Shown here: positions 1 to 64,000 of the stretch, in pieces
Layout: each line of letters opens with the position of its first letter
Numbering within the stretch: position 1 is the stretch's first letter
Assembly: GCA_000002445.1 (NCBI GenBank)
Contig: CM000207.1
Location: 448,001-512,000, forward strand
Direction of reading: 5' to 3'
Length of the DNA stretch: 64,000 bases
Source: Trypanosoma brucei
Lineage: Eukaryota
The notes under the pieces: generated by a model
The model's input: only the letters and a program-made list of their open reading frames with translations
Databases searched by the model: none
What the model was told of the DNA's origin: nothing
Made by a program: the position numbers and the translations under genes

Positions 1-519
1 ACAAAGCTGTTGCGCTGTCATATCCGCACAGTTGACGTAGTGACACTGCACTCGCCGACCCTTCCCAAACAAGTGTGGGAACAGTACAGTTGGATCGCCT
101 GGGGTTGCTGCATTCCCAATGCTGCGGAAATGGCCGTCTTTAACGTTATCAGCGCTCACTGCCGCAGCACCCGCAGCATTCCCTTCGGTCTCGGACCCCC
201 GTTGGCGCTTTGTTGGTCGCTGCCGCTCCATTTGCTTCTGTTGCTTTCGTCCCGCTGCTGGCGGAGGCGAATCGCTGAGGCCCCCACCACCGTTGCTGCT
301 ATTGCTACCGGTGCTGGAGCGACCAGCCGCTTTATCATAAGTCATCACTCTATGCGTAACCCGGCGCATGGCCCGAATTATCGTTGACGTCTTACCAGAC
401 CCGCAAGCACCAAAGACAAATAGCGACTTGCAGTGCTGAATCAGCAGACGTTCCTCGATGAACCGAAGTACATCGTTATATTCTTGTTCCCGTCCCAATA
501 GCGGGGTATTTTCCATCAT
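1..519 (-). CDS. ORC1/CDC6-like AAA+ ATPase, 5' part only (N-terminal ~173 aa; gene continues past the window start). Possibly the ORC1B-type paralogue.
   Basis: Minus-strand ATG at 519-517 opens a stop-free frame to position 1. Translation MMENTPLLGREQEYNDVLRFIEERLLIQHCKSLFVFGACGSGKTSTI matches the ORC1/CDC6 signature (human ORC1 LPCREQEFQDIYNFVESKL...YISGVPGTGKT) including the Walker A GxxGSGKT. A polypyrimidine tract on the coding strand (complement of 541-564) lies just upstream of the ATG. Absent from the ORF track because it is truncated by the window edge. Confidence 0.6.
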   Translation of the reverse strand, partial: MMENTPLLGREQEYNDVLRFIEERLLIQHCKSLFVFGACGSGKTSTIIRAMRRVTHRVMTYDKAAGRSSTGSNSSNGGGGLSDSPPPAAGRKQQKQMERQRPTKRQRGSETEGNAAGAAAVSADNVKDGHFRSIGNAATPGDPTVLFPHLFGKGRRVQCHYVNCADMTAQQLC

Positions 520-540
520 TCCTCTCAAACGCGAAATAAG

Positions 541-564
541 TGAGACAAAAGGGAAGAAAGGGCC
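541..564 (-). promoter_or_regulatory. Polypyrimidine tract, putative trans-splice acceptor region for the ORC1-like gene
   Basis: The minus strand reads gccctttcttcccttttgtctcac followed by AG and then ATG within ~25 nt. This is the typical kinetoplastid polyY-AG arrangement. Confidence 0.4.
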
Positions 565-1746
565 GCGTGATGTGGGAAGCTGAATGCACAGCTTTGCTTT
601 TTTCCCCCCTCCAGAGTGAGGAATATATTTCGTCTTCTTGTATCTATGTATGAATGCGAAGATGACCTTCTTCTTCTCTGTATGTTTTGATATTGTGATG
701 GTTGTGATATCTATGCCACGGCAATCTTTTCTATAAGAGAAACAATACTGTGGTTACAGAAGCGAGTGTGTTACAAAAAAACTGGCGCGCACTCACTTAT
801 GTCGTCTAAACGTGTGTGTTTTCGTTTTTTTCTATGCGTGTAGCTTCCGCCTTCGATAGTGTGTGTATGTGTTGAAGCCCGTACGGGGTGAAAATAAATT
901 CTATTTCTTTTCCACCTTCCTCGGGGTATGTTCACTTCCCCTTTATTCGTGCTTCTCTCAGCTTAACTGCGTTGCGGCGAATTTTACCGAATGAGTTGTG
1001 CAGTAAGCCTAAGCTACAGCAGCGCTACGTGTGCACAAGATCCGCAAAAAAAAAAAACGAAAGTGACTCAGATTGAGAACAGAACAGGCCAGGGGGGGGG
1101 ACAGTAGCAAAAAAATAATAATAATAGCAAAGGATGCCATTGCAAATGAATCAGGGGGGGGGGAGGAAAAAGCGACACAACCACCCGCTAGTGGCGACGA
1201 GGCGCGCACTACTTACTTACAGAGCTACAGTCCATTACCATTATACCGGGGCAATGCCGACAGCTAACCCGCTCATTACAGTGCGTTCCACCTGAAATTC
1301 AAAATGTCATGCAGTGGCGGTAGGTGATGATCCTTGTTTTGTTTGTTGATTTGTGTGTACACCGGGAGGAGGTTTGGGGTTCAGAATCGAAGGAAGACAA
1401 AGAAAGCGCAAATGTAAAAGGAGGGGGATATACAACTGAAAGGAGTACAGACATTGGAAAGAGTTCACCACTTTTCCACTTAAACTCCGCTCCCGCCACC
1501 ACTCCATGTGCAAACAAACAAACAAACGCACAGGACACACACCACGGGCGGTAGTTGCTTTCTCTCCCCCTCTTCTTTTCATTCCCATGCGTGAAAACAC
1601 TTCCATCCGTTCCTCGATGCAGTTCAGCAACAGCAGACTGGATCTTTTTCCTCAACCAAAAGAGAGGCAAAACGGACGGGATGCAAGGTGTGACGGTCAC
1701 TGGACGTAAGTTGTGGAGTAGTAACGCCCAGGTACTAAGCACGCTT

Positions 1747-2997
1747 CTAAAATATTGTTAGTGTGGCGAAGACCGCGTAGAAGAGGGACAGTGGGTACAT
1801 GATGAGATATCTCTGCTTCTCCATGTGGAAACCTCTCACCAACATCGACGTTGCGCACCACGCGGACCAAAGAACGGCCAACAAGGCAGGCACCAACATC
1901 GTTTTACCGACATACCCAAATAACCAATACATCAGTGACTGCGAAGCTGCGAGAAAAACATTAGGAATCAAACCATAGCCTAACGCGCTGATGACGAACT
2001 GCAACGACACCGCATTTTCTGTCATGAGCGAGAGCAGGACTCTCATGAATATAACACCAATAACGAACTGCCCGTAAATGGTACTGAACCGCATGCTGCC
2101 CCGAAGTGAAAGCAAAATCGCAAGAAGAACGGCGAATACTATGGGTCCTGCGAGATCCATGCTGTCAGAAACGTTTTCCCCCATCTCTCTAAATGGGTTA
2201 AGGACGGCAAGTGCGTTGGCCCGTATTTCGTGAGGAAATATTCCCAGTTCGTCCAGTAGTGGAAGATCATCTTCGGGGTATCCGAAACGCTGCTGGTGCA
2301 GTGGAACTTGTCCTTGTGAGGTGTCGACTCCGCTTTCGTTGTTAAAGGCTGTCATCATATTCCGCAATGCAAGTGTCTGCAACAAATTCCCGAAGAATCC
2401 CGGTTGGGTTGGGGAATACGACGTTGGGGGTGGTGTTGGTGGTGGACCCGTTGAGGAGGTTCGTTGGTGCCACGACGTGCCCTGCAAGGGGAGCTGTTGA
2501 CCTTTTGGGGAATAGTCATGGAACACCGGTACCGCTGGATTCATTAGAGGCACAGTCGTTGCTACCGGCATCTGAATGAATGGATGAGCAGCAGTAGGTT
2601 TCGGTGATTGGGTTCCACTCACGAAATGGGAGGGGCTACTTTGGAAGCTGTTCCTATCTGAGCCTGTGCGAAAGGCTTTGGGCGATGCGCACGATGCCGG
2701 CCGTGAAAAGTACGGCGTTGCCGAAGCTACTTTAGGAGGTTGCGCTTGCATTTGTTGCTGCGGGTACTGATACGGATGCTGGTATTGTTGCTGTTGCTGT
2801 TGCTGTTGTTGCCGTATTGGGTTCATGTGGTTTGCGTCCCCTCCATTATAGAAGAAATCTTCTGGTCGTGCACCAGCTGACTGGTTGGGCCACGGCGCAA
2901 ACGGCGGCGGTTGCTGGTAGTAGTTACTGTTGTTGGCCCCATTAACTTCACCTTGATTCCCCTGGGGAAAGTATAAACCGTTTGGTTGCGGTTGCAT
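1747..2997 (-). CDS. Yip1-domain (Ypt/Rab-interacting) membrane protein with a Q/P-rich N-terminus
   Basis: ATG verified at 2997-2995. N-terminal half is P/Q-rich (QQQQQQQQQYQHPYQYPQQQ). C-terminal ~180 aa has the conserved Yip1 DLAGP and GY motifs followed by five hydrophobic helices (DLAGPIVFAVLLAILL...GYGLIPNVFL...). Confidence 0.7.
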   Translation of the reverse strand: MQPQPNGLYFPQGNQGEVNGANNSNYYQQPPPFAPWPNQSAGARPEDFFYNGGDANHMNPIRQQQQQQQQQYQHPYQYPQQQMQAQPPKVASATPYFSRPASCASPKAFRTGSDRNSFQSSPSHFVSGTQSPKPTAAHPFIQMPVATTVPLMNPAVPVFHDYSPKGQQLPLQGTSWHQRTSSTGPPPTPPPTSYSPTQPGFFGNLLQTLALRNMMTAFNNESGVDTSQGQVPLHQQRFGYPEDDLPLLDELGIFPHEIRANALAVLNPFREMGENVSDSMDLAGPIVFAVLLAILLSLRGSMRFSTIYGQFVIGVIFMRVLLSLMTENAVSLQFVISALGYGLIPNVFLAASQSLMYWLFGYVGKTMLVPALLAVLWSAWCATSMLVRGFHMEKQRYLIMYPLSLFYAVFATLTIF

Positions 2998-3376
2998 GGG
3001 GATAGTGACCGCTTCCTAAAAGGGATGAGAAACCTTTACTAAACTCGCCTGGCAACTCCGAATGAATGAAAATTAGGGCAAAAGCAGTCACGATTCAAAT
3101 GCAATAATTACAAAGAAAATAAGCAATGCACATGGTCAATGTTCGGTCGCCGTCCCGAGAACAACGTGGCCCCCCTTCTCCGTACTTAAGCAACAGACGC
3201 CAACAACTCATTTCACTTTCGTGTGTTTACTCGATAGTAACACAAAAATCAGACGACCTCTGTTCCCCTTCTTCCTTGTCCTCTTCGCCACACCACCCTG
3301 CCCATTCATGTGATGATTGCACCTTTGCACAGTGGATTTCGTAAGCTCATTTCTCATTTAACGTGATGATTGACCA

Positions 3377-3703
3377 TTAATCCAACTGCGTTTCACCGCT
3401 TCTCGCCGATCCGGTGTTGTTTTTCCTACGAAACGACACCCTCCAGACACCACCGTCCATTAGAGCCAACACCAAACATGTGCCCCAACGCACTCCGTAG
3501 CGAGTTGCGACGGCCAAGGCGTAAGCTATTAACACCGTGGCAGTAAGCTGTAGGATGCCGTAAGCAAATGGAAGGGGTCCGAATAGTAAAAGAATACTGC
3601 AGTAACCGGCAACCAACCCGAGTAACACGGAGGACATCTGCCGCAGCAAGAACTGGGGGGTGGAGTAAATGACAGTAGAGAGAACATCCTTCCAACTGAA
3701 CAT
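3377..3703 (-). CDS. Hypothetical small membrane protein (108 aa, 3 predicted TM helices)
   Basis: ATG verified at 3703-3701. Same strand as neighbouring genes. Hydrophobic segments LLGLVAGYCSILLLFGPLPFAYGIL and TVLIAYALAVATRY. No recognisable motif. Confidence 0.3.
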   Translation of the reverse strand: MFSWKDVLSTVIYSTPQFLLRQMSSVLLGLVAGYCSILLLFGPLPFAYGILQLTATVLIAYALAVATRYGVRWGTCLVLALMDGGVWRVSFRRKNNTGSARSGETQLD

Positions 3704-4426
3704 TGGAAGAAGTCCACTGCCGTGGCTCAGTTCCTTATAACTGACAAAATCGTTAGAGATGACAGCATGTGTTTGTTGGTGATACCGTGGAAAATAGCGA
3801 AAAAAAAAAAGAAACAGTGTTCAAAGGGATCGATTTCATCATAGCTTAAAAAGTATTAAGAGAAACAGAAGCGTAAGTGCCCTCTTTGGAGCACTGAATA
3901 CTCTAAACGACTCGTGTCATATGGCACTGACGAGGGGGAGGGGTCGAGAGCGCGAAGCGGCAGAAAGTATTCCCAGTTTACCGCCACGTGTGAAATTCAA
4001 GGATATAATCAAACGTGGAAGTATGTCCACTCAGTAAACATAATTTTTTTAAAAAAATATGTATCCCTGGTAAAATATCAAAAAACAGTTCAGTTTTCAT
4101 ACACACAGAAAGAGGGATACAGATATAAAGAAAGAGAGTAACCAATCGACGCGGTATATATGTATGTATATATGTATATATTTCGTTGAAGAACGCCGCT
4201 ATAACACTGAGCGGTCTTCGGAACCTCTATTCCTTTCTTCGAAACGTTTAAACTTTTTCGTTGATAATACCCCATGACGGCCAACCAAACCAGCACACCC
4301 CCCCCCAACGAAACTTGAGTAGCAAGTGTACAAGCGAAGAATCTAAGGGAGCCATCTGCAAGCCGGGGGTAGCGTAGCGGTGACGGAGAAAAATGCTGGA
4401 GATGCGCTGACCAAAATACGAAAGAA

Positions 4427-5488
4427 TTATTTACCATCATCTGGTAGTGGCTGCCTTCCGCTATCACGCATCTGCGCAACAAGCCAATTCATCCCGTCAA
4501 CAACTCCTGTGCCATGCAGCGCGCTCATCTCAACGAGTCGCATTACTCTATTTCCAATACCACTTGAACCCGGTGGGGGCGTGGCCACACCACCAAACGA
4601 TTTTTCGTTTGAAAGTTTGTCATATGCCGACCGATCCGGCGGACCCTCATAATCCCCCTCACCATTCCTGTGCAACTCGCCATAAACGGGCTCACCCACC
4701 ACACAATCGTCTGCGTAGAATTCATCCATCAGTGCCACATCAACTAATCGCAGCGCGTCCTGAATTTCTACGAGAGTATGATGGTTTGCTGCATCCACCT
4801 TGTTCGATACAATTAGGAGTGGGGCGCCAGCTAGTAATGGATGACTGAACATCTGGCGGAGGATGAGCGCATCCTTCGCATACAATTTACGGAGGAATTG
4901 GGATCGCTCTCCTTCACGTACATCCCCTATAGGTGAGTTGGGTTGGGCACCTACATCACTTTCGTCATCTTCACTCGTACCAACTTGATCAGGTGAAGTT
5001 TTCCTGCCTCCTTCACTGCAACCATTTGATGTGGCCTCACCTAACGTGCTGTCCACAACAAATATAACACCATGACATGTACCAAAAAAGTTTCCCCAAA
5101 GAGGTCGTAATGACCCTCCTATATCCCATAATATAAGTGGCGTCGTTAAGGGTGTGAGCGAGACATTTGGTGTCTCATGCTGCGGTGGCGTTGTTACGTG
5201 CGTGACGCTCGACCTATTCAATCCTGTAGTTGGCCTAATTTTTTTCCTCAAAGACTCCACCGGGGCCGGTGTGGGAAAATTATAGTTTACCTCACTTGCA
5301 GTTGCGTCACCACTATTTTCTTCCGTAGTGGAACTGTTGGCACCATTCTTGCTACTTTCCGTCGCGTACATGTGCTTGAGCTGCTCTGATAGCGTTGTCT
5401 TCCCAGATGACTCCAACCCAACGATCAGAACTTTCCTGGTGTCATCGGCGAAGATGGAACTGTAAAGACCCCGGACAAGCGAAAACAT
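4427..5488 (-). CDS. ARF/ARL-like small GTPase, divergent, with large low-complexity insertions
   Basis: The track ORF starts at a TTG (5677). The first in-frame ATG is at 5488-5486, preceded by a polyY tract. G1 motif VLIVGLESSGKTTL, G3 WDIGGS (ARF-type WDxGGQ with Q replaced by S), G4 NKVD, N-terminal MFSLVRGLYSSIF typical of ARF-family starts. ~150-aa S/T/N-rich insert between G1 and G3. Confidence 0.6.
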   Translation of the reverse strand: MFSLVRGLYSSIFADDTRKVLIVGLESSGKTTLSEQLKHMYATESSKNGANSSTTEENSGDATASEVNYNFPTPAPVESLRKKIRPTTGLNRSSVTHVTTPPQHETPNVSLTPLTTPLILWDIGGSLRPLWGNFFGTCHGVIFVVDSTLGEATSNGCSEGGRKTSPDQVGTSEDDESDVGAQPNSPIGDVREGERSQFLRKLYAKDALILRQMFSHPLLAGAPLLIVSNKVDAANHHTLVEIQDALRLVDVALMDEFYADDCVVGEPVYGELHRNGEGDYEGPPDRSAYDKLSNEKSFGGVATPPPGSSGIGNRVMRLVEMSALHGTGVVDGMNWLVAQMRDSGRQPLPDDGK

Positions 5489-5520
5489 TGCGTCGTCGGA
5501 GCTCTTTCGCAAAACGGTTA

Positions 5521-5566
5521 CCTTCGTCGTGTGGAAGAGAACCAAAATAAAATCGAGCAAAAAAAA
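5521..5566 (-). promoter_or_regulatory. Polypyrimidine tract upstream of the ARF-like GTPase start
   Basis: The minus strand reads ttttttttgctcgattttattttggttctcttcc followed by an AG, ~30 nt before the ATG at 5488. The translated tract explains the spurious FFLLDFILVLF N-terminal extension of the track ORF. Confidence 0.4.
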
Positions 5567-6461
5567 TAATAATAATATAAATAACAGAGGTTTCAAGGGA
5601 AGCGATATATAGATAACCAGCACGAACACCCATACATTGCACTGCGAACTCCCACAGCATTCATAATGCGGCAGCAATTTGACACGGGTAATAAGCCGAT
5701 ATTCACTGGCATATGCCGCTCACAACAATAACTTCACACGACACGAGGCAACTCCAGGTCCCTTTGTTGATTGCTCCACGGTTGAAGTTAGTAAACAAGC
5801 CAACATGCCTTGGAAAGTTCCAATCCCCCCCCGTTATTTCCCCAGTCTCCGACAACTTCGCATGTGGACGTATGTGCATAAGAAATGGCGGGTCGACTTG
5901 GTGGAGTTTTTCTTTCTTTTAAAAAAATCAACATCTCGAAGGGGAGGGGAGTTCACATGTTAATGCATTCAACGCTTGTTGGAGTTGTGCCGTCTGCTCC
6001 GCCCTTCCCGTCAACTCCAAACATGAATTTACACAAAAGCCGCTACCATCCAGTTGAAATGAGGACTTGAAAGGTGTGTTTGCCACCACTTTACCTCCCT
6101 TTACACGGCATGTGCATTCCTTTTCCCATACAAGTGCGCGGACATACAGAATAAAGTCCCACTGATATATTCTGTTTACCTTTTCCTTCAAATGTATGAA
6201 GGCATGAAGCATGACCCGCCTCTCTTCCAAATCCTTAGACAATCTAACACATGATATTCCTATATAGACACTACAGTGAAGTAAAAGAGCGACTAGGGTT
6301 AAATCAGCAGTCCCATTAACTCACTACAATGGAGAACCACAGCCTCTCTTACAACCCTTACCCAAACGGGAGAAACCACTCTAGATACAATGTTAGAAAA
6401 TGCAGAGAAAGGAAATCAACATAAAAACAGTGATAATATCGTTTCCACGCCAACGCTGCCT

Positions 6462-8708
6462 TCATGAGGGTTTGGGCATTCGTTGACACGTCCAATAATC
6501 GTAATAGTTGCGTCGCGGAGAAGGCTCCAATGGCACAGCATTGTGCGTCTGCCCGCTAGCGGCCGCTTGCCTTTTCCTGGCCGGCTGTGGCTGCTGCGTA
6601 TCAAGCAGAAGTGACGCCTCCCACGTTAATAGGCAACGTTGAGCGTAAGTTAGGGCGGAGAAAGGGCAGGATTGGTGCATCAGTGGGCTGCTGCTCTCAG
6701 GGTTGCACACGTCAGAGCGACCGGTCTTTTCAACATCGGTTGTCACCTTTTCCACCCCATTTGTGCACAGAACGGAGGGACCCGCCTGTTGTCCCTCCAA
6801 TTCTTCCTCATTTGTTGATGGCCGAGTTTGTTGCCGCGCTTCGTTCTTAACGTTCTCCTCGTCAAATTTCACCAATGGGATTGACGGAGTTGAGGAACCC
6901 GTGTGGTAGTAGCGAAGCAACTGAATGAGCGAGGGGTGCATGCCGTGCTCAACTTCAGATTCAGTTTCTTTCGTATCGTGATTTTGAGAGCCGTCTTCTA
7001 CCTTAGTTGAATTTTTGTTGTTTTGTGGGAATGCTGTAAACAGCGCCGCGTACACAGGATCATCTTCCATACGTTCGTGAATGCGTTCAACAACGGCACT
7101 GCACGAAGCTACGTAGTTTGGGGGCTTCAATCCACCGGTCGCTACCCCATCCTGCACAGAATCAATGGTGCCACCGACCTGCGCACTGCGTCTTCGCGTA
7201 GGGCGGATAGACCTCCAGATTTCTGCCAAACACGCCGACCGCGGTGGTCGAAGGCGCTTCGCAGCGTCCGGTGCTTCTGCCACATCGCTGACCGGAGGAT
7301 CCTTCTTCTCATTCGACTCAGCAGCCGCTGCAGGAGCGGATACCCTGCTGCTACGTGCGATGGTACGGGATTCTACGGTTGCCTTCACAACTTCTGTGGC
7401 CTTCTCCTTCGTCCCTGTAGCTAACTTCGCGGAAGATCGAGTATGACCGCTCGCTTCCCAAGTTTTGTTAGGGCCGCTGCCGGTGGGTTTTGTGGCAGAC
7501 CTCACTTCACTGACTTCCCCACCAGTGCTACTTTCTTTTGGTCGGTGCCCGCGGTGCCGACTGCGTGTGCCCGGGGGTGGAGGTCCGTTTCGTGTTGAAT
7601 CAAACCGGGTTCTCAGACGCGGTTTCTCTTCGTCATTTTCCTCTTCTTCTTCCGCTACGTTATTTTCGGTTGCCTCGGCTTTGCGCTGCGGTGGCGCTCG
7701 CTTCCGAGTAGCTTGAGTGTTTGGAAGTTTGTCCTCCTCCCCACCGCCCTCATCCGTCTCTTCTACCTTTTGCTTTGCGGCTACTGAGAGGGTGTTGCTA
7801 GGTTCCTGCGGGACGCTTTTCTTGGGGTGGAAATTTGAGAGCAGTTCATAGTAGAAGTGCCGCAGAGAAATCAGAAGCGTGTCACGGCGGGTGGGGCCAA
7901 CGTGGTTCTTTAACACCTCAACGTCCATGTTGCGGCACACAACCCACCATGAGAAGGCAAGGTCTTTCGAGCTAAACCTGTCTAAGACAACACCGCGTGT
8001 CAACAGAGATTGGTAGTAGGACACTATAGTGTCAACGATAGCGCAAGAGAACTTCACCACATCCGATTTTCCACTTACCTGGCGAGAGGTTTTTCTATCG
8101 GAGCTTGCGCCTCCCCCCTGGCCCACAGCAACTGGGAGAGAGCGCTCCGGCAGCTGCGGCGATGGCGTTCCCCCATTTCCCTCTGTAATTACTCGCTTAA
8201 GTGGCGTTGCACCAGCTTCAAACGCGTCACTTTGTTCCCGCAACCTTTTGTTGCCATCGCTACTCGAGCTCACCCTCCCTCCTCCATTTTCTTCATCCTT
8301 GCTTACAACTAGCAGAGACGCTCTCGAGGTTTCTTCGACATTGTCAGTATCCCCTCTGCTGCCGCTATGGCTCGTAATGTGTGGAGAAGCGGTCATGCGA
8401 CCTGCTGATGTTTTAGAAACAAAAGCCATAGGGCCGAAGAAGATGATGCGAGCCATGTCAACTGCACAGCCGTCCTCTGACGTGCAAATTCTTTCATCTG
8501 GCTCCGCTGCGAGTAGGAGGTGAAGGTTCTTTGCCCGTGCAGCGTTTATTGGCTCTACAGGAAGCGTGGTGTTGGCGTGATATGAACGCAAACGCTGAAT
8601 TGTATTGAGTGCAATGAAGTCTCTGCACCGGTCGTCTTTCCATGGGTCCATTTCGTACACATTGGAGGCATCCAGCGATATGCCCATTCGCCTCGTCTGT
8701 CGACTCAT
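6462..8708 (-). CDS. Hypothetical protein (~749 aa), S/R/E-rich and partly low-complexity
   Basis: The track ORF begins at a GTG (8810). The first in-frame ATG at 8708-8706 gives MSRQTRRMGISLDASNVYEMDPWKDD. Basic and acidic stretches (RKRAPPQRKAEATENNVAEEEEENDEEK) suggest nuclear localisation. No catalytic motif recognised. Confidence 0.45.
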   Translation of the reverse strand: MSRQTRRMGISLDASNVYEMDPWKDDRCRDFIALNTIQRLRSYHANTTLPVEPINAARAKNLHLLLAAEPDERICTSEDGCAVDMARIIFFGPMAFVSKTSAGRMTASPHITSHSGSRGDTDNVEETSRASLLVVSKDEENGGGRVSSSSDGNKRLREQSDAFEAGATPLKRVITEGNGGTPSPQLPERSLPVAVGQGGGASSDRKTSRQVSGKSDVVKFSCAIVDTIVSYYQSLLTRGVVLDRFSSKDLAFSWWVVCRNMDVEVLKNHVGPTRRDTLLISLRHFYYELLSNFHPKKSVPQEPSNTLSVAAKQKVEETDEGGGEEDKLPNTQATRKRAPPQRKAEATENNVAEEEEENDEEKPRLRTRFDSTRNGPPPPGTRSRHRGHRPKESSTGGEVSEVRSATKPTGSGPNKTWEASGHTRSSAKLATGTKEKATEVVKATVESRTIARSSRVSAPAAAAESNEKKDPPVSDVAEAPDAAKRLRPPRSACLAEIWRSIRPTRRRSAQVGGTIDSVQDGVATGGLKPPNYVASCSAVVERIHERMEDDPVYAALFTAFPQNNKNSTKVEDGSQNHDTKETESEVEHGMHPSLIQLLRYYHTGSSTPSIPLVKFDEENVKNEARQQTRPSTNEEELEGQQAGPSVLCTNGVEKVTTDVEKTGRSDVCNPESSSPLMHQSCPFSALTYAQRCLLTWEASLLLDTQQPQPARKRQAAASGQTHNAVPLEPSPRRNYYDYWTCQRMPKPS

Positions 8709-9929
8709 GTTTTGTAGCCACCGAGACACGCTGCCCGCCGATGTCCGCCGCTTTTCAGCCTGTGCTCTGTTCCACCTAACGCTAACCTCACCACCAACTT
8801 TCTCTAACACTTCATATTAATGAAAACGAATTCGAAAAATGAGAGTTGATGTCCGTATTAACTTCCTCCAGTGGTGGGGATGTTGACCAGCATAATTCGC
8901 TAAGATACGTAAGACAGTAACCAAGTTATGCAAAATAGTGTATCCCATGATGCCTGTCCCATCCCCACTCCCCTTCCAACTCCTTGCGACGGGAGCACGC
9001 ATATTCTCTCTCAGTGTTGTGCGTCTCATTGTTATAATTTAGGGGCGTAGCTAACAAGCGTGTTGAGGTGAGTCGGCACACGGGCAGTAAAGGGGGAAGG
9101 ATCAGAAAGGAATCAGAAGAGTAAGAACGCATTTCCATGAATCCATCTACCCGATGAAGCCGCGCCTTCCTCCTCCTTGTTTCCCACCGTCCTGAACTTC
9201 ATTTTCTTGCCACACCTCTTTCTAGCCGTGCAGGGTTCACTAATAGTTTAGCAAGCACGACCTCGGCTATAATGTGGCTTCCTTCTACTGTTCATGTCCT
9301 TGGGTGCCCACATCCCGCGTTAGCGGGTACTGTGCATGAACGCTTCAAAAATTATCGGCAAGAGCGAAAGGAACAATAATAATCTCCGATGCACTTCAAG
9401 TTTGTCAGCGGAACCGACTGCAGGACGGAAAGGAAAGTAATGATGGATGCATCCAAGAGCAGCACACCGACGCCGAGCTGACGTGTAAAGGGTAATAGAA
9501 AATCACCAAACGGTTAAGTGAAACAACGGTCCAATAATCACGACTGTGTGAAAAAAAAAAAGGAACCCGACACGCAGCAAAAACTGAAAACAGCAACAAC
9601 ATACCGACACCACCAAAAGCTACTTCGCTACTATTGTCATTTTCGCTCATTTACATTGGAGAAATGGGATAAAGGTACATCATCTTGTGACGTCTCACAT
9701 TTTGTCTCTTGTCAAAGGGAGCGTCAGGTGAAATAAACAAACCGTAACATTCGCAACACCTAAACAAAACAGACGGAAGACTGCACGCACATATATGCAC
9801 ACATTTTTTATTTATCGCAATCTCCTGTCCTGCCTTTTTTTTTCTGAACTCCGCCGCACACTAATAAACATCGTAAATCAATAAGTCGAGTTGCTCATCA
9901 ACGTGTATGACTCCTCCTTTACGTGTATA

Positions 9930-9931
<2 letters not shown>

Positions 9932-9968
<37 letters not shown>
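9932..9968. repeat. (TA)n microsatellite, ~18 units
   Basis: Direct read in the intergenic region upstream of the giant repeat gene. Confidence 0.9.
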
Positions 9969-9971
<3 letters not shown>

Positions 9972-10697
9972 CCGACGGAGTGAACAAACGAAATAAAAAC
10001 CCACTCAGCCGTGTCTTTGTCACGCCATGCCAGCTGCTTTCATGTAATGGGTGCTGCTTCCTTTACGTGCTCGACTACTCAAGGCAAAATAAGAAGATAA
10101 CAAACACAACCCAAATCCCCAGCGGCTCCAAACTTACCTTCCGCATTACAAATTGAATGAATTCACCCCAATAATGTTTCGGAGTCGATACCTCCCTGTA
10201 CTCAAGTAAACGTATGTATTAGTGTACATGCACTCTGGTGAATTGTAAACATCAGTTACATCTTCTTCCTCCTGTCAACCCTAAAGGCGGCTCTACACAT
10301 GCCATTAGGGAGGGAGGGTGAGGGGGTAAAAACGCGAACATTTATATGGTTTCCATTTTAACAGGTTTGCATATCGCTCGAGTGTTTCTAGTCTGCGACT
10401 TATCACCGTCACCAACTAAATCACACATAATCGGTGGTGTTCCTTTACCCTGTCTTCACTTCCTTCGCAACAGTTTAAGCATTTGGAATTGAAGTAAATA
10501 CACCTCCAGGTGTGTAAAAAATAATAATAATAATAATTAAGAACTAGCGTGTCCCTCTTGTATGTATGTACAAATATGGAAGAGGATTCACACTTTTAAC
10601 GAGGACATGCGTCTGCAGCACACGAGTGTCACGTTTCTAAAGGGTTGGACATACTAAGACCAGTGCAAAGTATGCAGAATCTTTCACCACAAGCCCC

Positions 10698-13600
10698 TCA
10701 TCGTTCATTGTAAAGGTGAATGGCATTTTCCTGCGGTGTGTACCTGCTGGGGACCCAAGAACGAACTTGAACCCTCGAGGCCACGGGTTGGACCCGAGTC
10801 ATCGAGAACCGCGAGGGTGTAGGACCGACAGGTGTGCAGTGGTAATGCGCATTGGCGACTCGTGAAGCGATCCTCCCCAACCTCCTCGCAGTTTGGGACG
10901 TCGAATCCACTGTTGTACTCAAAGCGTTAGAACCGGTTGGAGAATATGGTGGTCCCCAACTGCTGGAGTGGTGCGACGGAGAACCAGGGGAAAGGCGATT
11001 CCAGCCATCCCTTTCCGTTAGCGTTGACGTACTGTCTTGGTAACTCTGTTGAGTGAATACAGGAGAAGGCATCCTTCCGCTTGGCGCCGCTCTCATGGCT
11101 GATTGAAGTGTTGGTGCCCATGAATTTGGCACCTGTTGTTGGGGGGATAGGGAGCGCGAAGCTCCCTGCACTATTTCACGTTGGTGTTCTGAGAAGGATA
11201 GGCTAAGGCGTTTTCTTTGCGGAGGTGGGTGGGGTTGCAGATATTCACCGCGACCCAGCTGGCCAGGCCCCGGTTGGGTACTCATAAAAGCTGAGCCTTC
11301 TGAGTGCGGTTCGTACAAACCACTGGTTTCACTACGCACCTCAGCGACGGGCGGTAAAGTAACGCGCTGACGACCCAACTCACCACCCAGTCCGCTGTTG
11401 GCTTTATTTTGATGTTGCTTTGATCGATTATAAGCATTGGAGATGGTGCTTCTCTTGGCTGGTAACCGCGGTGGCCGTAAGTTGACACCATCACCAAACC
11501 CTAGGTCTGGATACAGCCCAAGATACACAAGCCGCTCACCCTGGAAATCGGGACCAAAAGGCTCAGAGTTGCCGGTGTCTTGTGCAAGATTCAGTTTTCG
11601 AGAGCTCCCTGATGATGACGGACGTGCGGCAGAAGCTATCGCATCCCTTGCAGCAACAGCTCTCAAACAAGATATACTACTTGCGGGTCTCTCACCAGTG
11701 ACAGAGGGGGTGAAACGACTCGAAGTGCGGAGGGCGGGGGAACCCAAAGATTCACTTCGGCCAGCACCTGGACGAAGGGAGCAGGGCGACCCACCATCGA
11801 CCACCCACGGACGCCGATTTTCAGCTTCTGCAGACTGCAAAGACACGTTACGACCAGTATTCTCCTCTTTCGTATCGTGAAGAACTCCATCGCAGCTGAA
11901 AACAACAGAGGGAGATGCAGCTGATTGATTCTTTTCGCGGTAATCAAATGGGGAACTGCCGACATCCCGCGCATTCAGGACGCAGTGTTGGAGATCACGG
12001 CGCCGCGGTGCAGAAAAACGTGACGGTGTCCCCGACAATTTCGAGTGACTACGCATAGATGATGACACATCGGGCAGAGCGCTAACACCTCCAGCTTCTT
12101 TATCGCTGACGTTAGCAATGTCACCGCTCATACTGATAGTTGAACCTACCCGTTCCGTGGACACTCCTTCCGCTTTTGGTGAGTCATCGGCATTGTTATT
12201 GGCTTCAGCAGTTTGACACCGCCTTCGATTATTTGGCAGTCGCGCAGTTTTTTCCTTTGATGATACACCGGCAGAGGCACACCCACTACCCAAAGCATTG
12301 TTCAGTGTGGTAATCACGGCATCACGTGCAGCGTCAACAGCCGAGTTTTTCACAGCACTCCTCAAAGTTGATCTAACAGCAGAGACTCCACCCCCCGTAG
12401 GGGCACCATCATAAATCATATTTGACATTTCTTCCGACGACCAGCGTATAAACTCCTCACCATCAACAACTAGCTGAGCGCAGACATCAACAGAAACGAC
12501 GATTGCTTCACCAAATACAACAGGTTCCACAACAGCAGATGAAAAACTTGTTAACTTACCGCCCCTCCGAGTGTCAACAGATCCCACTTCACCCCCCTTC
12601 ACCGACAACACATCAACATCCTTTGACAACGAGGAAATCTCTCGCATTTCATTGCAGGCATCAGCCTCAAAACGAAATACTTTCCCCTCAACACCAGAAT
12701 TATCTAATGTAAGGCGATTAGCAGAAGAGACGTCACTACCAACAGATGGTACACCATCAATTTCAAAATCCTCAACATCTTCAGGAGCAGCTGTTCCTGT
12801 AACATCAGTTTTACTTCCCTCGCCATCACAAACAAATCCATCACTTCCACCATCCTCTTTGCTCAGTTCCTTTGCATCAACATCAGCTGTGGGAATAGCT
12901 GCATCCTCTTTGCTCAGTTCCTTTGCATCATCATCAGCTGTAGGAATAGCTGCATCCTCTTTGCTCAGTTCCTTTGCATCATCATCGGCTGTGGGAATAG
13001 CTGCATCCTCTTTGCTCAGTTCCTTTGCATCATCATCAGCAGTGGGAATAGCTGCATCCTCTTTGCTCAGTTCCTTTGCATCATCATCAGCTGTAGGAAT
13101 AGCTGCATCCTCTTTGCTCAGTTCCTTTGCATCAACATCAGCTGTGGGAATAGCTGCATCCTCTTTGCTCAGTTCCTTTGCATCAACATCAGCTGTGGGA
13201 ATAGCTGCATCCTCTTTGCTCAGTTCCTTTGCATCATCATCAGCTGTAGGAATGGCTGCATCCTCTTTGCTCAGTTCCTTTGCATCATCATCAGCTGTGG
13301 GAATGGCTGCATCCTCTTTGCTCAGTTCCTTTGCATCATCATCAGCTGTAGGAATAGCTGCATCCTCTTTGCTCAGTTCCTTTGCATCATCATCGGCTGT
13401 GGGAATAGCTGCATCCTCTTTGCTCAGTTCCTTTGCATCATCATCAGCTGTGGGAATAGCTGCATCCTCTTTGCTCAGTTCCTTTGCATCATCATCGGCT
13501 GTGGGAATAGCTGCATCCTCTTTGCTCAGTTCCTTTGCATCAACATCAGCTGTGGGAATGGCTGCATCCTCTTTGCTCAGTTCCTTTGCATCATCATCAG

Positions 13601-16600
13601 CTGTGGGAATAGCTGCATCCTCTTTGCTCAGTTCCTTTGCATCATCATCAGCTGTAGGAATAGCTACATCCTCTTTGCTCAGTTCCTTTGCATCATCATC
13701 GGCTGTGGGAATAGCTGCATCCTCTTTGCTCAGTTCCTTTGCATCATCATCAGCTGTGGGAATGGCTGCATCCTCTTTGCTCAGTTCCTTTGCATCATCA
13801 TCGGCTGTGGGAATAGCTGCATCCTCTTTGCTCAGTTCCTTTGCATCATCATCAGCTGTGGGAATAGCTGCATCCTCTTTGCTCAGTTCCTTTGCATCAT
13901 CATCAGCTGTGGGAATGGCTGCATCCTCTTTGCTCAGTTCCTTTGCATCATCATCAGCTGTAGGAATAGCTGCATCCTCTTTGCTCAGTTCCTTTGCATC
14001 ATCATCGGCTGTGGGAATAGCTGCATCCTCTTTGCTCAGTTCCTTTGCATCAACATCAGCTGTGGGAATGGCTGCATCCTCTTTGCTCAGTTCCTTTGCA
14101 TCATCATCGGCTGTGGGAATAGCTGCATCCTCTTTGCTCAGTTCCTTTGCATCAACATCAGCTGTGGGAATGGCTGCATCCTCTTTGCTCAGTTCCTTTG
14201 CATCATCATCAGCTGTGGGAATAGCTGCATCCTCTTTGCTCAGTTCCTTTGCATCATCATCAGCTGTAGGAATAGCTACATCCTCTTTGCTCAGTTCCTT
14301 TGCATCATCATCGGCTGTGGGAATAGCTGCATCCTCTTTGCTCAGTTCCTTTGCATCAACATCAGCTGTGGGAATAGCTGCATCCTCTTTGCTCAGTTCC
14401 TTTGCATCATCATCAGCTGTGGGAATAGCTGCATCCTGTTTGCTCAGTTCCTTTGCATCATCATCGGCTGTGGGAATAGCTGCATCCTGTTTGCTCAGTT
14501 CCTTTGCATTATCATCAGCTGTGGGAATAGCTGCATCCTCTTTGCTCAGTTCCTTTGCATCAACATCAGCTGTGGGAATAGCTGCATCCTCTTTGCTCAG
14601 TTCCTTTGCATCAACATCAGCTGTGGGAATAGCTGCATCCTCTTTGCTCAGTTCCTTTGCATCAACATCAGCTGTGGGAATGGCTGCATCCTCTTTGCTC
14701 AGTTCCTTTGCATCAACATCAGCTGTGGGAATAGCTGCATCCTCTTTGCTCAGTTTCTTTGCATCAACATCAGCTGTGGGAATAGCTGCATCCTCTTTGC
14801 TCAGTTTCTTTGCATCAACATCAGCTGTGGGAATAGCTGCATCCTCTTTGCTCAGTTCCTTTGCATCATCATCAGCTGTGGGAATAGCTGCATCCTCTTT
14901 GCTCAGTTCCTTTGCATCATCATCAGCTGTGGGAATAGCTGCATCCTCTTTGCCCAGTTCCTTTGCATCATCATCAGCTGTGGGAATAGCTGCATCCTGT
15001 TTGCTCAGTTCCTTTGCATTATCATCAGCTGTGGGAATAGCTGCATCCTCTTTGCTCAGTTCCTTTGCATCATCATCAGCTGTGGGAATAGCTGCATCCT
15101 CTTTGCTCAGTTCCTTTGCATCAACATCAGCTGTGGGAATAGCTGCATCCTCTTTGCTCAGTTTCTTTGCATCAACATCAGCTGTGGGAATAGCTGCATC
15201 CTCTTTGCTCAGTTCCTTTGCATCAACATCAGCTGTGGGAATAGCTGCATCCTCTTTGCTCAGTTCCTTTGCATCAACATCAGCTGTGGGAATAGCTGCA
15301 TCCTCTTTGCTCAGTTCCTTTGCATCAACATCAGCTGTGGGAATAGCTGCATCCTCTTTGCTCAGTTCCTTTGCATCAACATCAGCTGTGGGAATAGCTG
15401 CATCCTCTTTGCTCAGTTTCTTTGCATCAACATCAGCTGTGGGAATGGCTGCATCCTCTTTGCTCAGTTCCTTTGCATCAACATCAGCTGTGGGAATGGC
15501 TGCATCCTCTTTGCTCAGTTCCTTTGCATCAACATCAGCTGTGGGAATAGCTGCATCCTCTTTGCTCAGTTTCTTTGCATCAACATCAGCTGTAGGAATA
15601 GCTGCATCCTCTTTGCTCAGTTCCTTTGCATCATCATCAGCTGTGGGAATAGCTGCATCCTCTTTGCTCAGTTCCTTTGCATCATCATCAGCTGTGGGAA
15701 TAGCTGCATCCTGTTTGCTCAGTTCCTTTGCATCATCATCAGCTGTGGGAATGGCTGCATCCTGTTTGCTCAGTTCCTTTGCATCAACATCAGCTGTGGG
15801 AATAGCTACATCCTCTTTGCTCAGTTCCTTTGCATCATCATCAGCTGTGGGAATAGCTACATCCTCTTTGCTCAGTTCCTTTGCATCATCATCAGCTGTG
15901 GGAATAGCTACATCCTCTTTGCTCAGTTCCTTTGCATCATCATCAGCTGTGGGAATAGCTGCATCCTCTTTGCTCAGTTCCTTTGCATCAACATCAGCTG
16001 TGGGAATAGCTACATCCTCTTTGCTCAGTTCCTTTGCATCATCATCAGCTGTGGGAATAGCTGCATCCTCTTTGCTCAGTTCCTTTGCATCAACATCAGC
16101 TGTGGGAATAGCTGCATCCTCTTTGCTCAGTTCCTTTGCATCAACATCAGCTGTGGGAATAGCTGCATCCTCTTTGCTCAGTTCCTTTGCATCATCATCG
16201 GCTGTGGGAATAGCTACATCCTCTTTGCTCAGTTCCTTTGCATCATCATCAGCTGTGGGAATGGCTGCATCCTGTTTGCTCAGTTCCTTTGCATCAACAT
16301 CAGCTGTGGGAATAGCTACATCCTCTTTGCTCAGTTCCTTTGCATCATCATCAGCTGTGGGAATAGCTACATCCTCTTTGCTCAGTTCCTTTGCATCATC
16401 ATCGGCTGTGGGAATAGCTGCATCCTGTTTGCTCAGTTCCTTTGCATCATCATCGGCTGTGGGAATAGCTGCATCCTGTTTGCTCAGTTCCTTTGCATCG
16501 TGAGCTGCATCATTATTTGTTTTATCGTTATCACTTCCTTTATTTTTCTGTTGGAGTTCAGTGATTGTGATGTTGTCAATGACCTTTTGCGCGTTGTCAG

Positions 16601-19229
16601 ATACGGCTTTATCCATTGATTGTTGTATTAGATTGGTTAAAATTGTTTCTTTACCTTCTTGTTCGCCATTTGTGTCCAAATGTTGCTGTTTGTTTATTGT
16701 TTTGCCGTGTTGTGGTGAGTCAAATTGATTGTGTACCGTGTGCTCATTTTCGTGTGTGGTAAGCGGTTTTTCTTGCTGGTTATTGTTTGTTTCTTTAGTT
16801 GTGAAGTCGTCGCAAGTTTCTGTACCCTCTTGTTTAATTTTGTCACTGGCTCGCCGGCTTGGAACTATTTCTTGAGTGGCAACGGTATCGTTAAGGGACG
16901 GAGTGCCACCCTCGCTACCTGTTGACCCCTTCAAAACCGTGTTTTCCCCTGCGTTGTTCAAGAGTGTTTGTTCCGCTGACAGGGCATCCCCTGGTTGTTG
17001 ATGCATGGGCTCTGTTGCTTGTATTGACAGCCGATTAGAAGAATTGATTTTGTGTTCTAAATTTGTCGGTGTTGTCCCCCCAGTTTGTTTTCCTGTATCT
17101 TGTTCTTTTGATGTCCTTTCCTCTCCCTCCACTATCGTGGTAGGCTGCATACCGTTCGCCAGTTCTTGTTCTGCATGTCGTTGATTCGGTGATTCGCGTG
17201 TCTGCCGCTCTTTCTCATCTATATTTTGGCATTTTCCCACAGGAGTGAGTTGATCCCTTGTGACAGTGGTGTGCTCTTGGCAATTTCCATTGTTAATTAA
17301 CAGTTGAGAAGTATTCACCCCTTGACAACCGTTGAATTGTTGCTCAGTTGCTTGACAAGGTGGCTGTTGGTACTGCTGGAGAGCCAGCCGAAGAGACATG
17401 ACCTCTTTCTGTATAGCAGTGGTTGCACTCATTATGTATTGTTCAGAGCTCTCCGTCGCGGTGGTTCCTGCAAATTGTTCTTCGGAGCAAACATTTGTTT
17501 CGTGTTCAACTGCACTAGGTACCGATTTTTCATTTCCTGGGACCAGTGCGTCTTCGTTGAACCCCAAAACTCTGTTAACTTGCGGGGCAAACACCTGCTC
17601 CACTTTATGTGTGTGTAGTGTCTGTTGTTGTTGGTTGCCCTTATTAGTCTCGACTTCGGTGGCCGTTCTCACATCACCGAGATGCCCATGCAGATATTCT
17701 GTGGTAACACTACTGCTGTGTTCTTCCCAAAAAGGCTGAGAAGTAGGCGGCTCCTTCGTTTTCACACTTTGTACTTGGCTCCTTTGGTTCTGTGAGGATT
17801 TCCTCCTTTTCCCCTCCAGAAGTTCATACAACTTGTGAACGTTGTTCAGTTCACATGTAGTAATGATGTCGCGAATTGCAGCATCACTGAGTTTGCCGTC
17901 GTGTTGTATGGATACCTCCACCATATTTGAATTTCTACAATTAAGTGCTACCGAAACATTTCCATGCGGTACCCCAAGAGAGTGTGCGATATCTTTTTCA
18001 TATGCCTGACATAGGTGAAACGGTACCACGCGCAACGACGTGTTTTGCTTGCTCTTGGGAAGGTCAAGGAGGAACATTGACTCTCTGGGGACCAACTTGG
18101 GCACCATCGCCCTTCGTGACATCTTTTGTCCCCTGCCTTCTCCCTTTTTAGGAGACATCTCACTGAGGGGCGAGGGAGTGCTCCGTTGCGACAACAGACA
18201 TGGCTTTCTAGGGCTTGAGCACGCTAATGTTGCTGTCAATGAGAACGTGTCACCCAACGCGTCATACTTGAGGCGTCGCAACTTGTACCGTATATGCTGC
18301 TCCGCCGTATACAGTGCCTCCCTATTTAATGTTTCCTCGAACGCTACATATTGTATGTCGTCAAGCATATCTTGACTCATTTCCTCCCATGCTTCTGCCG
18401 CGTCACCTGCACTGCTGGAGCGCTGTGAAGAGCAAGTAGCAGCGAACCCCGGGCACCCCCCTTTTGCTTCCATTTGGCTACTGCTCACTGCACCTGGGCT
18501 GGGGGTTCCCGTCCACCGGGATGTGTCGAATGTCTTCCCGGTGCTGTTCAATTTGTTTAAAACTTTACTGACTATTGCCCCTGTCTCCCCCTCGTCGCCA
18601 GCTGCACCACCCATATACACTTCGTTTCGCTGCGGCGAGCCTTCTTTCCTATCGCTGCCGCTCCGTTGATTTCCCTGTGTATTTCGGTCCTGTGCCACCA
18701 CAGCAATTTTGTACAAGTTCCCAACATGTCGTACGTTATCAGGCGTCAGAAGAGTGTAGGCGCCCTTGTTTTTATCAAAATATGTGATAAACACCACGCT
18801 TAGTTGTAAGAGCTCTGCGTTCTTCTGTATAGTTTCCAATACTGTCTCTATTGTCAGGGGGCCGTCGACATGCGGTGCCCCAACTAGCATAGAACCAACC
18901 AGCTCACCCGAGTCGGATATAAACTCGAGAGACCAGTTTTCTCCATTTATTGTGCCCTCCAGACGGCTTCCACTCGCACCCTGAGATCGGGGGTAACCCC
19001 CTTTGCCCCACGTGCCATCGTAGGTTGATTGCAGCGATATGTCACCCGACTGTTTTTCGAAACGAGACAATGGCCTACTGTAAGGTTCCAATAAATCCGC
19101 ACTGTACGTTGAAGGCGTGTCCCTGCCACTGTGTAGGTTTCTGCCGGCTTGGTTGGGGCGTTCGCTGCCGGTAGCTACACGACCATCTAAATGTCCGTCT
19201 CCCGGATGTGCCCTAGAGGTAAAATACAT
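10698..19229 (-). CDS. Giant tandem-repeat protein (2843 aa): unique N-terminal domain, ~70 x 17-aa acidic repeats DAKELSKEDAAIPTAD[D/V], long S-rich C-terminal region
   Basis: ATG verified at 19229-19227. Single uninterrupted frame of 8.5 kb on the gene strand. The repeat unit is exactly 51 nt and near-identical between copies. Flanking regions are non-repetitive and serine-rich. Confidence 0.75.
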   Translation of the reverse strand: MYFTSRAHPGDGHLDGRVATGSERPNQAGRNLHSGRDTPSTYSADLLEPYSRPLSRFEKQSGDISLQSTYDGTWGKGGYPRSQGASGSRLEGTINGENWSLEFISDSGELVGSMLVGAPHVDGPLTIETVLETIQKNAELLQLSVVFITYFDKNKGAYTLLTPDNVRHVGNLYKIAVVAQDRNTQGNQRSGSDRKEGSPQRNEVYMGGAAGDEGETGAIVSKVLNKLNSTGKTFDTSRWTGTPSPGAVSSSQMEAKGGCPGFAATCSSQRSSSAGDAAEAWEEMSQDMLDDIQYVAFEETLNREALYTAEQHIRYKLRRLKYDALGDTFSLTATLACSSPRKPCLLSQRSTPSPLSEMSPKKGEGRGQKMSRRAMVPKLVPRESMFLLDLPKSKQNTSLRVVPFHLCQAYEKDIAHSLGVPHGNVSVALNCRNSNMVEVSIQHDGKLSDAAIRDIITTCELNNVHKLYELLEGKRRKSSQNQRSQVQSVKTKEPPTSQPFWEEHSSSVTTEYLHGHLGDVRTATEVETNKGNQQQQTLHTHKVEQVFAPQVNRVLGFNEDALVPGNEKSVPSAVEHETNVCSEEQFAGTTATESSEQYIMSATTAIQKEVMSLRLALQQYQQPPCQATEQQFNGCQGVNTSQLLINNGNCQEHTTVTRDQLTPVGKCQNIDEKERQTRESPNQRHAEQELANGMQPTTIVEGEERTSKEQDTGKQTGGTTPTNLEHKINSSNRLSIQATEPMHQQPGDALSAEQTLLNNAGENTVLKGSTGSEGGTPSLNDTVATQEIVPSRRASDKIKQEGTETCDDFTTKETNNNQQEKPLTTHENEHTVHNQFDSPQHGKTINKQQHLDTNGEQEGKETILTNLIQQSMDKAVSDNAQKVIDNITITELQQKNKGSDNDKTNNDAAHDAKELSKQDAAIPTADDDAKELSKQDAAIPTADDDAKELSKEDVAIPTADDDAKELSKEDVAIPTADVDAKELSKQDAAIPTADDDAKELSKEDVAIPTADDDAKELSKEDAAIPTADVDAKELSKEDAAIPTADVDAKELSKEDAAIPTADDDAKELSKEDVAIPTADVDAKELSKEDAAIPTADDDAKELSKEDVAIPTADDDAKELSKEDVAIPTADDDAKELSKEDVAIPTADVDAKELSKQDAAIPTADDDAKELSKQDAAIPTADDDAKELSKEDAAIPTADDDAKELSKEDAAIPTADVDAKKLSKEDAAIPTADVDAKELSKEDAAIPTADVDAKELSKEDAAIPTADVDAKKLSKEDAAIPTADVDAKELSKEDAAIPTADVDAKELSKEDAAIPTADVDAKELSKEDAAIPTADVDAKELSKEDAAIPTADVDAKKLSKEDAAIPTADVDAKELSKEDAAIPTADDDAKELSKEDAAIPTADDNAKELSKQDAAIPTADDDAKELGKEDAAIPTADDDAKELSKEDAAIPTADDDAKELSKEDAAIPTADVDAKKLSKEDAAIPTADVDAKKLSKEDAAIPTADVDAKELSKEDAAIPTADVDAKELSKEDAAIPTADVDAKELSKEDAAIPTADVDAKELSKEDAAIPTADDNAKELSKQDAAIPTADDDAKELSKQDAAIPTADDDAKELSKEDAAIPTADVDAKELSKEDAAIPTADDDAKELSKEDVAIPTADDDAKELSKEDAAIPTADDDAKELSKEDAAIPTADVDAKELSKEDAAIPTADDDAKELSKEDAAIPTADVDAKELSKEDAAIPTADDDAKELSKEDAAIPTADDDAKELSKEDAAIPTADDDAKELSKEDAAIPTADDDAKELSKEDAAIPTADDDAKELSKEDAAIPTADDDAKELSKEDAAIPTADDDAKELSKEDVAIPTADDDAKELSKEDAAIPTADDDAKELSKEDAAIPTADVDAKELSKEDAAIPTADDDAKELSKEDAAIPTADDDAKELSKEDAAIPTADDDAKELSKEDAAIPTADDDAKELSKEDAAIPTADDDAKELSKEDAAIPTADDDAKELSKEDAAIPTADVDAKELSKEDAAIPTADVDAKELSKEDAAIPTADDDAKELSKEDAAIPTADDDAKELSKEDAAIPTADDDAKELSKEDAAIPTADDDAKELSKEDAAIPTADVDAKELSKEDGGSDGFVCDGEGSKTDVTGTAAPEDVEDFEIDGVPSVGSDVSSANRLTLDNSGVEGKVFRFEADACNEMREISSLSKDVDVLSVKGGEVGSVDTRRGGKLTSFSSAVVEPVVFGEAIVVSVDVCAQLVVDGEEFIRWSSEEMSNMIYDGAPTGGGVSAVRSTLRSAVKNSAVDAARDAVITTLNNALGSGCASAGVSSKEKTARLPNNRRRCQTAEANNNADDSPKAEGVSTERVGSTISMSGDIANVSDKEAGGVSALPDVSSSMRSHSKLSGTPSRFSAPRRRDLQHCVLNARDVGSSPFDYREKNQSAASPSVVFSCDGVLHDTKEENTGRNVSLQSAEAENRRPWVVDGGSPCSLRPGAGRSESLGSPALRTSSRFTPSVTGERPASSISCLRAVAARDAIASAARPSSSGSSRKLNLAQDTGNSEPFGPDFQGERLVYLGLYPDLGFGDGVNLRPPRLPAKRSTISNAYNRSKQHQNKANSGLGGELGRQRVTLPPVAEVRSETSGLYEPHSEGSAFMSTQPGPGQLGRGEYLQPHPPPQRKRLSLSFSEHQREIVQGASRSLSPQQQVPNSWAPTLQSAMRAAPSGRMPSPVFTQQSYQDSTSTLTERDGWNRLSPGSPSHHSSSWGPPYSPTGSNALSTTVDSTSQTARRLGRIASRVANAHYHCTPVGPTPSRFSMTRVQPVASRVQVRSWVPSRYTPQENAIHLYNER
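12850..16505 (-). repeat. 51-bp tandem repeat array (~71 units), coding, inside the giant ORF
   Basis: Plus-strand unit gctgtgggaatagctgcatcctctttgctcagttcctttgcatcatcatca is repeated head-to-tail. Only a handful of substitution types occur (atc/aac, agct/ggct, atagct/atggct, gcatcc/acatcc, tcctct/tcctgt, gttcc/gtttc) and they appear in blocks. Confidence 0.95.
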
Positions 19230-20295
19230 GTATCCCCGCTAAGGGGGCGATAGAACCACTGCTTGTTGCCTATAAATGGGCAATCCTTACCTCCTCTTTT
19301 TCTTACCCTCCCCTCTCTCCTACTACCACGCAGTCAATGCTTTCTAATGTGAAGCCGCTCACCGCGTTAAATGAACGGGTTTGCCGAGCGAAAGGAACAA
19401 ATAATACTGTGCGAGTGCGCTTTTTTCCGTGGCCGTATGTTCATGCAACGCCAAGAAGCGTGTAGGGAGCACGAAGTCCCTCTCCGTCACTTCAGTCGGG
19501 AGGGTTGCTCGTATTGTTACAAGACAAAGGTGCTGGAAAAGAAGGTGTTGCGGAGGTTTTTTCTTCCTATTATTTCGACTTCTGACCCTGAGTGTGGAGA
19601 GAAGCACATAGTTCACACAGAAATTAGTGAGGAAAAACGGGTGGTGTGAGCGAAAAGGAGAGTGTCGGTGTGGTAAAATATACACATCCATCCAGTTTTC
19701 CCAAACATAATTAGAACCAAACTTATTTTGTTGTCTGTGAAAAAAAAAATACGTTGTACTGTTGGATATTCTACACACTTTTAAATTTCGGGGTCCGTGC
19801 AGGCATGTTATTGACGACTGTAGTGTTCGTACCCGTTGCGTGGTCCGGTAAGGTGCTCGGCAGTCCCAGTTCCACCCCTTGTGAGAGGCGTGGGTAAGAT
19901 GTGTAAAATTTCATAAATCACCAACTCGTTGGCTTAGTGATGGACGCAACGGAATGTCCCTCTCTCTTTGCATTTGCCCCCACATTGGGTTCAAATGGAT
20001 GCATGCCGTTGACGGTGGGGAAGATCGAAATAAACGGTGGTAATATAGGAGGAGATTAATGGGTTACCAGCGATTTTAATCTCGTTCCGTAAATATAAGG
20101 CTTTCCCCACTCCGCGCCAGCAAGTCACAGAAGAAGAAACTTCGAGCAGGTGGTTACTAAGCTGAAACCGCGCCAGATATACGGTTCTTCGTGGAACAGA
20201 GTACTGATTACAGAAGTATGAAGAAACATTTATCGCTTTGTTCGTAGGGGTGAAACTTGGCATGTAGCACAGCCAACTAACATCGTCGCCGTGGT

Positions 20296-21702
20296 TTACC
20301 GGGCATCCTCTTCCCTTGTGCGCTTTGCCGTTCTCCCACTCTCGTTCCATTGCATCGCCCTCTCTGCGCTGCGTCGACGCCGTTGCAAGAATTCAAAGCT
20401 CCTTTCCCACACCTTCTCCAACTCCAACCGATGCCGCTGAAAGCCAACCCTCGCCAGCTCCAGTGATTCGTCGGTATTCCCTAACCAATACTCCCTGGAA
20501 CCCTCTGTGAGAAGTTTCAGCAGGCGGTCCCAAGCCTCACAGGTGCCCATCGTGCGGGTTACGCGTACTCCCGTCAGAAGAACATAGACGGGAGTTTTGG
20601 CTGCGTGCATTGTCTCCATAATGTGAATAGAACCAGCAACTAATGGGCGGAGGTGTGCAAGTAGGATAGGAAAGCTCGCGCACTCCGGACGACCAAAGAC
20701 AAACATGATTACTCCGCCATCACGAACATGTTTGACAGCGATCTGCAGCTGCGGAACAAGGAAACTAAACCATGGCAACACAGGATGCCCGTCATTCGTG
20801 GGTAGTTCACCGCTGTCGCCACTCGTTTCTTCCTCGCGCTGACCGTAGTCCTGCACGGCACCCCCGTTGACGAAGTAAAAATCCCTTCCCTTGATCGCAC
20901 GGTGCTGTTGCCAGTCCTCCTCCAGTATACTCCCTTCAATTAACTCGAAGCGTCCCTTTGATGTGGGAAAATTTCTCCATGAGGAATCGAAGGCAATCCC
21001 ACCACGGTCAACAGGAAGCGAAACGCCTATCCCAGACCATCGAAGTTCTGTCACAAGGTACTTCGAAACCCCTCCGGGTGCGCATCCAAGATCAAGGAAC
21101 GTAGGTGCCGCCGTGGCATCTCCCGCTGACTGCTGCGTCGGGCGAGAGAGTGCTGGAGGAGCGGTACAGAAGTATTCCGGCGCCACTGTGCGTAAGACAC
21201 GCTTCGCATGATCACAGTACCGCTGGCAGAGTTTACTAACATCGGTTCTCGCAAAGGAGGTAACCGGTGCCACATGTGTGCCGCTGCTCGCCTTCTTGGA
21301 GTCCTCCTCAGGCCCGCCTTGGGTTGAGTGCCTTTGACGTCGCTGATACCACATATCCAGTGCCTCAGACCTCCAACCCTCGTCGCGTTCGGCAATGAGC
21401 GCGCGGTACGCAGTGGACACGGTCAGAAGATAATCCCTCCATCGGCAGCACCGACTACTACCACTGTTAACAACGGGAGCAGAGTTGAGATTCATGGTTT
21501 GCCCATTTTTTTCAAGAACAACGTTATCGGGGGTTTCCATCCAGTGGTACCTCAACCACTTTCCTTCCCTTCCTATAGTGTTTGCAGTCGGTGGTGAACA
21601 CGCTAAAGGATTCCACAGAGGAGGTGTGTGTGTTCGAGTGGGGAGTGGGGCAGGCACCCAACCGAAAAGAGGCACTGCGGATAGAATAGGGTGCACGTCC
21701 AT
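20296..21702 (-). CDS. FtsJ/RrmJ-like ribose 2'-O-methyltransferase domain protein (candidate cap, rRNA or tRNA 2'-O-MTase)
   Basis: The track ORF (start 21879) overlaps the upstream gene by 65 nt. ATG at 21702-21700 (MDVHPILS) is immediately preceded on the coding strand by a polyY tract ending in AG. The SAM-binding motif FLDLGCAPGGVSKYL matches the FtsJ motif DLGAAPGGW. Confidence 0.55.
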   Translation of the reverse strand: MDVHPILSAVPLFGWVPAPLPTRTHTPPLWNPLACSPPTANTIGREGKWLRYHWMETPDNVVLEKNGQTMNLNSAPVVNSGSSRCCRWRDYLLTVSTAYRALIAERDEGWRSEALDMWYQRRQRHSTQGGPEEDSKKASSGTHVAPVTSFARTDVSKLCQRYCDHAKRVLRTVAPEYFCTAPPALSRPTQQSAGDATAAPTFLDLGCAPGGVSKYLVTELRWSGIGVSLPVDRGGIAFDSSWRNFPTSKGRFELIEGSILEEDWQQHRAIKGRDFYFVNGGAVQDYGQREEETSGDSGELPTNDGHPVLPWFSFLVPQLQIAVKHVRDGGVIMFVFGRPECASFPILLAHLRPLVAGSIHIMETMHAAKTPVYVLLTGVRVTRTMGTCEAWDRLLKLLTEGSREYWLGNTDESLELARVGFQRHRLELEKVWERSFEFLQRRRRSAERAMQWNESGRTAKRTREEDAR

Positions 21703-21709
21703 CGTCGCA

Positions 21710-21750
21710 CAACTGCAACAGGATGAGGGAAAGCAACGGAAGGAGTTCTT
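21710..21750 (-). promoter_or_regulatory. Polypyrimidine tract with AG, putative splice-acceptor for the FtsJ-like gene
   Basis: The minus strand reads ctccttccgttgctttccctcatcctgttgcag, then ttgtgcgacg, then ATG. Confidence 0.4.
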
Positions 21751-21814
21751 CGGATGTTGTGAGTTAACGTTACAGTTCGTTCGCTGAGAAAAACATCTCC
21801 ACTGACTCATTATT

Positions 21815-22156
21815 TCAGTTCGCTTCGGGATTCTTCTTACTCCTCTCGATATTGTAAATGTATAATTTCTTGAGGGCACCGTCGGTGCACTGACCGAAGG
21901 CTACGTTCTCCTGAAAGCAGTCCGTTGCCCACCGCTCCCCGGCCTTTTCTTGACATTTCACACCAGTGTTGTACTCTTTTGAACAGAACACCTCCGCGAT
22001 GCCCAACAAGTAGGCGCCCTTCTGCCTTTGGCATACAAAGTTGATATCATCGTTAACACGTGACTGGAGGCATTGTTCAAGGTCGCGGCGCTGCTGATCG
22101 TACGTCTGGGAGAACTTGTCTGCTAGTTGGTTAAATTCCTTTGTATTGCGTGACAT
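21815..22156 (-). CDS. Twin Cx9C (CHCH-domain) small protein, 113 aa; probable mitochondrial intermembrane-space protein
   Basis: ATG verified at 22156-22154. Cysteine spacing C58-x9-C68 (CSKEYNTGVKC) and C80-x9-C90 (CFQENVAFGQC), plus an additional C29-x12-C42 pair. Confidence 0.6.
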   Translation of the reverse strand: MSRNTKEFNQLADKFSQTYDQQRRDLEQCLQSRVNDDINFVCQRQKGAYLLGIAEVFCSKEYNTGVKCQEKAGERWATDCFQENVAFGQCTDGALKKLYIYNIERSKKNPEAN

Positions 22157-22652
22157 TCCCGCCCATTCATTTAAATAGGAAACGAATCGGTCCGATAAAA
22201 GTCAAATAAGTAAATTGAATGAACGAACGATTTATCGCGTCACTCCTGCTCACCTCACCACGCAGTGAAGGTGGTTCTTTGGTCTAAGTATGGGAAATGG
22301 GTGAAATACAGAAAGCACGCATAACAGTACACGGAAGGAGAACGAAGGTTGCTTGAAATGGTACAATGATGTTGCAGTTAAAGTGGTTACGCGTGAAGTC
22401 GATCAAGGAAGTAGGGAATCACGTACGAGAAAGCATAAGGCATTATTTTCGCTTCCCCCTTCACCATCCTCTCATTGAGAGTTTACTTGCTTACGTTAGG
22501 TTTAATCGCCAATTCTTACACACAACGGAAATGCATGCTTGGAGCACCCAAGCTGGCCCCGCGTTGTGCTCCAAAGGGACCTGAAAACACATAACAGCCG
22601 CTACACCGCAATTTTTGCGCGCCACAACGTAGTCCTCTGGATTCCTCACTGA

Positions 22653-23483
22653 CTAGCGATGTCTTTCCAAGAACATGCGCACGCCAGACGTCCCTATCAG
22701 CCTACCAGAAAGGACAGCACGCGCGTTCTGAGCACTCCCCTCATCCACAAAGGAAGCCAATACTCGTTCTTCCAAATCCACGGCGCCGTTATTTCCATTG
22801 GTCGCTTCGTTGAAAGAGGGGTCGAGCGGAAAGGACCTGTTGCTATCAATTTCGCTATCCACGCTTTCCCTTTCGGTGGGCACACTTACGGGGGTGGCGA
22901 TTACAGTGTCCTCAACATCCACTAGTGAAAGAAATCCCTTTGCTCCATTCAATGCTCGGAGTACAAGCGTGCGCGGTGCAGGAGGGACCAGCAGAACATC
23001 AACTAGACATGCCTCTTTCGAACATTGTGTTTCCTTTAATGGAAATATCTCAACCTTCCACTGGCGGCCGCATACCACAGTGTTCTGCAACCGGTCACGC
23101 ATGGCTATGGCTGCTCCCTTGTTCTGCACCTCAAATGTGAGCGTCGCGCCATCTGCCTCCTCCATTATACCCGCCTCCGATATGAACTTGCTTTGAGTTG
23201 GCAGCATGCGCCGGACCATGTGAGTATAAATAGTGTCCATCCTAGTTTGCAAATCGGAGGCGATGAATGAACCGTGGAGGATGTCCGCGTCTGGGGGCTC
23301 ACGTTCTCTTTTGCAGGGACACTTCCTTATACCTTTGGGTTGTTCGACAGAACTGGCGCATTGTTTTCCATCTTCCCGATGTCCGCTACTGTGATCCTCA
23401 CGCTCCAGTTTTTCCATGTTGTGTTTGCCTCTCCTTTTTTCAGGCGAGCCTTTGATACTGTGAATTCGTTCACCACGGGGCAT
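22653..23483 (-). CDS. Hypothetical protein (276 aa), possible RRM-like fold
   Basis: The track ORF starts upstream in a translated polyY tract (MFFFFFLWALLVPIPPLSFL). The first in-frame ATG at 23483-23481 gives MPRGERIHSIKGSPEKRRGKH. The central segment TLTFEVQNKGAAIAMRDRLQNTVVCGRQWKV is weakly RRM-like. Confidence 0.4.
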   Translation of the reverse strand: MPRGERIHSIKGSPEKRRGKHNMEKLEREDHSSGHREDGKQCASSVEQPKGIRKCPCKREREPPDADILHGSFIASDLQTRMDTIYTHMVRRMLPTQSKFISEAGIMEEADGATLTFEVQNKGAAIAMRDRLQNTVVCGRQWKVEIFPLKETQCSKEACLVDVLLVPPAPRTLVLRALNGAKGFLSLVDVEDTVIATPVSVPTERESVDSEIDSNRSFPLDPSFNEATNGNNGAVDLEERVLASFVDEGSAQNARAVLSGRLIGTSGVRMFLERHR

Positions 23484-24128
23484 TTCCGACGAGAATACTT
23501 CAGTTGGGTGACAAAGGTTATTCGTTGAGAGGAATTGATGCGCACTCTCCCTGCACGTTATTCTGGCCTTTTTGTCTGGGTGTGCGTGCGGAGCCGCTTC
23601 ACACGATCTGTGTACAACTACAGCAAACAAATAGATGGGTATTGATAGGAAAGAAAGCGGCGGTATTGGAACCAACAATGCCCACAAAAAGAAAAAAAAA
23701 AACACCGCCTACGGCGGTTTGTGGAGAACAAATAGCGTAGTAACACTAGGATGGAAGCGGAGCACATCCGCAGGGTGTAAAAACGGACAAAAAAACGATG
23801 ATCAGCATCTTCTTCCGTCATATGTGAGGTGTGTTTTCCCATTTTTTTTCTTTTGTGTGTGCGAAAAGAAAGAGGAGAGGGGGAAGAAGTTTCATCACTC
23901 TAGCTAGAGACTATTCCTCCCCCCGTTCAATTCGTACAACTTAGTTTATTCCTACCCCCACCCACTTCGTCTCTGATGGACCAGCGATGCGTCCACCAAT
24001 AAAAGCTCGCGGAGTACAGAGGAGTACGCTTTTTCTATGATGAGCAGGAATACATGGAATAAGTAACGTCACCAACAGCGCGGTTGCAAACGTCGTTTGT
24101 GTGCTTCTTCCATCCTTTTTTTCTTTGT

Positions 24129-27100
24129 TTACTTCTTTTCATCTCCCCCACTTAGTCGCTTTGTCAGTTGTTGTTGTTGCTGCTGCTGTTGCTGCTGCAG
24201 CACCCACGAAGTGGTGATACACCATTTCCCCAGCATATAGTTGTGAAAGGCTGTAGGGCTCACATCTGGGTGTTGCTTTTGCTGTGGTTGCTGCTGCGGT
24301 GAGGAAAAGGAAACGTGTGACCCCTTTATGTTGAATGAATTTGCACTCGCCTCATTTGCGGCTGCGCCTCCACAAACTTCTTGATTGGCGGCTCCCACAA
24401 AACAATCCCGACTACCTGGTTGTTTAGCGCCCGTACCCCCTGCATCGGTGAAGAATGGTAATGTCTCATTTGTAACGAACGGCATTACGCACTCCACCAT
24501 CCTGTTGTCTTGTCGCATGTGTTTCATTAGTGTGACACACCACACATCCGTAGCCAACCGGCACTCCCTATTTAAGTTCCAGAAGGCCTGCATGAGCTCA
24601 CTGAGCAGTTCGTGCTGTCTGGAGTGGGATATACAATCGCCATTTCCTGTGGACCCTGTTTCATACGGTGGTGAAATCTGACGGCAAGAGCTCGGGCAAG
24701 TTCTGCCACCAAGTGTTCCTTTTTTGGGGGTTTCTGCTTCTAAAGGCTCCACATAGCCGCATGCCTCTAATGCCAAACTTAATGCGCCAATAAAAAAGGG
24801 TTGAGGCGAGTGAAACGAACCCCCTTCAGTCTCACTGCTGTCACTCCCGTCTTTTGTAGTGTGGGACTCATCCACACCCGTAGTTGCCGTTGTTTGTGTG
24901 TCGTAATAATCGTCCGTGTTCCTTTCATCCTCTTCTCCAGACGCCATCGGGACTGGATGGGTTTTTGGCAGCCCAACCCTACCGCGGCCTCCACTCTTAC
25001 GTTTCCTTCTGCCATTGCTGCCACCACTCCCGCGGCTGCTGCCCCTACTGCTGATTCTTGTGGGTGACGCCACTTCATGCCGTTCAGAAGTTTGTTTCCC
25101 CACCCTTTCCTGTGCTTGTTTTTCCCCCATCATGCTCAAGCTACAAATTTCCTTCCTGTTATTATTAAGAGAAGGGATGGAGTCACCGCATCCCGACAAA
25201 GAGTTAACGGTGTTCGAGTGCTGACAGCGAGAATACCACTCCTCCGCTAATTCATGATACTCCAGCATAATGTCGACAAAAGCACGATGACAGGGACGTT
25301 TCAGAGAGATGTCGGCGGCACCACTGCCGGTCTGCTGCGGTTTTTGTGACGCTGCCGCCGTCGGTGTTTGCCTTCCTTCCTCTCCGCTTTTATCAAGTAA
25401 TGCGCAGTCGAACCATTTGTCCAGTAACAGCTCTTTAGCACTTGGTCGCCCCGTCTCTGCCGCGCATACGCAGCGCTGCACAAAGGAGGCGAAACTTAGC
25501 GACCACCTCCCCCTCCGTAACCGTGGGAGAGGTCTGTGATGAAGCCGCATCCACCATGGACACGCACCGTCAGCAAGGTGAATGGCAAGTAAGCCAAGCA
25601 TCCAAATGTCGTGCGCGGGTGTGAGAGGGCATCTGGGGTTGTGTGTGTTATGTGTTGCTCGAATCCTTGGACCAGTGGTGTTGAATGCAGCTTTTTTGCT
25701 TGTATTACTCCCGTCTCCATGGGAGGGACGAAGCTTTGAAGTTGGGATCGGGTCGTTATGTGAAGAGGAATCGATGCTTCCACTGTTACCGGTAGAGTTG
25801 ATTGTATTCTCCTCTGTAATGCACTCTGGTGGGGGCAAATACTCTTGTTCCTTAACAGTAAATAAGTGGAGCGCATCCATCGTTGGCGAGTTTCTGAAAC
25901 CCTCGACTGCTTTCAGTGGTAGAGGGTATGCGCTTGAGTAGCAGGAACTTCCACGCAATTGCTCGCAATAACCGCGCGGTCCACTGACCGTTTCTTCACG
26001 GTCTACGCTGTTGCAACATTTTGCGAAAGTGCTAAACAGAGCTTGCTCAACCCTTCCGTAGTATCCGTCGGAAAGAATGACATGGTTAGAAAGCTCTAGC
26101 ATAGCGTCGTTATCCTCTGAATTCGAAATGACTTCTGCAGACGCCCTAGCAGAGGTTGCAGCCTCGTCAAATATTACGGCTGAGCTCCTTCCACTGCTGC
26201 TTCTGGAATGTGTGTGTCTGACGGTAACACTACTATAACGCCTCGTGCCACTGTTTCCCAGTTCGGCGGTTATTGAGGAGGTGAGGGTGCATCCCTTTGG
26301 AGTTAGCGGGGCAACACCATCTTCATTTGCCGCCGCGACAGCTTCCACGACGTGAGAAGTGAGAAAGATGTTTGTTGCCTTCACACTTCCATGCGCTCTG
26401 CCCATGGCGTGAAGAGTCGCAAGTTGTCTTAAAACACTACGGATAATGTTTCGAATAACCACCTCACGGAGCACGTTAGATGGTTGGTTGGTGATCGACC
26501 AGTTAAGAAAAACATCATACACATTTCCTTGCGGAACGAGTGGCAAGGATAACGCAATGGCAAATTGGGGAACCGTTTTTCCTTCTTGTGGCACAGGTGC
26601 ACCGGGTAGGTCACCCCTTGTGGCACTTGGCGTTGTGGTGTCGTGCGCAGGACCAGTTGTACCAATTTTGAAAGTGGAAGCCGTGGTGCCAGTATGCAGT
26701 CGGTCCACAACGGCCCCTTTGCCGTAGTCGAGAGAACTGGGGTAACTTGTACTTTTACTCCTATCCTTTGTACGCGGTACCGAATCGTTGGATGGTCTGC
26801 GAACTCCGGTGGCACCCTTTTTCACGGCTTGGAGCGAGATACCAGATTTGCAAGTCGTATCAGAACTTGGGTTAATGTTTGTCGTCGGAGCCCTGTTGAC
26901 TGAACTTTTCTGTTTTAAGGATGTGCTGAAAGCCTTGGATGCCTTGTTCCCAAAACGAGTAACAGGTTCGGCCTTCACCGTTGGTCCTTGTGGGCATGCA
27001 TCTTCTTTGGTCACCGAAGTTTTGATTTCACCAAGAGAAAAAACCGAGAGACCCAGAATGGGCATCTGACCGCTCAGTATGTTACTGTCCAATCCATCAC

Positions 27101-28406
27101 TTTCCTTGGGTCCGCTTTTCTCGTTGGGAATTGTAGTGGAAAAAGTAAAGTCCCCAATGTCGCCGTCGACTGACGTGGTTACGCCCGCTTGGTATTGGAC
27201 GGTCGGACCCGGTTGGCTGGAAAAACTGCCCCCCGGGCTGTATCCCCTCGCGCCACTTATCACTGATTCCTTCCCACCTCCCACACTCATTTGGTTTCGC
27301 ACGTTCGCGCAACTGTTATTACTAGCAGTGTCTGACACTCTCATCGAAAGCGCAGAAAGTGGCGAGGCCACCACGTCATGTGCCATTTCTCTTGTTACCG
27401 CTAAGCCAACCCGACGTGAAGTTGCCTGGGGACTTACAAAGAACTCCGCGCCCCCAATTTCGCCAATCCTCTTATTGGTCTTCACTAAAGTGTCCACAGA
27501 GTTCATGCCAGTTCCATTCGCCTCTGCAGAAGCTAGTGTAATCCCCTCTCTGCTGCAATGAGTAGTAGATTCCGGTGAAAGGAGGATTTCCTTTAGTTGG
27601 AGTTCCAGTAACTGAGGAAAATCAGCTGGCAAGTTTCCAAAGGCCAGTTCTTCTCCCTCTTGCAAACCGCCACTATTGCGGAGTGGGCTCCCGGGGTCGC
27701 AGCCACCACTGCAACGGTCACGTTGAGGCGTGGGTGAAACTGCCGCACTGTCTGTGCGTGAATTAGGATTAGTTACCACCACTGTCCCATTAAGGGTATC
27801 AGAGAGCTTAGAGAGTCGATGTAACAGGACACCATCAACTACAAATACCCGCACGACACAAGCGGTGTGATTCTTGCACAAAGTACCACGTACAATCCTG
27901 CTTCCACGCCGCACGTTCCGTTGATAATCGGTACCACAAGGCGCATGGGTCTCATTCGGGACTGGAGGCTCGCTCGCGAGACTCGGGTAAATTCCTACGC
28001 TGTTGGTTTGGTGCAGAGGTGGTGGTCGCAGATTTAGATTTGCATATGGAGAAGGCTGCAGAGTCTCACTGTGGGAGGGTCTCGCGAACGTTGCCTTCTC
28101 GGGTGAGCCATTACTCCAGCACTGACGGGTCACGTTCCGCACAATAGACGGGAGACGTTCCTGAGGCCGACGTTTGTTAATTTCCACACCAGCGTAAGCT
28201 TCGTCAAAGATGCGACAGAAAAAACCATTACCCATGCACACCTTCTCCTTCTCCACTGGTGTGGACACGCACTGCTGGTGTTCGGCTACAGACGAAGAAA
28301 ATGTTACCTGTGCTTTGAAAGAACTCGAGAATTGTGGGAGTTGGCGCGGCCGCTGTTTTCGAGGGCCCTTCCCTATTTTCCGCTGCATTTTACTGTTAGT
28401 CAACAT
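24129..28406 (-). CDS. Large protein (~1425 aa) with a degenerate protein-kinase-like domain (probable pseudokinase) and a C-terminal poly-Q tract
   Basis: The track start is a TTG at 28466. The first in-frame ATG is at 28406-28404. Kinase-like catalytic-loop remnant LHAMGRAHGSVKATNIFL (HRD replaced by AHG, catalytic Asp missing). Subdomain IX-like HDIWMLGLLAIHLADGACPW. C-terminal QQQQQQQQQQQ. Confidence 0.5.
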   Translation of the reverse strand: MLTNSKMQRKIGKGPRKQRPRQLPQFSSSFKAQVTFSSSVAEHQQCVSTPVEKEKVCMGNGFFCRIFDEAYAGVEINKRRPQERLPSIVRNVTRQCWSNGSPEKATFARPSHSETLQPSPYANLNLRPPPLHQTNSVGIYPSLASEPPVPNETHAPCGTDYQRNVRRGSRIVRGTLCKNHTACVVRVFVVDGVLLHRLSKLSDTLNGTVVVTNPNSRTDSAAVSPTPQRDRCSGGCDPGSPLRNSGGLQEGEELAFGNLPADFPQLLELQLKEILLSPESTTHCSREGITLASAEANGTGMNSVDTLVKTNKRIGEIGGAEFFVSPQATSRRVGLAVTREMAHDVVASPLSALSMRVSDTASNNSCANVRNQMSVGGGKESVISGARGYSPGGSFSSQPGPTVQYQAGVTTSVDGDIGDFTFSTTIPNEKSGPKESDGLDSNILSGQMPILGLSVFSLGEIKTSVTKEDACPQGPTVKAEPVTRFGNKASKAFSTSLKQKSSVNRAPTTNINPSSDTTCKSGISLQAVKKGATGVRRPSNDSVPRTKDRSKSTSYPSSLDYGKGAVVDRLHTGTTASTFKIGTTGPAHDTTTPSATRGDLPGAPVPQEGKTVPQFAIALSLPLVPQGNVYDVFLNWSITNQPSNVLREVVIRNIIRSVLRQLATLHAMGRAHGSVKATNIFLTSHVVEAVAAANEDGVAPLTPKGCTLTSSITAELGNSGTRRYSSVTVRHTHSRSSSGRSSAVIFDEAATSARASAEVISNSEDNDAMLELSNHVILSDGYYGRVEQALFSTFAKCCNSVDREETVSGPRGYCEQLRGSSCYSSAYPLPLKAVEGFRNSPTMDALHLFTVKEQEYLPPPECITEENTINSTGNSGSIDSSSHNDPIPTSKLRPSHGDGSNTSKKAAFNTTGPRIRATHNTHNPRCPLTPAHDIWMLGLLAIHLADGACPWWMRLHHRPLPRLRRGRWSLSFASFVQRCVCAAETGRPSAKELLLDKWFDCALLDKSGEEGRQTPTAAASQKPQQTGSGAADISLKRPCHRAFVDIMLEYHELAEEWYSRCQHSNTVNSLSGCGDSIPSLNNNRKEICSLSMMGEKQAQERVGKQTSERHEVASPTRISSRGSSRGSGGSNGRRKRKSGGRGRVGLPKTHPVPMASGEEDERNTDDYYDTQTTATTGVDESHTTKDGSDSSETEGGSFHSPQPFFIGALSLALEACGYVEPLEAETPKKGTLGGRTCPSSCRQISPPYETGSTGNGDCISHSRQHELLSELMQAFWNLNRECRLATDVWCVTLMKHMRQDNRMVECVMPFVTNETLPFFTDAGGTGAKQPGSRDCFVGAANQEVCGGAAANEASANSFNIKGSHVSFSSPQQQPQQKQHPDVSPTAFHNYMLGKWCITTSWVLQQQQQQQQQQLTKRLSGGDEKK

Positions 28407-28676
28407 CAAGCAGCCAGGATACCCTCCCACAAATCGGGACGAGCTCACAACAACACTAGTCCACAAAAACGGCAGTCAGCGGAAAGAAGTCAACGGGGTA
28501 GAGCACAAAAGAAACACTTAACTAGTGACAGGGATGGTAAAAGGAATGCATAACACCGGCGATGGAAAGACAACCGAAGAGATCAACGATAGTAGCAATC
28601 AGGGTTAAAAAAAAAAAAGAGGTGTGGGTGCGGCACCCTTTTTTTTTGTACTACTTGAGGCCCTGTTGTACGCACA

Positions 28677-28696
28677 AATATATATATATATATATT
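28677..28696. repeat. (TA)n microsatellite, ~10 units
   Basis: Direct read; intergenic. Confidence 0.85.
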
Positions 28697-29522
28697 TGTG
28701 CAAGCTTATCATCGCCACCTCATACCCTTCGGAGAGAACTGACAGTCTACCTCACAACCGTGCTGAAACAAATGCGTGGACCGCTATCCCGTCCCCATTC
28801 TCGCCTCATTCCAATCGTTTCAACTCTCTTCCCTCTTCAAAATGCATGAAAGCAACAAACCAAAGCAAATGTGAGAAATTATTGGAAAAAAAAAAGGGAA
28901 AAGAAAGGAGGCCTTTGGGTGAAGCGAAAATAACATTAAAAAGAGATTGATGGGAACTAATGCGACTCAAACTTCCGGGGTGTGTCGCCGCGGTCAGTTA
29001 ATAATATACCGCCTTTTATGTACTGCCTTCTCACCGGTGGACAAAAGGAAGCAACCGAGATGAGGGAACAGCACCAAAAGACAAAAGACAAAAAGAGAAA
29101 AGCTGCGTCGGCATACACTAGATAAAGAGGGAAAAAAACATTGAAAAGGGGAAAACAAGTGCGATCAAGGAGGCAAAAAAAGAAAAATAAAGGAAAATCA
29201 TCGAACTGGGCAACAAAAAAAAAACGCCATCCGACCCTAGTACAAGAACTAAGCAAACAAAGAGAAAGGGTGAGCGACAACGACAGCAAAGATACTATAA
29301 ACGATTGACGCACATATACACATACATCGAACGTGCTAGCAAGACCTACGCCGTAACAAAAAAAACATGTTAACTCGAAAATTAAGCGAGGACTCTCTTT
29401 CTCCTCTTTTCACCACTCAGAGGTTATAAATAACCGCACAACTGCATCTCCCCCCTTTCGTCGTTTCGCATCCACACAAGTGATTCCCGTTCATTCCGGC
29501 ACTTTCACTACTACTGACTCCG

Positions 29523-32500
29523 TTACTCCGACATTATCTTTTCGTACAGAAAAGCAAACATATCCGCCATTCCCTCATCCACGTCGGGTTTCGCTTGACC
29601 GAACTGTTTGTTCCCCACTTCCTGGCAATCATATGTCTCAGTGAGTTGGGCGGGACGTTGCTCTTCACCTACGCGATGCATAAACGACAAACGGGGTCCT
29701 TCAGACTCAAGTTTGCTACTCAATTTTCCTGACCCCGCTGTGCTGTGAACTGTTAAGGCTCCGTTATCCGCACATGTGAGCTCGGTTGATACACACACCG
29801 CTGAGCACGTACGCCGATGTGGGCAACCAATCGCGGAATGGCGGGGTGCACTACTGGCGCGACCATCGCCAGTTTGTTCCTTCTGGGTTTTTGGATGGCT
29901 ACCATCCCCTCCGGTGGCATGAGAACCAACGGAGGGTGTATGGACAGGCCCATCACAAATTAATGAGGATGCTGAGGTGGACAGCCGAGAAACCACTCGG
30001 GGAAGCTGGCGGTTGCTCCTTTCTTTTTCCTCCTCCCCTTCCCCCAAATTGGCGTCTGCAACCATGGAATGTGGAACAAGCGACAGCTTCTTCGCTAGTA
30101 GCGCCCCTTGGCGCATCCACGGATGGGTGAGCGCCTCACAAAGCTCAAACCGCGTGCGTGGCTGGGGATCTAGGAGAGATTGAACGAATGAGATGGCCAC
30201 TGTGCTGACATTTTCCCAGCGGCTGCTGTTGCACGCCGGCACGCAAAGCTTCTGTTGCCACATCGTCGCCCGAGATGTTCCATTAAAGGGGAAACAGCCA
30301 CTCAAGAGCACATACGTCACAATGCCAACCGCATAAGCATCCAACTTGCGGGCCTCACAGACAGCTATGGTCTTCTGCTTCCACCCCCTCTGCAAAATCC
30401 ACTGCAATATTTCTGGTGGCAAATACCTTTCAGTACCACAAGGTGTGAACGATAAAAGTGTATCATCGTGGTGATGTGAATCATCCTCCAGCAGTGAGGA
30501 AGGTGCAGGACACTCATGATCAGTAAGCGGAACCGACGCACTTCCCTGCGCTCCGGCGATAGCGCGCGTAGGCATGGCACCCTTCGGCTGTCGGTCCTGC
30601 TGTGTCCCATCCTCTTCATCACCCACCAAAAGGGTGGTTGGAATTTTTGCTGTTGAATCACTTGTCGACCCCGCTCGACTGAGGACTGGTGGAGTGTTAT
30701 TTGAAATTGCAACCGGGACCGTTACCCTGTGAGACAACCCCTCGTCGTCTTCTGATTCTTCTTGTTTGCTCTCAAGTGTCCCTTCTCCACCAGCGACATC
30801 ATCCACGCGCCTCGGTTCTTTTTCCACCTTACCACATGAGGCGAAGGATAACTCAGGGAGATTGAAACCCCCACCAACTGCCACAGTGCCACTGCTCTTG
30901 GGACTTCCTTTTCGGATTATGGGCTTCCGTGTGTCGCTCCCCTCTTCCATCTTCTTTTCTACTGAGGGATTTCCAGTGCCGCTACACCTTGACATATGCA
31001 TTGACAGGCCAAAATCGATGAGGGTTACCTTCAACAGCCGTTCCATCTCATCGGTAGCAGTAGAAACGTTGACGGAAACTGGCTCCCACCACCTATAAGA
31101 CGAAGACCGTGCTTTACTGTCCGCAACTTCGGTGCGGTTGCCGCGTTCACACCCATCTCCCGTTCTCTTGGTGTGCTCCTTCTCGGTCCTTCCAGACACA
31201 TCCTCCTCGTTGTGAGTGTGACTTCGGTTTTTCGACCTCGGAGAAGACTCCACACTACCACCCGTTTCCATAGCTTTCCGGATAATACTTATTGATTGAT
31301 CGACTCGGGAAAGCAGTATATTCTCCAGTTTTATGTCTCGATGCAGGACCTCCTTGACATTGTGCAGGTAATTGACCGCTTCCACAAGCTGATAAACTAT
31401 TAACGAAGCATGCGCCTCATTAAGTGGTCCATGCGCGCGAACGTAGCGCAGGGCATCGATATTACCTTTACCCATGTCCATAACAATTGCAAACTCCTCT
31501 GGAGTTTGCAGTGTTCCAATAAGGTGGGAGCATCCGCTGTGCTCGAGAGCAGCGAGGATTGATACCTCTTCTGCGATTCTTTGCAGTTGTCGCCACTCTG
31601 CGTCACTTTCACTTTGTCGAGGATATTTGCCACACGCGCAATGTTGCGCGGAAGTGCTCGAAACCACGTGCCTCCCCATGTCACTTTCCCCCCTTCTCGC
31701 TGCATGGGGCGCAACCTTGTAACGGCCGCCTCGCTCCGAACGCACACGAGGAATTACTTTTATCGCCACAAAGGAATCACTTGGTCCAGCACTACGGTTG
31801 CAGTTGTTTGCCCCACATGAGCGGCCACCGGTTCCTTGAAACAGGGGAACGGCCCGATACACTCGCGAAAAAGCACCACAGTCAATGTAGTCCCTACCTG
31901 GATGAAAAGCATAGAGATCCTGTAAAGAGTCCACTATCTTGCATTCGTGCAGTGCCGATAATACCCCGGCTCCGTTCTTGTTGCTAACAGAGCCGGTCAC
32001 GCCACGGTCTCCGTCCTTGTGCGTGGTGACCGACTTGCTACAAGGACAAATGCCATCATTACACACAGTTTCGCAGTTAGTATAAGTTAAAGCAGGAACG
32101 GAAGCCGCTCGTTGAGGAGCCCGTCCTCTTCTTGTCCGGGACTTTGTCCTCCGGTAGTCCATTTGAGCTCCATAGAAATCCCTTTCGCTGGCAAGCAGAT
32201 ATTGAATTTGTACTGGCCCGTCCACAGACCTCAATGTTTTCTGCACTTCGCTGCAGCATAGGGCACTGGGTTCATCAACCGTGAACACAAGGACCTGAGG
32301 ATGATGAAGTGCAATAGCCGTGCGGCGTGGATGCGCCCGTCTACCATAACAAAGATGTGTGACAGCGGACTCCATAGCGGAATTGGCCCGTCGTCTACGC
32401 AATGAGGGTTGTTGTATTGACTTCGGTATCGGTGACTCACTCGCTTCTGCTGTTGCTGCGTTTTGTGGGAACAAAAGTTCCGCTACCTCCTTTTCCCTTC

Positions 32501-32600
32501 TCCGGCGCCATGGTCTCAGGCGATCCACGACAACAGCTTCTACAGCTGGAAGTGCGTGGAGTGCAGGAAGCATATCATAGAAACCGCTATCCCGTGCCAT
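29523..32600 (-). CDS. Serine/threonine protein kinase with large inserts (~1025 aa)
   Basis: The track start is a TTG at 32669. The first in-frame ATG at 32600-32598 (MARDSGFYDMLP) is preceded by a polyY tract. Gly-loop CGAFSRVYRA, VAIK FVAIKVI, HRD LHRDIKLENILL, DFG DFGLS, APE-like CGTERYLPPEIL, subdomain IX DAYAVGIVTYVLLSGCFPF. Confidence 0.8.
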   Translation of the reverse strand: MARDSGFYDMLPALHALPAVEAVVVDRLRPWRRRREKEVAELLFPQNAATAEASESPIPKSIQQPSLRRRRANSAMESAVTHLCYGRRAHPRRTAIALHHPQVLVFTVDEPSALCCSEVQKTLRSVDGPVQIQYLLASERDFYGAQMDYRRTKSRTRRGRAPQRAASVPALTYTNCETVCNDGICPCSKSVTTHKDGDRGVTGSVSNKNGAGVLSALHECKIVDSLQDLYAFHPGRDYIDCGAFSRVYRAVPLFQGTGGRSCGANNCNRSAGPSDSFVAIKVIPRVRSERGGRYKVAPHAARRGESDMGRHVVSSTSAQHCACGKYPRQSESDAEWRQLQRIAEEVSILAALEHSGCSHLIGTLQTPEEFAIVMDMGKGNIDALRYVRAHGPLNEAHASLIVYQLVEAVNYLHNVKEVLHRDIKLENILLSRVDQSISIIRKAMETGGSVESSPRSKNRSHTHNEEDVSGRTEKEHTKRTGDGCERGNRTEVADSKARSSSYRWWEPVSVNVSTATDEMERLLKVTLIDFGLSMHMSRCSGTGNPSVEKKMEEGSDTRKPIIRKGSPKSSGTVAVGGGFNLPELSFASCGKVEKEPRRVDDVAGGEGTLESKQEESEDDEGLSHRVTVPVAISNNTPPVLSRAGSTSDSTAKIPTTLLVGDEEDGTQQDRQPKGAMPTRAIAGAQGSASVPLTDHECPAPSSLLEDDSHHHDDTLLSFTPCGTERYLPPEILQWILQRGWKQKTIAVCEARKLDAYAVGIVTYVLLSGCFPFNGTSRATMWQQKLCVPACNSSRWENVSTVAISFVQSLLDPQPRTRFELCEALTHPWMRQGALLAKKLSLVPHSMVADANLGEGEEEKERSNRQLPRVVSRLSTSASSLICDGPVHTPSVGSHATGGDGSHPKTQKEQTGDGRASSAPRHSAIGCPHRRTCSAVCVSTELTCADNGALTVHSTAGSGKLSSKLESEGPRLSFMHRVGEEQRPAQLTETYDCQEVGNKQFGQAKPDVDEGMADMFAFLYEKIMSE

Positions 32601-33458
32601 ATCTAACTCCTTCCCCCAGTCGAAAAACAAAAAAAAAAAAAGAAAAAAATCAATCCCCGTACTGCACAAACTAAACTTTCGTACTGTATTTCTGTGCCCA
32701 CTTACTTGTCCCTAACGGAAGTACTGATTTTCGTTTTCGAGAATCCTTTTTCTAACAGTTCTTCTTCAAGCTCCTTTCCCCTGTATTTTTTGTTGTTGCG
32801 AAGGGAGGGGAGCTGAGGGAACAAAACAAAGAGAAGTACCAAAAGAGTCTTTGCATTTGGGAGAGCAAATATCCCTTTTCCTGCAGGTAGGGGTAGACGT
32901 AGAGGAAATACAAATACCAACAGTGATGTGGGTCCTCCAACACAAACTTGAAGCACAAAAAGGCACCCACGCAATTCCAAATCCATTGTATTCTTGGTAG
33001 GGAGTTGTCCAAGAAGTTCAAAAACATACACAAAAACACACGCCAGCAAACGTAAGACGAACAAGGAGGGAAATGGGGTTCACACCTTGGTTTGTTTTTT
33101 TTTCTTTTACCCAACGTCCCCACCATTCGTCTTTTCCCCCTTGTCATAATCACATGCCAATGACTGCGGCCACCCCTATATCTTCCTTTCGTCCATATTT
33201 GCACTCACCCTTTAGTTTATTTCTTTCTCCCTTAGAGTCATGTCTCCTTCCTCTCTCTCTCTCTTTCTCTCTTCTTTTCTTTTCTTTTTTTTTCTTACTC
33301 CCCTCTTCCACCCATTCAACTCTCCGCCATGCCTCGTCCCGTGCACACCTTTTTTGCGGTCCACTTCCTTTTTCCCCTTCAACAAATCCGCCACCCGCCA
33401 CCGTTCCACTTATTTCACCTCTTATTTTTTTTTCTTCCTTTTACCCAAAAAATGTTTA

Positions 33459-34088
33459 TTACATACGCCGCACCGCAGGGGCATCGTAGAGCCCATTCAC
33501 TTCCCATTGTGGAACTAATATATCGCTCACCATAAACGATAGCGGCACTGGCGGCTGAAGCGGTTGCCCAACTGTTTCTTCAATAGCCCGCTCAATGGCT
33601 GATTCGTTCAAATCCAGTGGGTTGACAGGCGGGAGCGGGAACCGGCGATGCTGCGACCCTCCGCTACGCCAGGAGGATTGAAGGGCTAAAAAATAGCTTT
33701 TACCAACAGGTAATCCTTCTCCCCACAATTCGCGTGTATCATCGCCATGAATAACACCGGAGGTGCGGTTAGCGGGAAATGGGACGCCAGCACATGTGAG
33801 TGGGACATGCGGCGATGTGGACAACACGCCGCTGCTTTGATTATGGCGGCCCACCTGCCACTCACGTGCAAGCTCCGATTCCTTTACGGAAAGCCATGAA
33901 CGTCGCAACATCGAGGCTTCACCAAACGGTATCGGTAACGGTACTACTCCTGCGCATTCAGTTGGAACAGTTATATTTGGCATGTGTTTTCCTCCTGATG
34001 TGGCTGAACGGTGCTCTGACGCCCCCGGGTCCTTTTCGGTATTATTGGTATAATTGCAGATGCCGGGGGAGGAGCCTCGCTGACCCAT
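33459..34088 (-). CDS. Hypothetical protein (209 aa), no recognisable domain
   Basis: The track ORF starts at a GTG (34175). The first in-frame ATG is at 34088-34086. Same strand as neighbours but no motif support. Confidence 0.25.
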   Translation of the reverse strand: MGQRGSSPGICNYTNNTEKDPGASEHRSATSGGKHMPNITVPTECAGVVPLPIPFGEASMLRRSWLSVKESELAREWQVGRHNQSSGVLSTSPHVPLTCAGVPFPANRTSGVIHGDDTRELWGEGLPVGKSYFLALQSSWRSGGSQHRRFPLPPVNPLDLNESAIERAIEETVGQPLQPPVPLSFMVSDILVPQWEVNGLYDAPAVRRM

Positions 34089-34220
34089 CAATGGGGAAAC
34101 GCCACCGGGCAGCGCCAGTGTCGATAAATGCCCCACGCGCCCTTCACCTTCCCTTCGCCTCCTCGTTTTTGCCACACAATCAAATCCTCACGAACCTTAC
34201 TAATATATGTATCTATCTTA

Positions 34221-34275
34221 ATATATATATATATATATGTGTGTGTATATGTATGTGTATGTATGTGTATGTGTT
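34221..34275. repeat. (TA)n then (GT/GTAT)n compound microsatellite
   Basis: Direct read; sits in a 2.6-kb ORF-free AT-rich tract. Confidence 0.85.
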
Positions 34276-34688
34276 TGTGAGTACTTATCCTTATTTGCTT
34301 TTTTTTTCTTTTGCTTGCTTGTGTGCTATCCCCTCCTTTATCCTGGTGCTCCTTTTCTTGCGCAGCCCTCCCCTTTCTCCTTCCTTCTTTGCCTTTAAGT
34401 TGTCGTATAACTACAAATACCCTTTTCTTTCTTCTACCCCTCTAGAAGGGATTAAAAATATGAATTAAGTTGTGTCTTCACCACTTGCGTAAGTGTGGTA
34501 TTGTTTCCTCTGCCGCTTCAAATTTTTTTAAGGAGGGGGAGGGAAAAAAAAAATCTCAACAACTGCAGTTCCTTTTCCTCTTCTTCACTTGACGTAAAGA
34601 TGGTCACGTGATTAAGATTCCGTGGGTACACGTTGCTGAAACTTCTCTCTTCTTCCTTTCACTAATGATGTGTCCGGCTTTTTTTTTC

Positions 34689-34691
<3 letters not shown>

Positions 34692-34726
<35 letters not shown>
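34692..34726. repeat. (TA)n microsatellite, ~17 units
   Basis: Direct read; intergenic. Confidence 0.9.
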
Positions 34727-34728
<2 letters not shown>

Positions 34729-36755
34729 TAAAAAGAAAAACTTTTATTCGACTACTACTACTTCTCCTGCTGCAGCGTGTGTCGCTTTCTTCGGTTTTAT
34801 TGTTTATTTATTTTGAAACTTCTCGCCCTTGCGAACAGAGACGACACAACACTTTGAAAAACCAGATGAGAGATTAAAAAGAAAAAAAATTGAAAAAGTA
34901 AGAGACACCCTTTCCCCTCTTGTTTCTCTTCCTTCCCTCTTTCTACTTTACAATAAAAAAAAGGGTAAAATAATAATAATAATGTATCAAATATTTATTT
35001 ATTTTATCCTCTTTCCCTTGGCGTTATCCTCCTCTTTTACGGCTGCTCAAGAAGATTAAAAGGAAAAAAAAAAACAGATGCTGATAGATTTTTTTCTGTT
35101 TTTTTTGTCTTCATACTGATAGAATATTAATATTAAAACAGTAATGGTCACACAATCATTTATCATACGAAATATTATGGAATAGTTGCGGCAACGCACG
35201 CTTAAGCAGCAATGAGGAGAAAAAAGAAAATTTTATTTTTTATTTCGTTTTAAAGCATTTTTTTTAAAAAAAAGGAAAAACAACAGAACCCAAACAATTT
35301 TGAGCTATCGCCTCACCGTAGCAAGGGTGAAAGAATAATAAAAATAATAGTAATGGCAACCAGAAACTAAAAGTAAAAAAAAAAAAAGAAAAATGACATA
35401 TTCCTCTCCTTCCCACCTTTTCACTCGCCCAAACCCCTTTTTTTTTCTTTCGGTTAAGTGCGAGCAAACCGCTCGTCACCAACAGGAAGCGAAAAGGGTC
35501 AAAAAAGAAAACAAAAACAAAAATCGTCCAGACGCGCAAACGAAGCAGTTGAACGAAATTGTTGGAGGAAGGAAGGAATGAAGGGGGAAAAAAAAAGAAA
35601 GAAAAAAACATTAAACAAGTGGTGCTCACAGTGTAGAGAGTACATCAACTTTAAAATAGGAAAATAATTTAAAGAAACTGAAGGCAAACAACCCAATGGG
35701 TTAAGCTCAAACAAAATACAAATATTCTTGCGTTTCCCATACACCGTAGTTTATTTATTTTTTTTTTGTCATTTTGAAAAAAAATTATATCCCTTCCTCC
35801 TTTCTCTTTTCTCTGTTTCTCGTGTTTTTACTTGCTTGATTTTGTTTCCCTTTCACTCTTATTCCACTTTCTTGCGTTCCCTCAGGTGATGAAAGGAAGA
35901 ATTTATCTTTTGTTTATTTTTATATTTGCTTTAGAGGGGAAGAGAAATAAGCAAGGGCCGGGTGTGTGAGAGGGGGAAAAAAAACATAACAAAAATAAAA
36001 ACAATTGGATTTTAGTTGAGGGCACAAAAGTAAGTAAAAACATAAATTTTGATGAAACATAAGTTTATTCTCTATATATTCATTCGAATTTTTACAGAAG
36101 TTGTGTATGAACACACATGAATATTTATATAAATTAATTATGAAAATGTGAGGCAGGATGGAGTGAACGGTGAGCACCGCCTATCCATCCAAGTAGAGGG
36201 GGGAAAATATGCGTAAAAAACATATATTAATTTTTTTTTTTTACTACGTCACCCTTTCTTCATTATCATTCCTCACGCGCCGCCAAGCACAGTCAAAACA
36301 ACAAACAAGCATACACACCAAAACATGAACAATCAAACGAGTACATAAAAGTATATATATATGCCTGCCCACGTTTGTACTTACGGCTGATTAAACGTAT
36401 ATAAGTAGATACAAACACACACACGTACATATACATATATGTAGTAGTTGGAACATTCATTTCATATTCATATGCACGTGTATGATTTGCTCACCCCGGT
36501 TTCCACCTCCCTGTTTTTTTTTCCTTTCCTAGTGCTTACTTAACTCGCACACACACTCTCTTTCCACTCCACATCCCCTTCTATAATCAGAAACAAAAGA
36601 AAGGAAAAGAAAAGCAAAACAGTTCATATCCGTTCAGACAGTCATCAAGATGAGTAATGGGCACAGAGAGCTAACTGAGCCTTTACTCGAGCACGACGGT
36701 ACACAGACATTAGGGCAGACAAAAGAAAAACCAGAAGAGAATATAAACACACATT

Positions 36756-38990
36756 TCACGCCTTCGTGTATAAGGCCAGTGGTAACCGCCGTAACAAACG
36801 CTGAAGCAGCAGCTCGTGGAGCATCACGCGCCGAAGTGCCGTCACATCCTCTTGCGTGAAGGTTAAAGCGACGCCGTTGACAACACACCACGCCACGTGA
36901 CACACAAAAACACCACAATCAGACGAATTCTGCTGTTGAGGTGCGACATCAAACCAACCATTTGTCGCGTCGTAACCGCAGCAGCTTCCAACTGGTGTGG
37001 CTACAGTCAACCTTCGTTGATCAGCAGCACCATTCACACGCGGTTGATAGCCTCTTTCAGCCTTAACGGTATGATTGCTATTAGCATCGTCACTATCACA
37101 CAAAATACGCCGCGCTTCCTCAAATGTGTGGTGAAGCGCCCCAAGCACAGTACTTCCCTGTGGCACAGGGGCATTTCCGTACAGCAAACTGTCGTAATAT
37201 GTCCATCTGTTTCGTTCCCAATCAAGTACGGCAAGTGTCCAGTGCGACTGCCACAAGTTGACAGGCACAAGCACAATGCGGGTGGTACCCGATTGCAAGA
37301 TATGCCGACGCCTTTTCAGCCAACGGAGGACACCACTGTTTTGCTCAAGAGTTGGGAATCCGCCCGACGAGGGGTTCAAACCGGCATTTCCTATTCGCAT
37401 CTCTTGCTGTACTTTGGCATAGAAATGTGTCCCCATAGACACCGCAGCTTCACAGCCAGCCCTCACATTATACTCGTCACAAATTAGTCCCAGGTAGGCG
37501 TTGATAATTTGGTCGTTTAACCACACGCCTGGTGCCAATGTCGACAACTGCCGGTACGTTATTGCTATTCCGCTCTTGAGTGACACAGCAACCCTCTCCT
37601 GCTCACCAGAGTTCTGAGATCGCGAGCTGTCCCATTTGCCCGTCGTTAGAGTTGTCTCAAAAACAGCTCTATCATCCTCGTCCTCGGCAAGCTCACATAT
37701 ATATGCAGCCTTTCCACATTCGATGTGGCGACGTATGCCATGTGAAAGCGCCTTTGTCGCAACTAAACTTTTCGAAGTTGGTTCCACTTTGGCGACAAGA
37801 GCGCGCATGACATACGACTCCAGAGCTCGTTGAGCCATATGATTAAAGAAATTTATGCACTTTCTTGCCTCTACCTCAACAGCACTCCTCACAAAGTCGC
37901 CCAGTACGATCTCATAAATGTAACGCACCTTCCTGTCGACATCTGTGTCAACGGCGCGCAAAAGAGTTTCGTTACTGTCGTTAAGAGCGCTGTACTGCTG
38001 CGGCCAGCGTGGGTAAAGGTGTTGGCGTTTTTCCTCTGCATTCATTGTGACCGAAGTGATGCTGCCTCCCTTGCTGTCACCACGGAGTTTCCCTTCGACG
38101 TCACGAAGGCAAGCGGCAAGTTTATCACCCCTTTTGTCTCGGATGCACCGACCAACATCCGCGCCGTAGTTTTCGGCAGCATCACGGCACTGCCGCTTAA
38201 AGCTCGCCGCGGCTGCGCTCAAATGTTGTTCTCTCACCTGTTTAGGCCTTTTCGGTGCCTCCTTTCCCGATGTGGGAAGAAGTTGATTGTTAGTGCGCTC
38301 CATTATAAACCGGTCCCCACGGTCGTGCACCGGCTCACACATCAGAGACATTGGCTTTTCCCACTCAGAGAGGTACGGTGATGTGAACCGTTGCCGCACA
38401 TGACCAACAGAGTGGGTGCTCAGCTGCTCAACGGAATAGTGCTCGCTGCCCTCTATTTGTGCATCGGGAAGGCGATATGTTGCCCTCGCAGCAGGCTGTG
38501 AGATCTTCAGCTTTTGCCATTGCCGTTCCTTTTCACTCTCTGTGGTGATTTCCTGGGAATTATTGGGTGTAGTCCACGCAGCATCGCGTTCCAGTGGCGA
38601 TAGTGAGTCGTCTGCCACGCTCATCGAGAGCGGAGTGTCCCGTTTATCCTCTGACAAGATGCACCGGAGCAAGCTTTCCATTCCTTTTGCGATAACACTC
38701 GTTCCCATATGCCTGCTACTTTTTCCTTTCAGTCGTTTATGGGCACAAAGATGCCCAGATGGATATACATCACCAGCAGCGTCGTTAGCAGTGGCACGGG
38801 ATTGCTGCTGAGGTGGGGGCGAAGGAGTAACGCTTCTGCTGCCCGCTTCATTTGCCGGTCGCTGGCCCAGCGGAGGCGTGCAGGGATTCGTTCCAGCCTC
38901 ACACGTCTCTTCTGAAGTTGTCGGGGCCCTGCGTGAGCGGTGTAAAGATGGCAATATCCATCCAGCGGCATTTAAAAGGATATCTGCCAT
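36756..38990 (-). CDS. Ulp1/SENP-family SUMO-specific cysteine protease (C48 peptidase)
   Basis: ATG verified at 38990-38988. C-terminal catalytic domain with the His/Asp/Cys arrangement LVPVNLWQSHWTLAVLDWERNRWTYYDSL ... QQNSSDCGVFVCHVAW (H-x-D ... Q-x-x-x-DCG). Long non-conserved N-terminal region. Confidence 0.8.
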   Translation of the reverse strand: MADILLNAAGWILPSLHRSRRAPTTSEETCEAGTNPCTPPLGQRPANEAGSRSVTPSPPPQQQSRATANDAAGDVYPSGHLCAHKRLKGKSSRHMGTSVIAKGMESLLRCILSEDKRDTPLSMSVADDSLSPLERDAAWTTPNNSQEITTESEKERQWQKLKISQPAARATYRLPDAQIEGSEHYSVEQLSTHSVGHVRQRFTSPYLSEWEKPMSLMCEPVHDRGDRFIMERTNNQLLPTSGKEAPKRPKQVREQHLSAAAASFKRQCRDAAENYGADVGRCIRDKRGDKLAACLRDVEGKLRGDSKGGSITSVTMNAEEKRQHLYPRWPQQYSALNDSNETLLRAVDTDVDRKVRYIYEIVLGDFVRSAVEVEARKCINFFNHMAQRALESYVMRALVAKVEPTSKSLVATKALSHGIRRHIECGKAAYICELAEDEDDRAVFETTLTTGKWDSSRSQNSGEQERVAVSLKSGIAITYRQLSTLAPGVWLNDQIINAYLGLICDEYNVRAGCEAAVSMGTHFYAKVQQEMRIGNAGLNPSSGGFPTLEQNSGVLRWLKRRRHILQSGTTRIVLVPVNLWQSHWTLAVLDWERNRWTYYDSLLYGNAPVPQGSTVLGALHHTFEEARRILCDSDDANSNHTVKAERGYQPRVNGAADQRRLTVATPVGSCCGYDATNGWFDVAPQQQNSSDCGVFVCHVAWCVVNGVALTFTQEDVTALRRVMLHELLLQRLLRRLPLALYTKA

Positions 38991-39847
38991 TTTATGGTCA
39001 CAAAATATGTCAGATAACGAAAAGGTAAATAAATAAATAAATAGCCGCTTCTACACCGTTTCCACAATTTGCACTACTACTTCGACCTGTGCTATCAGTT
39101 TCCGCAATGTTGAGGAGACTGCTACCCCACAGATGACCTACCGAACGGAAAGAAGTGGTGGAGAAATAAAGATGAACGAAACGTTTTAAATGAATCCCAA
39201 AATGCGGCACCACGACATGTAGCAATAATTGAGGCATATGTGTTCAACCCCCTCCTCCATTCCCCCTGCGGAGATTTACTCTGGTGAACTGAAAATAACA
39301 AATGAGACAAACACAGGAAAGTATCAAAAACATGGGTGGCAACAGGCACTTATCTCCCTTTTCCTTCGCTTTGGGGTCCCATGCACGCATTCACGCTAAA
39401 CAACAAAAACACCTACCCTACGCGTATACATATACAAAAAAAAGAAAAGCGAGAATGAGGGGTGCGGCGACTGACTGCGCCACCAGCGCACTGCCATTGC
39501 CACGGAAGTGTTTAAGAGAATGGAGCTTAATAAATTTTGCGGAAGAGCGAAGTAGGAACTATCGCGACCCACTCGCACTAAGCTCTTCGCTGTTACTCCC
39601 CTTTCCGACACCTTCGCTTGCCGCTTAGCGTTAAAATTCTCCGTATACAGAAGACCCAAACCACATTCCGATTTCCCTCTCTCTCTCTCTCGTACTCATG
39701 TCGATTCACAGATATGTTTCCCTCACTTCAAAAACGGAAAACCTTTTAGATTGAAGGTGCAACGTACAATCAAACTAGTTAAACGCTTATTCTTCATGAC
39801 GGTAACAGTAATGATAACAATAGTTTCTCGGACAATCAGGAGGTTTG

Positions 39848-39850
<3 letters not shown>

Positions 39851-39879
<29 letters not shown>
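39851..39879. repeat. (TA)n microsatellite, ~14 units
   Basis: Direct read; intergenic upstream of the SENP gene. Confidence 0.9.
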
Positions 39880-39881
<2 letters not shown>

Positions 39882-41275
39882 TTCCATAAACATAAAGCAA
39901 ACTATGAAATAAAAAGTGAAAAGTAAATGGAGGGAATAGCAAAAGCAACCTGCACCCACACCCTCACTAATGTTAAGTTGCATCATCGAGCAATATGACA
40001 CATCACCTTGCCCTTCTTTTCCCTCCCTTTTAGTAACCTGTGAAGTGAAGTTGCGGTCCGTCAAACTTTTCCCCCCCACCCATCACATTCATCCCTTACG
40101 CGACAACAAGGGCTAAAAAACAAAAAGGGAACTATAGCTAAAATGTGGCTACCTCCACATTTGCACAGACACAAACACACACGTGCACACGCACACATTG
40201 GGTAACACGCAACCGAGAAAACGGCATAAAAAGAAATAACTCAGTACATAAAAAACCACAAGTGACATAAAGCAAACAATCAAAATTACAAATACACAGG
40301 TGCATATCACACGGGTGTATCCGCGTATGTTGCCCTTATATTCAACACAATGCGCGTCAACAATCCTCTCGTCTCATGCAGGAAGCGGCACTGGTGTGTA
40401 AACATATCCGCCCCATACTCCCTCCTCAGTAAACGAGCGTGAGGAGGAATGGTCAATACATCTCGGATGAACACACATCAGCGTCCCCCACATATGCCTC
40501 GACAGAGGAACACAAGTTTTTAAGTGTATGTAAACTATTGCATACATCACTTTACAGTTTCAAACAGTCAAGTGTATCACATGAGCGCACCATTCGAGAA
40601 ACCCCTCATCCCTCACTTGCCCTAAAGGGCATAAAGAATTGTGAAGGATGAAGAACTAGCAGACAGTAAGAAACGCACAGAGAGAAGTTTTGCGACCACC
40701 TCAACGTCATGTTTGCCGCATTTATAACAAGCACCATTGGATACAGCAGATCACACCTTCACTGCCAACCAATGCGCCGTGTGATGCAATGCGTTTGTAT
40801 GTATGTATGTGCACTTATGTAAGGGAAAAGAAGGAACATAATAATAAGTTGCAAAGAGAGAACATATGTCGCCCGTCACATCCAGGTGTTGCAGGAGGTC
40901 GGTACCACCCACTACAGGAAAACGAAGAGAACATTGGCATAAAACATGGCAACGGTAAAAGTCAAACAAACAAACAAAAAGAAAAGAAAAAAGAAAAATA
41001 AAAGGCGATCGACCAAAAGTACCCTTTCCCCACCATAACTCGTCCTTGTGGCAATCCTCTGGACAGGGCTGACTAGCGCACGTCGCATGCCGACAAGAGA
41101 TAAGAAGGGTGAAGGATCTGGGAGGGAAGAAAGTAAGAAAGAAAAAAAAGAAAGGCCGTTGTGAGGATGTAGAAAAACTCAGGTATCACAGTTGCGGACA
41201 CATTTTCATCTTGTTTTCACAGTACCAACTGTGACAGCGCCTGCACATCAGTCCACCTTCAGCCACTGCTTTGCA

Positions 41276-43615
41276 TCAATTGACAACTCCTGTGCATTCT
41301 TCAACGCTTGGCAATAGCGGCAAACCACAGGCAAGTGCCGCAGCCTCAAAGTCTGTTTCTCTCCATGGACTTTCAATTTGTCCACTCCGCACCGCCTCAG
41401 CTGCCCAATGACCCAGCAGAAAATACCTGTGCTGGAGCAGCTCCACCACAGTAGGCCGCTTTGCTGGCACGCGCGAGAGGCAGCGGCGCAGCATTCCGCG
41501 ACACTCTTCTGATAGTTGCTGGGGAAGTGGAACGTCGTGAAAGTTGTCCTCAACGTAGTTTTTGATGTTATTCATCCACATACGGCTCAGTTCAGCACCC
41601 GCCAATCGTTTGCGCGACTGACCTGTGTTCCCTGGATACAGATCCTCATACAGAGCACCGCGCGGCGTCGCAAGCTCAATAAATGTCATCGCAAACGCGT
41701 AGACGTCGCTGGCAGGCGTCAGTACTCCACTTCCCATGCTTTCAGGCGCAAGATGCGGCACACTACCCAGAAGGTGTGACACGTCTTCCTTTTCGCTCAA
41801 CAAAACTGATCGTATACGACCATAGTGACCCAACTTGACGAGAATTTTGCTCTTGCGATGGTACACATCAGCGGAGGAGTGGATACTGCCATCTCCCGTT
41901 CTTTGTTGACCACAAACAAGAACAGGTGTGGGGTGCCCTCTAGAACTGAGCAGACCCCTCGCTTCCACTTCTCCTCCACTCCTGATGTATGCTGTGGTAC
42001 TATTCTCTGCAATGCTACCACACTCGGCGAAGGACAGAGCATGTGGAAAGGCATGTGTACTGCTAACAGAACCATCTTTAGCAACCTTCCCCCCTTTAAA
42101 CAACCCGTTGGTGCCGAAATTAGTGCCTTCCACACTGGAATTGGAGGATGGAATAGAAACCACCTCACCGTCAATGTATGAGCAATCCTGGATGAGGTGC
42201 TTCACTTCATCGTCTACCCAATGACTGCAGCCGCTATCGCAGTCATCACACTCTGTTCGAGCACGATTTGCCACAATGCTGACAGCCCTTTCCCCCCGCC
42301 GTAGTATTGGATCCGTTCGCTGGCTCCCATACGGCTCATTTTTTGCACCACCGACAGACCTGTGGTGGACTGTGGGCGTCCTCTGCCTGAAGCTACGGCC
42401 AGTCGCCCTCTCCGCAGCGTTTCGTCCTTCGCAGTGCCCGGCACTTCCTTCTGCACGCGATGCGCTAGGTTCGGTGCCAGTGAGGAAGTGGGTGGCATCG
42501 GTAGTGGTGCTTATCAGCGCACGGGAAACTGCGCGTGATGACGCCTTATCGAGACGCCCAGCGGGAATGTCAGAAATGTATGCCGGGTACGCAGTACCGT
42601 ACACGCGGCTAATCGGGTTACTAATGAATATATTCTTGGCACATAGGTCACCGTGAGGTATGTCTGCTTCATGAAGGACAGCCAATGCAAGGAGCACCTC
42701 ACGCATATATGCTCGCACCGTGAGTTCATGCATATAGGCTTTACCAAATTTATCTGGAACCTCTTTCAGTAGAACATCACGAAGCGTCCCGTACTTCGCG
42801 TACTCCATGTAAACACGTAGCTTAGCATTCTTTTGAGGCAGATCGACGCTAAGTGCAGGGTTTTTCAACAAAACAAGAGGATCAGCACAAAAAGGCAACG
42901 TCCTTGATGCCGCTTCAGCGCAACTAGTAGATACACCACCGCTTCCGTTATCCGAGTTATCTGGTACTCGCTCAACCAAAAACACCTTCAGCAACCGGTT
43001 GTTGGATTTCAAGTGACAGAGGTGTTCTGCTTCCTTTACCAGCTGCTCAGAAGTGGCCCAACTGAGATTTTTCATGGAATACTCTTTGCATGCAATAAGA
43101 TATTTCATGTGATGATCACTCCCTTCATCAGTACGGTCCCCCTTTTCTCCCGCACCCTTCCACAAACTTCTGGGCACCGTACACACCGTCATATCTGCGA
43201 GTGTTACATCGCTAAACATGCCCCGTCCTACCCGCCGTTCCAAAGCCCTCATGTGATACATTGTTAGCCTATTTGGCTCTCTTACCACCGCAACGGTCAA
43301 CTCACTTGTTTTCCTCATTAACCCATTACCATTTTGTATTCCCTTTTCATCCCCAGCTCTCGGATGGATCGAGCTGCGATGCTTCTCAATACGGGCTGGT
43401 TCATCAATCGGGGCGCTGTAGCGTCGGCAGCCTTCTTCCAGTTGCTTGTTGTACCACTCACACAAGGAAGAGGAAGGAGAGTAAGGAAGCACAACACTGT
43501 CATCCTCTTCTTCCTCTAATCGCCTCACACCCTTATGCGCCCCGCTCCTCCTGCAGCAAACCCCAACAGCCCACCCTCCATCATGGCTCTTCGTGGTGGA
43601 AGTGTTGCACCCCAT
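41276..43615 (-). CDS. Atypical protein kinase (780 aa) with an N-terminal dual-acylation signal MGC
   Basis: The track start is a GTG (43867), and its extension contains a translated (TA)n microsatellite (YIYIYIYI). ATG verified at 43615-43613 (MGCNTSTTKSHDG). Kinase motifs IACKEY (VAIK), YMEYAKYGTLRD, HGDLCAKNIFI (HGD not HRD), ~280-aa insert before KLGHYG (in the DFG position), HLAPESM (APE), DVYAFAMTFIELAT. Confidence 0.7.
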   Translation of the reverse strand: MGCNTSTTKSHDGGWAVGVCCRRSGAHKGVRRLEEEEDDSVVLPYSPSSSLCEWYNKQLEEGCRRYSAPIDEPARIEKHRSSIHPRAGDEKGIQNGNGLMRKTSELTVAVVREPNRLTMYHMRALERRVGRGMFSDVTLADMTVCTVPRSLWKGAGEKGDRTDEGSDHHMKYLIACKEYSMKNLSWATSEQLVKEAEHLCHLKSNNRLLKVFLVERVPDNSDNGSGGVSTSCAEAASRTLPFCADPLVLLKNPALSVDLPQKNAKLRVYMEYAKYGTLRDVLLKEVPDKFGKAYMHELTVRAYMREVLLALAVLHEADIPHGDLCAKNIFISNPISRVYGTAYPAYISDIPAGRLDKASSRAVSRALISTTTDATHFLTGTEPSASRAEGSAGHCEGRNAAERATGRSFRQRTPTVHHRSVGGAKNEPYGSQRTDPILRRGERAVSIVANRARTECDDCDSGCSHWVDDEVKHLIQDCSYIDGEVVSIPSSNSSVEGTNFGTNGLFKGGKVAKDGSVSSTHAFPHALSFAECGSIAENSTTAYIRSGGEVEARGLLSSRGHPTPVLVCGQQRTGDGSIHSSADVYHRKSKILVKLGHYGRIRSVLLSEKEDVSHLLGSVPHLAPESMGSGVLTPASDVYAFAMTFIELATPRGALYEDLYPGNTGQSRKRLAGAELSRMWMNNIKNYVEDNFHDVPLPQQLSEECRGMLRRCLSRVPAKRPTVVELLQHRYFLLGHWAAEAVRSGQIESPWRETDFEAAALACGLPLLPSVEECTGVVN

Positions 43616-43637
43616 CACGATCAACCTACCTTCTCTA

Positions 43638-43640
<3 letters not shown>

Positions 43641-43675
<35 letters not shown>

Positions 43676-43690
43676 CGTGTGCGTGTTTAT
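43641..43690. repeat. (AT)15 followed by (GT/GC)n, 26 nt upstream of the kinase ATG
   Basis: Direct read. Lies in the presumptive 5' UTR / splice-acceptor region of the 41276-43615 kinase. Confidence 0.9.
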
Positions 43691-44565
43691 ATTTATGTAA
43701 AAACCTTTTTTTTCCTGGTACCTTCGTGGGGCCGCAGAGTGGTCACAGAACAATCCGCTCCCTTCTGCCCACTCGCGTATGGTTGAAAGGGGTTCACGGT
43801 TACTGCCTCGCGGTATTCCTTCCGCGCCGGGGAATTTTTTTTTTCTGTTGGGTAAGTTCCCAACCACGACTTTAATAGTTTACCTCACGTGGCCCCTTCT
43901 GCGACTCCGAAGTTACTTTTAATTGGGCAACCAGGTACGAGGCAAGAGATTAAATCAAGAAAAGAGTGGAAATGGTAAGAAAATTACGTAAATGAGCGGA
44001 GACTGGTAATATTTTTAAGCACCATCGAGCCCAGGGCCAAAACGAATAAAACCGTAACTGAGGTGAAGAAGAAAATCCAGCAAATATTTGGATGAATGAG
44101 AACTTTCTTTGTCCTCTCCTCCACTGCCCCAAGCGTCCTGCCCGTACAAATTACATGTCGAGATGCACACCGGACAAACAGGGTATAAAAGAATGGAAAT
44201 TAAAGCATTCAGGTATGTGAAAATAAAATAATGAAAAGTAAAAAGGTGAGAAATACTCTAACAGTGCAAAGGAGCTTCCACCACAAAGAAGTCTGTAAAT
44301 GCATCTGAATGCCTAAATGATGCAAGGAAAGCAACGTAAGTAAATGTTAATAATAATAATAAACAAGGAAACGAATTTCACACACAAAAAAAAATAACAG
44401 AAAATCAATAGAACAAATGACACGACTAGTGGTGACGTGCGATAGTCAGTGCTTTAGCCAAGAAAGGGATAAGTGTGACCACGAATGCAACCGTGTCGCA
44501 TCATATCTCGCCCTCACTTCATGTACCACATTTTCTATGTTAAGTGTTGCTACAAGCTACTGCAT

Positions 44566-45717
44566 TTATCGCTCCCTCACGTCTTCCTCTTGTTGGATAG
44601 AACTTAACACAAGTGACAGCAAGCATTCTTGCTGACCTGCTGCCGTGTCATCGTCGCCGGGCCCTTCAGATGCAGTAGCTGCACCGGTTCCATCACATGA
44701 AGCGTTCCGCAACACTGTAAGTGCTTTAGTCCTCATGTTGCACCAATGCGCTTCGTTTTGTTCTCGCTGCTGGCGCCGGTTTACAAGCACATTGCTCGTG
44801 ACGCGGGCTTTCTCGCGCATCGCCTCGCAGATTACATGCGAGTACCACTTATAGATACTCCGGGTGCTGTTATGATTAAGTGAGATGTTATCGAACTTCC
44901 ATTCTTTTGCAAGACATTGTAAGGCAGCTGGAGTGTCAAGCGTCTGTAGGAGCGACAACGATTGAACCGCGGCAGCAAACCCAGCCCCCGACTCTTCTCT
45001 CCTTTCGACCGCGCGACTAACAAGGTACTGCACAACTTCAGAAAAATCTCTCGACGTAAAAGGTAAAGGAGATCCAAGAGGTGCTTGCACATTCAACCGT
45101 TCTGTACCGTTCCCTGTACAATTTATAAATTCCCTTGCAACCCTAACGGTAAGAGAGAGAGCTTCTCCCAGTCGCCGCTTCCGCTTCAGTTGAATTCCAT
45201 GTTTCGCGATAACAGGCAATGTTTCAACAAGTCTTTCCGCATGCACTACCGCTGCTGCACGCTCAAGGCGGGACCTGAGCTCAGACAGCTTTGTGGTGAC
45301 TCGATAGTAAAACCCGTCGACGACATGAGGATTGAACCACGAATTAATGACATACTGTTTCCATAACGACGCCAGCAGTAGCTTCCGTGCCATAAACTGT
45401 GATTCCCGTAACCGATACGCCGACATGGCTTGCATTCGCTCTGCTTCATGTCTGTAATATGAAGGAGCAGATGCCTCAGGGTTGGCGGCAACGGATAAAG
45501 GTAAGGGGAGATGATACACGGTAGGTGCGGTATCAGTGCCTTTGCGTCCAGCAAGTGGCACCTCCTCACGGTGCAGTTGTGTTAATAAGTGGTGCTGTGA
45601 CGCAGCTGTAGAACGGCGCAACTGACGGTATTGGGTGTGCATAATCGTGGCCGCCTCCTCAAGCCGCAGCAACGCGCCCTTTATAGAATCATCAATGCCC
45701 CGACTGCCATGGTTCAT
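44566..45717 (-). CDS. Hypothetical protein (383 aa)
   Basis: ATG verified at 45717-45715. Long ORF on the gene strand with no recognised motif. Confidence 0.45.
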   Translation of the reverse strand: MNHGSRGIDDSIKGALLRLEEAATIMHTQYRQLRRSTAASQHHLLTQLHREEVPLAGRKGTDTAPTVYHLPLPLSVAANPEASAPSYYRHEAERMQAMSAYRLRESQFMARKLLLASLWKQYVINSWFNPHVVDGFYYRVTTKLSELRSRLERAAAVVHAERLVETLPVIAKHGIQLKRKRRLGEALSLTVRVAREFINCTGNGTERLNVQAPLGSPLPFTSRDFSEVVQYLVSRAVERREESGAGFAAAVQSLSLLQTLDTPAALQCLAKEWKFDNISLNHNSTRSIYKWYSHVICEAMREKARVTSNVLVNRRQQREQNEAHWCNMRTKALTVLRNASCDGTGAATASEGPGDDDTAAGQQECLLSLVLSSIQQEEDVRER

Positions 45718-46732
45718 GTGCCACCACTCACCACTTTCTTTTTTCCTTACCTTCCAGAGTTACGCCGCACACCCGCACACAGGGAACGGTACGTGAAATT
45801 TTTCTTTAGTACGGTTGTGAAGCCTGCTCTTTTTCCTCACACCCTTGTAAAGTGAAAGGCGTGAGGAGTGATGCAATTTAAAACTCTCTAACCTCAGAGA
45901 CTCAACCTGCACACGGTGTTCCTGGTGGAGAAATTGCTATTTATCTACATATATATATGTATATATTGTGAGTAAACAGGTTCGATATGGTAGAGATATG
46001 GCGTATTTAAAGGGGGGAAATACAAGAAAACAGCAGCTTCCACCAAGGGAGGGAAATGATAATCAATTTCTTTCAGTAAAAGTCGGTCAGTTCATCAGGA
46101 TTTGAGGAACCTCATCGAGTAAGGGGGACAACAAACCTTCCCGGTAACCTTTTTTCTTAATTTTTTTCTCTTGGCTTGTTAAATGGAGTCGCTACGCTCG
46201 TTCAGGAAGAAAATAACATGACAACGATCATTAAGTGTTTAAGAAAAAATAGTAACGGTACAGCGTACGCGAAACACTAAATATTTATGCACTCATCCAA
46301 AAACCGTGAAGGGTCGAAGACCAAGGTCAAGGGGCACCAGACCTCAGTTAAAAAAAAGAGGAGTACAGTAAGGTCCAAAAATGAATGCTGATACATGCAG
46401 CTCGCCTCCTCACAAACACATGCGGCGGGTGCCAAAACGAAAAGGATAAAATAAGCACATCAGATGTATCCATAAAATGGAATGCGTATGCATGGTGTGT
46501 ATTTGTCTGTTTGCTTACGATTTTACTTGTCGAAGCCAGATATATTCACTTGTGTATGTGCGTGCAAAGGAATGGGGTAAATGCTGTGCATACAGCCATA
46601 ATGTCCCTCTTTACTCCTCTCCACACTAAACGTAAACGGCTACTGAGCCGTATCCGCCATTTGCCACACCACCTGTGATCATCACTCCGCACACGCGGCA
46701 TGTGATACACATGATGTTAATTCATTTGCATT

Positions 46733-47932
46733 TCATTCCCTACGTACGGGACTCCTTCGCTCCTCTACGTCCTTCCCCACATGTGCGGCGTCATTCCATC
46801 CAGCCGTCTCCAGAGCACCTACAGGAGCGACTGCCGCTTCCCCGGATGCCGGTGATGGGGGGACACCCCCGTGGGTATCGGCAGCACCAGCGCTCACCGA
46901 TGGTCTTCGCCCCCTGCACTTATAGACCACCACCTGTGCTATAACGATTAAGTCTGTAGTTAGTTGGATGCCGCTACACACGAGGAACGGAACAGGTTGT
47001 TCGTACACAATAAAGTAAACCAGTTTGATAATGTCCCCAACGACCCACGTAACCAGGAGAATTAAGGAAAGGCCTTCCGTACACTTGCGGCGATGATTGC
47101 GCAGGATTTGCGGCACCAGCAGCATCGCTTCAAAAATAAGTGCTGTGTACCCAACAACCTGTGGCGCATCCTTCCACGCAGGAATCATGATCAGATAGTA
47201 CAACAGTGTGGTCATAAACATCCCAAGACCCATCATGACACAACGACGTGTGAAGGCACTGGGTGTGTGGGACAGAACACTTTCCTCCAAGCGAACGATA
47301 TGATGGTCCAACCAGTGCAACGGTCCCTGCAAGAATGGAACCCGATCTGCTACAGTAGCGTAGCTGGAGGAATCATCCGGGGAAATCTGTGGTGGTTGCA
47401 ACTCACTTTGGTCAATACAGATCGTCTCATCAACTGTTTTGCCCACGTGTGACCCATTTTCCACAGATCCTACTGGTGCGTCGATACCAATCACAGAACA
47501 CTGACGAATGCATAACAGACGAACAAGCAGCACCATGTGCACGGCCACTGCAACGGCAGACTGGAAGAGCAGCGGAAGCGCATAAGGATTACCCATAAAA
47601 TATAAAATTCTGATATCATTGCTGACAAGCAATATGACAGAAACTAGTGGAGAGTACCCATCTATTATTCCCGTTTTGTTCATTTCGTATAACTGAACGA
47701 GGTAACCAATGTGTGGCCCAAAAATCATTCCAATGGAAAATAGCAGCGACACCAGTTCCTTCGATGAGACCGTATTTGTTGTGTTCTCATCCGCTTTTGG
47801 AGTACTTGTGGAGGTGGGGGAGGGGCCTCCGTCCAGGGAAGCATAGGCGTGAAGCGCTAATAGTAAGATGAGTGCCGATGCGAGGCGAAGGAAGGAGCGA
47901 AAACGTTCAGAAAACGTTGGTGTTGTTTCCAT
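46733..47932 (-). CDS. PQ-loop repeat family membrane protein (7-TM, cystinosin/MPDU1-like)
   Basis: The track start is a TTG (47980). ATG verified at 47932-47930 (METTPTFSERFRSF). Two PQ-loop-like repeats: GPHIGYLVQLYEMNKTGIIDGYSPLVSVILL and LLVPQILRNHRRKCTEGLSLILLVTWVVGD. Multiple hydrophobic helices. Confidence 0.65.
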   Translation of the reverse strand: METTPTFSERFRSFLRLASALILLLALHAYASLDGGPSPTSTSTPKADENTTNTVSSKELVSLLFSIGMIFGPHIGYLVQLYEMNKTGIIDGYSPLVSVILLVSNDIRILYFMGNPYALPLLFQSAVAVAVHMVLLVRLLCIRQCSVIGIDAPVGSVENGSHVGKTVDETICIDQSELQPPQISPDDSSSYATVADRVPFLQGPLHWLDHHIVRLEESVLSHTPSAFTRRCVMMGLGMFMTTLLYYLIMIPAWKDAPQVVGYTALIFEAMLLVPQILRNHRRKCTEGLSLILLVTWVVGDIIKLVYFIVYEQPVPFLVCSGIQLTTDLIVIAQVVVYKCRGRRPSVSAGAADTHGGVPPSPASGEAAVAPVGALETAGWNDAAHVGKDVEERRSPVRRE

Positions 47933-48399
47933 GGAAGCTACTCCCCTTCTCGATAGACGCCTTATCTTTTGTTTGAACAAGTGTACACACGCCCCTATAT
48001 ACCAAGCGTTATTACGGCGCTATATCACCACCAAGCCAATTAGTAATCGTCTTCCTGCTACAGCTTCTAGGGTCCTCACTAAGGTATGAAGAGGAGATGG
48101 TTGCGACGTGTAGGGAAGGGAATAAACACATAATTAGTCACAGTTTAGTTGCTTAGTTGGTTTAAAGCTCGCACCATATTCCCTACCAACCCCTACGCCT
48201 GGTTTGTAGAAGTAAATAGTGAGGAGCAAAATCTACCAACCCTAAAATTGTTGAGCATGCAATGGCGAAAGTCGTACCATGCCTTATTTTATTTGTCGTT
48301 TCGTCTCTGTAAAAGATGCCACTGCGGGGGTCACCGCCGAGTTCTCGATTTCGGTGTGGTATCGCCCCCCCCCAACGCGTTCGATAAACCAAAGCCCCC

Positions 48400-50589
48400 T
48401 CAGTGCAGAGCAGCCGCAGACCTCCCCTTATTTCCTCCAGTTGACTCTGCTACAGAAACCAATTCTAACGAATGCACAACCTTCTTTCCGAGGGGTATGA
48501 GACGCTCAATCGTCTCAGCAACAGCGGCACGTGACTTTGATGTTTTCACTGCTCCTAACACGCCCGGTTCCCCGCATCCCCTTGCTTTATCACAGTCTGC
48601 ACGCTGGTCGCCAACGCTCGCACTAACATTACCAACAGTGGCACTGGCGCGACCCATAGACTCCAGAAGGGTTTGTAAGCGTTCCACGCACTCATACATG
48701 CGGAGTTCCACAGTAGAGCGAGCACCCTCTTTCGTTCGCAGCACGCCCCACAGCACGGCGTACACCTGAGCGATTATGCCGCACTGCTGAAACAACAACA
48801 TATGCTCGACAGAAGTTTGGGAAACGAAAAAAGAAGAAATGTCCTCGCGGTGCTTGCGTTCCATGCCGGCAAGAGCTGACGCGCTATCGATCAACAAGGC
48901 GTGAAGAACCGCCAAGGTATTAGGTGAAGACACTGCCGTGTCCTCCTCGGAAAGATTTGAGAGTAGCTGAACTGAACGGATAAGTAGTTCAAAATCCTCC
49001 CTATCGTACAGAAGCACATCTGTGCCCTCGCGTTCCATCTTCCGCTTGTGTGAAACGTGAATTTGGTGTATAGCGGACAAAGCGATGCCACTTACTGCCC
49101 CGGTTGAGAGCATTTCGATTACCCTCATTGCCGCCTCTGTGGGAATAACGGCGGACACCCCATCGCCTTTCCTGTCAACATCTGAGCCAGTGCGCATGTC
49201 ACAGTGCACGTCTGTAATTGCGGCTGCGTTAGCCAACTCTCGCTCACTTAAGTCTTTCCGGGTGGATGTTAGTGCGGCAAAGGCAGTCACAGCATTTGCA
49301 AGCAAGTCTTGCTGTAGCTGTTTTTCCTCCAGAAGTCCCGCCGCTCCCAAACCCGTCAGGCTGATACCCACCAATCTCACTACCTCCACTATACTTCGCA
49401 CGCAATCCTTGCCACCATTTGCAGCACTCGCATCGGATTTTGAAATCTGGTGCAACACCTCGTACACCATCGGTAGGTTGCTACCGCAGGTTGTCAGATT
49501 CTTCAGAGACATCCATGCCTTTTGCAAGGGTGGCAAGTAGGACAACACCGCAGACCGTTGGGAGCGCGAAGCTGTGGGGAAGTGCAAACAACCACCACTC
49601 TGCTCCGCAGAAGTATCACAAATGGCGCTACTGTCGTGCGACTCCCTGTTCCTTTCTTCGCCGTATCTGTTGTCATTACACAAGTCAATTTTATCAGGCC
49701 GCGTACCAAGCAGAATCAGTCTCGACAGCCAAAACAAATAGTACACCACTGCCTTAACGGTCATGTAATCCGCCTCCTCGTATCGGTAGCTCACTCCCGT
49801 GGCATTATCCCCAGCAGAACTAATAAGCAACCGAGCAACCGCCCCCAGTGCCGCATCTAGTGTCGTTCGCTGCTCAGTACTGAGCAGGCACTCCGTCACT
49901 CCATTCTTCACTGCATCGTAGCGGTTCATCCCATATACTTCCTCCATGATGGCAAGCAAAGTGGTACTGAGAATGGATTCACCACCTGCTAAAACCGCCC
50001 GACGTGCGCCGTCACGCGAAAGGCAAACAAGGTTTAGTACAGCAAGTGCAGCCCACGCCCGTCCCCGTGGACTGAGGTAGCGGTATTTTGTAAGCGTACC
50101 TAGCGCCAATTCTACAGCCCCCTGTTCAACTAGTGAGTCTGACGTGTCGGCATCACCGCGGCTCTCATCTCCTTGGGATGAACAATACGAAGCACCGCTC
50201 GCCAGTTGGCACATATTGGCAACACAACGACAACATCCCTCACAGATGGTCGCATCATCCAAGTGTGATTGCATCAAGTGCAGCACTAAATGTGGTGCTC
50301 CGTTACCCGAACCACCACTGACTCCATCTTGCTCGGTGTAGATACCGCTCTTGGTCGCGTTAAATGACGCAATCGATGCCGTAACATCATCCGTCACGTC
50401 CAAGTCTAGCAACCGCTGGAGTGCAGCGCGGGTTAGCGTTGCGTCGCCGGACTCGTGGTGCTCCGCCAGAACTTGGAGTGTTTGGGCTAATGTGGCCCTC
50501 GGATGTTGAAGTATACGTCCACCTGTGTCCATGAACAGTTCTCTGCTCTCTGCTAAGCTAATCCATCGCATGAAGGAGCGCCGTAACAT
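48400..50589 (-). CDS. Hypothetical protein (~729 aa), probably alpha-helical repeat-rich; start uncertain
   Basis: The track start is a GTG (50886). In-frame ATGs are at 50871 and 50589. The segment between them translates a pyrimidine-rich tract (LWHVLFFNSFSVIAFFCVPSTP), so 50589 (MLRRSFMRWISLAESRELFMD) is preferred. No motif recognised. Confidence 0.4.
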   Translation of the reverse strand: MLRRSFMRWISLAESRELFMDTGGRILQHPRATLAQTLQVLAEHHESGDATLTRAALQRLLDLDVTDDVTASIASFNATKSGIYTEQDGVSGGSGNGAPHLVLHLMQSHLDDATICEGCCRCVANMCQLASGASYCSSQGDESRGDADTSDSLVEQGAVELALGTLTKYRYLSPRGRAWAALAVLNLVCLSRDGARRAVLAGGESILSTTLLAIMEEVYGMNRYDAVKNGVTECLLSTEQRTTLDAALGAVARLLISSAGDNATGVSYRYEEADYMTVKAVVYYLFWLSRLILLGTRPDKIDLCNDNRYGEERNRESHDSSAICDTSAEQSGGCLHFPTASRSQRSAVLSYLPPLQKAWMSLKNLTTCGSNLPMVYEVLHQISKSDASAANGGKDCVRSIVEVVRLVGISLTGLGAAGLLEEKQLQQDLLANAVTAFAALTSTRKDLSERELANAAAITDVHCDMRTGSDVDRKGDGVSAVIPTEAAMRVIEMLSTGAVSGIALSAIHQIHVSHKRKMEREGTDVLLYDREDFELLIRSVQLLSNLSEEDTAVSSPNTLAVLHALLIDSASALAGMERKHREDISSFFVSQTSVEHMLLFQQCGIIAQVYAVLWGVLRTKEGARSTVELRMYECVERLQTLLESMGRASATVGNVSASVGDQRADCDKARGCGEPGVLGAVKTSKSRAAVAETIERLIPLGKKVVHSLELVSVAESTGGNKGRSAAALH

Positions 50590-50949
50590 AACTGTAGCAC
50601 TGATAACCTTCAACTTACAATATTTCAAGGTGTCCTGTGGCACCACCGTGAGGATGTTCTTTCCTTTTTTCCTCTTGCAAAGATGGCAGCAAATGCCTAA
50701 ACAAAATGTCTGGTCAGGTGTTGAAGGGACACAGAAGAATGCGATGACAGAAAAAGAATTGAAGAAGAGAACGTGCCAAAGGGGGTAATAAAGTTGAATA
50801 TGAAGTATCAAAGAACACAAATTCAGAAACCGGGGCAATGCAGAATCCCCTGCACCTCGGCACGCAGCCATCCGTGGGGTCACCACCGCTAACTCCCAGC
50901 GGCCATAACACCAACCTTTCGAGCCTGACCACTCCCAGCCTCCCAGTAC

Positions 50950-51249
50950 TCAACGCTTACCGCCTTTCTTCGTGCCACTGAGTGAACCCTTTCGTGCATT
51001 TTCCTTTGCGCCTGCAGCCTTACCGAATTTTCCACTGCTGTTGTACCCCCCAGGGCGGAACTTCCGTTTGGTTACGCCCCCTTTCTTCGTGATGACGTTG
51101 CGATACGAGAGTTTACGAGGAGTCGAGCGGCTCTCTTTAATTTTCATACTGCGAATTTGATTGTATGTTTTACTCTTCCGCTTCTTAGGAATAAACGGTT
51201 TACCACGTTCCTTTGCTGTCCGGCGGAGTTGGTTGTTGCTGCGTCCCAT
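50950..51249 (-). CDS. Small highly basic K/R-rich protein (100 aa), likely nucleolar or ribosome-associated
   Basis: The track ORF extends upstream through a translated polyY tract. ATG verified at 51249-51247 (MGRSNNQLRRTAKERGKPFIPKKRKSKTYNQ...KKGGKR). Confidence 0.4.
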   Translation of the reverse strand: MGRSNNQLRRTAKERGKPFIPKKRKSKTYNQIRSMKIKESRSTPRKLSYRNVITKKGGVTKRKFRPGGYNSSGKFGKAAGAKENARKGSLSGTKKGGKR

Positions 51250-51869
51250 TGGCGCAAGCTCTCCGCCGTAAGTGGCACTTTGGGTAAAGGGAATACTTTC
51301 AGCGAAAAAAAAAACAAAAAGAAAAGGCATGTGGAGGGGTGAGAGGAGGAAAAAATATTGCCATGGGCGTGTGCATAAACATATCGCATGTTTTTTTTTT
51401 TTTGGGGAGGGGGGGAAATAAGACAAAATAAATTCCACCTCCTGGTCGAAAAACAAAAGAGGTTACATGGGACTGCGCGCTAACGCAACAGCGGAGAAGG
51501 AAAAAAAAAACACTAGTAAGACAGTCAACAGAAACCGTCAACAATCATAAGCAAAGCAAAATGAAAGCTGCAATAGGTTGAAAAGGGAGGCACGTTTGTA
51601 AACAGCTTCCTTCTCCACCGAAGAATGAGTTCAAATACGTCATACATAAGAGAGTAAGTAAAACTGCGTTAAATTCAAGAGCTTAAAAAAAAAAAAAAAA
51701 CATCTCCTCAAGAGGTACAGGAAGATATGTAAGGAGAAGAATTATGAAGCAGCGGAAACGAAGCGGTTTTGAGCACGTTTCCGGGCCGTATAATTACTCG
51801 CTGACCTTTATTGTTAGTACGGAAGGGAACAAAGAAGGAAGTAGAAACGCTGCTCGTAATGTCCTATTT

Positions 51870-52286
51870 TTATTCTACCGTATGCAAGGGAAGATCGTCC
51901 AACGGAAAGGGTTTACAGGAGATGAATTTCATTCCACTCAAAGCACCTGCGTCCGTTTCGCTGTCGTCTTCTTCCATGTATTCGGACAGTTCAATTTCCT
52001 CAACATCTCCATCATATTCTCCCCTAGAGCCTCTTTTCCCCATGCGACGCTTTTTCTCCAGTGTCTCTGGATAACACGCTTCATCACTAGAAAATCTTCT
52101 CACGATCCGCTCACTGTATGACCTAATTGAAGCGGCTGCTGCCCAGAACGAGGGGTAAAGGCGGCGGGCGACGCGTCGTAGCACACCAGTAGGAATCCAA
52201 TCCAGTTTCACATCGAAATACTGCGTGGCAAATGTCCTGGTAGAGTTGTGGGAACAAAACTCCACCTGTACATTATTTAAGGGCAT
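51870..52286 (-). CDS. Hypothetical protein (138 aa) with an acidic C-terminal stretch
   Basis: The track start is a GTG (52364). The first in-frame ATG is at 52286-52284 (MPLNNVQVEF). Confidence 0.3.
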   Translation of the reverse strand: MPLNNVQVEFCSHNSTRTFATQYFDVKLDWIPTGVLRRVARRLYPSFWAAAASIRSYSERIVRRFSSDEACYPETLEKKRRMGKRGSRGEYDGDVEEIELSEYMEEDDSETDAGALSGMKFISCKPFPLDDLPLHTVE

Positions 52287-53306
52287 TGGTTCTTCAGAAA
52301 TAGTCCACGTCGAGCAGGGGTCAATACCTCCTTCCGAGGTGACAGTGGGAGGCACAAACGTCACAATCTAATTAAACCCCTCCCACGAATATTTTATGTA
52401 TATAGTTGTCTGAGCGCTTGCGCCACCGCCCGTTAACGTTAACTCTCTATAGGGTATTCCTGTTGTTTCCCGTAGTTTTTTTTTCTTGACCAGCTCCTAA
52501 ATCCTCTTCAGTGACGCGTCGAACTGAGTCCCAAGAAGCACAGACGCACCCCAGAATAAAAATAATTCTAAGGGAAAGAAGAAAAGGTGGACTAGGGTAA
52601 TTTTACATGATGTTATTCGGACAACTTCTGTCAATCAAAGCAATATTTAGAAAACAAAAACAAAAACAACCGTACATGCATGTGTATGTTACTTTTATAC
52701 GCAACTTTCCTTCCCCTCCCCACACACGTTCCCCAACACCTAAGGTCAAAGCACCACAGCGAATGGGAGGTGTCATGTCTGGGAAGGAGGTCCTCCCCAA
52801 CGGAGGGGAGAAGGAGAAGGGGGAAAAGAGTTCCATGAGAGCAGAAAAGAAAACAAAGAAACTGAACGGCGTCCCATAGGCATGTGCGACGCCTCATCAC
52901 AGCGTGTCTCTGTGTGTGTGTGTGTGAAGGGAGGGGTAAAAATGGAAGAACAATCACAAAGTCCATACACAAGGGCAGCCAATGTTTCTTCATTCCAACA
53001 GGAAACCACCAAGAAACCCGTCCGACTGCTCACGTAAAAAATTGTTTTTTAAAAAAATCAAAAAGCATTAAAAGGGAGGAAAACACACACCCTAAACACG
53101 TCCCTGCGTGCGGTTTACTCCATGGCCTTCCCACATATTTTCCTTCGTTCCTCTTGTCTTCATCTGCCCCATTTCCTTCCAACCACTCCACACACGGAAT
53201 CACGGAATGTCTCCACACCAACAGAGAAAAGAGGAGAGAATCAGCAAAAACGACAAAAAGATGTTTAGGACACCATCAAGATAACACAATAACCCCCAAA
53301 AGTAAC

Positions 53307-54677
53307 TCACCAATACTTATGTGACTCTTTCATTCTCATTTTTTCCCTCTTAAAGGGGCATTCCTCAGGCAGCATAGTGAACACCGACTGCGATGACAAC
53401 GATCCCTGCACGACTGAGCATCCTTGCTCTGTGGTTCTCTTGATGTTTCGCCCATGTTCGCCCTCGTCCTCGTCATCTTCCTCCTCTTCGTCATCTGAGT
53501 TCACGATGAAGCCAGAAAGGCTCGTATCTGAATCATCATCAGCTGCCATCAGCCGTTCCTCAGTGGATGTGGATGAGCGCAAGCTTGTGGTGTCGCTGTC
53601 CATTCCCATCTCGCGGCAACACACCTTACAGTAGCCGATTTCCGACTCATACTTTGGCCCGCCACAAGCCTCATGGCGCAGAACGTTGCACCGAACGCAC
53701 TGGAACAGCGAGCCACCTTCTCCACACTCAGCGCAAACCACCTCGATTGCTCCGTTAGTTTGTGAAGCCTTCACCGCTTCTTCCACCGATAACACAAAAA
53801 CAGAGCCAGATGTACCACTGTTATGAGGGGGCGAATCGTATGGAGTTACCAAATCCACGATTTCGCAGTCACCGTGACGCCTCGTTTCGTCATCGTCGTT
53901 TGTTTTACCATTTAGTGTTCCTCCTTCTGCGTACTGCGTCTGAGTTCCGTTTCGACTTGTGGCGGAAGGAGAATCATGACATTGCTCAGTGGCAGAACTC
54001 TGCACATGGTGTGATCGCCTCACATGAGCCTCATCGCCATCACCGGCTACGCCAGTTCCATTTCTGTTCTCGTAACTTTCAACAGCGCTAGCGGCAATGG
54101 TGCCGGAGGCGGCATCGACTGACGCTAGTGCGAGAAGTTTTTCACCCATTTGACGCACAGCGTCCTTCATGGAGGAATGCCTCTCGTAGGACCTGTCGAA
54201 TTTCATCTGCTCCCTATTAAGAAGGCGAAGGAGGATCCTTTCTCCTTTACTAAGTTTTATGCATGTATTTTGTTGAAACAAATTCGACAGAAACTTATCA
54301 ATATCAGCGGGGACCTCCCGGCGCCACGGGGCCGGTTCCAACAACCTCAGGGAGCCCTCCTGAGCTTCAGCACCGCCGTCATCGGCTTCACCTTCCTCTC
54401 TCTTCCTCTTCTTTTTCTTCCTCCTACCTTCCTCCTCGAAATTGCTGTCGCATTCCTTGAATGTTTCAGCCGCTTCTTCTCGGTTAAATTGTTTGAGAAA
54501 CGATGGTGGGAAGGCGCGCTTAAGTGCGGGAAGAACTCCTTCCAACCACCGAAAGGCGCCCTCATGGTCTTGCGAATTACGCGGTGTTTCACAACTTCCA
54601 CCGCTTACAACGTAGAGATGGTAAACACTCGCGACGGCACGCCACTGTTTAGGTGTCAGTTCTAACAAATCACCCAT
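53307..54677 (-). CDS. PHD-finger protein (456 aa) with an acidic tract
   Basis: ATG verified at 54677-54675. C4HC3 pattern CAECGEGGSLFQCVRCNVLRHEACGGPKYESEIGYCKVCC (C-x2-C-x8-C-x2-C-x4-H-x2-C-x11-C-x2-C). Poly-acidic DDEEEEDDEDEGE and a K/R-rich stretch. Confidence 0.6.
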   Translation of the reverse strand: MGDLLELTPKQWRAVASVYHLYVVSGGSCETPRNSQDHEGAFRWLEGVLPALKRAFPPSFLKQFNREEAAETFKECDSNFEEEGRRKKKKRKREEGEADDGGAEAQEGSLRLLEPAPWRREVPADIDKFLSNLFQQNTCIKLSKGERILLRLLNREQMKFDRSYERHSSMKDAVRQMGEKLLALASVDAASGTIAASAVESYENRNGTGVAGDGDEAHVRRSHHVQSSATEQCHDSPSATSRNGTQTQYAEGGTLNGKTNDDDETRRHGDCEIVDLVTPYDSPPHNSGTSGSVFVLSVEEAVKASQTNGAIEVVCAECGEGGSLFQCVRCNVLRHEACGGPKYESEIGYCKVCCREMGMDSDTTSLRSSTSTEERLMAADDDSDTSLSGFIVNSDDEEEEDDEDEGEHGRNIKRTTEQGCSVVQGSLSSQSVFTMLPEECPFKREKMRMKESHKYW

Positions 54678-55030
54678 ATTTATATAGATATCTATGTATG
54701 TTTATCTATTTACTCTTTTTTTAAAAAAAATCTGTTAACTTTGTAATGTGTGATGTTTCCCCCCTCAACTTTTTTTTCGAACGCTTTGCAAAACCGGGAC
54801 TAAAAGATTATATAAAAAAGCTACACACACGACACGCACACGTCTGCGCGCGCGCAAATGCACAATACGAAAACGTGCTTTATGCGTGTACTTTGCAATG
54901 TGTTGCAACTAAAAGGAAAAAAAAGAGAGGTAGTAAGGGGAAGTACAGAGTGACAAGTAACACAGAAACTAGTATAGATTATACTCAATTGCATCTATGT
55001 GCGCAAACACTCGGTACTACCAATACGCAA

Positions 55031-55049
55031 ATATATATATATATATATG
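55031..55049. repeat. (TA)n microsatellite, ~9 units
   Basis: Direct read; intergenic. Confidence 0.8.
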
Positions 55050-56244
55050 AGCTGTGACTTCGTTTCTGCAAACAACGAAGTTGTCAGCATGCCATTATAC
55101 ACGACAGATAAAGAAATCAGAGAAAGAAAAGCAGAAATAAGGGTTAACAAATTGTTTGCTTCGCTTTCTCTTCACCGCCCTATTGAAGTTTTATTAATAT
55201 AATTATCTTTTTCCACGGGTTTCTCCCCCCCCCCAAAAAAAAAGGAAAAGGGGATTAAAAACACTCCTCCACCGTGGTGCAGCCACCGCACAAAAATATC
55301 TCCATCGCACAGCATTGCTTAAGTTGTTAAGAAGAAATTATTTGGTACTCCACAGTAATGAGTGGCCACACGGGGTTTTCATCCTTACATACAGTCTACA
55401 TTTGCATTTTTGGTTAGCGGAGCACCTAAACTCAGCATTTAAGAGAAGGCTGTTCAAATACGCTTAAGTGTGCATACATGTGTATCGGATTTGCACTCTG
55501 TTGAACAAACAAAAGGGGTAAAAACTCTCGAAAAGACGAAGCAAATGCGGATTTGAAACACAAGTTCTGCAGGCATTATAAAACATTCAGTGTGGTGTTG
55601 TGGTTTCGCTCCCTACCACATCCGTCATGTTAGTCGAGCGTACGCTAAAACCCTCAGCAACGCTGGAGGCGTAAATCAGTAAAATAAGTGGAAGAAAATC
55701 CAACATGAAGTCCCGGAGAAGAAGCATTGATCGGTAACGAAGATAGAAAGAGAGAGAAAAAAATGCTTTAGGAAGACAAAAAACAAAAAGAAAAAATAGC
55801 CTTCTATTTTCGTTTATTTTTACCGATACGTTTTCTAGCGGTACTTCCAACTCCCGCCACATTCCTTTTTTTTAAAAAAAGTCTTATATAGCACAGTATG
55901 AATAAGCGACTCGGTTGGTCGGAGGCCCTGGGAAAATGAAGGCAGCGTGGGGGAAACTTTGTTGGAAATAGCGCCCCAAAAGAAGTTTAACAAAAAATAA
56001 CGCACATGTATTTGGTCGCTTATCCGCAACTGGAAGTCATGCGCGGGAGTTCACACAACCATGTGGTGAGGTTTAACACGTATTAACAAATAAACAAATC
56101 CAAGTACCTATTCGTTGATGAGTACACGTAAAGACGATACAGCGGAGCTGACTGACACAAGACGGTACTTCTGACTATTTTTTATAAGCCGAAACATCAT
56201 TCAAGAGCAAATCTCCACGTTTGTTAGCCAAAGTGCTTCACCCC

Positions 56245-57348
56245 TCAGCGGCGCCGCCACACGGTGCAATGAGCAACCCCCAACTGGTAGCGACGAACAT
56301 GATCACGAATAAGAAATGCCTCATCTGTTTCACTGAGAAGATCAAAGTTCGCTCCCAATATTTCCTTCACCAATATTTCACTCGTTGACCCTTCTGCCCT
56401 TCCACCAACCCACGTATCCCGCTCCTCTACCGAACCCTCCCATGAATATGGTGAGGAGATCACGAGGATGCCACCAGAAACGAGCAGCAGCGGCAGCATA
56501 TCCAACAGCTTGCGAGGGTTGGGAACGCGACAGAGCAGATTCGCAACAAGCACAGCGTCAAAGCGCTCTCCTGAAGGAACACGGTACCATGAAGTTATAT
56601 CTTCATCATTTGTATCACCATGGTGGACGGGAGGCACAATATGACCTCTGCCATCATCGCCATCCGAATCAAGAAGATTCATTGCGTCGCCCCGATAGAA
56701 ACGGCACCGTTGAGGAACCGCCCCATCCGGTAGACATGCAGTGCGCTCCACTGTAATATCACCCTGCAAAGGGGCCTCATATTTGATTGGCTGTATGTTT
56801 GGGTTCAGCGCGCTTTGCACGACATTTCTCGCCATTTTGATGAATGCCACAGAGTAATCAATCCCGACAACCCGGCTGAAATATTTACTCATCTCCAGAG
56901 AGGAAGCACCAACCGCACACCCCAAATCAAGAGCACGTCTTTCCTTTCCATCATTAGCAGGCACAAATTCATGAAACTTGCGAGCGACTCGGATGGGATA
57001 ATCAAAGCTCTCAGATATCATACGAAGGTTTTGCGCAAAGCTTTCCGACGAGAGGGTGTAGTGAAACTCCATGTATTGCCGCACACTTGCATCACTTTCG
57101 TAAACGTTCGCCGGTTCTGAGGGACGACAGAGCGCCCAATGGGGAAACCACTTTCCAAAAAACCCAAACAGTTTACGAAGCACCCAAACCCCATCCGTCC
57201 AAGATAGGAACTTGTAGCGACAGCGCAGGAAGTGATCAAAAACGTCACGAAAGGCATATGTCGCTGCGGAGGAAACGACAGCCGTAAAAATGACACTACC
57301 CACTAAACATCTCGTCTCGGGAGCGGTACATTTGCACAACGCCAGCAT
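56245..57348 (-). CDS. Class I SAM-dependent methyltransferase (367 aa)
   Basis: ATG verified at 57348-57346. Motif I ALDLGCAVGASSLEM, followed by VVGIDYSVAFIKMARN and a later DAVLVANLL post-motif. Typical Rossmann-fold MTase layout. Confidence 0.7.
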   Translation of the reverse strand: MLALCKCTAPETRCLVGSVIFTAVVSSAATYAFRDVFDHFLRCRYKFLSWTDGVWVLRKLFGFFGKWFPHWALCRPSEPANVYESDASVRQYMEFHYTLSSESFAQNLRMISESFDYPIRVARKFHEFVPANDGKERRALDLGCAVGASSLEMSKYFSRVVGIDYSVAFIKMARNVVQSALNPNIQPIKYEAPLQGDITVERTACLPDGAVPQRCRFYRGDAMNLLDSDGDDGRGHIVPPVHHGDTNDEDITSWYRVPSGERFDAVLVANLLCRVPNPRKLLDMLPLLLVSGGILVISSPYSWEGSVEERDTWVGGRAEGSTSEILVKEILGANFDLLSETDEAFLIRDHVRRYQLGVAHCTVWRRR

Positions 57349-57462
57349 AACACAATAAGTTTGGAACCAATGAAAATAAAACTAGAAAATTCAACCTCAC
57401 TGTACGTGCAGTCAAGGAAGAAAAAGCAGGAAAACTGAGCACGGCATCACATTATTCACAAG

Positions 57463-57824
57463 TAGACACCGAAAAAAAAAAAGCAGTATAGAATACACGA
57501 CCCATAAGGCATCATTCAAAGGGGTTGTCAGATTGCTGAAAAAGGGAAATGAAGAGAAAATAATATAACATGGATATACACACAAAACAACAACAACATT
57601 AAAAACACCACAAAGGCCGAATCGAACGGCTGCGAGTCCAACTCGCCTACGGGTTTGAAGCCCGCACCCAGCACCAGCTGAGCTCATCGTGGCGCAACTT
57701 TTTCTTCCATCATCGGATTGAAATTCCATACTCGTGTCATACAGTCGCGTTTTGGGTGGTGACAAGTAACATTTCTCCTTCTCATTCCTTTAAATCCTTT
57801 TTCTTCATCTTTTAGTTGCAAGAA
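57463..57824 (-). repeat. 362-bp direct repeat, copy 1, containing a tRNA-Sec gene
   Basis: Matches 61300-61661 from tagacaccgaaaaaaaaaaagcagtatag through ttagttgcaagaa. Sequence diverges immediately outside both ends. Confidence 0.9.
57606..57693 (-). tRNA. Selenocysteine tRNA (anticodon UCA), copy 1
   Basis: Minus strand gccacgatgagctcagctggtgctgggtgcgggcttcaaacccgtaggcgagttggactcgcagccgttcgattcggcctttgtggtg. Folds with a 9-bp acceptor and 4-bp T stem (the eukaryotic tRNA-Sec 9/4 architecture). Anticodon stem gcggg/cccgt with loop cuUCAaa, identical to the human tRNA-Sec loop. 5-bp variable-arm stem, T-loop gttcgattc, discriminator g, followed by T5. Confidence 0.85.
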
Positions 57825-58181
57825 AAAAACAATAGGTTGGAAGAAAACAACAGAAGAGACAATACTTTGGTTGCGTGGAAGTTAGAGTGACTTGTCAAAG
57901 AAAAAATAAGCGTACCACTGGCCAATGGCCCTCCGGCGCGTAGCGGATACCACATCCGCAACACATGCTTATGCCAAGGGATCGTTAGCAGTATCAACAA
58001 TGGAACAGAAGGAAAGCAAATGAGTATATAAAGTAAAGAAGAAAAAAACAGTGGAGATGCGCCACCTCTGCCAGCTTGCACCTCTAAGGACTATGAGAGA
58101 GAAAGAGGGGAAAAGCGTCAGTGCGAAGAGTGGCTAAGCAAAACGCAGCAGAAGTTATAACTGTGAATAAAAATCGTGCCA

Positions 58182-61100
58182 TCACCACCTACGGTGGGCA
58201 CTGCATCGATAGACTGAGGAAGAACACTGAGACACGGCACGAGCACGCGGCCGTGATTGAAGAATTAAGGCACCCTCCGTTCTGAAACATATATCTGACA
58301 CAAGTTTGTTGACTCGAGCCCGGATTTCCGTACCGTCATCAAGCGTCTCCCTCATAAATTGAGCACATTCACAAGGTGATGGGACTGGGCTTACACACAG
58401 CCACCGTGTGATACGATTTGGTGGGATTGCCCAATGCTGTGCACATTCTTTTATCTCCTCCTCTTCCTTGTGAAGAAGCCTAAACTCTGCATCGTCAAGT
58501 GCTTCCAGCCACTTGTCCATACACCCCTCCAGTTTGGTTGTTGAAGGTCCCACATCCCCAATATGGTTATCATAAGGAACATCTTCACAATCGGTAGTTG
58601 TCGCATCACCGTGCTGAGAGCGACGATGCGCATCCACGAGGTTCGCCCGCCAGTGCATGAAAACGGTATGAACATCACCTGTGATTGTTGTAATGCGATT
58701 CGGCGGAGCGGGAGACGGTATGGCCAACGGCACAGCAGAGACATACTCAACAATAAAACACCGCTCCCCGGCACCGGCGAAATAGTTGTGGCTCCAGCTC
58801 ACCCACGGTAAGGGACTCAACGTGTTGCCACACGCCGTCGCGGTATCGGTTTCCCCGTCAAGGCGATCCTCCAACCACGTGTTGACAGCCGAAACCAACA
58901 TCTCCATTGCGCAGTGTGCAGCTTCCTCCTCGTCCAGAATGTCCTCGTCGTCCTCGATAAGAGAGGGCAGGTAGACCTTATCGACGCGTGCGCTAGCACT
59001 CAGTCTTAATTGTGAATGGATGAAGAAATTGGTGTTCAGGCCGCGTGCTTCTAGCTCTTCGAGCAGTGGCCCGTTGTCGCCAACAGTCTGGAAAGCAATG
59101 TCATATTCTTGCATCTGTAAGAAAACCCGCTCTACAAAACACAAGGTCTTCGGCATGTACATCGGTAGCTTCCGATGGCTTTCATGGTCAGTAGTGCTTT
59201 GCACAGAAACGATGGGATCGACTGGTGTGTCGTACGCACGCAAGTTGCCTAGCGCTGTGAGGATATGTTCAAGAAGTGAAGTGGTTTGGGCGTTCCCCCG
59301 CCGCTCCAGCATATCTCCAGAAACATCGACGCTCCACCAGTGAACGACGTTATGGGGGAGGTAACGCCCATTATCTATTGGTAGAACACTTGGTGTCATG
59401 GTGCGACCTAGTAACGCCGCCTCTTCCTCATCTTCCTCCTCTTCCTCATCGCTGTCACCCAAGCACACGTCCAACAGCACATCTTCTTTTCCCTCGACAA
59501 TGCGCTTAACAGAGGCTTCCACCGACTTCTCCCACCATGGCATGCGTAAAGAAAAAATGGGGGACTCAAGAAGCAATTTCTTGGCAGTAGGTCGTTCCGC
59601 CGGGTCTACTGCCATCATCCTGTCAATGCAATGCAAGAACTCTGCCGAAAGATTTCGTGCCCGCAGTGCCCTTGCCATTAGCTGAACACTTGGTGTGAGA
59701 ACCCATGGAGGCCACTGAGTTGTGCTTGTCACTCCCTCCTTTGTTTCATCCCCACTCAAGGAGGTATACCGGGTGTACTGTGTGCCACTGATGCGGTCGG
59801 TAGCGATGATGTTACCATCCTCTTTGTCCACCCCTACGCTGTGCTCACCACAAATACTCTCCTCGTGGCACCCGCGTCGAGCAGCAAGCTCCCGTATAGA
59901 GATTTGAAGCGCCTTGTCGTCTACAAGTGGAATCACCGCCAGTGTTGCCAGCGGTGGGTAGTCACCTCGCGCAACCCAAAGACGTGCTGCAACTGTGGCA
60001 TTACTTTCGGACTCCGTTGGTGACATAAAGGATGGAATCATACCGTTAAAAGTAACTGTCAACATGCCCTCATCCATTCCTAGACCCCCTCCAGTTAGAA
60101 ACACGTAGAAAAGCGCAGCTGCACTCCAAATATCAGACGCGTACGAGTACGGGCACCGGTGCCGATATCCCCAATATCGCGCAATTTCCGGCGGTAAGTA
60201 GGCGCAAGATCCAACCACTGTACGCTCAGTTTGGGAGTCCGAATCTGTTACCTTAGTTGCAATACCGAAGTCAGCAAGGATCAACTCGACGTTGCTTTCC
60301 CAGTTGGTGGGGGAGACCCTGTTGCGGAGGAGTATGTTGGATGGTTTGATGTCTCTGTGCAGTAACCCGTTTCCGTGCAAGCACGCGAGCCCGCTTAGTA
60401 TCTGTGACATCCAGCATACGAGATGTTCCTCAGCTATGTAAGAGCCATACAGTTTGAGCAGTTCCCCGAAGGTGCCGCCGATCCCCACCTCAACGACCAT
60501 GTGCACGGAAGTCGGTGCTGCCACTGTGCGAGGAGATGATGTTGGCATACAGTCGGTACCGTATAATGGATCGTGTTCCACAAAAACACCATAAAAACGT
60601 TCGAGCCGGGGATGTCGAGGAAGCGTGGCAATGACTTGGGCTTCACGTAAAAGGTTGCACAACATGGGGCAGTGGTTTAACACTGCACAACCAACACCAC
60701 TTGGTGTCAGGTGCAATTCATTCATTGCACCTTCACGACCGCAAACACTCGATAGCAGCATGATCGGAGAAGGAAGTTGCGTGAAACTTTTCGCAGCAAA
60801 GAAACGAGTGGGCCGTAGACGGCTCTGCAACACGGTCACAGAGCTAAAGCTCCCGGTGCCTAACTTCAAAACAGTGTTAAAAAGGCAATCGATGGAATAA
60901 CTGCTGTTGAAGATGATACCGTCAATGTCGTCTCCCTCACCCCAATCACCAGTGGCTTCCCCACACGAGGCACAAGCGTGTTGTCCAGACCGAAAACCAC
61001 TGCTTCCCCCGGATAGCAGGCGATCCACGGGGTACTCGTGCAGTGACGATTTTGAACCCGAGCCCAATAGTGGAAAACGCAACCCCCCATTGGGTCCAAC

Positions 61101-61196
61101 CGTTCGCTTTACGAGATCATCACACCAGGAGAGGGGGACACCATCAAGAATATGCGAGGGAGGGAACAAAATGTTGACAGTCAGATACTCCTCCAT
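58182..61196 (-). CDS. Serine/threonine protein kinase (1004 aa) with a long C-terminal extension
   Basis: ATG verified at 61196-61194. Gly-loop LGTGSFSSV, FFAAKSF (AxK), HRD LLHRDIKPSNILL, DFG LADFGIATKV, APE CAYLPPEIA, subdomain IX SDIWSAAALFYVFLTGG. Acidic DSDEEEEEDEEE in the C-terminal region. Confidence 0.85.
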   Translation of the reverse strand: MEEYLTVNILFPPSHILDGVPLSWCDDLVKRTVGPNGGLRFPLLGSGSKSSLHEYPVDRLLSGGSSGFRSGQHACASCGEATGDWGEGDDIDGIIFNSSYSIDCLFNTVLKLGTGSFSSVTVLQSRLRPTRFFAAKSFTQLPSPIMLLSSVCGREGAMNELHLTPSGVGCAVLNHCPMLCNLLREAQVIATLPRHPRLERFYGVFVEHDPLYGTDCMPTSSPRTVAAPTSVHMVVEVGIGGTFGELLKLYGSYIAEEHLVCWMSQILSGLACLHGNGLLHRDIKPSNILLRNRVSPTNWESNVELILADFGIATKVTDSDSQTERTVVGSCAYLPPEIARYWGYRHRCPYSYASDIWSAAALFYVFLTGGGLGMDEGMLTVTFNGMIPSFMSPTESESNATVAARLWVARGDYPPLATLAVIPLVDDKALQISIRELAARRGCHEESICGEHSVGVDKEDGNIIATDRISGTQYTRYTSLSGDETKEGVTSTTQWPPWVLTPSVQLMARALRARNLSAEFLHCIDRMMAVDPAERPTAKKLLLESPIFSLRMPWWEKSVEASVKRIVEGKEDVLLDVCLGDSDEEEEEDEEEAALLGRTMTPSVLPIDNGRYLPHNVVHWWSVDVSGDMLERRGNAQTTSLLEHILTALGNLRAYDTPVDPIVSVQSTTDHESHRKLPMYMPKTLCFVERVFLQMQEYDIAFQTVGDNGPLLEELEARGLNTNFFIHSQLRLSASARVDKVYLPSLIEDDEDILDEEEAAHCAMEMLVSAVNTWLEDRLDGETDTATACGNTLSPLPWVSWSHNYFAGAGERCFIVEYVSAVPLAIPSPAPPNRITTITGDVHTVFMHWRANLVDAHRRSQHGDATTTDCEDVPYDNHIGDVGPSTTKLEGCMDKWLEALDDAEFRLLHKEEEEIKECAQHWAIPPNRITRWLCVSPVPSPCECAQFMRETLDDGTEIRARVNKLVSDICFRTEGALILQSRPRARAVSQCSSSVYRCSAHRRW

Positions 61197-61299
61197 GTAC
61201 AGAAATTGCTACGTGAAGGGGGTAAAGGGGAAAAAAAAACGAGAGGTTTCGGTGGTAGCGAATTCTTAATAGTGTGGTGTTGTACAATGAGATTAAAAA

Positions 61300-61661
61300 T
61301 AGACACCGAAAAAAAAAAAGCAGTATAGAATACACGACCCATAAGGCATCATTCAAAGGGGTTGTCAGATTGCTGAAAAAGGGAAATGAAGAGAAAATAA
61401 TATAACATGGATATACACACAAAACAACAACAACATTAAAAACACCACAAAGGCCGAATCGAACGGCTGCGAGTCCAACTCGCCTACGGGTTTGAAGCCC
61501 GCACCCAGCACCAGCTGAGCTCATCGTGGCGCAACTTTTTCTTCCATCATCGGATTGAAATTCCATACTCGTGTCATACAGTCGCGTTTTGGGTGGTGAC
61601 AAGTAACATTTCTCCTTCTCATTCCTTTAAATCCTTTTTCTTCATCTTTTAGTTGCAAGAA
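61300..61661 (-). repeat. 362-bp direct repeat, copy 2, containing a tRNA-Sec gene
   Basis: Near-identical to 57463-57824. Lies ~100 nt upstream of the kinase ATG at 61196. Confidence 0.9.
61443..61530 (-). tRNA. Selenocysteine tRNA (anticodon UCA), copy 2
   Basis: Sequence and fold identical to copy 1. Followed by a T5 run on the minus strand (aaaaa at 61438-61442 on plus). Confidence 0.85.
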
Positions 61662-62836
61662 CAGGTTGAGGCATGATAGCGTGTTGTACTGTATCCCACG
61701 TTCCGTCTAATGTGAAAAGAACAAATGTAAGAGTGCCTCGCAGAGAACTCATGGCACGGTCATACTCGTTGCCTTTGATGAATCATACATGAGTGTACCC
61801 TTTTGTACATTAATTTATTTTTTTTTCTAAGCGGGTATCTCATCCCTCAAGTGAAGTTACTAAAAGTTGCTTGGGTGTGAACTCAGTTTCGAGATGACTG
61901 AGAATCCAACTTGGCATACGGTGGCCACGGAGCGATGAGGCACATTCACCATCTGTGGACCCCATCCCTTCAAGAGTTTCGTAGGACTGTATATATGGGT
62001 CACTTAAATACGACCTCTACGAAAACAACTTGGACACGGGACAAAACAAAAAACAAAGAGCAAAGAAAGAAAGAAAGAGGAGAACCAAGAGGGAAAAGGA
62101 GCGGGTGAATGAAGTGATGGATTGATTGAATTGAAGGATGACAGCAAACACGCAATAATAGTGAGTGCGCCATACAACAAAATGAAGAAATTGAGAAGAG
62201 GGATGGTGGGAGGAAAAAAGAAAAGAACGTTTTCATTCAATAGTCAACGAAAAGGCCAACAGAAAATGGAAGGGATTCGGAGTCACTTTTCTCGCACCGC
62301 CTCCCATACCGCTGGAACGGTTCAATTACGAAGGGCAGCGGTAACACGAGGAAAAAGCAGGTGGAAAGAAAAACATTTTTGACCGCTCATAGCGCTAAGA
62401 AAAAAAAAAAGTGACCTCTCCAACAAGCTGCAAACCCCCACAACCGACAGGGGTAGTCACTGCAATGCCCTCCCTTCCCCCCCCCCCCAGGAACACGCTT
62501 ACATTTGCTTTGCTTTTCGTTTCTTTTTGATAGGTATGTCATCGATGCTGTACCTGACGCTATATTTGCACTACTAATACGTATACAAAAATACATACAT
62601 ACTCATTTACTTATAGTTAGTTGCACCATTTTGGCACTTGAAAAGCCACTCCCTCGACCGTTAATGCCAGCACAGAAGGTGCATAATGTATGTGTAAAAT
62701 AGTACCTTATAAAACAAATACGAAAACACGCGCGCGCGAGTAAAGGCAAAGGAGTTAGGGTGCGATGCTGTACGAGGAAGCACCACTCTATTTCTTTAAC
62801 TTTTTCCTCTAGTTCCCGGAAAGAACAGTGCTCGAA

Positions 62837-63433
62837 TTATTTCCGTGGATAAAGGGCAACGGTACGCCAGAAATTGTACACCTTCAGCTGGTTGTGGAAC
62901 CGGCTTTCCTCACTGGGATCGTGAGAATGATCCAAAACAAATGTAACCACAAGTCGATCGGTGAATTTCATCTTCATCTGGCCAATGCGCTCCGATGAAA
63001 TGCCGCAACAGGCAGCCACATCTTCCTTGATGGCTCGCTCCAGAGCCACAGACATATTAGAGAGAGCTTGCGACCAACGTGCCCCGCGGAACCGGATCGT
63101 GTGGGTAACGGCCGTTCTCCCGGCAACTGGTTGAAGAGACCGTACGGAAACGTTTGTACCCGATTCACGACGAGAAGTACTGCGGTTATCAAAAGAGAAA
63201 ATCCTGTCGCCACCACTCCTGGAAGAAACTCTCTCGGTATAGTTGTTGTACACCGCTCCCTGCTTTTCCCCATTCGATCCAGAAAAGGAAGCCTTGCGAG
63301 GATTCATGCCATCCGCTGTGAGAGGAGGGGCAACGTGACCTCTGTTTACAGACGCCCGGCGGTTGGCGACCCAATCCGGCATACGATGAACAACCTCTCG
63401 TTGGCTATAGTTAACACCGTTCTGTGTTGTCAT
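62837..63433 (-). CDS. Hypothetical protein (198 aa), S/R-rich
   Basis: ATG verified at 63433-63431. On the gene strand. No recognisable motif. Confidence 0.35.
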   Translation of the reverse strand: MTTQNGVNYSQREVVHRMPDWVANRRASVNRGHVAPPLTADGMNPRKASFSGSNGEKQGAVYNNYTERVSSRSGGDRIFSFDNRSTSRRESGTNVSVRSLQPVAGRTAVTHTIRFRGARWSQALSNMSVALERAIKEDVAACCGISSERIGQMKMKFTDRLVVTFVLDHSHDPSEESRFHNQLKVYNFWRTVALYPRK

Positions 63434-64000
63434 TTTTCGTCACTTGGGGGCAAACCTTGATGTTAGCTGCACGTGTATGACGACGGAACGTTACACACAG
63501 AGTATGAGAGGAAGGGAATAAGAAGGGATATGAGAAGTCACGGAAACACGAACTACAATGGAATTCAACTACTTTCAGCGACCGTGCGACGTGGCAAGCA
63601 AAGAAATAATTTAATGAAAGGATACATTAACAAATATGTTGAAATGCAGCAGTTGGCCACCCCGCAATGACGTTTGTAAACCGTCAGAGAGTAACGAGTG
63701 TCCTATGACCAAATACGCGAGGAGACATTTAACTCCCCTACTTTACGGCGATCGGGAAGAGCAATCAGACCCCATTGTGTCTTATATCTTGATGCTCACT
63801 TCCCTCGCCCCAATACAACGGACAAATTAACCCCTTGGATAATAATGGCATCCTTTACGCAGCACAGAGGGGAGGAGGAGAGAAAAAAAGAGGAAAACGT
63901 CAAACGTTGCTGGGTTACCAGAGATATAGAAATGTGCCCTTCCCCCACTTCTATATTCCCTAACCCCCTGAATGTCAATAACTGTATAAAACACTGGGAG

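What the first reader, a model, noticed from the sequence alone, without database searches (positions are those of the whole stretch)
57463..61661. 362-bp direct repeats flank a 3-kb protein-kinase gene, a recombination-prone cassette
The two copies (57463-57824 and 61300-61661) are essentially identical over 362 bp, and sequence diverges immediately outside them. They enclose one complete kinase CDS (58182-61196). Homologous recombination between such direct repeats would delete or tandemly amplify the kinase together with one tRNA-Sec copy. Each repeat also supplies the same upstream processing context, since each lies upstream of a gene start: the kinase and the methyltransferase at 57348. 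This implies the two downstream mRNAs share a common 5' processing region.
Basis: seen in the sequence. Interest (0 to 1): 0.6.

Follow-up and report, generated by a model that had tools for sequence, protein, structure and literature searches.

The report
Known duplicated trypanosome tRNA-Sec locus
The two identical 362-bp repeats are the already published pair of selenocysteine-tRNA genes that flank a kinase gene on Trypanosoma brucei chromosome 9; they are real and are kept identical by recombination, but the locus is not new.

Summary
Window 57463-57824 and 61300-61661 are 362/362 identical, with sharp borders. This is the only long dispersed repeat in the 64 kb. Each copy holds a minus-strand tRNA-Sec gene, and together they flank a 1004-aa kinase CDS.

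The window is T. brucei brucei TREU927 chromosome 9. The published tRNA-Sec coordinates, intergenic lengths (833 and 1640 bp), five published oligos and two protein records all match exactly. The locus is Fig. 3 of Aeby et al. [quoted passage not shown] Tandem tRNA-Sec/kinase arrays in T. cruzi have also been published.

The recombination inference is supported. The order tRNA-Sec, kinase, tRNA-Sec, methyltransferase recurs in six further Trypanosoma genomes, and a seventh, broken assembly (T. equiperdum) is consistent with it. Those genomes hold 2 to 8 tRNA-Sec copies in the stretch fetched. Flanks are near-identical within a species and diverged between species. T. b. gambiense has the same 362-bp pair, and both of its copies carry one substitution relative to both TREU927 copies.

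The claim of a shared 5' processing region is not borne out. An RNA-derived contig shows the spliced leader joined to the kinase mRNA at AG 61210-61209, 91 nt outside the repeat.

Verdict: already known, low interest.

The parts
57463..57824 (-). Repeat copy A (362 bp). It lies between the kinase stop codon and the methyltransferase start codon, in the 833-bp intergenic region. On the minus strand it comprises 131 nt of 5' flank, the tRNA-Sec gene and 143 nt of 3' flank.
   Evidence: Exact identity to 61300-61661.
61300..61661 (-). Repeat copy B (362 bp), in the 1640-bp intergenic region upstream of the kinase.
57606..57693 (-). tRNA-Sec gene (anticodon TCA), copy A. It corresponds to chr9 505,606-505,693 of Padilla-Mejia 2009.
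   Evidence: ARAGORN. Rfam RF01852, 72.3 bits. The published probe matches at 57673. Coordinates are from PMC2695483.
61443..61530 (-). tRNA-Sec gene (anticodon TCA), copy B. It corresponds to chr9 509,443-509,530.
58182..61196 (-). Ser/Thr protein kinase CDS of 1004 aa (Tb09.160.1090).
   Evidence: ORF. Pkinase domain, E = 2e-31. Identical to the TREU927 protein P0199. The 3'-RACE primers of Aeby 2010 map at 59011 and 59041.
56245..57348 (-). Methyltransferase CDS of 367 aa (Tb09.160.1070), the gene downstream of repeat copy A.
   Evidence: ORF. Methyltransf_23 and related domains. Identical to the TREU927 protein P0196. The 5'-RACE primers map at 57062 and 57117. TIGR04345 ovoA_Cterm scores 158.5 bits, below its cut-off of 170.
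62837..63433 (-). Upstream neighbour, a 198-aa protein with a FAZ1 conserved domain (probably Tb09.160.1100, inferred from gene order). It marks the proximal end of the cassette.
   Evidence: It is syntenic in T. theileri, T. melophagium, T. conorhini and T. b. gambiense.
57536..57560 (-). Pyrimidine tract of 23 nt followed by AG (A at 57537, G at 57536), inside repeat copy A. It is a candidate alternative trans-splice acceptor for the methyltransferase and would give a 187-nt 5'UTR.
   Evidence: Sequence scan. Prediction only.
61373..61397 (-). The same 23-nt pyrimidine tract followed by AG (61374-61373), inside repeat copy B. It is a candidate alternative acceptor for the kinase and would give a 176-nt 5'UTR.
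   Evidence: Sequence scan. RNA contig L001 reaches 20 nt into the repeat, to 61319. Use of the site is not shown.
61209..61246 (-). Kinase-specific pyrimidine tract (61246-61215) and the observed trans-splice acceptor AG (61210-61209). It lies outside the repeat and gives a 12-nt 5'UTR.
   Evidence: Logan contig L003 starts with the last 24 nt of the T. brucei spliced leader, fused to the sequence beginning at window 61208.
57400..57434 (-). Methyltransferase-specific pyrimidine tract (57434-57414) and the next AG (57401-57400). It lies outside the repeat and predicts a 51-nt 5'UTR.
   Evidence: Sequence scan. Prediction only.

Best explanation
This is the known selenocysteine-tRNA locus of Trypanosoma brucei brucei TREU927 chromosome 9. 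Two identical modules flank the kinase gene Tb09.160.1090 inside a one-directional Pol II polycistron. Each module is 131 nt of 5' flank, the tRNA-Sec gene and 143 nt of 3' flank, in the same orientation as the protein genes.

The tRNAs have no working internal promoter. They are made by read-through Pol II transcription and are then cut out of the intergenic RNA; this is published experimental work.

The arrangement of two tRNA-Sec copies around the kinase predates the divergence of the sampled Trypanosoma species. The perfect identity of the T. brucei copies is therefore maintained by recurrent gene conversion or unequal crossing-over between the direct repeats. The same process has produced tandem tRNA-Sec/kinase arrays in other trypanosomes.

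What was shown here: the repeat, the identity of the locus, the conserved architecture, the pattern of paralogues being more alike than orthologues, the shared substitution, and one kinase splice site. What is published: Pol II dependence. What is inferred: the conversion mechanism, and that recombination is still going on in T. brucei.
For: Identity of the locus:
- The tRNA positions and their 3837-bp spacing equal the published chr9 coordinates.
- The intergenic lengths of 833 and 1640 bp equal those in Aeby 2010.
- All five published oligos match exactly, in the expected genes.
- The kinase and methyltransferase are identical to the TREU927 proteins.
- The legend of Aeby Fig. 3 states that the two genes, including flanking sequence, are identical.

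Polycistron context:
- The ORFs matching real genes lie on the minus strand; the few plus-strand ORFs listed lie inside them.
- In the five whole-locus fetches from other species (T. cruzi, T. rangeli, T. melophagium, T. theileri, T. conorhini), all 19 tRNA-Sec copies are co-oriented with the kinase. The two copies in T. b. gambiense are co-oriented as well.

Ancient architecture:
- tRNA-Sec, kinase, tRNA-Sec, methyltransferase occur in that order in T. cruzi, T. rangeli, T. conorhini, T. theileri, T. melophagium and T. b. gambiense.
- The split T. equiperdum assembly is consistent with the same order.

Concerted evolution:
- The 3' flanks are 0.99 identical between T. rangeli paralogues and 0.95 between T. 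conorhini paralogues, but only 0.70-0.74 between the orthologues of those two species.
- Their 5' flanks keep orthology instead: 0.68 and 0.78 between orthologues against 0.54 and 0.59 between paralogues. This shows that both copies predate that speciation.
- T. brucei flanks do not align convincingly with those of the other species.
- In T. b. gambiense DAL972 the two copies are again 362/362 identical with the same borders. Both have G where both TREU927 copies have A, at repeat position 119. T. equiperdum copy 1 also has G.
- The unique DNA between the repeats differs by 23 substitutions in 3475 nt between the two subspecies.

Amplification:
- T. cruzi TCC has a 3.5-kb unit present at least 4 times.
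- T. melophagium has 8 tRNA-Sec genes and 4 kinase copies in 22.8 kb.
- Eleven copies are published for T. cruzi Dm28c.
Against: - No population or long-read data for T. brucei strains could be examined. Deletion or amplification alleles within T. brucei are therefore not shown. TREU927 and DAL972 both have exactly two copies, and the broken T. equiperdum assembly is consistent with two.
- The evidence for conversion inside the T. brucei group rests on a single shared substitution.
- With about 0.66% divergence between the subspecies, only about 2.4 differences between paralogues would be expected in each genome without homogenisation. Zero differences is suggestive rather than decisive on its own.
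- An ancestral two-copy state is the parsimonious reading. Independent duplications into the same two intergenic regions are not formally excluded.
- No upstream locus could be retrieved for T. congolense or T. vivax.
Confidence: 0.85

Rival explanations
1. The repeat is a recent segmental duplication specific to the T. brucei lineage. The copies are identical only because they are young, and no conversion or crossing-over is taking place.
For: The copies are 100% identical with sharp borders, as expected just after a duplication. The flanks have no clear similarity to those of other species, so homology of the T. brucei junctions to theirs cannot be shown directly.
Against: - The same gene order, with a tRNA-Sec on each side of the kinase, occurs in every other Trypanosoma locus retrieved whole.
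- The distal homology border lies at a similar distance 3' of the tRNA in all of them: 143 nt in T. brucei, 120 in T. cruzi, 170 in T. rangeli, 151 in T. conorhini and 142-148 in T. theileri.
- T. b. gambiense has the same 362-bp borders, so the duplication predates the subspecies split. Even so, a substitution is present in both copies of one lineage.
Confidence: 0.08
2. The flanks stay identical because every base is under strong purifying selection, for example as tRNA-processing or trans-splicing signals, and recombination plays no part.
For: The 3' flank carries a 23-nt pyrimidine tract followed by AG. A 3' flank of about 120-170 nt is co-conserved between paralogues in every species. Aeby 2010 detected spliced leader attached to the 5' flank.
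Against: - The flanks are poorly conserved between species, whereas the tRNA itself is nearly invariant.
- No conserved secondary structure appears in the 5' flank: consensus energy is -4.0 kcal/mol with a covariation term of -0.33.
- Selection alone cannot explain the same substitution in both copies.
- The 5' homology length varies from 13 to 176 nt among species.
Confidence: 0.05
3. The repeat is an assembly artefact, or a tRNA-derived mobile element (SINE-like retroposon) inserted twice.
For: Short-read assemblies do break here. The T. equiperdum contigs end 32 nt and 18 nt inside copy 2. Logan contigs of the kinase stop at or before the repeat borders.
Against: - The two-copy structure is reproduced in the independent T. 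b. gambiense chromosome assembly.
- It was also confirmed experimentally by cloning and RT-PCR across the short intergenic region.
- No target-site duplication or A-rich tail is visible at the borders.
- No further copies occur in the window.
- The literature reports only these two copies in the T. brucei genome.
Confidence: 0.02

Closest known systems
T. brucei tRNA-Sec genes embedded in a Pol II polycistron (Aeby et al. 2010, NAR 38:5833, PMC2943599; located by Padilla-Mejia et al. 2009, PMC2695483)
   Same: It is the same locus. The coordinates, the 3837-bp spacing, the 833- and 1640-bp intergenic lengths, the oligos, the flanking genes Tb09.160.1070 and Tb09.160.1090, and the statement that the genes and their flanks are identical all match.
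   Different: Nothing differs in the object itself.
Tandem tRNA-Sec/kinase array of T. cruzi: 11 copies in Dm28c (Diaz-Viraque et al. 2025, GBE, PMC12204681; Silva et al. 2025, mBio, PMC12421993)
   Same: The tRNA-Sec is orthologous (identical sequence). The kinase is orthologous (41% identity). The array ends next to the same methyltransferase, and the tRNA has the same orientation.
   Different: T. brucei has only one kinase and two tRNAs. In T. cruzi the whole 3.5-kb unit is repeated. In the TCC contig examined here, two of the kinase copies read as frameshifted, which may be long-read sequencing error.
Concerted evolution of tandem or dispersed gene copies in trypanosomatids by gene conversion and unequal crossing-over (general phenomenon, stated from my own knowledge)
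   Same: Paralogues are more alike than orthologues, homology borders are sharp, copy number differs between lineages, and a substitution is shared by both copies.
   Different: The homogenised segment here is short, non-coding apart from a tRNA, and split by a unique 3.5-kb gene. It is not a head-to-tail gene array.
Leishmania major tRNA-Sec, a single copy on chromosome 6 in a different polycistron (Aeby 2010; Padilla-Mejia 2009)
   Same: It is also a polycistron-embedded tRNA-Sec with a deviant B box.
   Different: It is single-copy, has different neighbouring genes and is not linked to a kinase, according to the papers. It was not examined here.

Membership tests
Polycistron-embedded, Pol II-transcribed trypanosome tRNA-Sec gene | A genuine tRNA-Sec: long acceptor stem and variable arm, UCA anticodon. 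| tested here: met
   ARAGORN calls tRNA-SeC (tca) for both copies. Rfam RF01852 scores 72.3 bits against a gathering score of 47, over the full-length model 1-91.
Polycistron-embedded, Pol II-transcribed trypanosome tRNA-Sec gene | The gene lies in an intergenic region between protein genes of one unidirectional cluster, on the same strand as those genes. | tested here: met
   The ORFs matching real genes in the window are on the minus strand. The tRNAs are on the minus strand, between the FAZ1-like gene, the kinase and the methyltransferase.
Polycistron-embedded, Pol II-transcribed trypanosome tRNA-Sec gene | A deviant internal B box (C at position 1 and G at position 11 relative to GGTTCGANTCC). 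| tested here: met
   The T-arm reads GCCGUUCGAUUCGGC against the Rfam consensus cgGGUUCGAuUCCcg (alignment). This is the deviation described in PMC2695483.
Polycistron-embedded, Pol II-transcribed trypanosome tRNA-Sec gene | Transcription depends on Pol II: alpha-amanitin sensitivity, loss on RPB9 RNAi, and no expression without an external promoter. | not testable with these tools
   Published for exactly this locus (PMC2943599). No sequence analysis can show it.
Polycistron-embedded, Pol II-transcribed trypanosome tRNA-Sec gene | Identity with the published T. brucei chr9 locus. | tested here: met
   Coordinates and spacing, intergenic lengths, five oligos and two proteins identical to TREU927.
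Direct repeats under concerted evolution (gene conversion or unequal crossing-over) | Paralogous copies within a genome are more similar than orthologous copies between genomes, even though the duplication predates the split. | tested here: met
   For T. rangeli and T. conorhini 3' flanks, paralogues score 0.99 and 0.95 against 0.70-0.74 for orthologues. Their 5' flanks keep orthology. T. brucei copies are 100% identical but barely alignable to those of other species.
Direct repeats under concerted evolution (gene conversion or unequal crossing-over) | A lineage-specific substitution is present in all copies. | tested here: met
   Repeat position 119 is A in both TREU927 copies and G in both DAL972 copies and in T. 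equiperdum copy 1. Only one such site exists.
Direct repeats under concerted evolution (gene conversion or unequal crossing-over) | The copy number of the enclosed cassette varies among lineages. | tested here: met
   The loci fetched hold 2, 2, 2, 3, 4 and 8 tRNA-Sec genes, with 1 to at least 4 kinase copies. The literature gives 11 copies in T. cruzi Dm28c.
Direct repeats under concerted evolution (gene conversion or unequal crossing-over) | Structural variation (a deletion or duplication allele) exists within T. brucei populations. | not testable with these tools
   No strain read sets or long-read assemblies were reachable. TREU927 and DAL972 have two copies. T. equiperdum is unresolved because its assembly breaks in the repeat.
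tRNA-derived retroposon (SINE-like element) | Target-site duplications, an A-rich or poly(A) tail, and many dispersed copies. | tested here: not met
   The sequences at the four borders share no duplication and show no A tail in the element's orientation. The window holds only these two copies, and the genome is reported to hold only two.

The most novel reading that the evidence does not exclude
Across the genus Trypanosoma, the tRNA-Sec gene plus roughly 120-170 nt of its 3' flank behaves as one actively homogenised unit placed in front of each gene of this small cluster. tRNA-Sec dosage would then be set by unequal crossing-over of a Pol II-transcribed tRNA/kinase cassette. The co-homogenised 3' flank, a pyrimidine tract followed by AG, would be a functional element that couples excision of the tRNA to alternative trans-splicing of the downstream mRNA. 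The genus-wide concerted evolution and the conserved position of the 3' border do not appear in the papers I read.
Probability: 0.2. Interest if true: 0.4.

Novelty: already known. Interest (0 to 1): 0.15.

Why it matters
The locus matters as the textbook exception of a nuclear tRNA made by RNA polymerase II, but that was established in 2010.

- The duplicated module is kept identical by recombination rather than by youth or selection, and the same module has expanded into arrays in other trypanosomes. The tRNA-Sec gene number in these parasites is therefore a product of local unequal exchange that carries a kinase gene along with it.
- The repeat breaks short-read assemblies, as seen in T. 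equiperdum. Anyone calling copy number here should take that into account.
- At least one kinase splice site lies outside the repeat.

None of this opens a long-standing question.

Tried and rejected
- I looked for published splice-site coordinates for Tb09.160.1070 and Tb09.160.1090 in the supplements of Nilsson 2010, Kolev 2010 and Siegel 2010. The supplements held contain no entry for these genes, and none are held for Siegel 2010 or Aeby 2010. The methyltransferase splice site therefore remains a prediction.
- I tested for a conserved RNA structure in the 5' flank across six species. The consensus energy is -4.0 kcal/mol and the covariation term is -0.33, so there is no support.
- I tried to obtain Salivarian outgroups. 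The T. congolense kinase is not on record, and the T. vivax contig starts inside the methyltransferase. Neither gave information on the upstream region.
- An exact look-up of the window's methyltransferase returned nothing, although the TREU927 protein is in the cluster table.
- I considered a retroposon origin. It was rejected because there are no target-site duplications, no tail and no other copies.
- I considered an assembly artefact. It was rejected on the strength of the independent gambiense assembly and the published experiments.
- The whole-window repeat finder was swamped by a 51-bp tandem array, so I replaced it with a self-blastn.

Full report
**1. Observation**

Comparing the window with itself at an offset of 3837 nt gives an unbroken run of identity from 57463 to 57824 against 61300 to 61661. 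That is 362 of 362 positions, and matches fall to background immediately outside. blastn reports the same 362 nt at 100% identity, or 365 nt with one mismatch starting at 57460.

A self-comparison of the whole 64 kb finds no other dispersed repeat. The only other repeated DNA is a 51-bp tandem array inside a large ORF at about 12.7-16.5 kb.

Between the copies lies one complete ORF, 58182-61196 on the minus strand. It encodes 1004 aa with a protein-kinase domain. Each copy holds a tRNA-Sec gene (anticodon TCA) on the minus strand, at 57606-57693 and 61443-61530 (ARAGORN; Rfam RF01852, 72.3 bits against a threshold of 47). Read on the minus strand, each repeat is 131 nt of 5' flank, the tRNA, and 143 nt of 3' flank.

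**2. Identity of the locus**

The ORFs that match real genes all lie on the minus strand, and one neighbour has a FAZ1 domain. This is a trypanosomatid polycistron. Four lines of evidence fix the source:

- Padilla-Mejia et al. 2009 place the two T. brucei tRNA-Sec genes at chr9 505,606-505,693 and 509,443-509,530. That is the same 3837-bp spacing and the same last five digits as here, so the window corresponds to about chr9 448,001-512,000.
- Aeby et al. 2010 give intergenic regions of 1640 and 833 bp. The window gives exactly 1640 (61197-62836) and 833 (57349-58181).
- All five oligos listed in that paper match the window perfectly, in the expected genes.
- The kinase and the methyltransferase are residue-for-residue identical to the T. 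b. brucei TREU927 proteins.

The legend of Aeby's Figure 3 already states that [quoted passage not shown], and that Tb09.160.1090 between them is a Ser/Thr kinase.

**3. How the genes work (published, not tested here)**

Aeby et al. showed that these tRNAs lack functional internal promoters. [quoted passage not shown] The whole short intergenic region is transcribed together with the flanking ORFs.

The sequence features I could check agree with this:

- The tRNAs are co-oriented with the gene cluster.
- The B box deviates from consensus (alignment).
- The T-run after the tRNA is not conserved. It is T5 in T. brucei and T10-12 in T. cruzi, but only TT in T. rangeli and T. conorhini. That fits a gene that does not rely on Pol III termination.

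**4. Is the cassette recombination-prone?**

I fetched the orthologous locus from other trypanosomes through the kinase and methyltransferase proteins. The table summarises what was found.

| Genome | tRNA-Sec copies in the stretch fetched | Kinase copies | Note |
|---|---|---|---|
| T. brucei TREU927 (window) | 2 | 1 | |
| T. b. gambiense DAL972 | 2 | 1 | same 362-bp borders |
| T. rangeli | 2 | 1 | |
| T. conorhini | 2 | 1 | |
| T. theileri | 3 | 1 | |
| T. cruzi TCC | 4, at a 3.5-kb period | at least 4 | contig starts inside the array |
| T. melophagium | 8 in 22.8 kb | 4 | methyltransferase lies beyond the fetched stretch |

Wherever the stretch fetched reached both sides of the kinase, a tRNA-Sec sits on each side, and the last copy lies just upstream of the methyltransferase wherever that gene was reached. 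The T. equiperdum assembly is split within copy 2, so only its copy 1 is complete. In the five other species fetched whole, all 19 copies are co-oriented with the kinase.

The literature already reports 11 tandem copies interspersed with the kinase in T. cruzi Dm28c. It also notes that most Trypanosoma genomes have two or more copies, with the same flanking genes as in T. brucei. Copy number of exactly this cassette therefore does vary between lineages, as unequal exchange between the repeats would predict.

**5. Concerted evolution**

The tRNA itself is almost invariant across species, but the flanks are not. T. brucei flanks align poorly with those of every other species.

T. rangeli and T. 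conorhini are close relatives, which allows a direct comparison:

- Their 3' flanks are 0.99 and 0.95 identical between paralogues, but only 0.70-0.74 between orthologues.
- Their 5' flanks show the opposite pattern: 0.68 and 0.78 between orthologues against 0.54 and 0.59 between paralogues.

Both copies therefore existed before that speciation, and the 3' flank was homogenised afterwards.

The border of homology on the methyltransferase side lies at a similar distance from the tRNA in every species: 143, 120, 170, 151 and 142-148 nt. The 5' extent varies from 13 to 176 nt.

Within the T. brucei group, DAL972 has the same 362-bp pair with the same borders, and its copies are again 362/362 identical to each other. 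Both DAL972 copies carry G at repeat position 119, where both TREU927 copies carry A. T. equiperdum copy 1 also has G. The unique DNA between the repeats differs by 23 substitutions and 19 gap positions in 3475 nt between the two subspecies.

One substitution present in both copies of one lineage is the signature of gene conversion. It is a single site, so the inference is good but not overwhelming.

**6. The shared 5' processing claim**

Each repeat does lie upstream of a gene start, and its 3' flank carries a 23-nt pyrimidine tract followed directly by AG (57537-57536 and 61374-61373). If those sites were used, the two mRNAs would share the first 73 nt of their 5'UTRs. Each gene also has its own pyrimidine tract and AG in unique sequence closer to the ATG.

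The four Logan contigs that encode the kinase are 99.6% identical to the window and appear to be RNA-derived. One of them, L003, begins with TAGAACAGTTTCTGTACTATATTG, the last 24 nt of the T. brucei spliced leader. This is joined directly to CAATTTCTGTACATGG, which is window 61208 downward, immediately after the genomic AG at 61210-61209. At least one kinase mRNA is therefore trans-spliced 91 nt outside the repeat and has a 12-nt 5'UTR.

Three other contigs run further upstream without a leader, one of them 20 nt into the repeat. Longer species or precursors therefore exist, and the in-repeat site may be an alternative acceptor.

At the 3' end the kinase contigs stop at 57880-58125, before repeat copy A. 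This fits Aeby's placement of the kinase poly(A) site upstream of the tRNA and the methyltransferase splice site downstream of it.

I could not retrieve published splice-site tables for these genes.

**7. Rivals**

- A young duplication specific to T. brucei is unlikely, given the genus-wide architecture and the substitution shared within the gambiense pair.
- Purifying selection alone cannot explain flanks that are identical within a genome but diverged between species, nor a shared substitution. A search for a conserved 5'-flank structure found nothing.
- An assembly artefact is excluded by the independent gambiense chromosome and by published cloning and RT-PCR. The repeat does, however, break the T. 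equiperdum short-read assembly from both sides.
- A retroposon origin has no support: there are no target-site duplications, no tail and no further copies.

**8. Verdict**

The repeat is real and exactly as described, but it is a well-characterised locus. The inference about mRNA processing is not supported by the one splice junction that could be recovered. Novelty: already known. Interest: low.

Noticed in passing
window 12698-16500 (inside ORF 10698-19229, minus strand): A very regular 51-bp tandem array of at least 73 copies at 96-98% identity. It encodes a 17-aa repeat inside a 2843-aa ORF.
   Followed up: no
window 56245-57348 (minus strand): The methyltransferase downstream of the tRNA-Sec is annotated as a hypothetical protein. 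It scores 158.5 bits (E = 2e-46) against TIGR04345 ovoA_Cterm, 'putative 4-mercaptohistidine N1-methyltransferase', just under the 170-bit cut-off. Many bacterial homologues carry that name. It may be a stand-alone methyltransferase of the ovothiol pathway.
   Followed up: partly
L010:6171-9167 (T. b. gambiense DAL972 orthologue of the kinase): The gambiense kinase reading frame has an in-frame stop at codon 796 and an 18-nt (6-aa) deletion in an acidic stretch. No gene was called there in the collection. It may be a pseudogene or a truncated protein in that subspecies, or a sequencing error.
   Followed up: partly
L012 (3' end) and L013 (5' end), T. equiperdum contigs CZPT02000760.1 and CZPT02000621.1: The T. 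equiperdum assembly is split exactly at repeat copy 2. One contig ends 32 nt into the copy and the other starts 18 nt before its end, so the kinase and the methyltransferase sit on different contigs.
   Followed up: yes
L007:4966-22790 (T. melophagium) and L008:8431-15545 (T. theileri): T. melophagium has 8 tRNA-Sec genes and 4 kinase copies in 22.8 kb, with two alternating kinds of 3' flank and tRNA pairs about 1.2 kb apart. T. theileri has 3 tRNA-Sec genes and one kinase, with an extra small ORF between the last two tRNAs.
   Followed up: partly
L006:432-440 and L009:9473-9481 compared with window 57597-57605: The T-run that follows the tRNA-Sec is T5 in T. brucei and T10-12 in T. cruzi. It is absent in T. 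rangeli and T. conorhini, which read TTCCTGG and TTCCCGG. This is consistent with no need for a Pol III terminator.
   Followed up: no
L001-L004 (Logan contigs from ERR7929159-ERR7929163): These contigs appear to come from RNA rather than genomic DNA: L003 carries a spliced-leader junction. They come from a T. brucei-group strain whose kinase differs from the TREU927 kinase at 3 residues.
   Followed up: partly
window 34680-34740 and 9932-9969: Two short palindromic segments, of 62 nt at 90% and 38 nt at 100%, appear as reverse self-matches.
   Followed up: no
L005:1525-7843 (T. cruzi TCC): Two of the tandem kinase copies in the TCC contig are split into shorter ORFs by frameshifts, while the copy nearest the methyltransferase is intact. 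These may be true pseudogenes or long-read indel errors.
   Followed up: no
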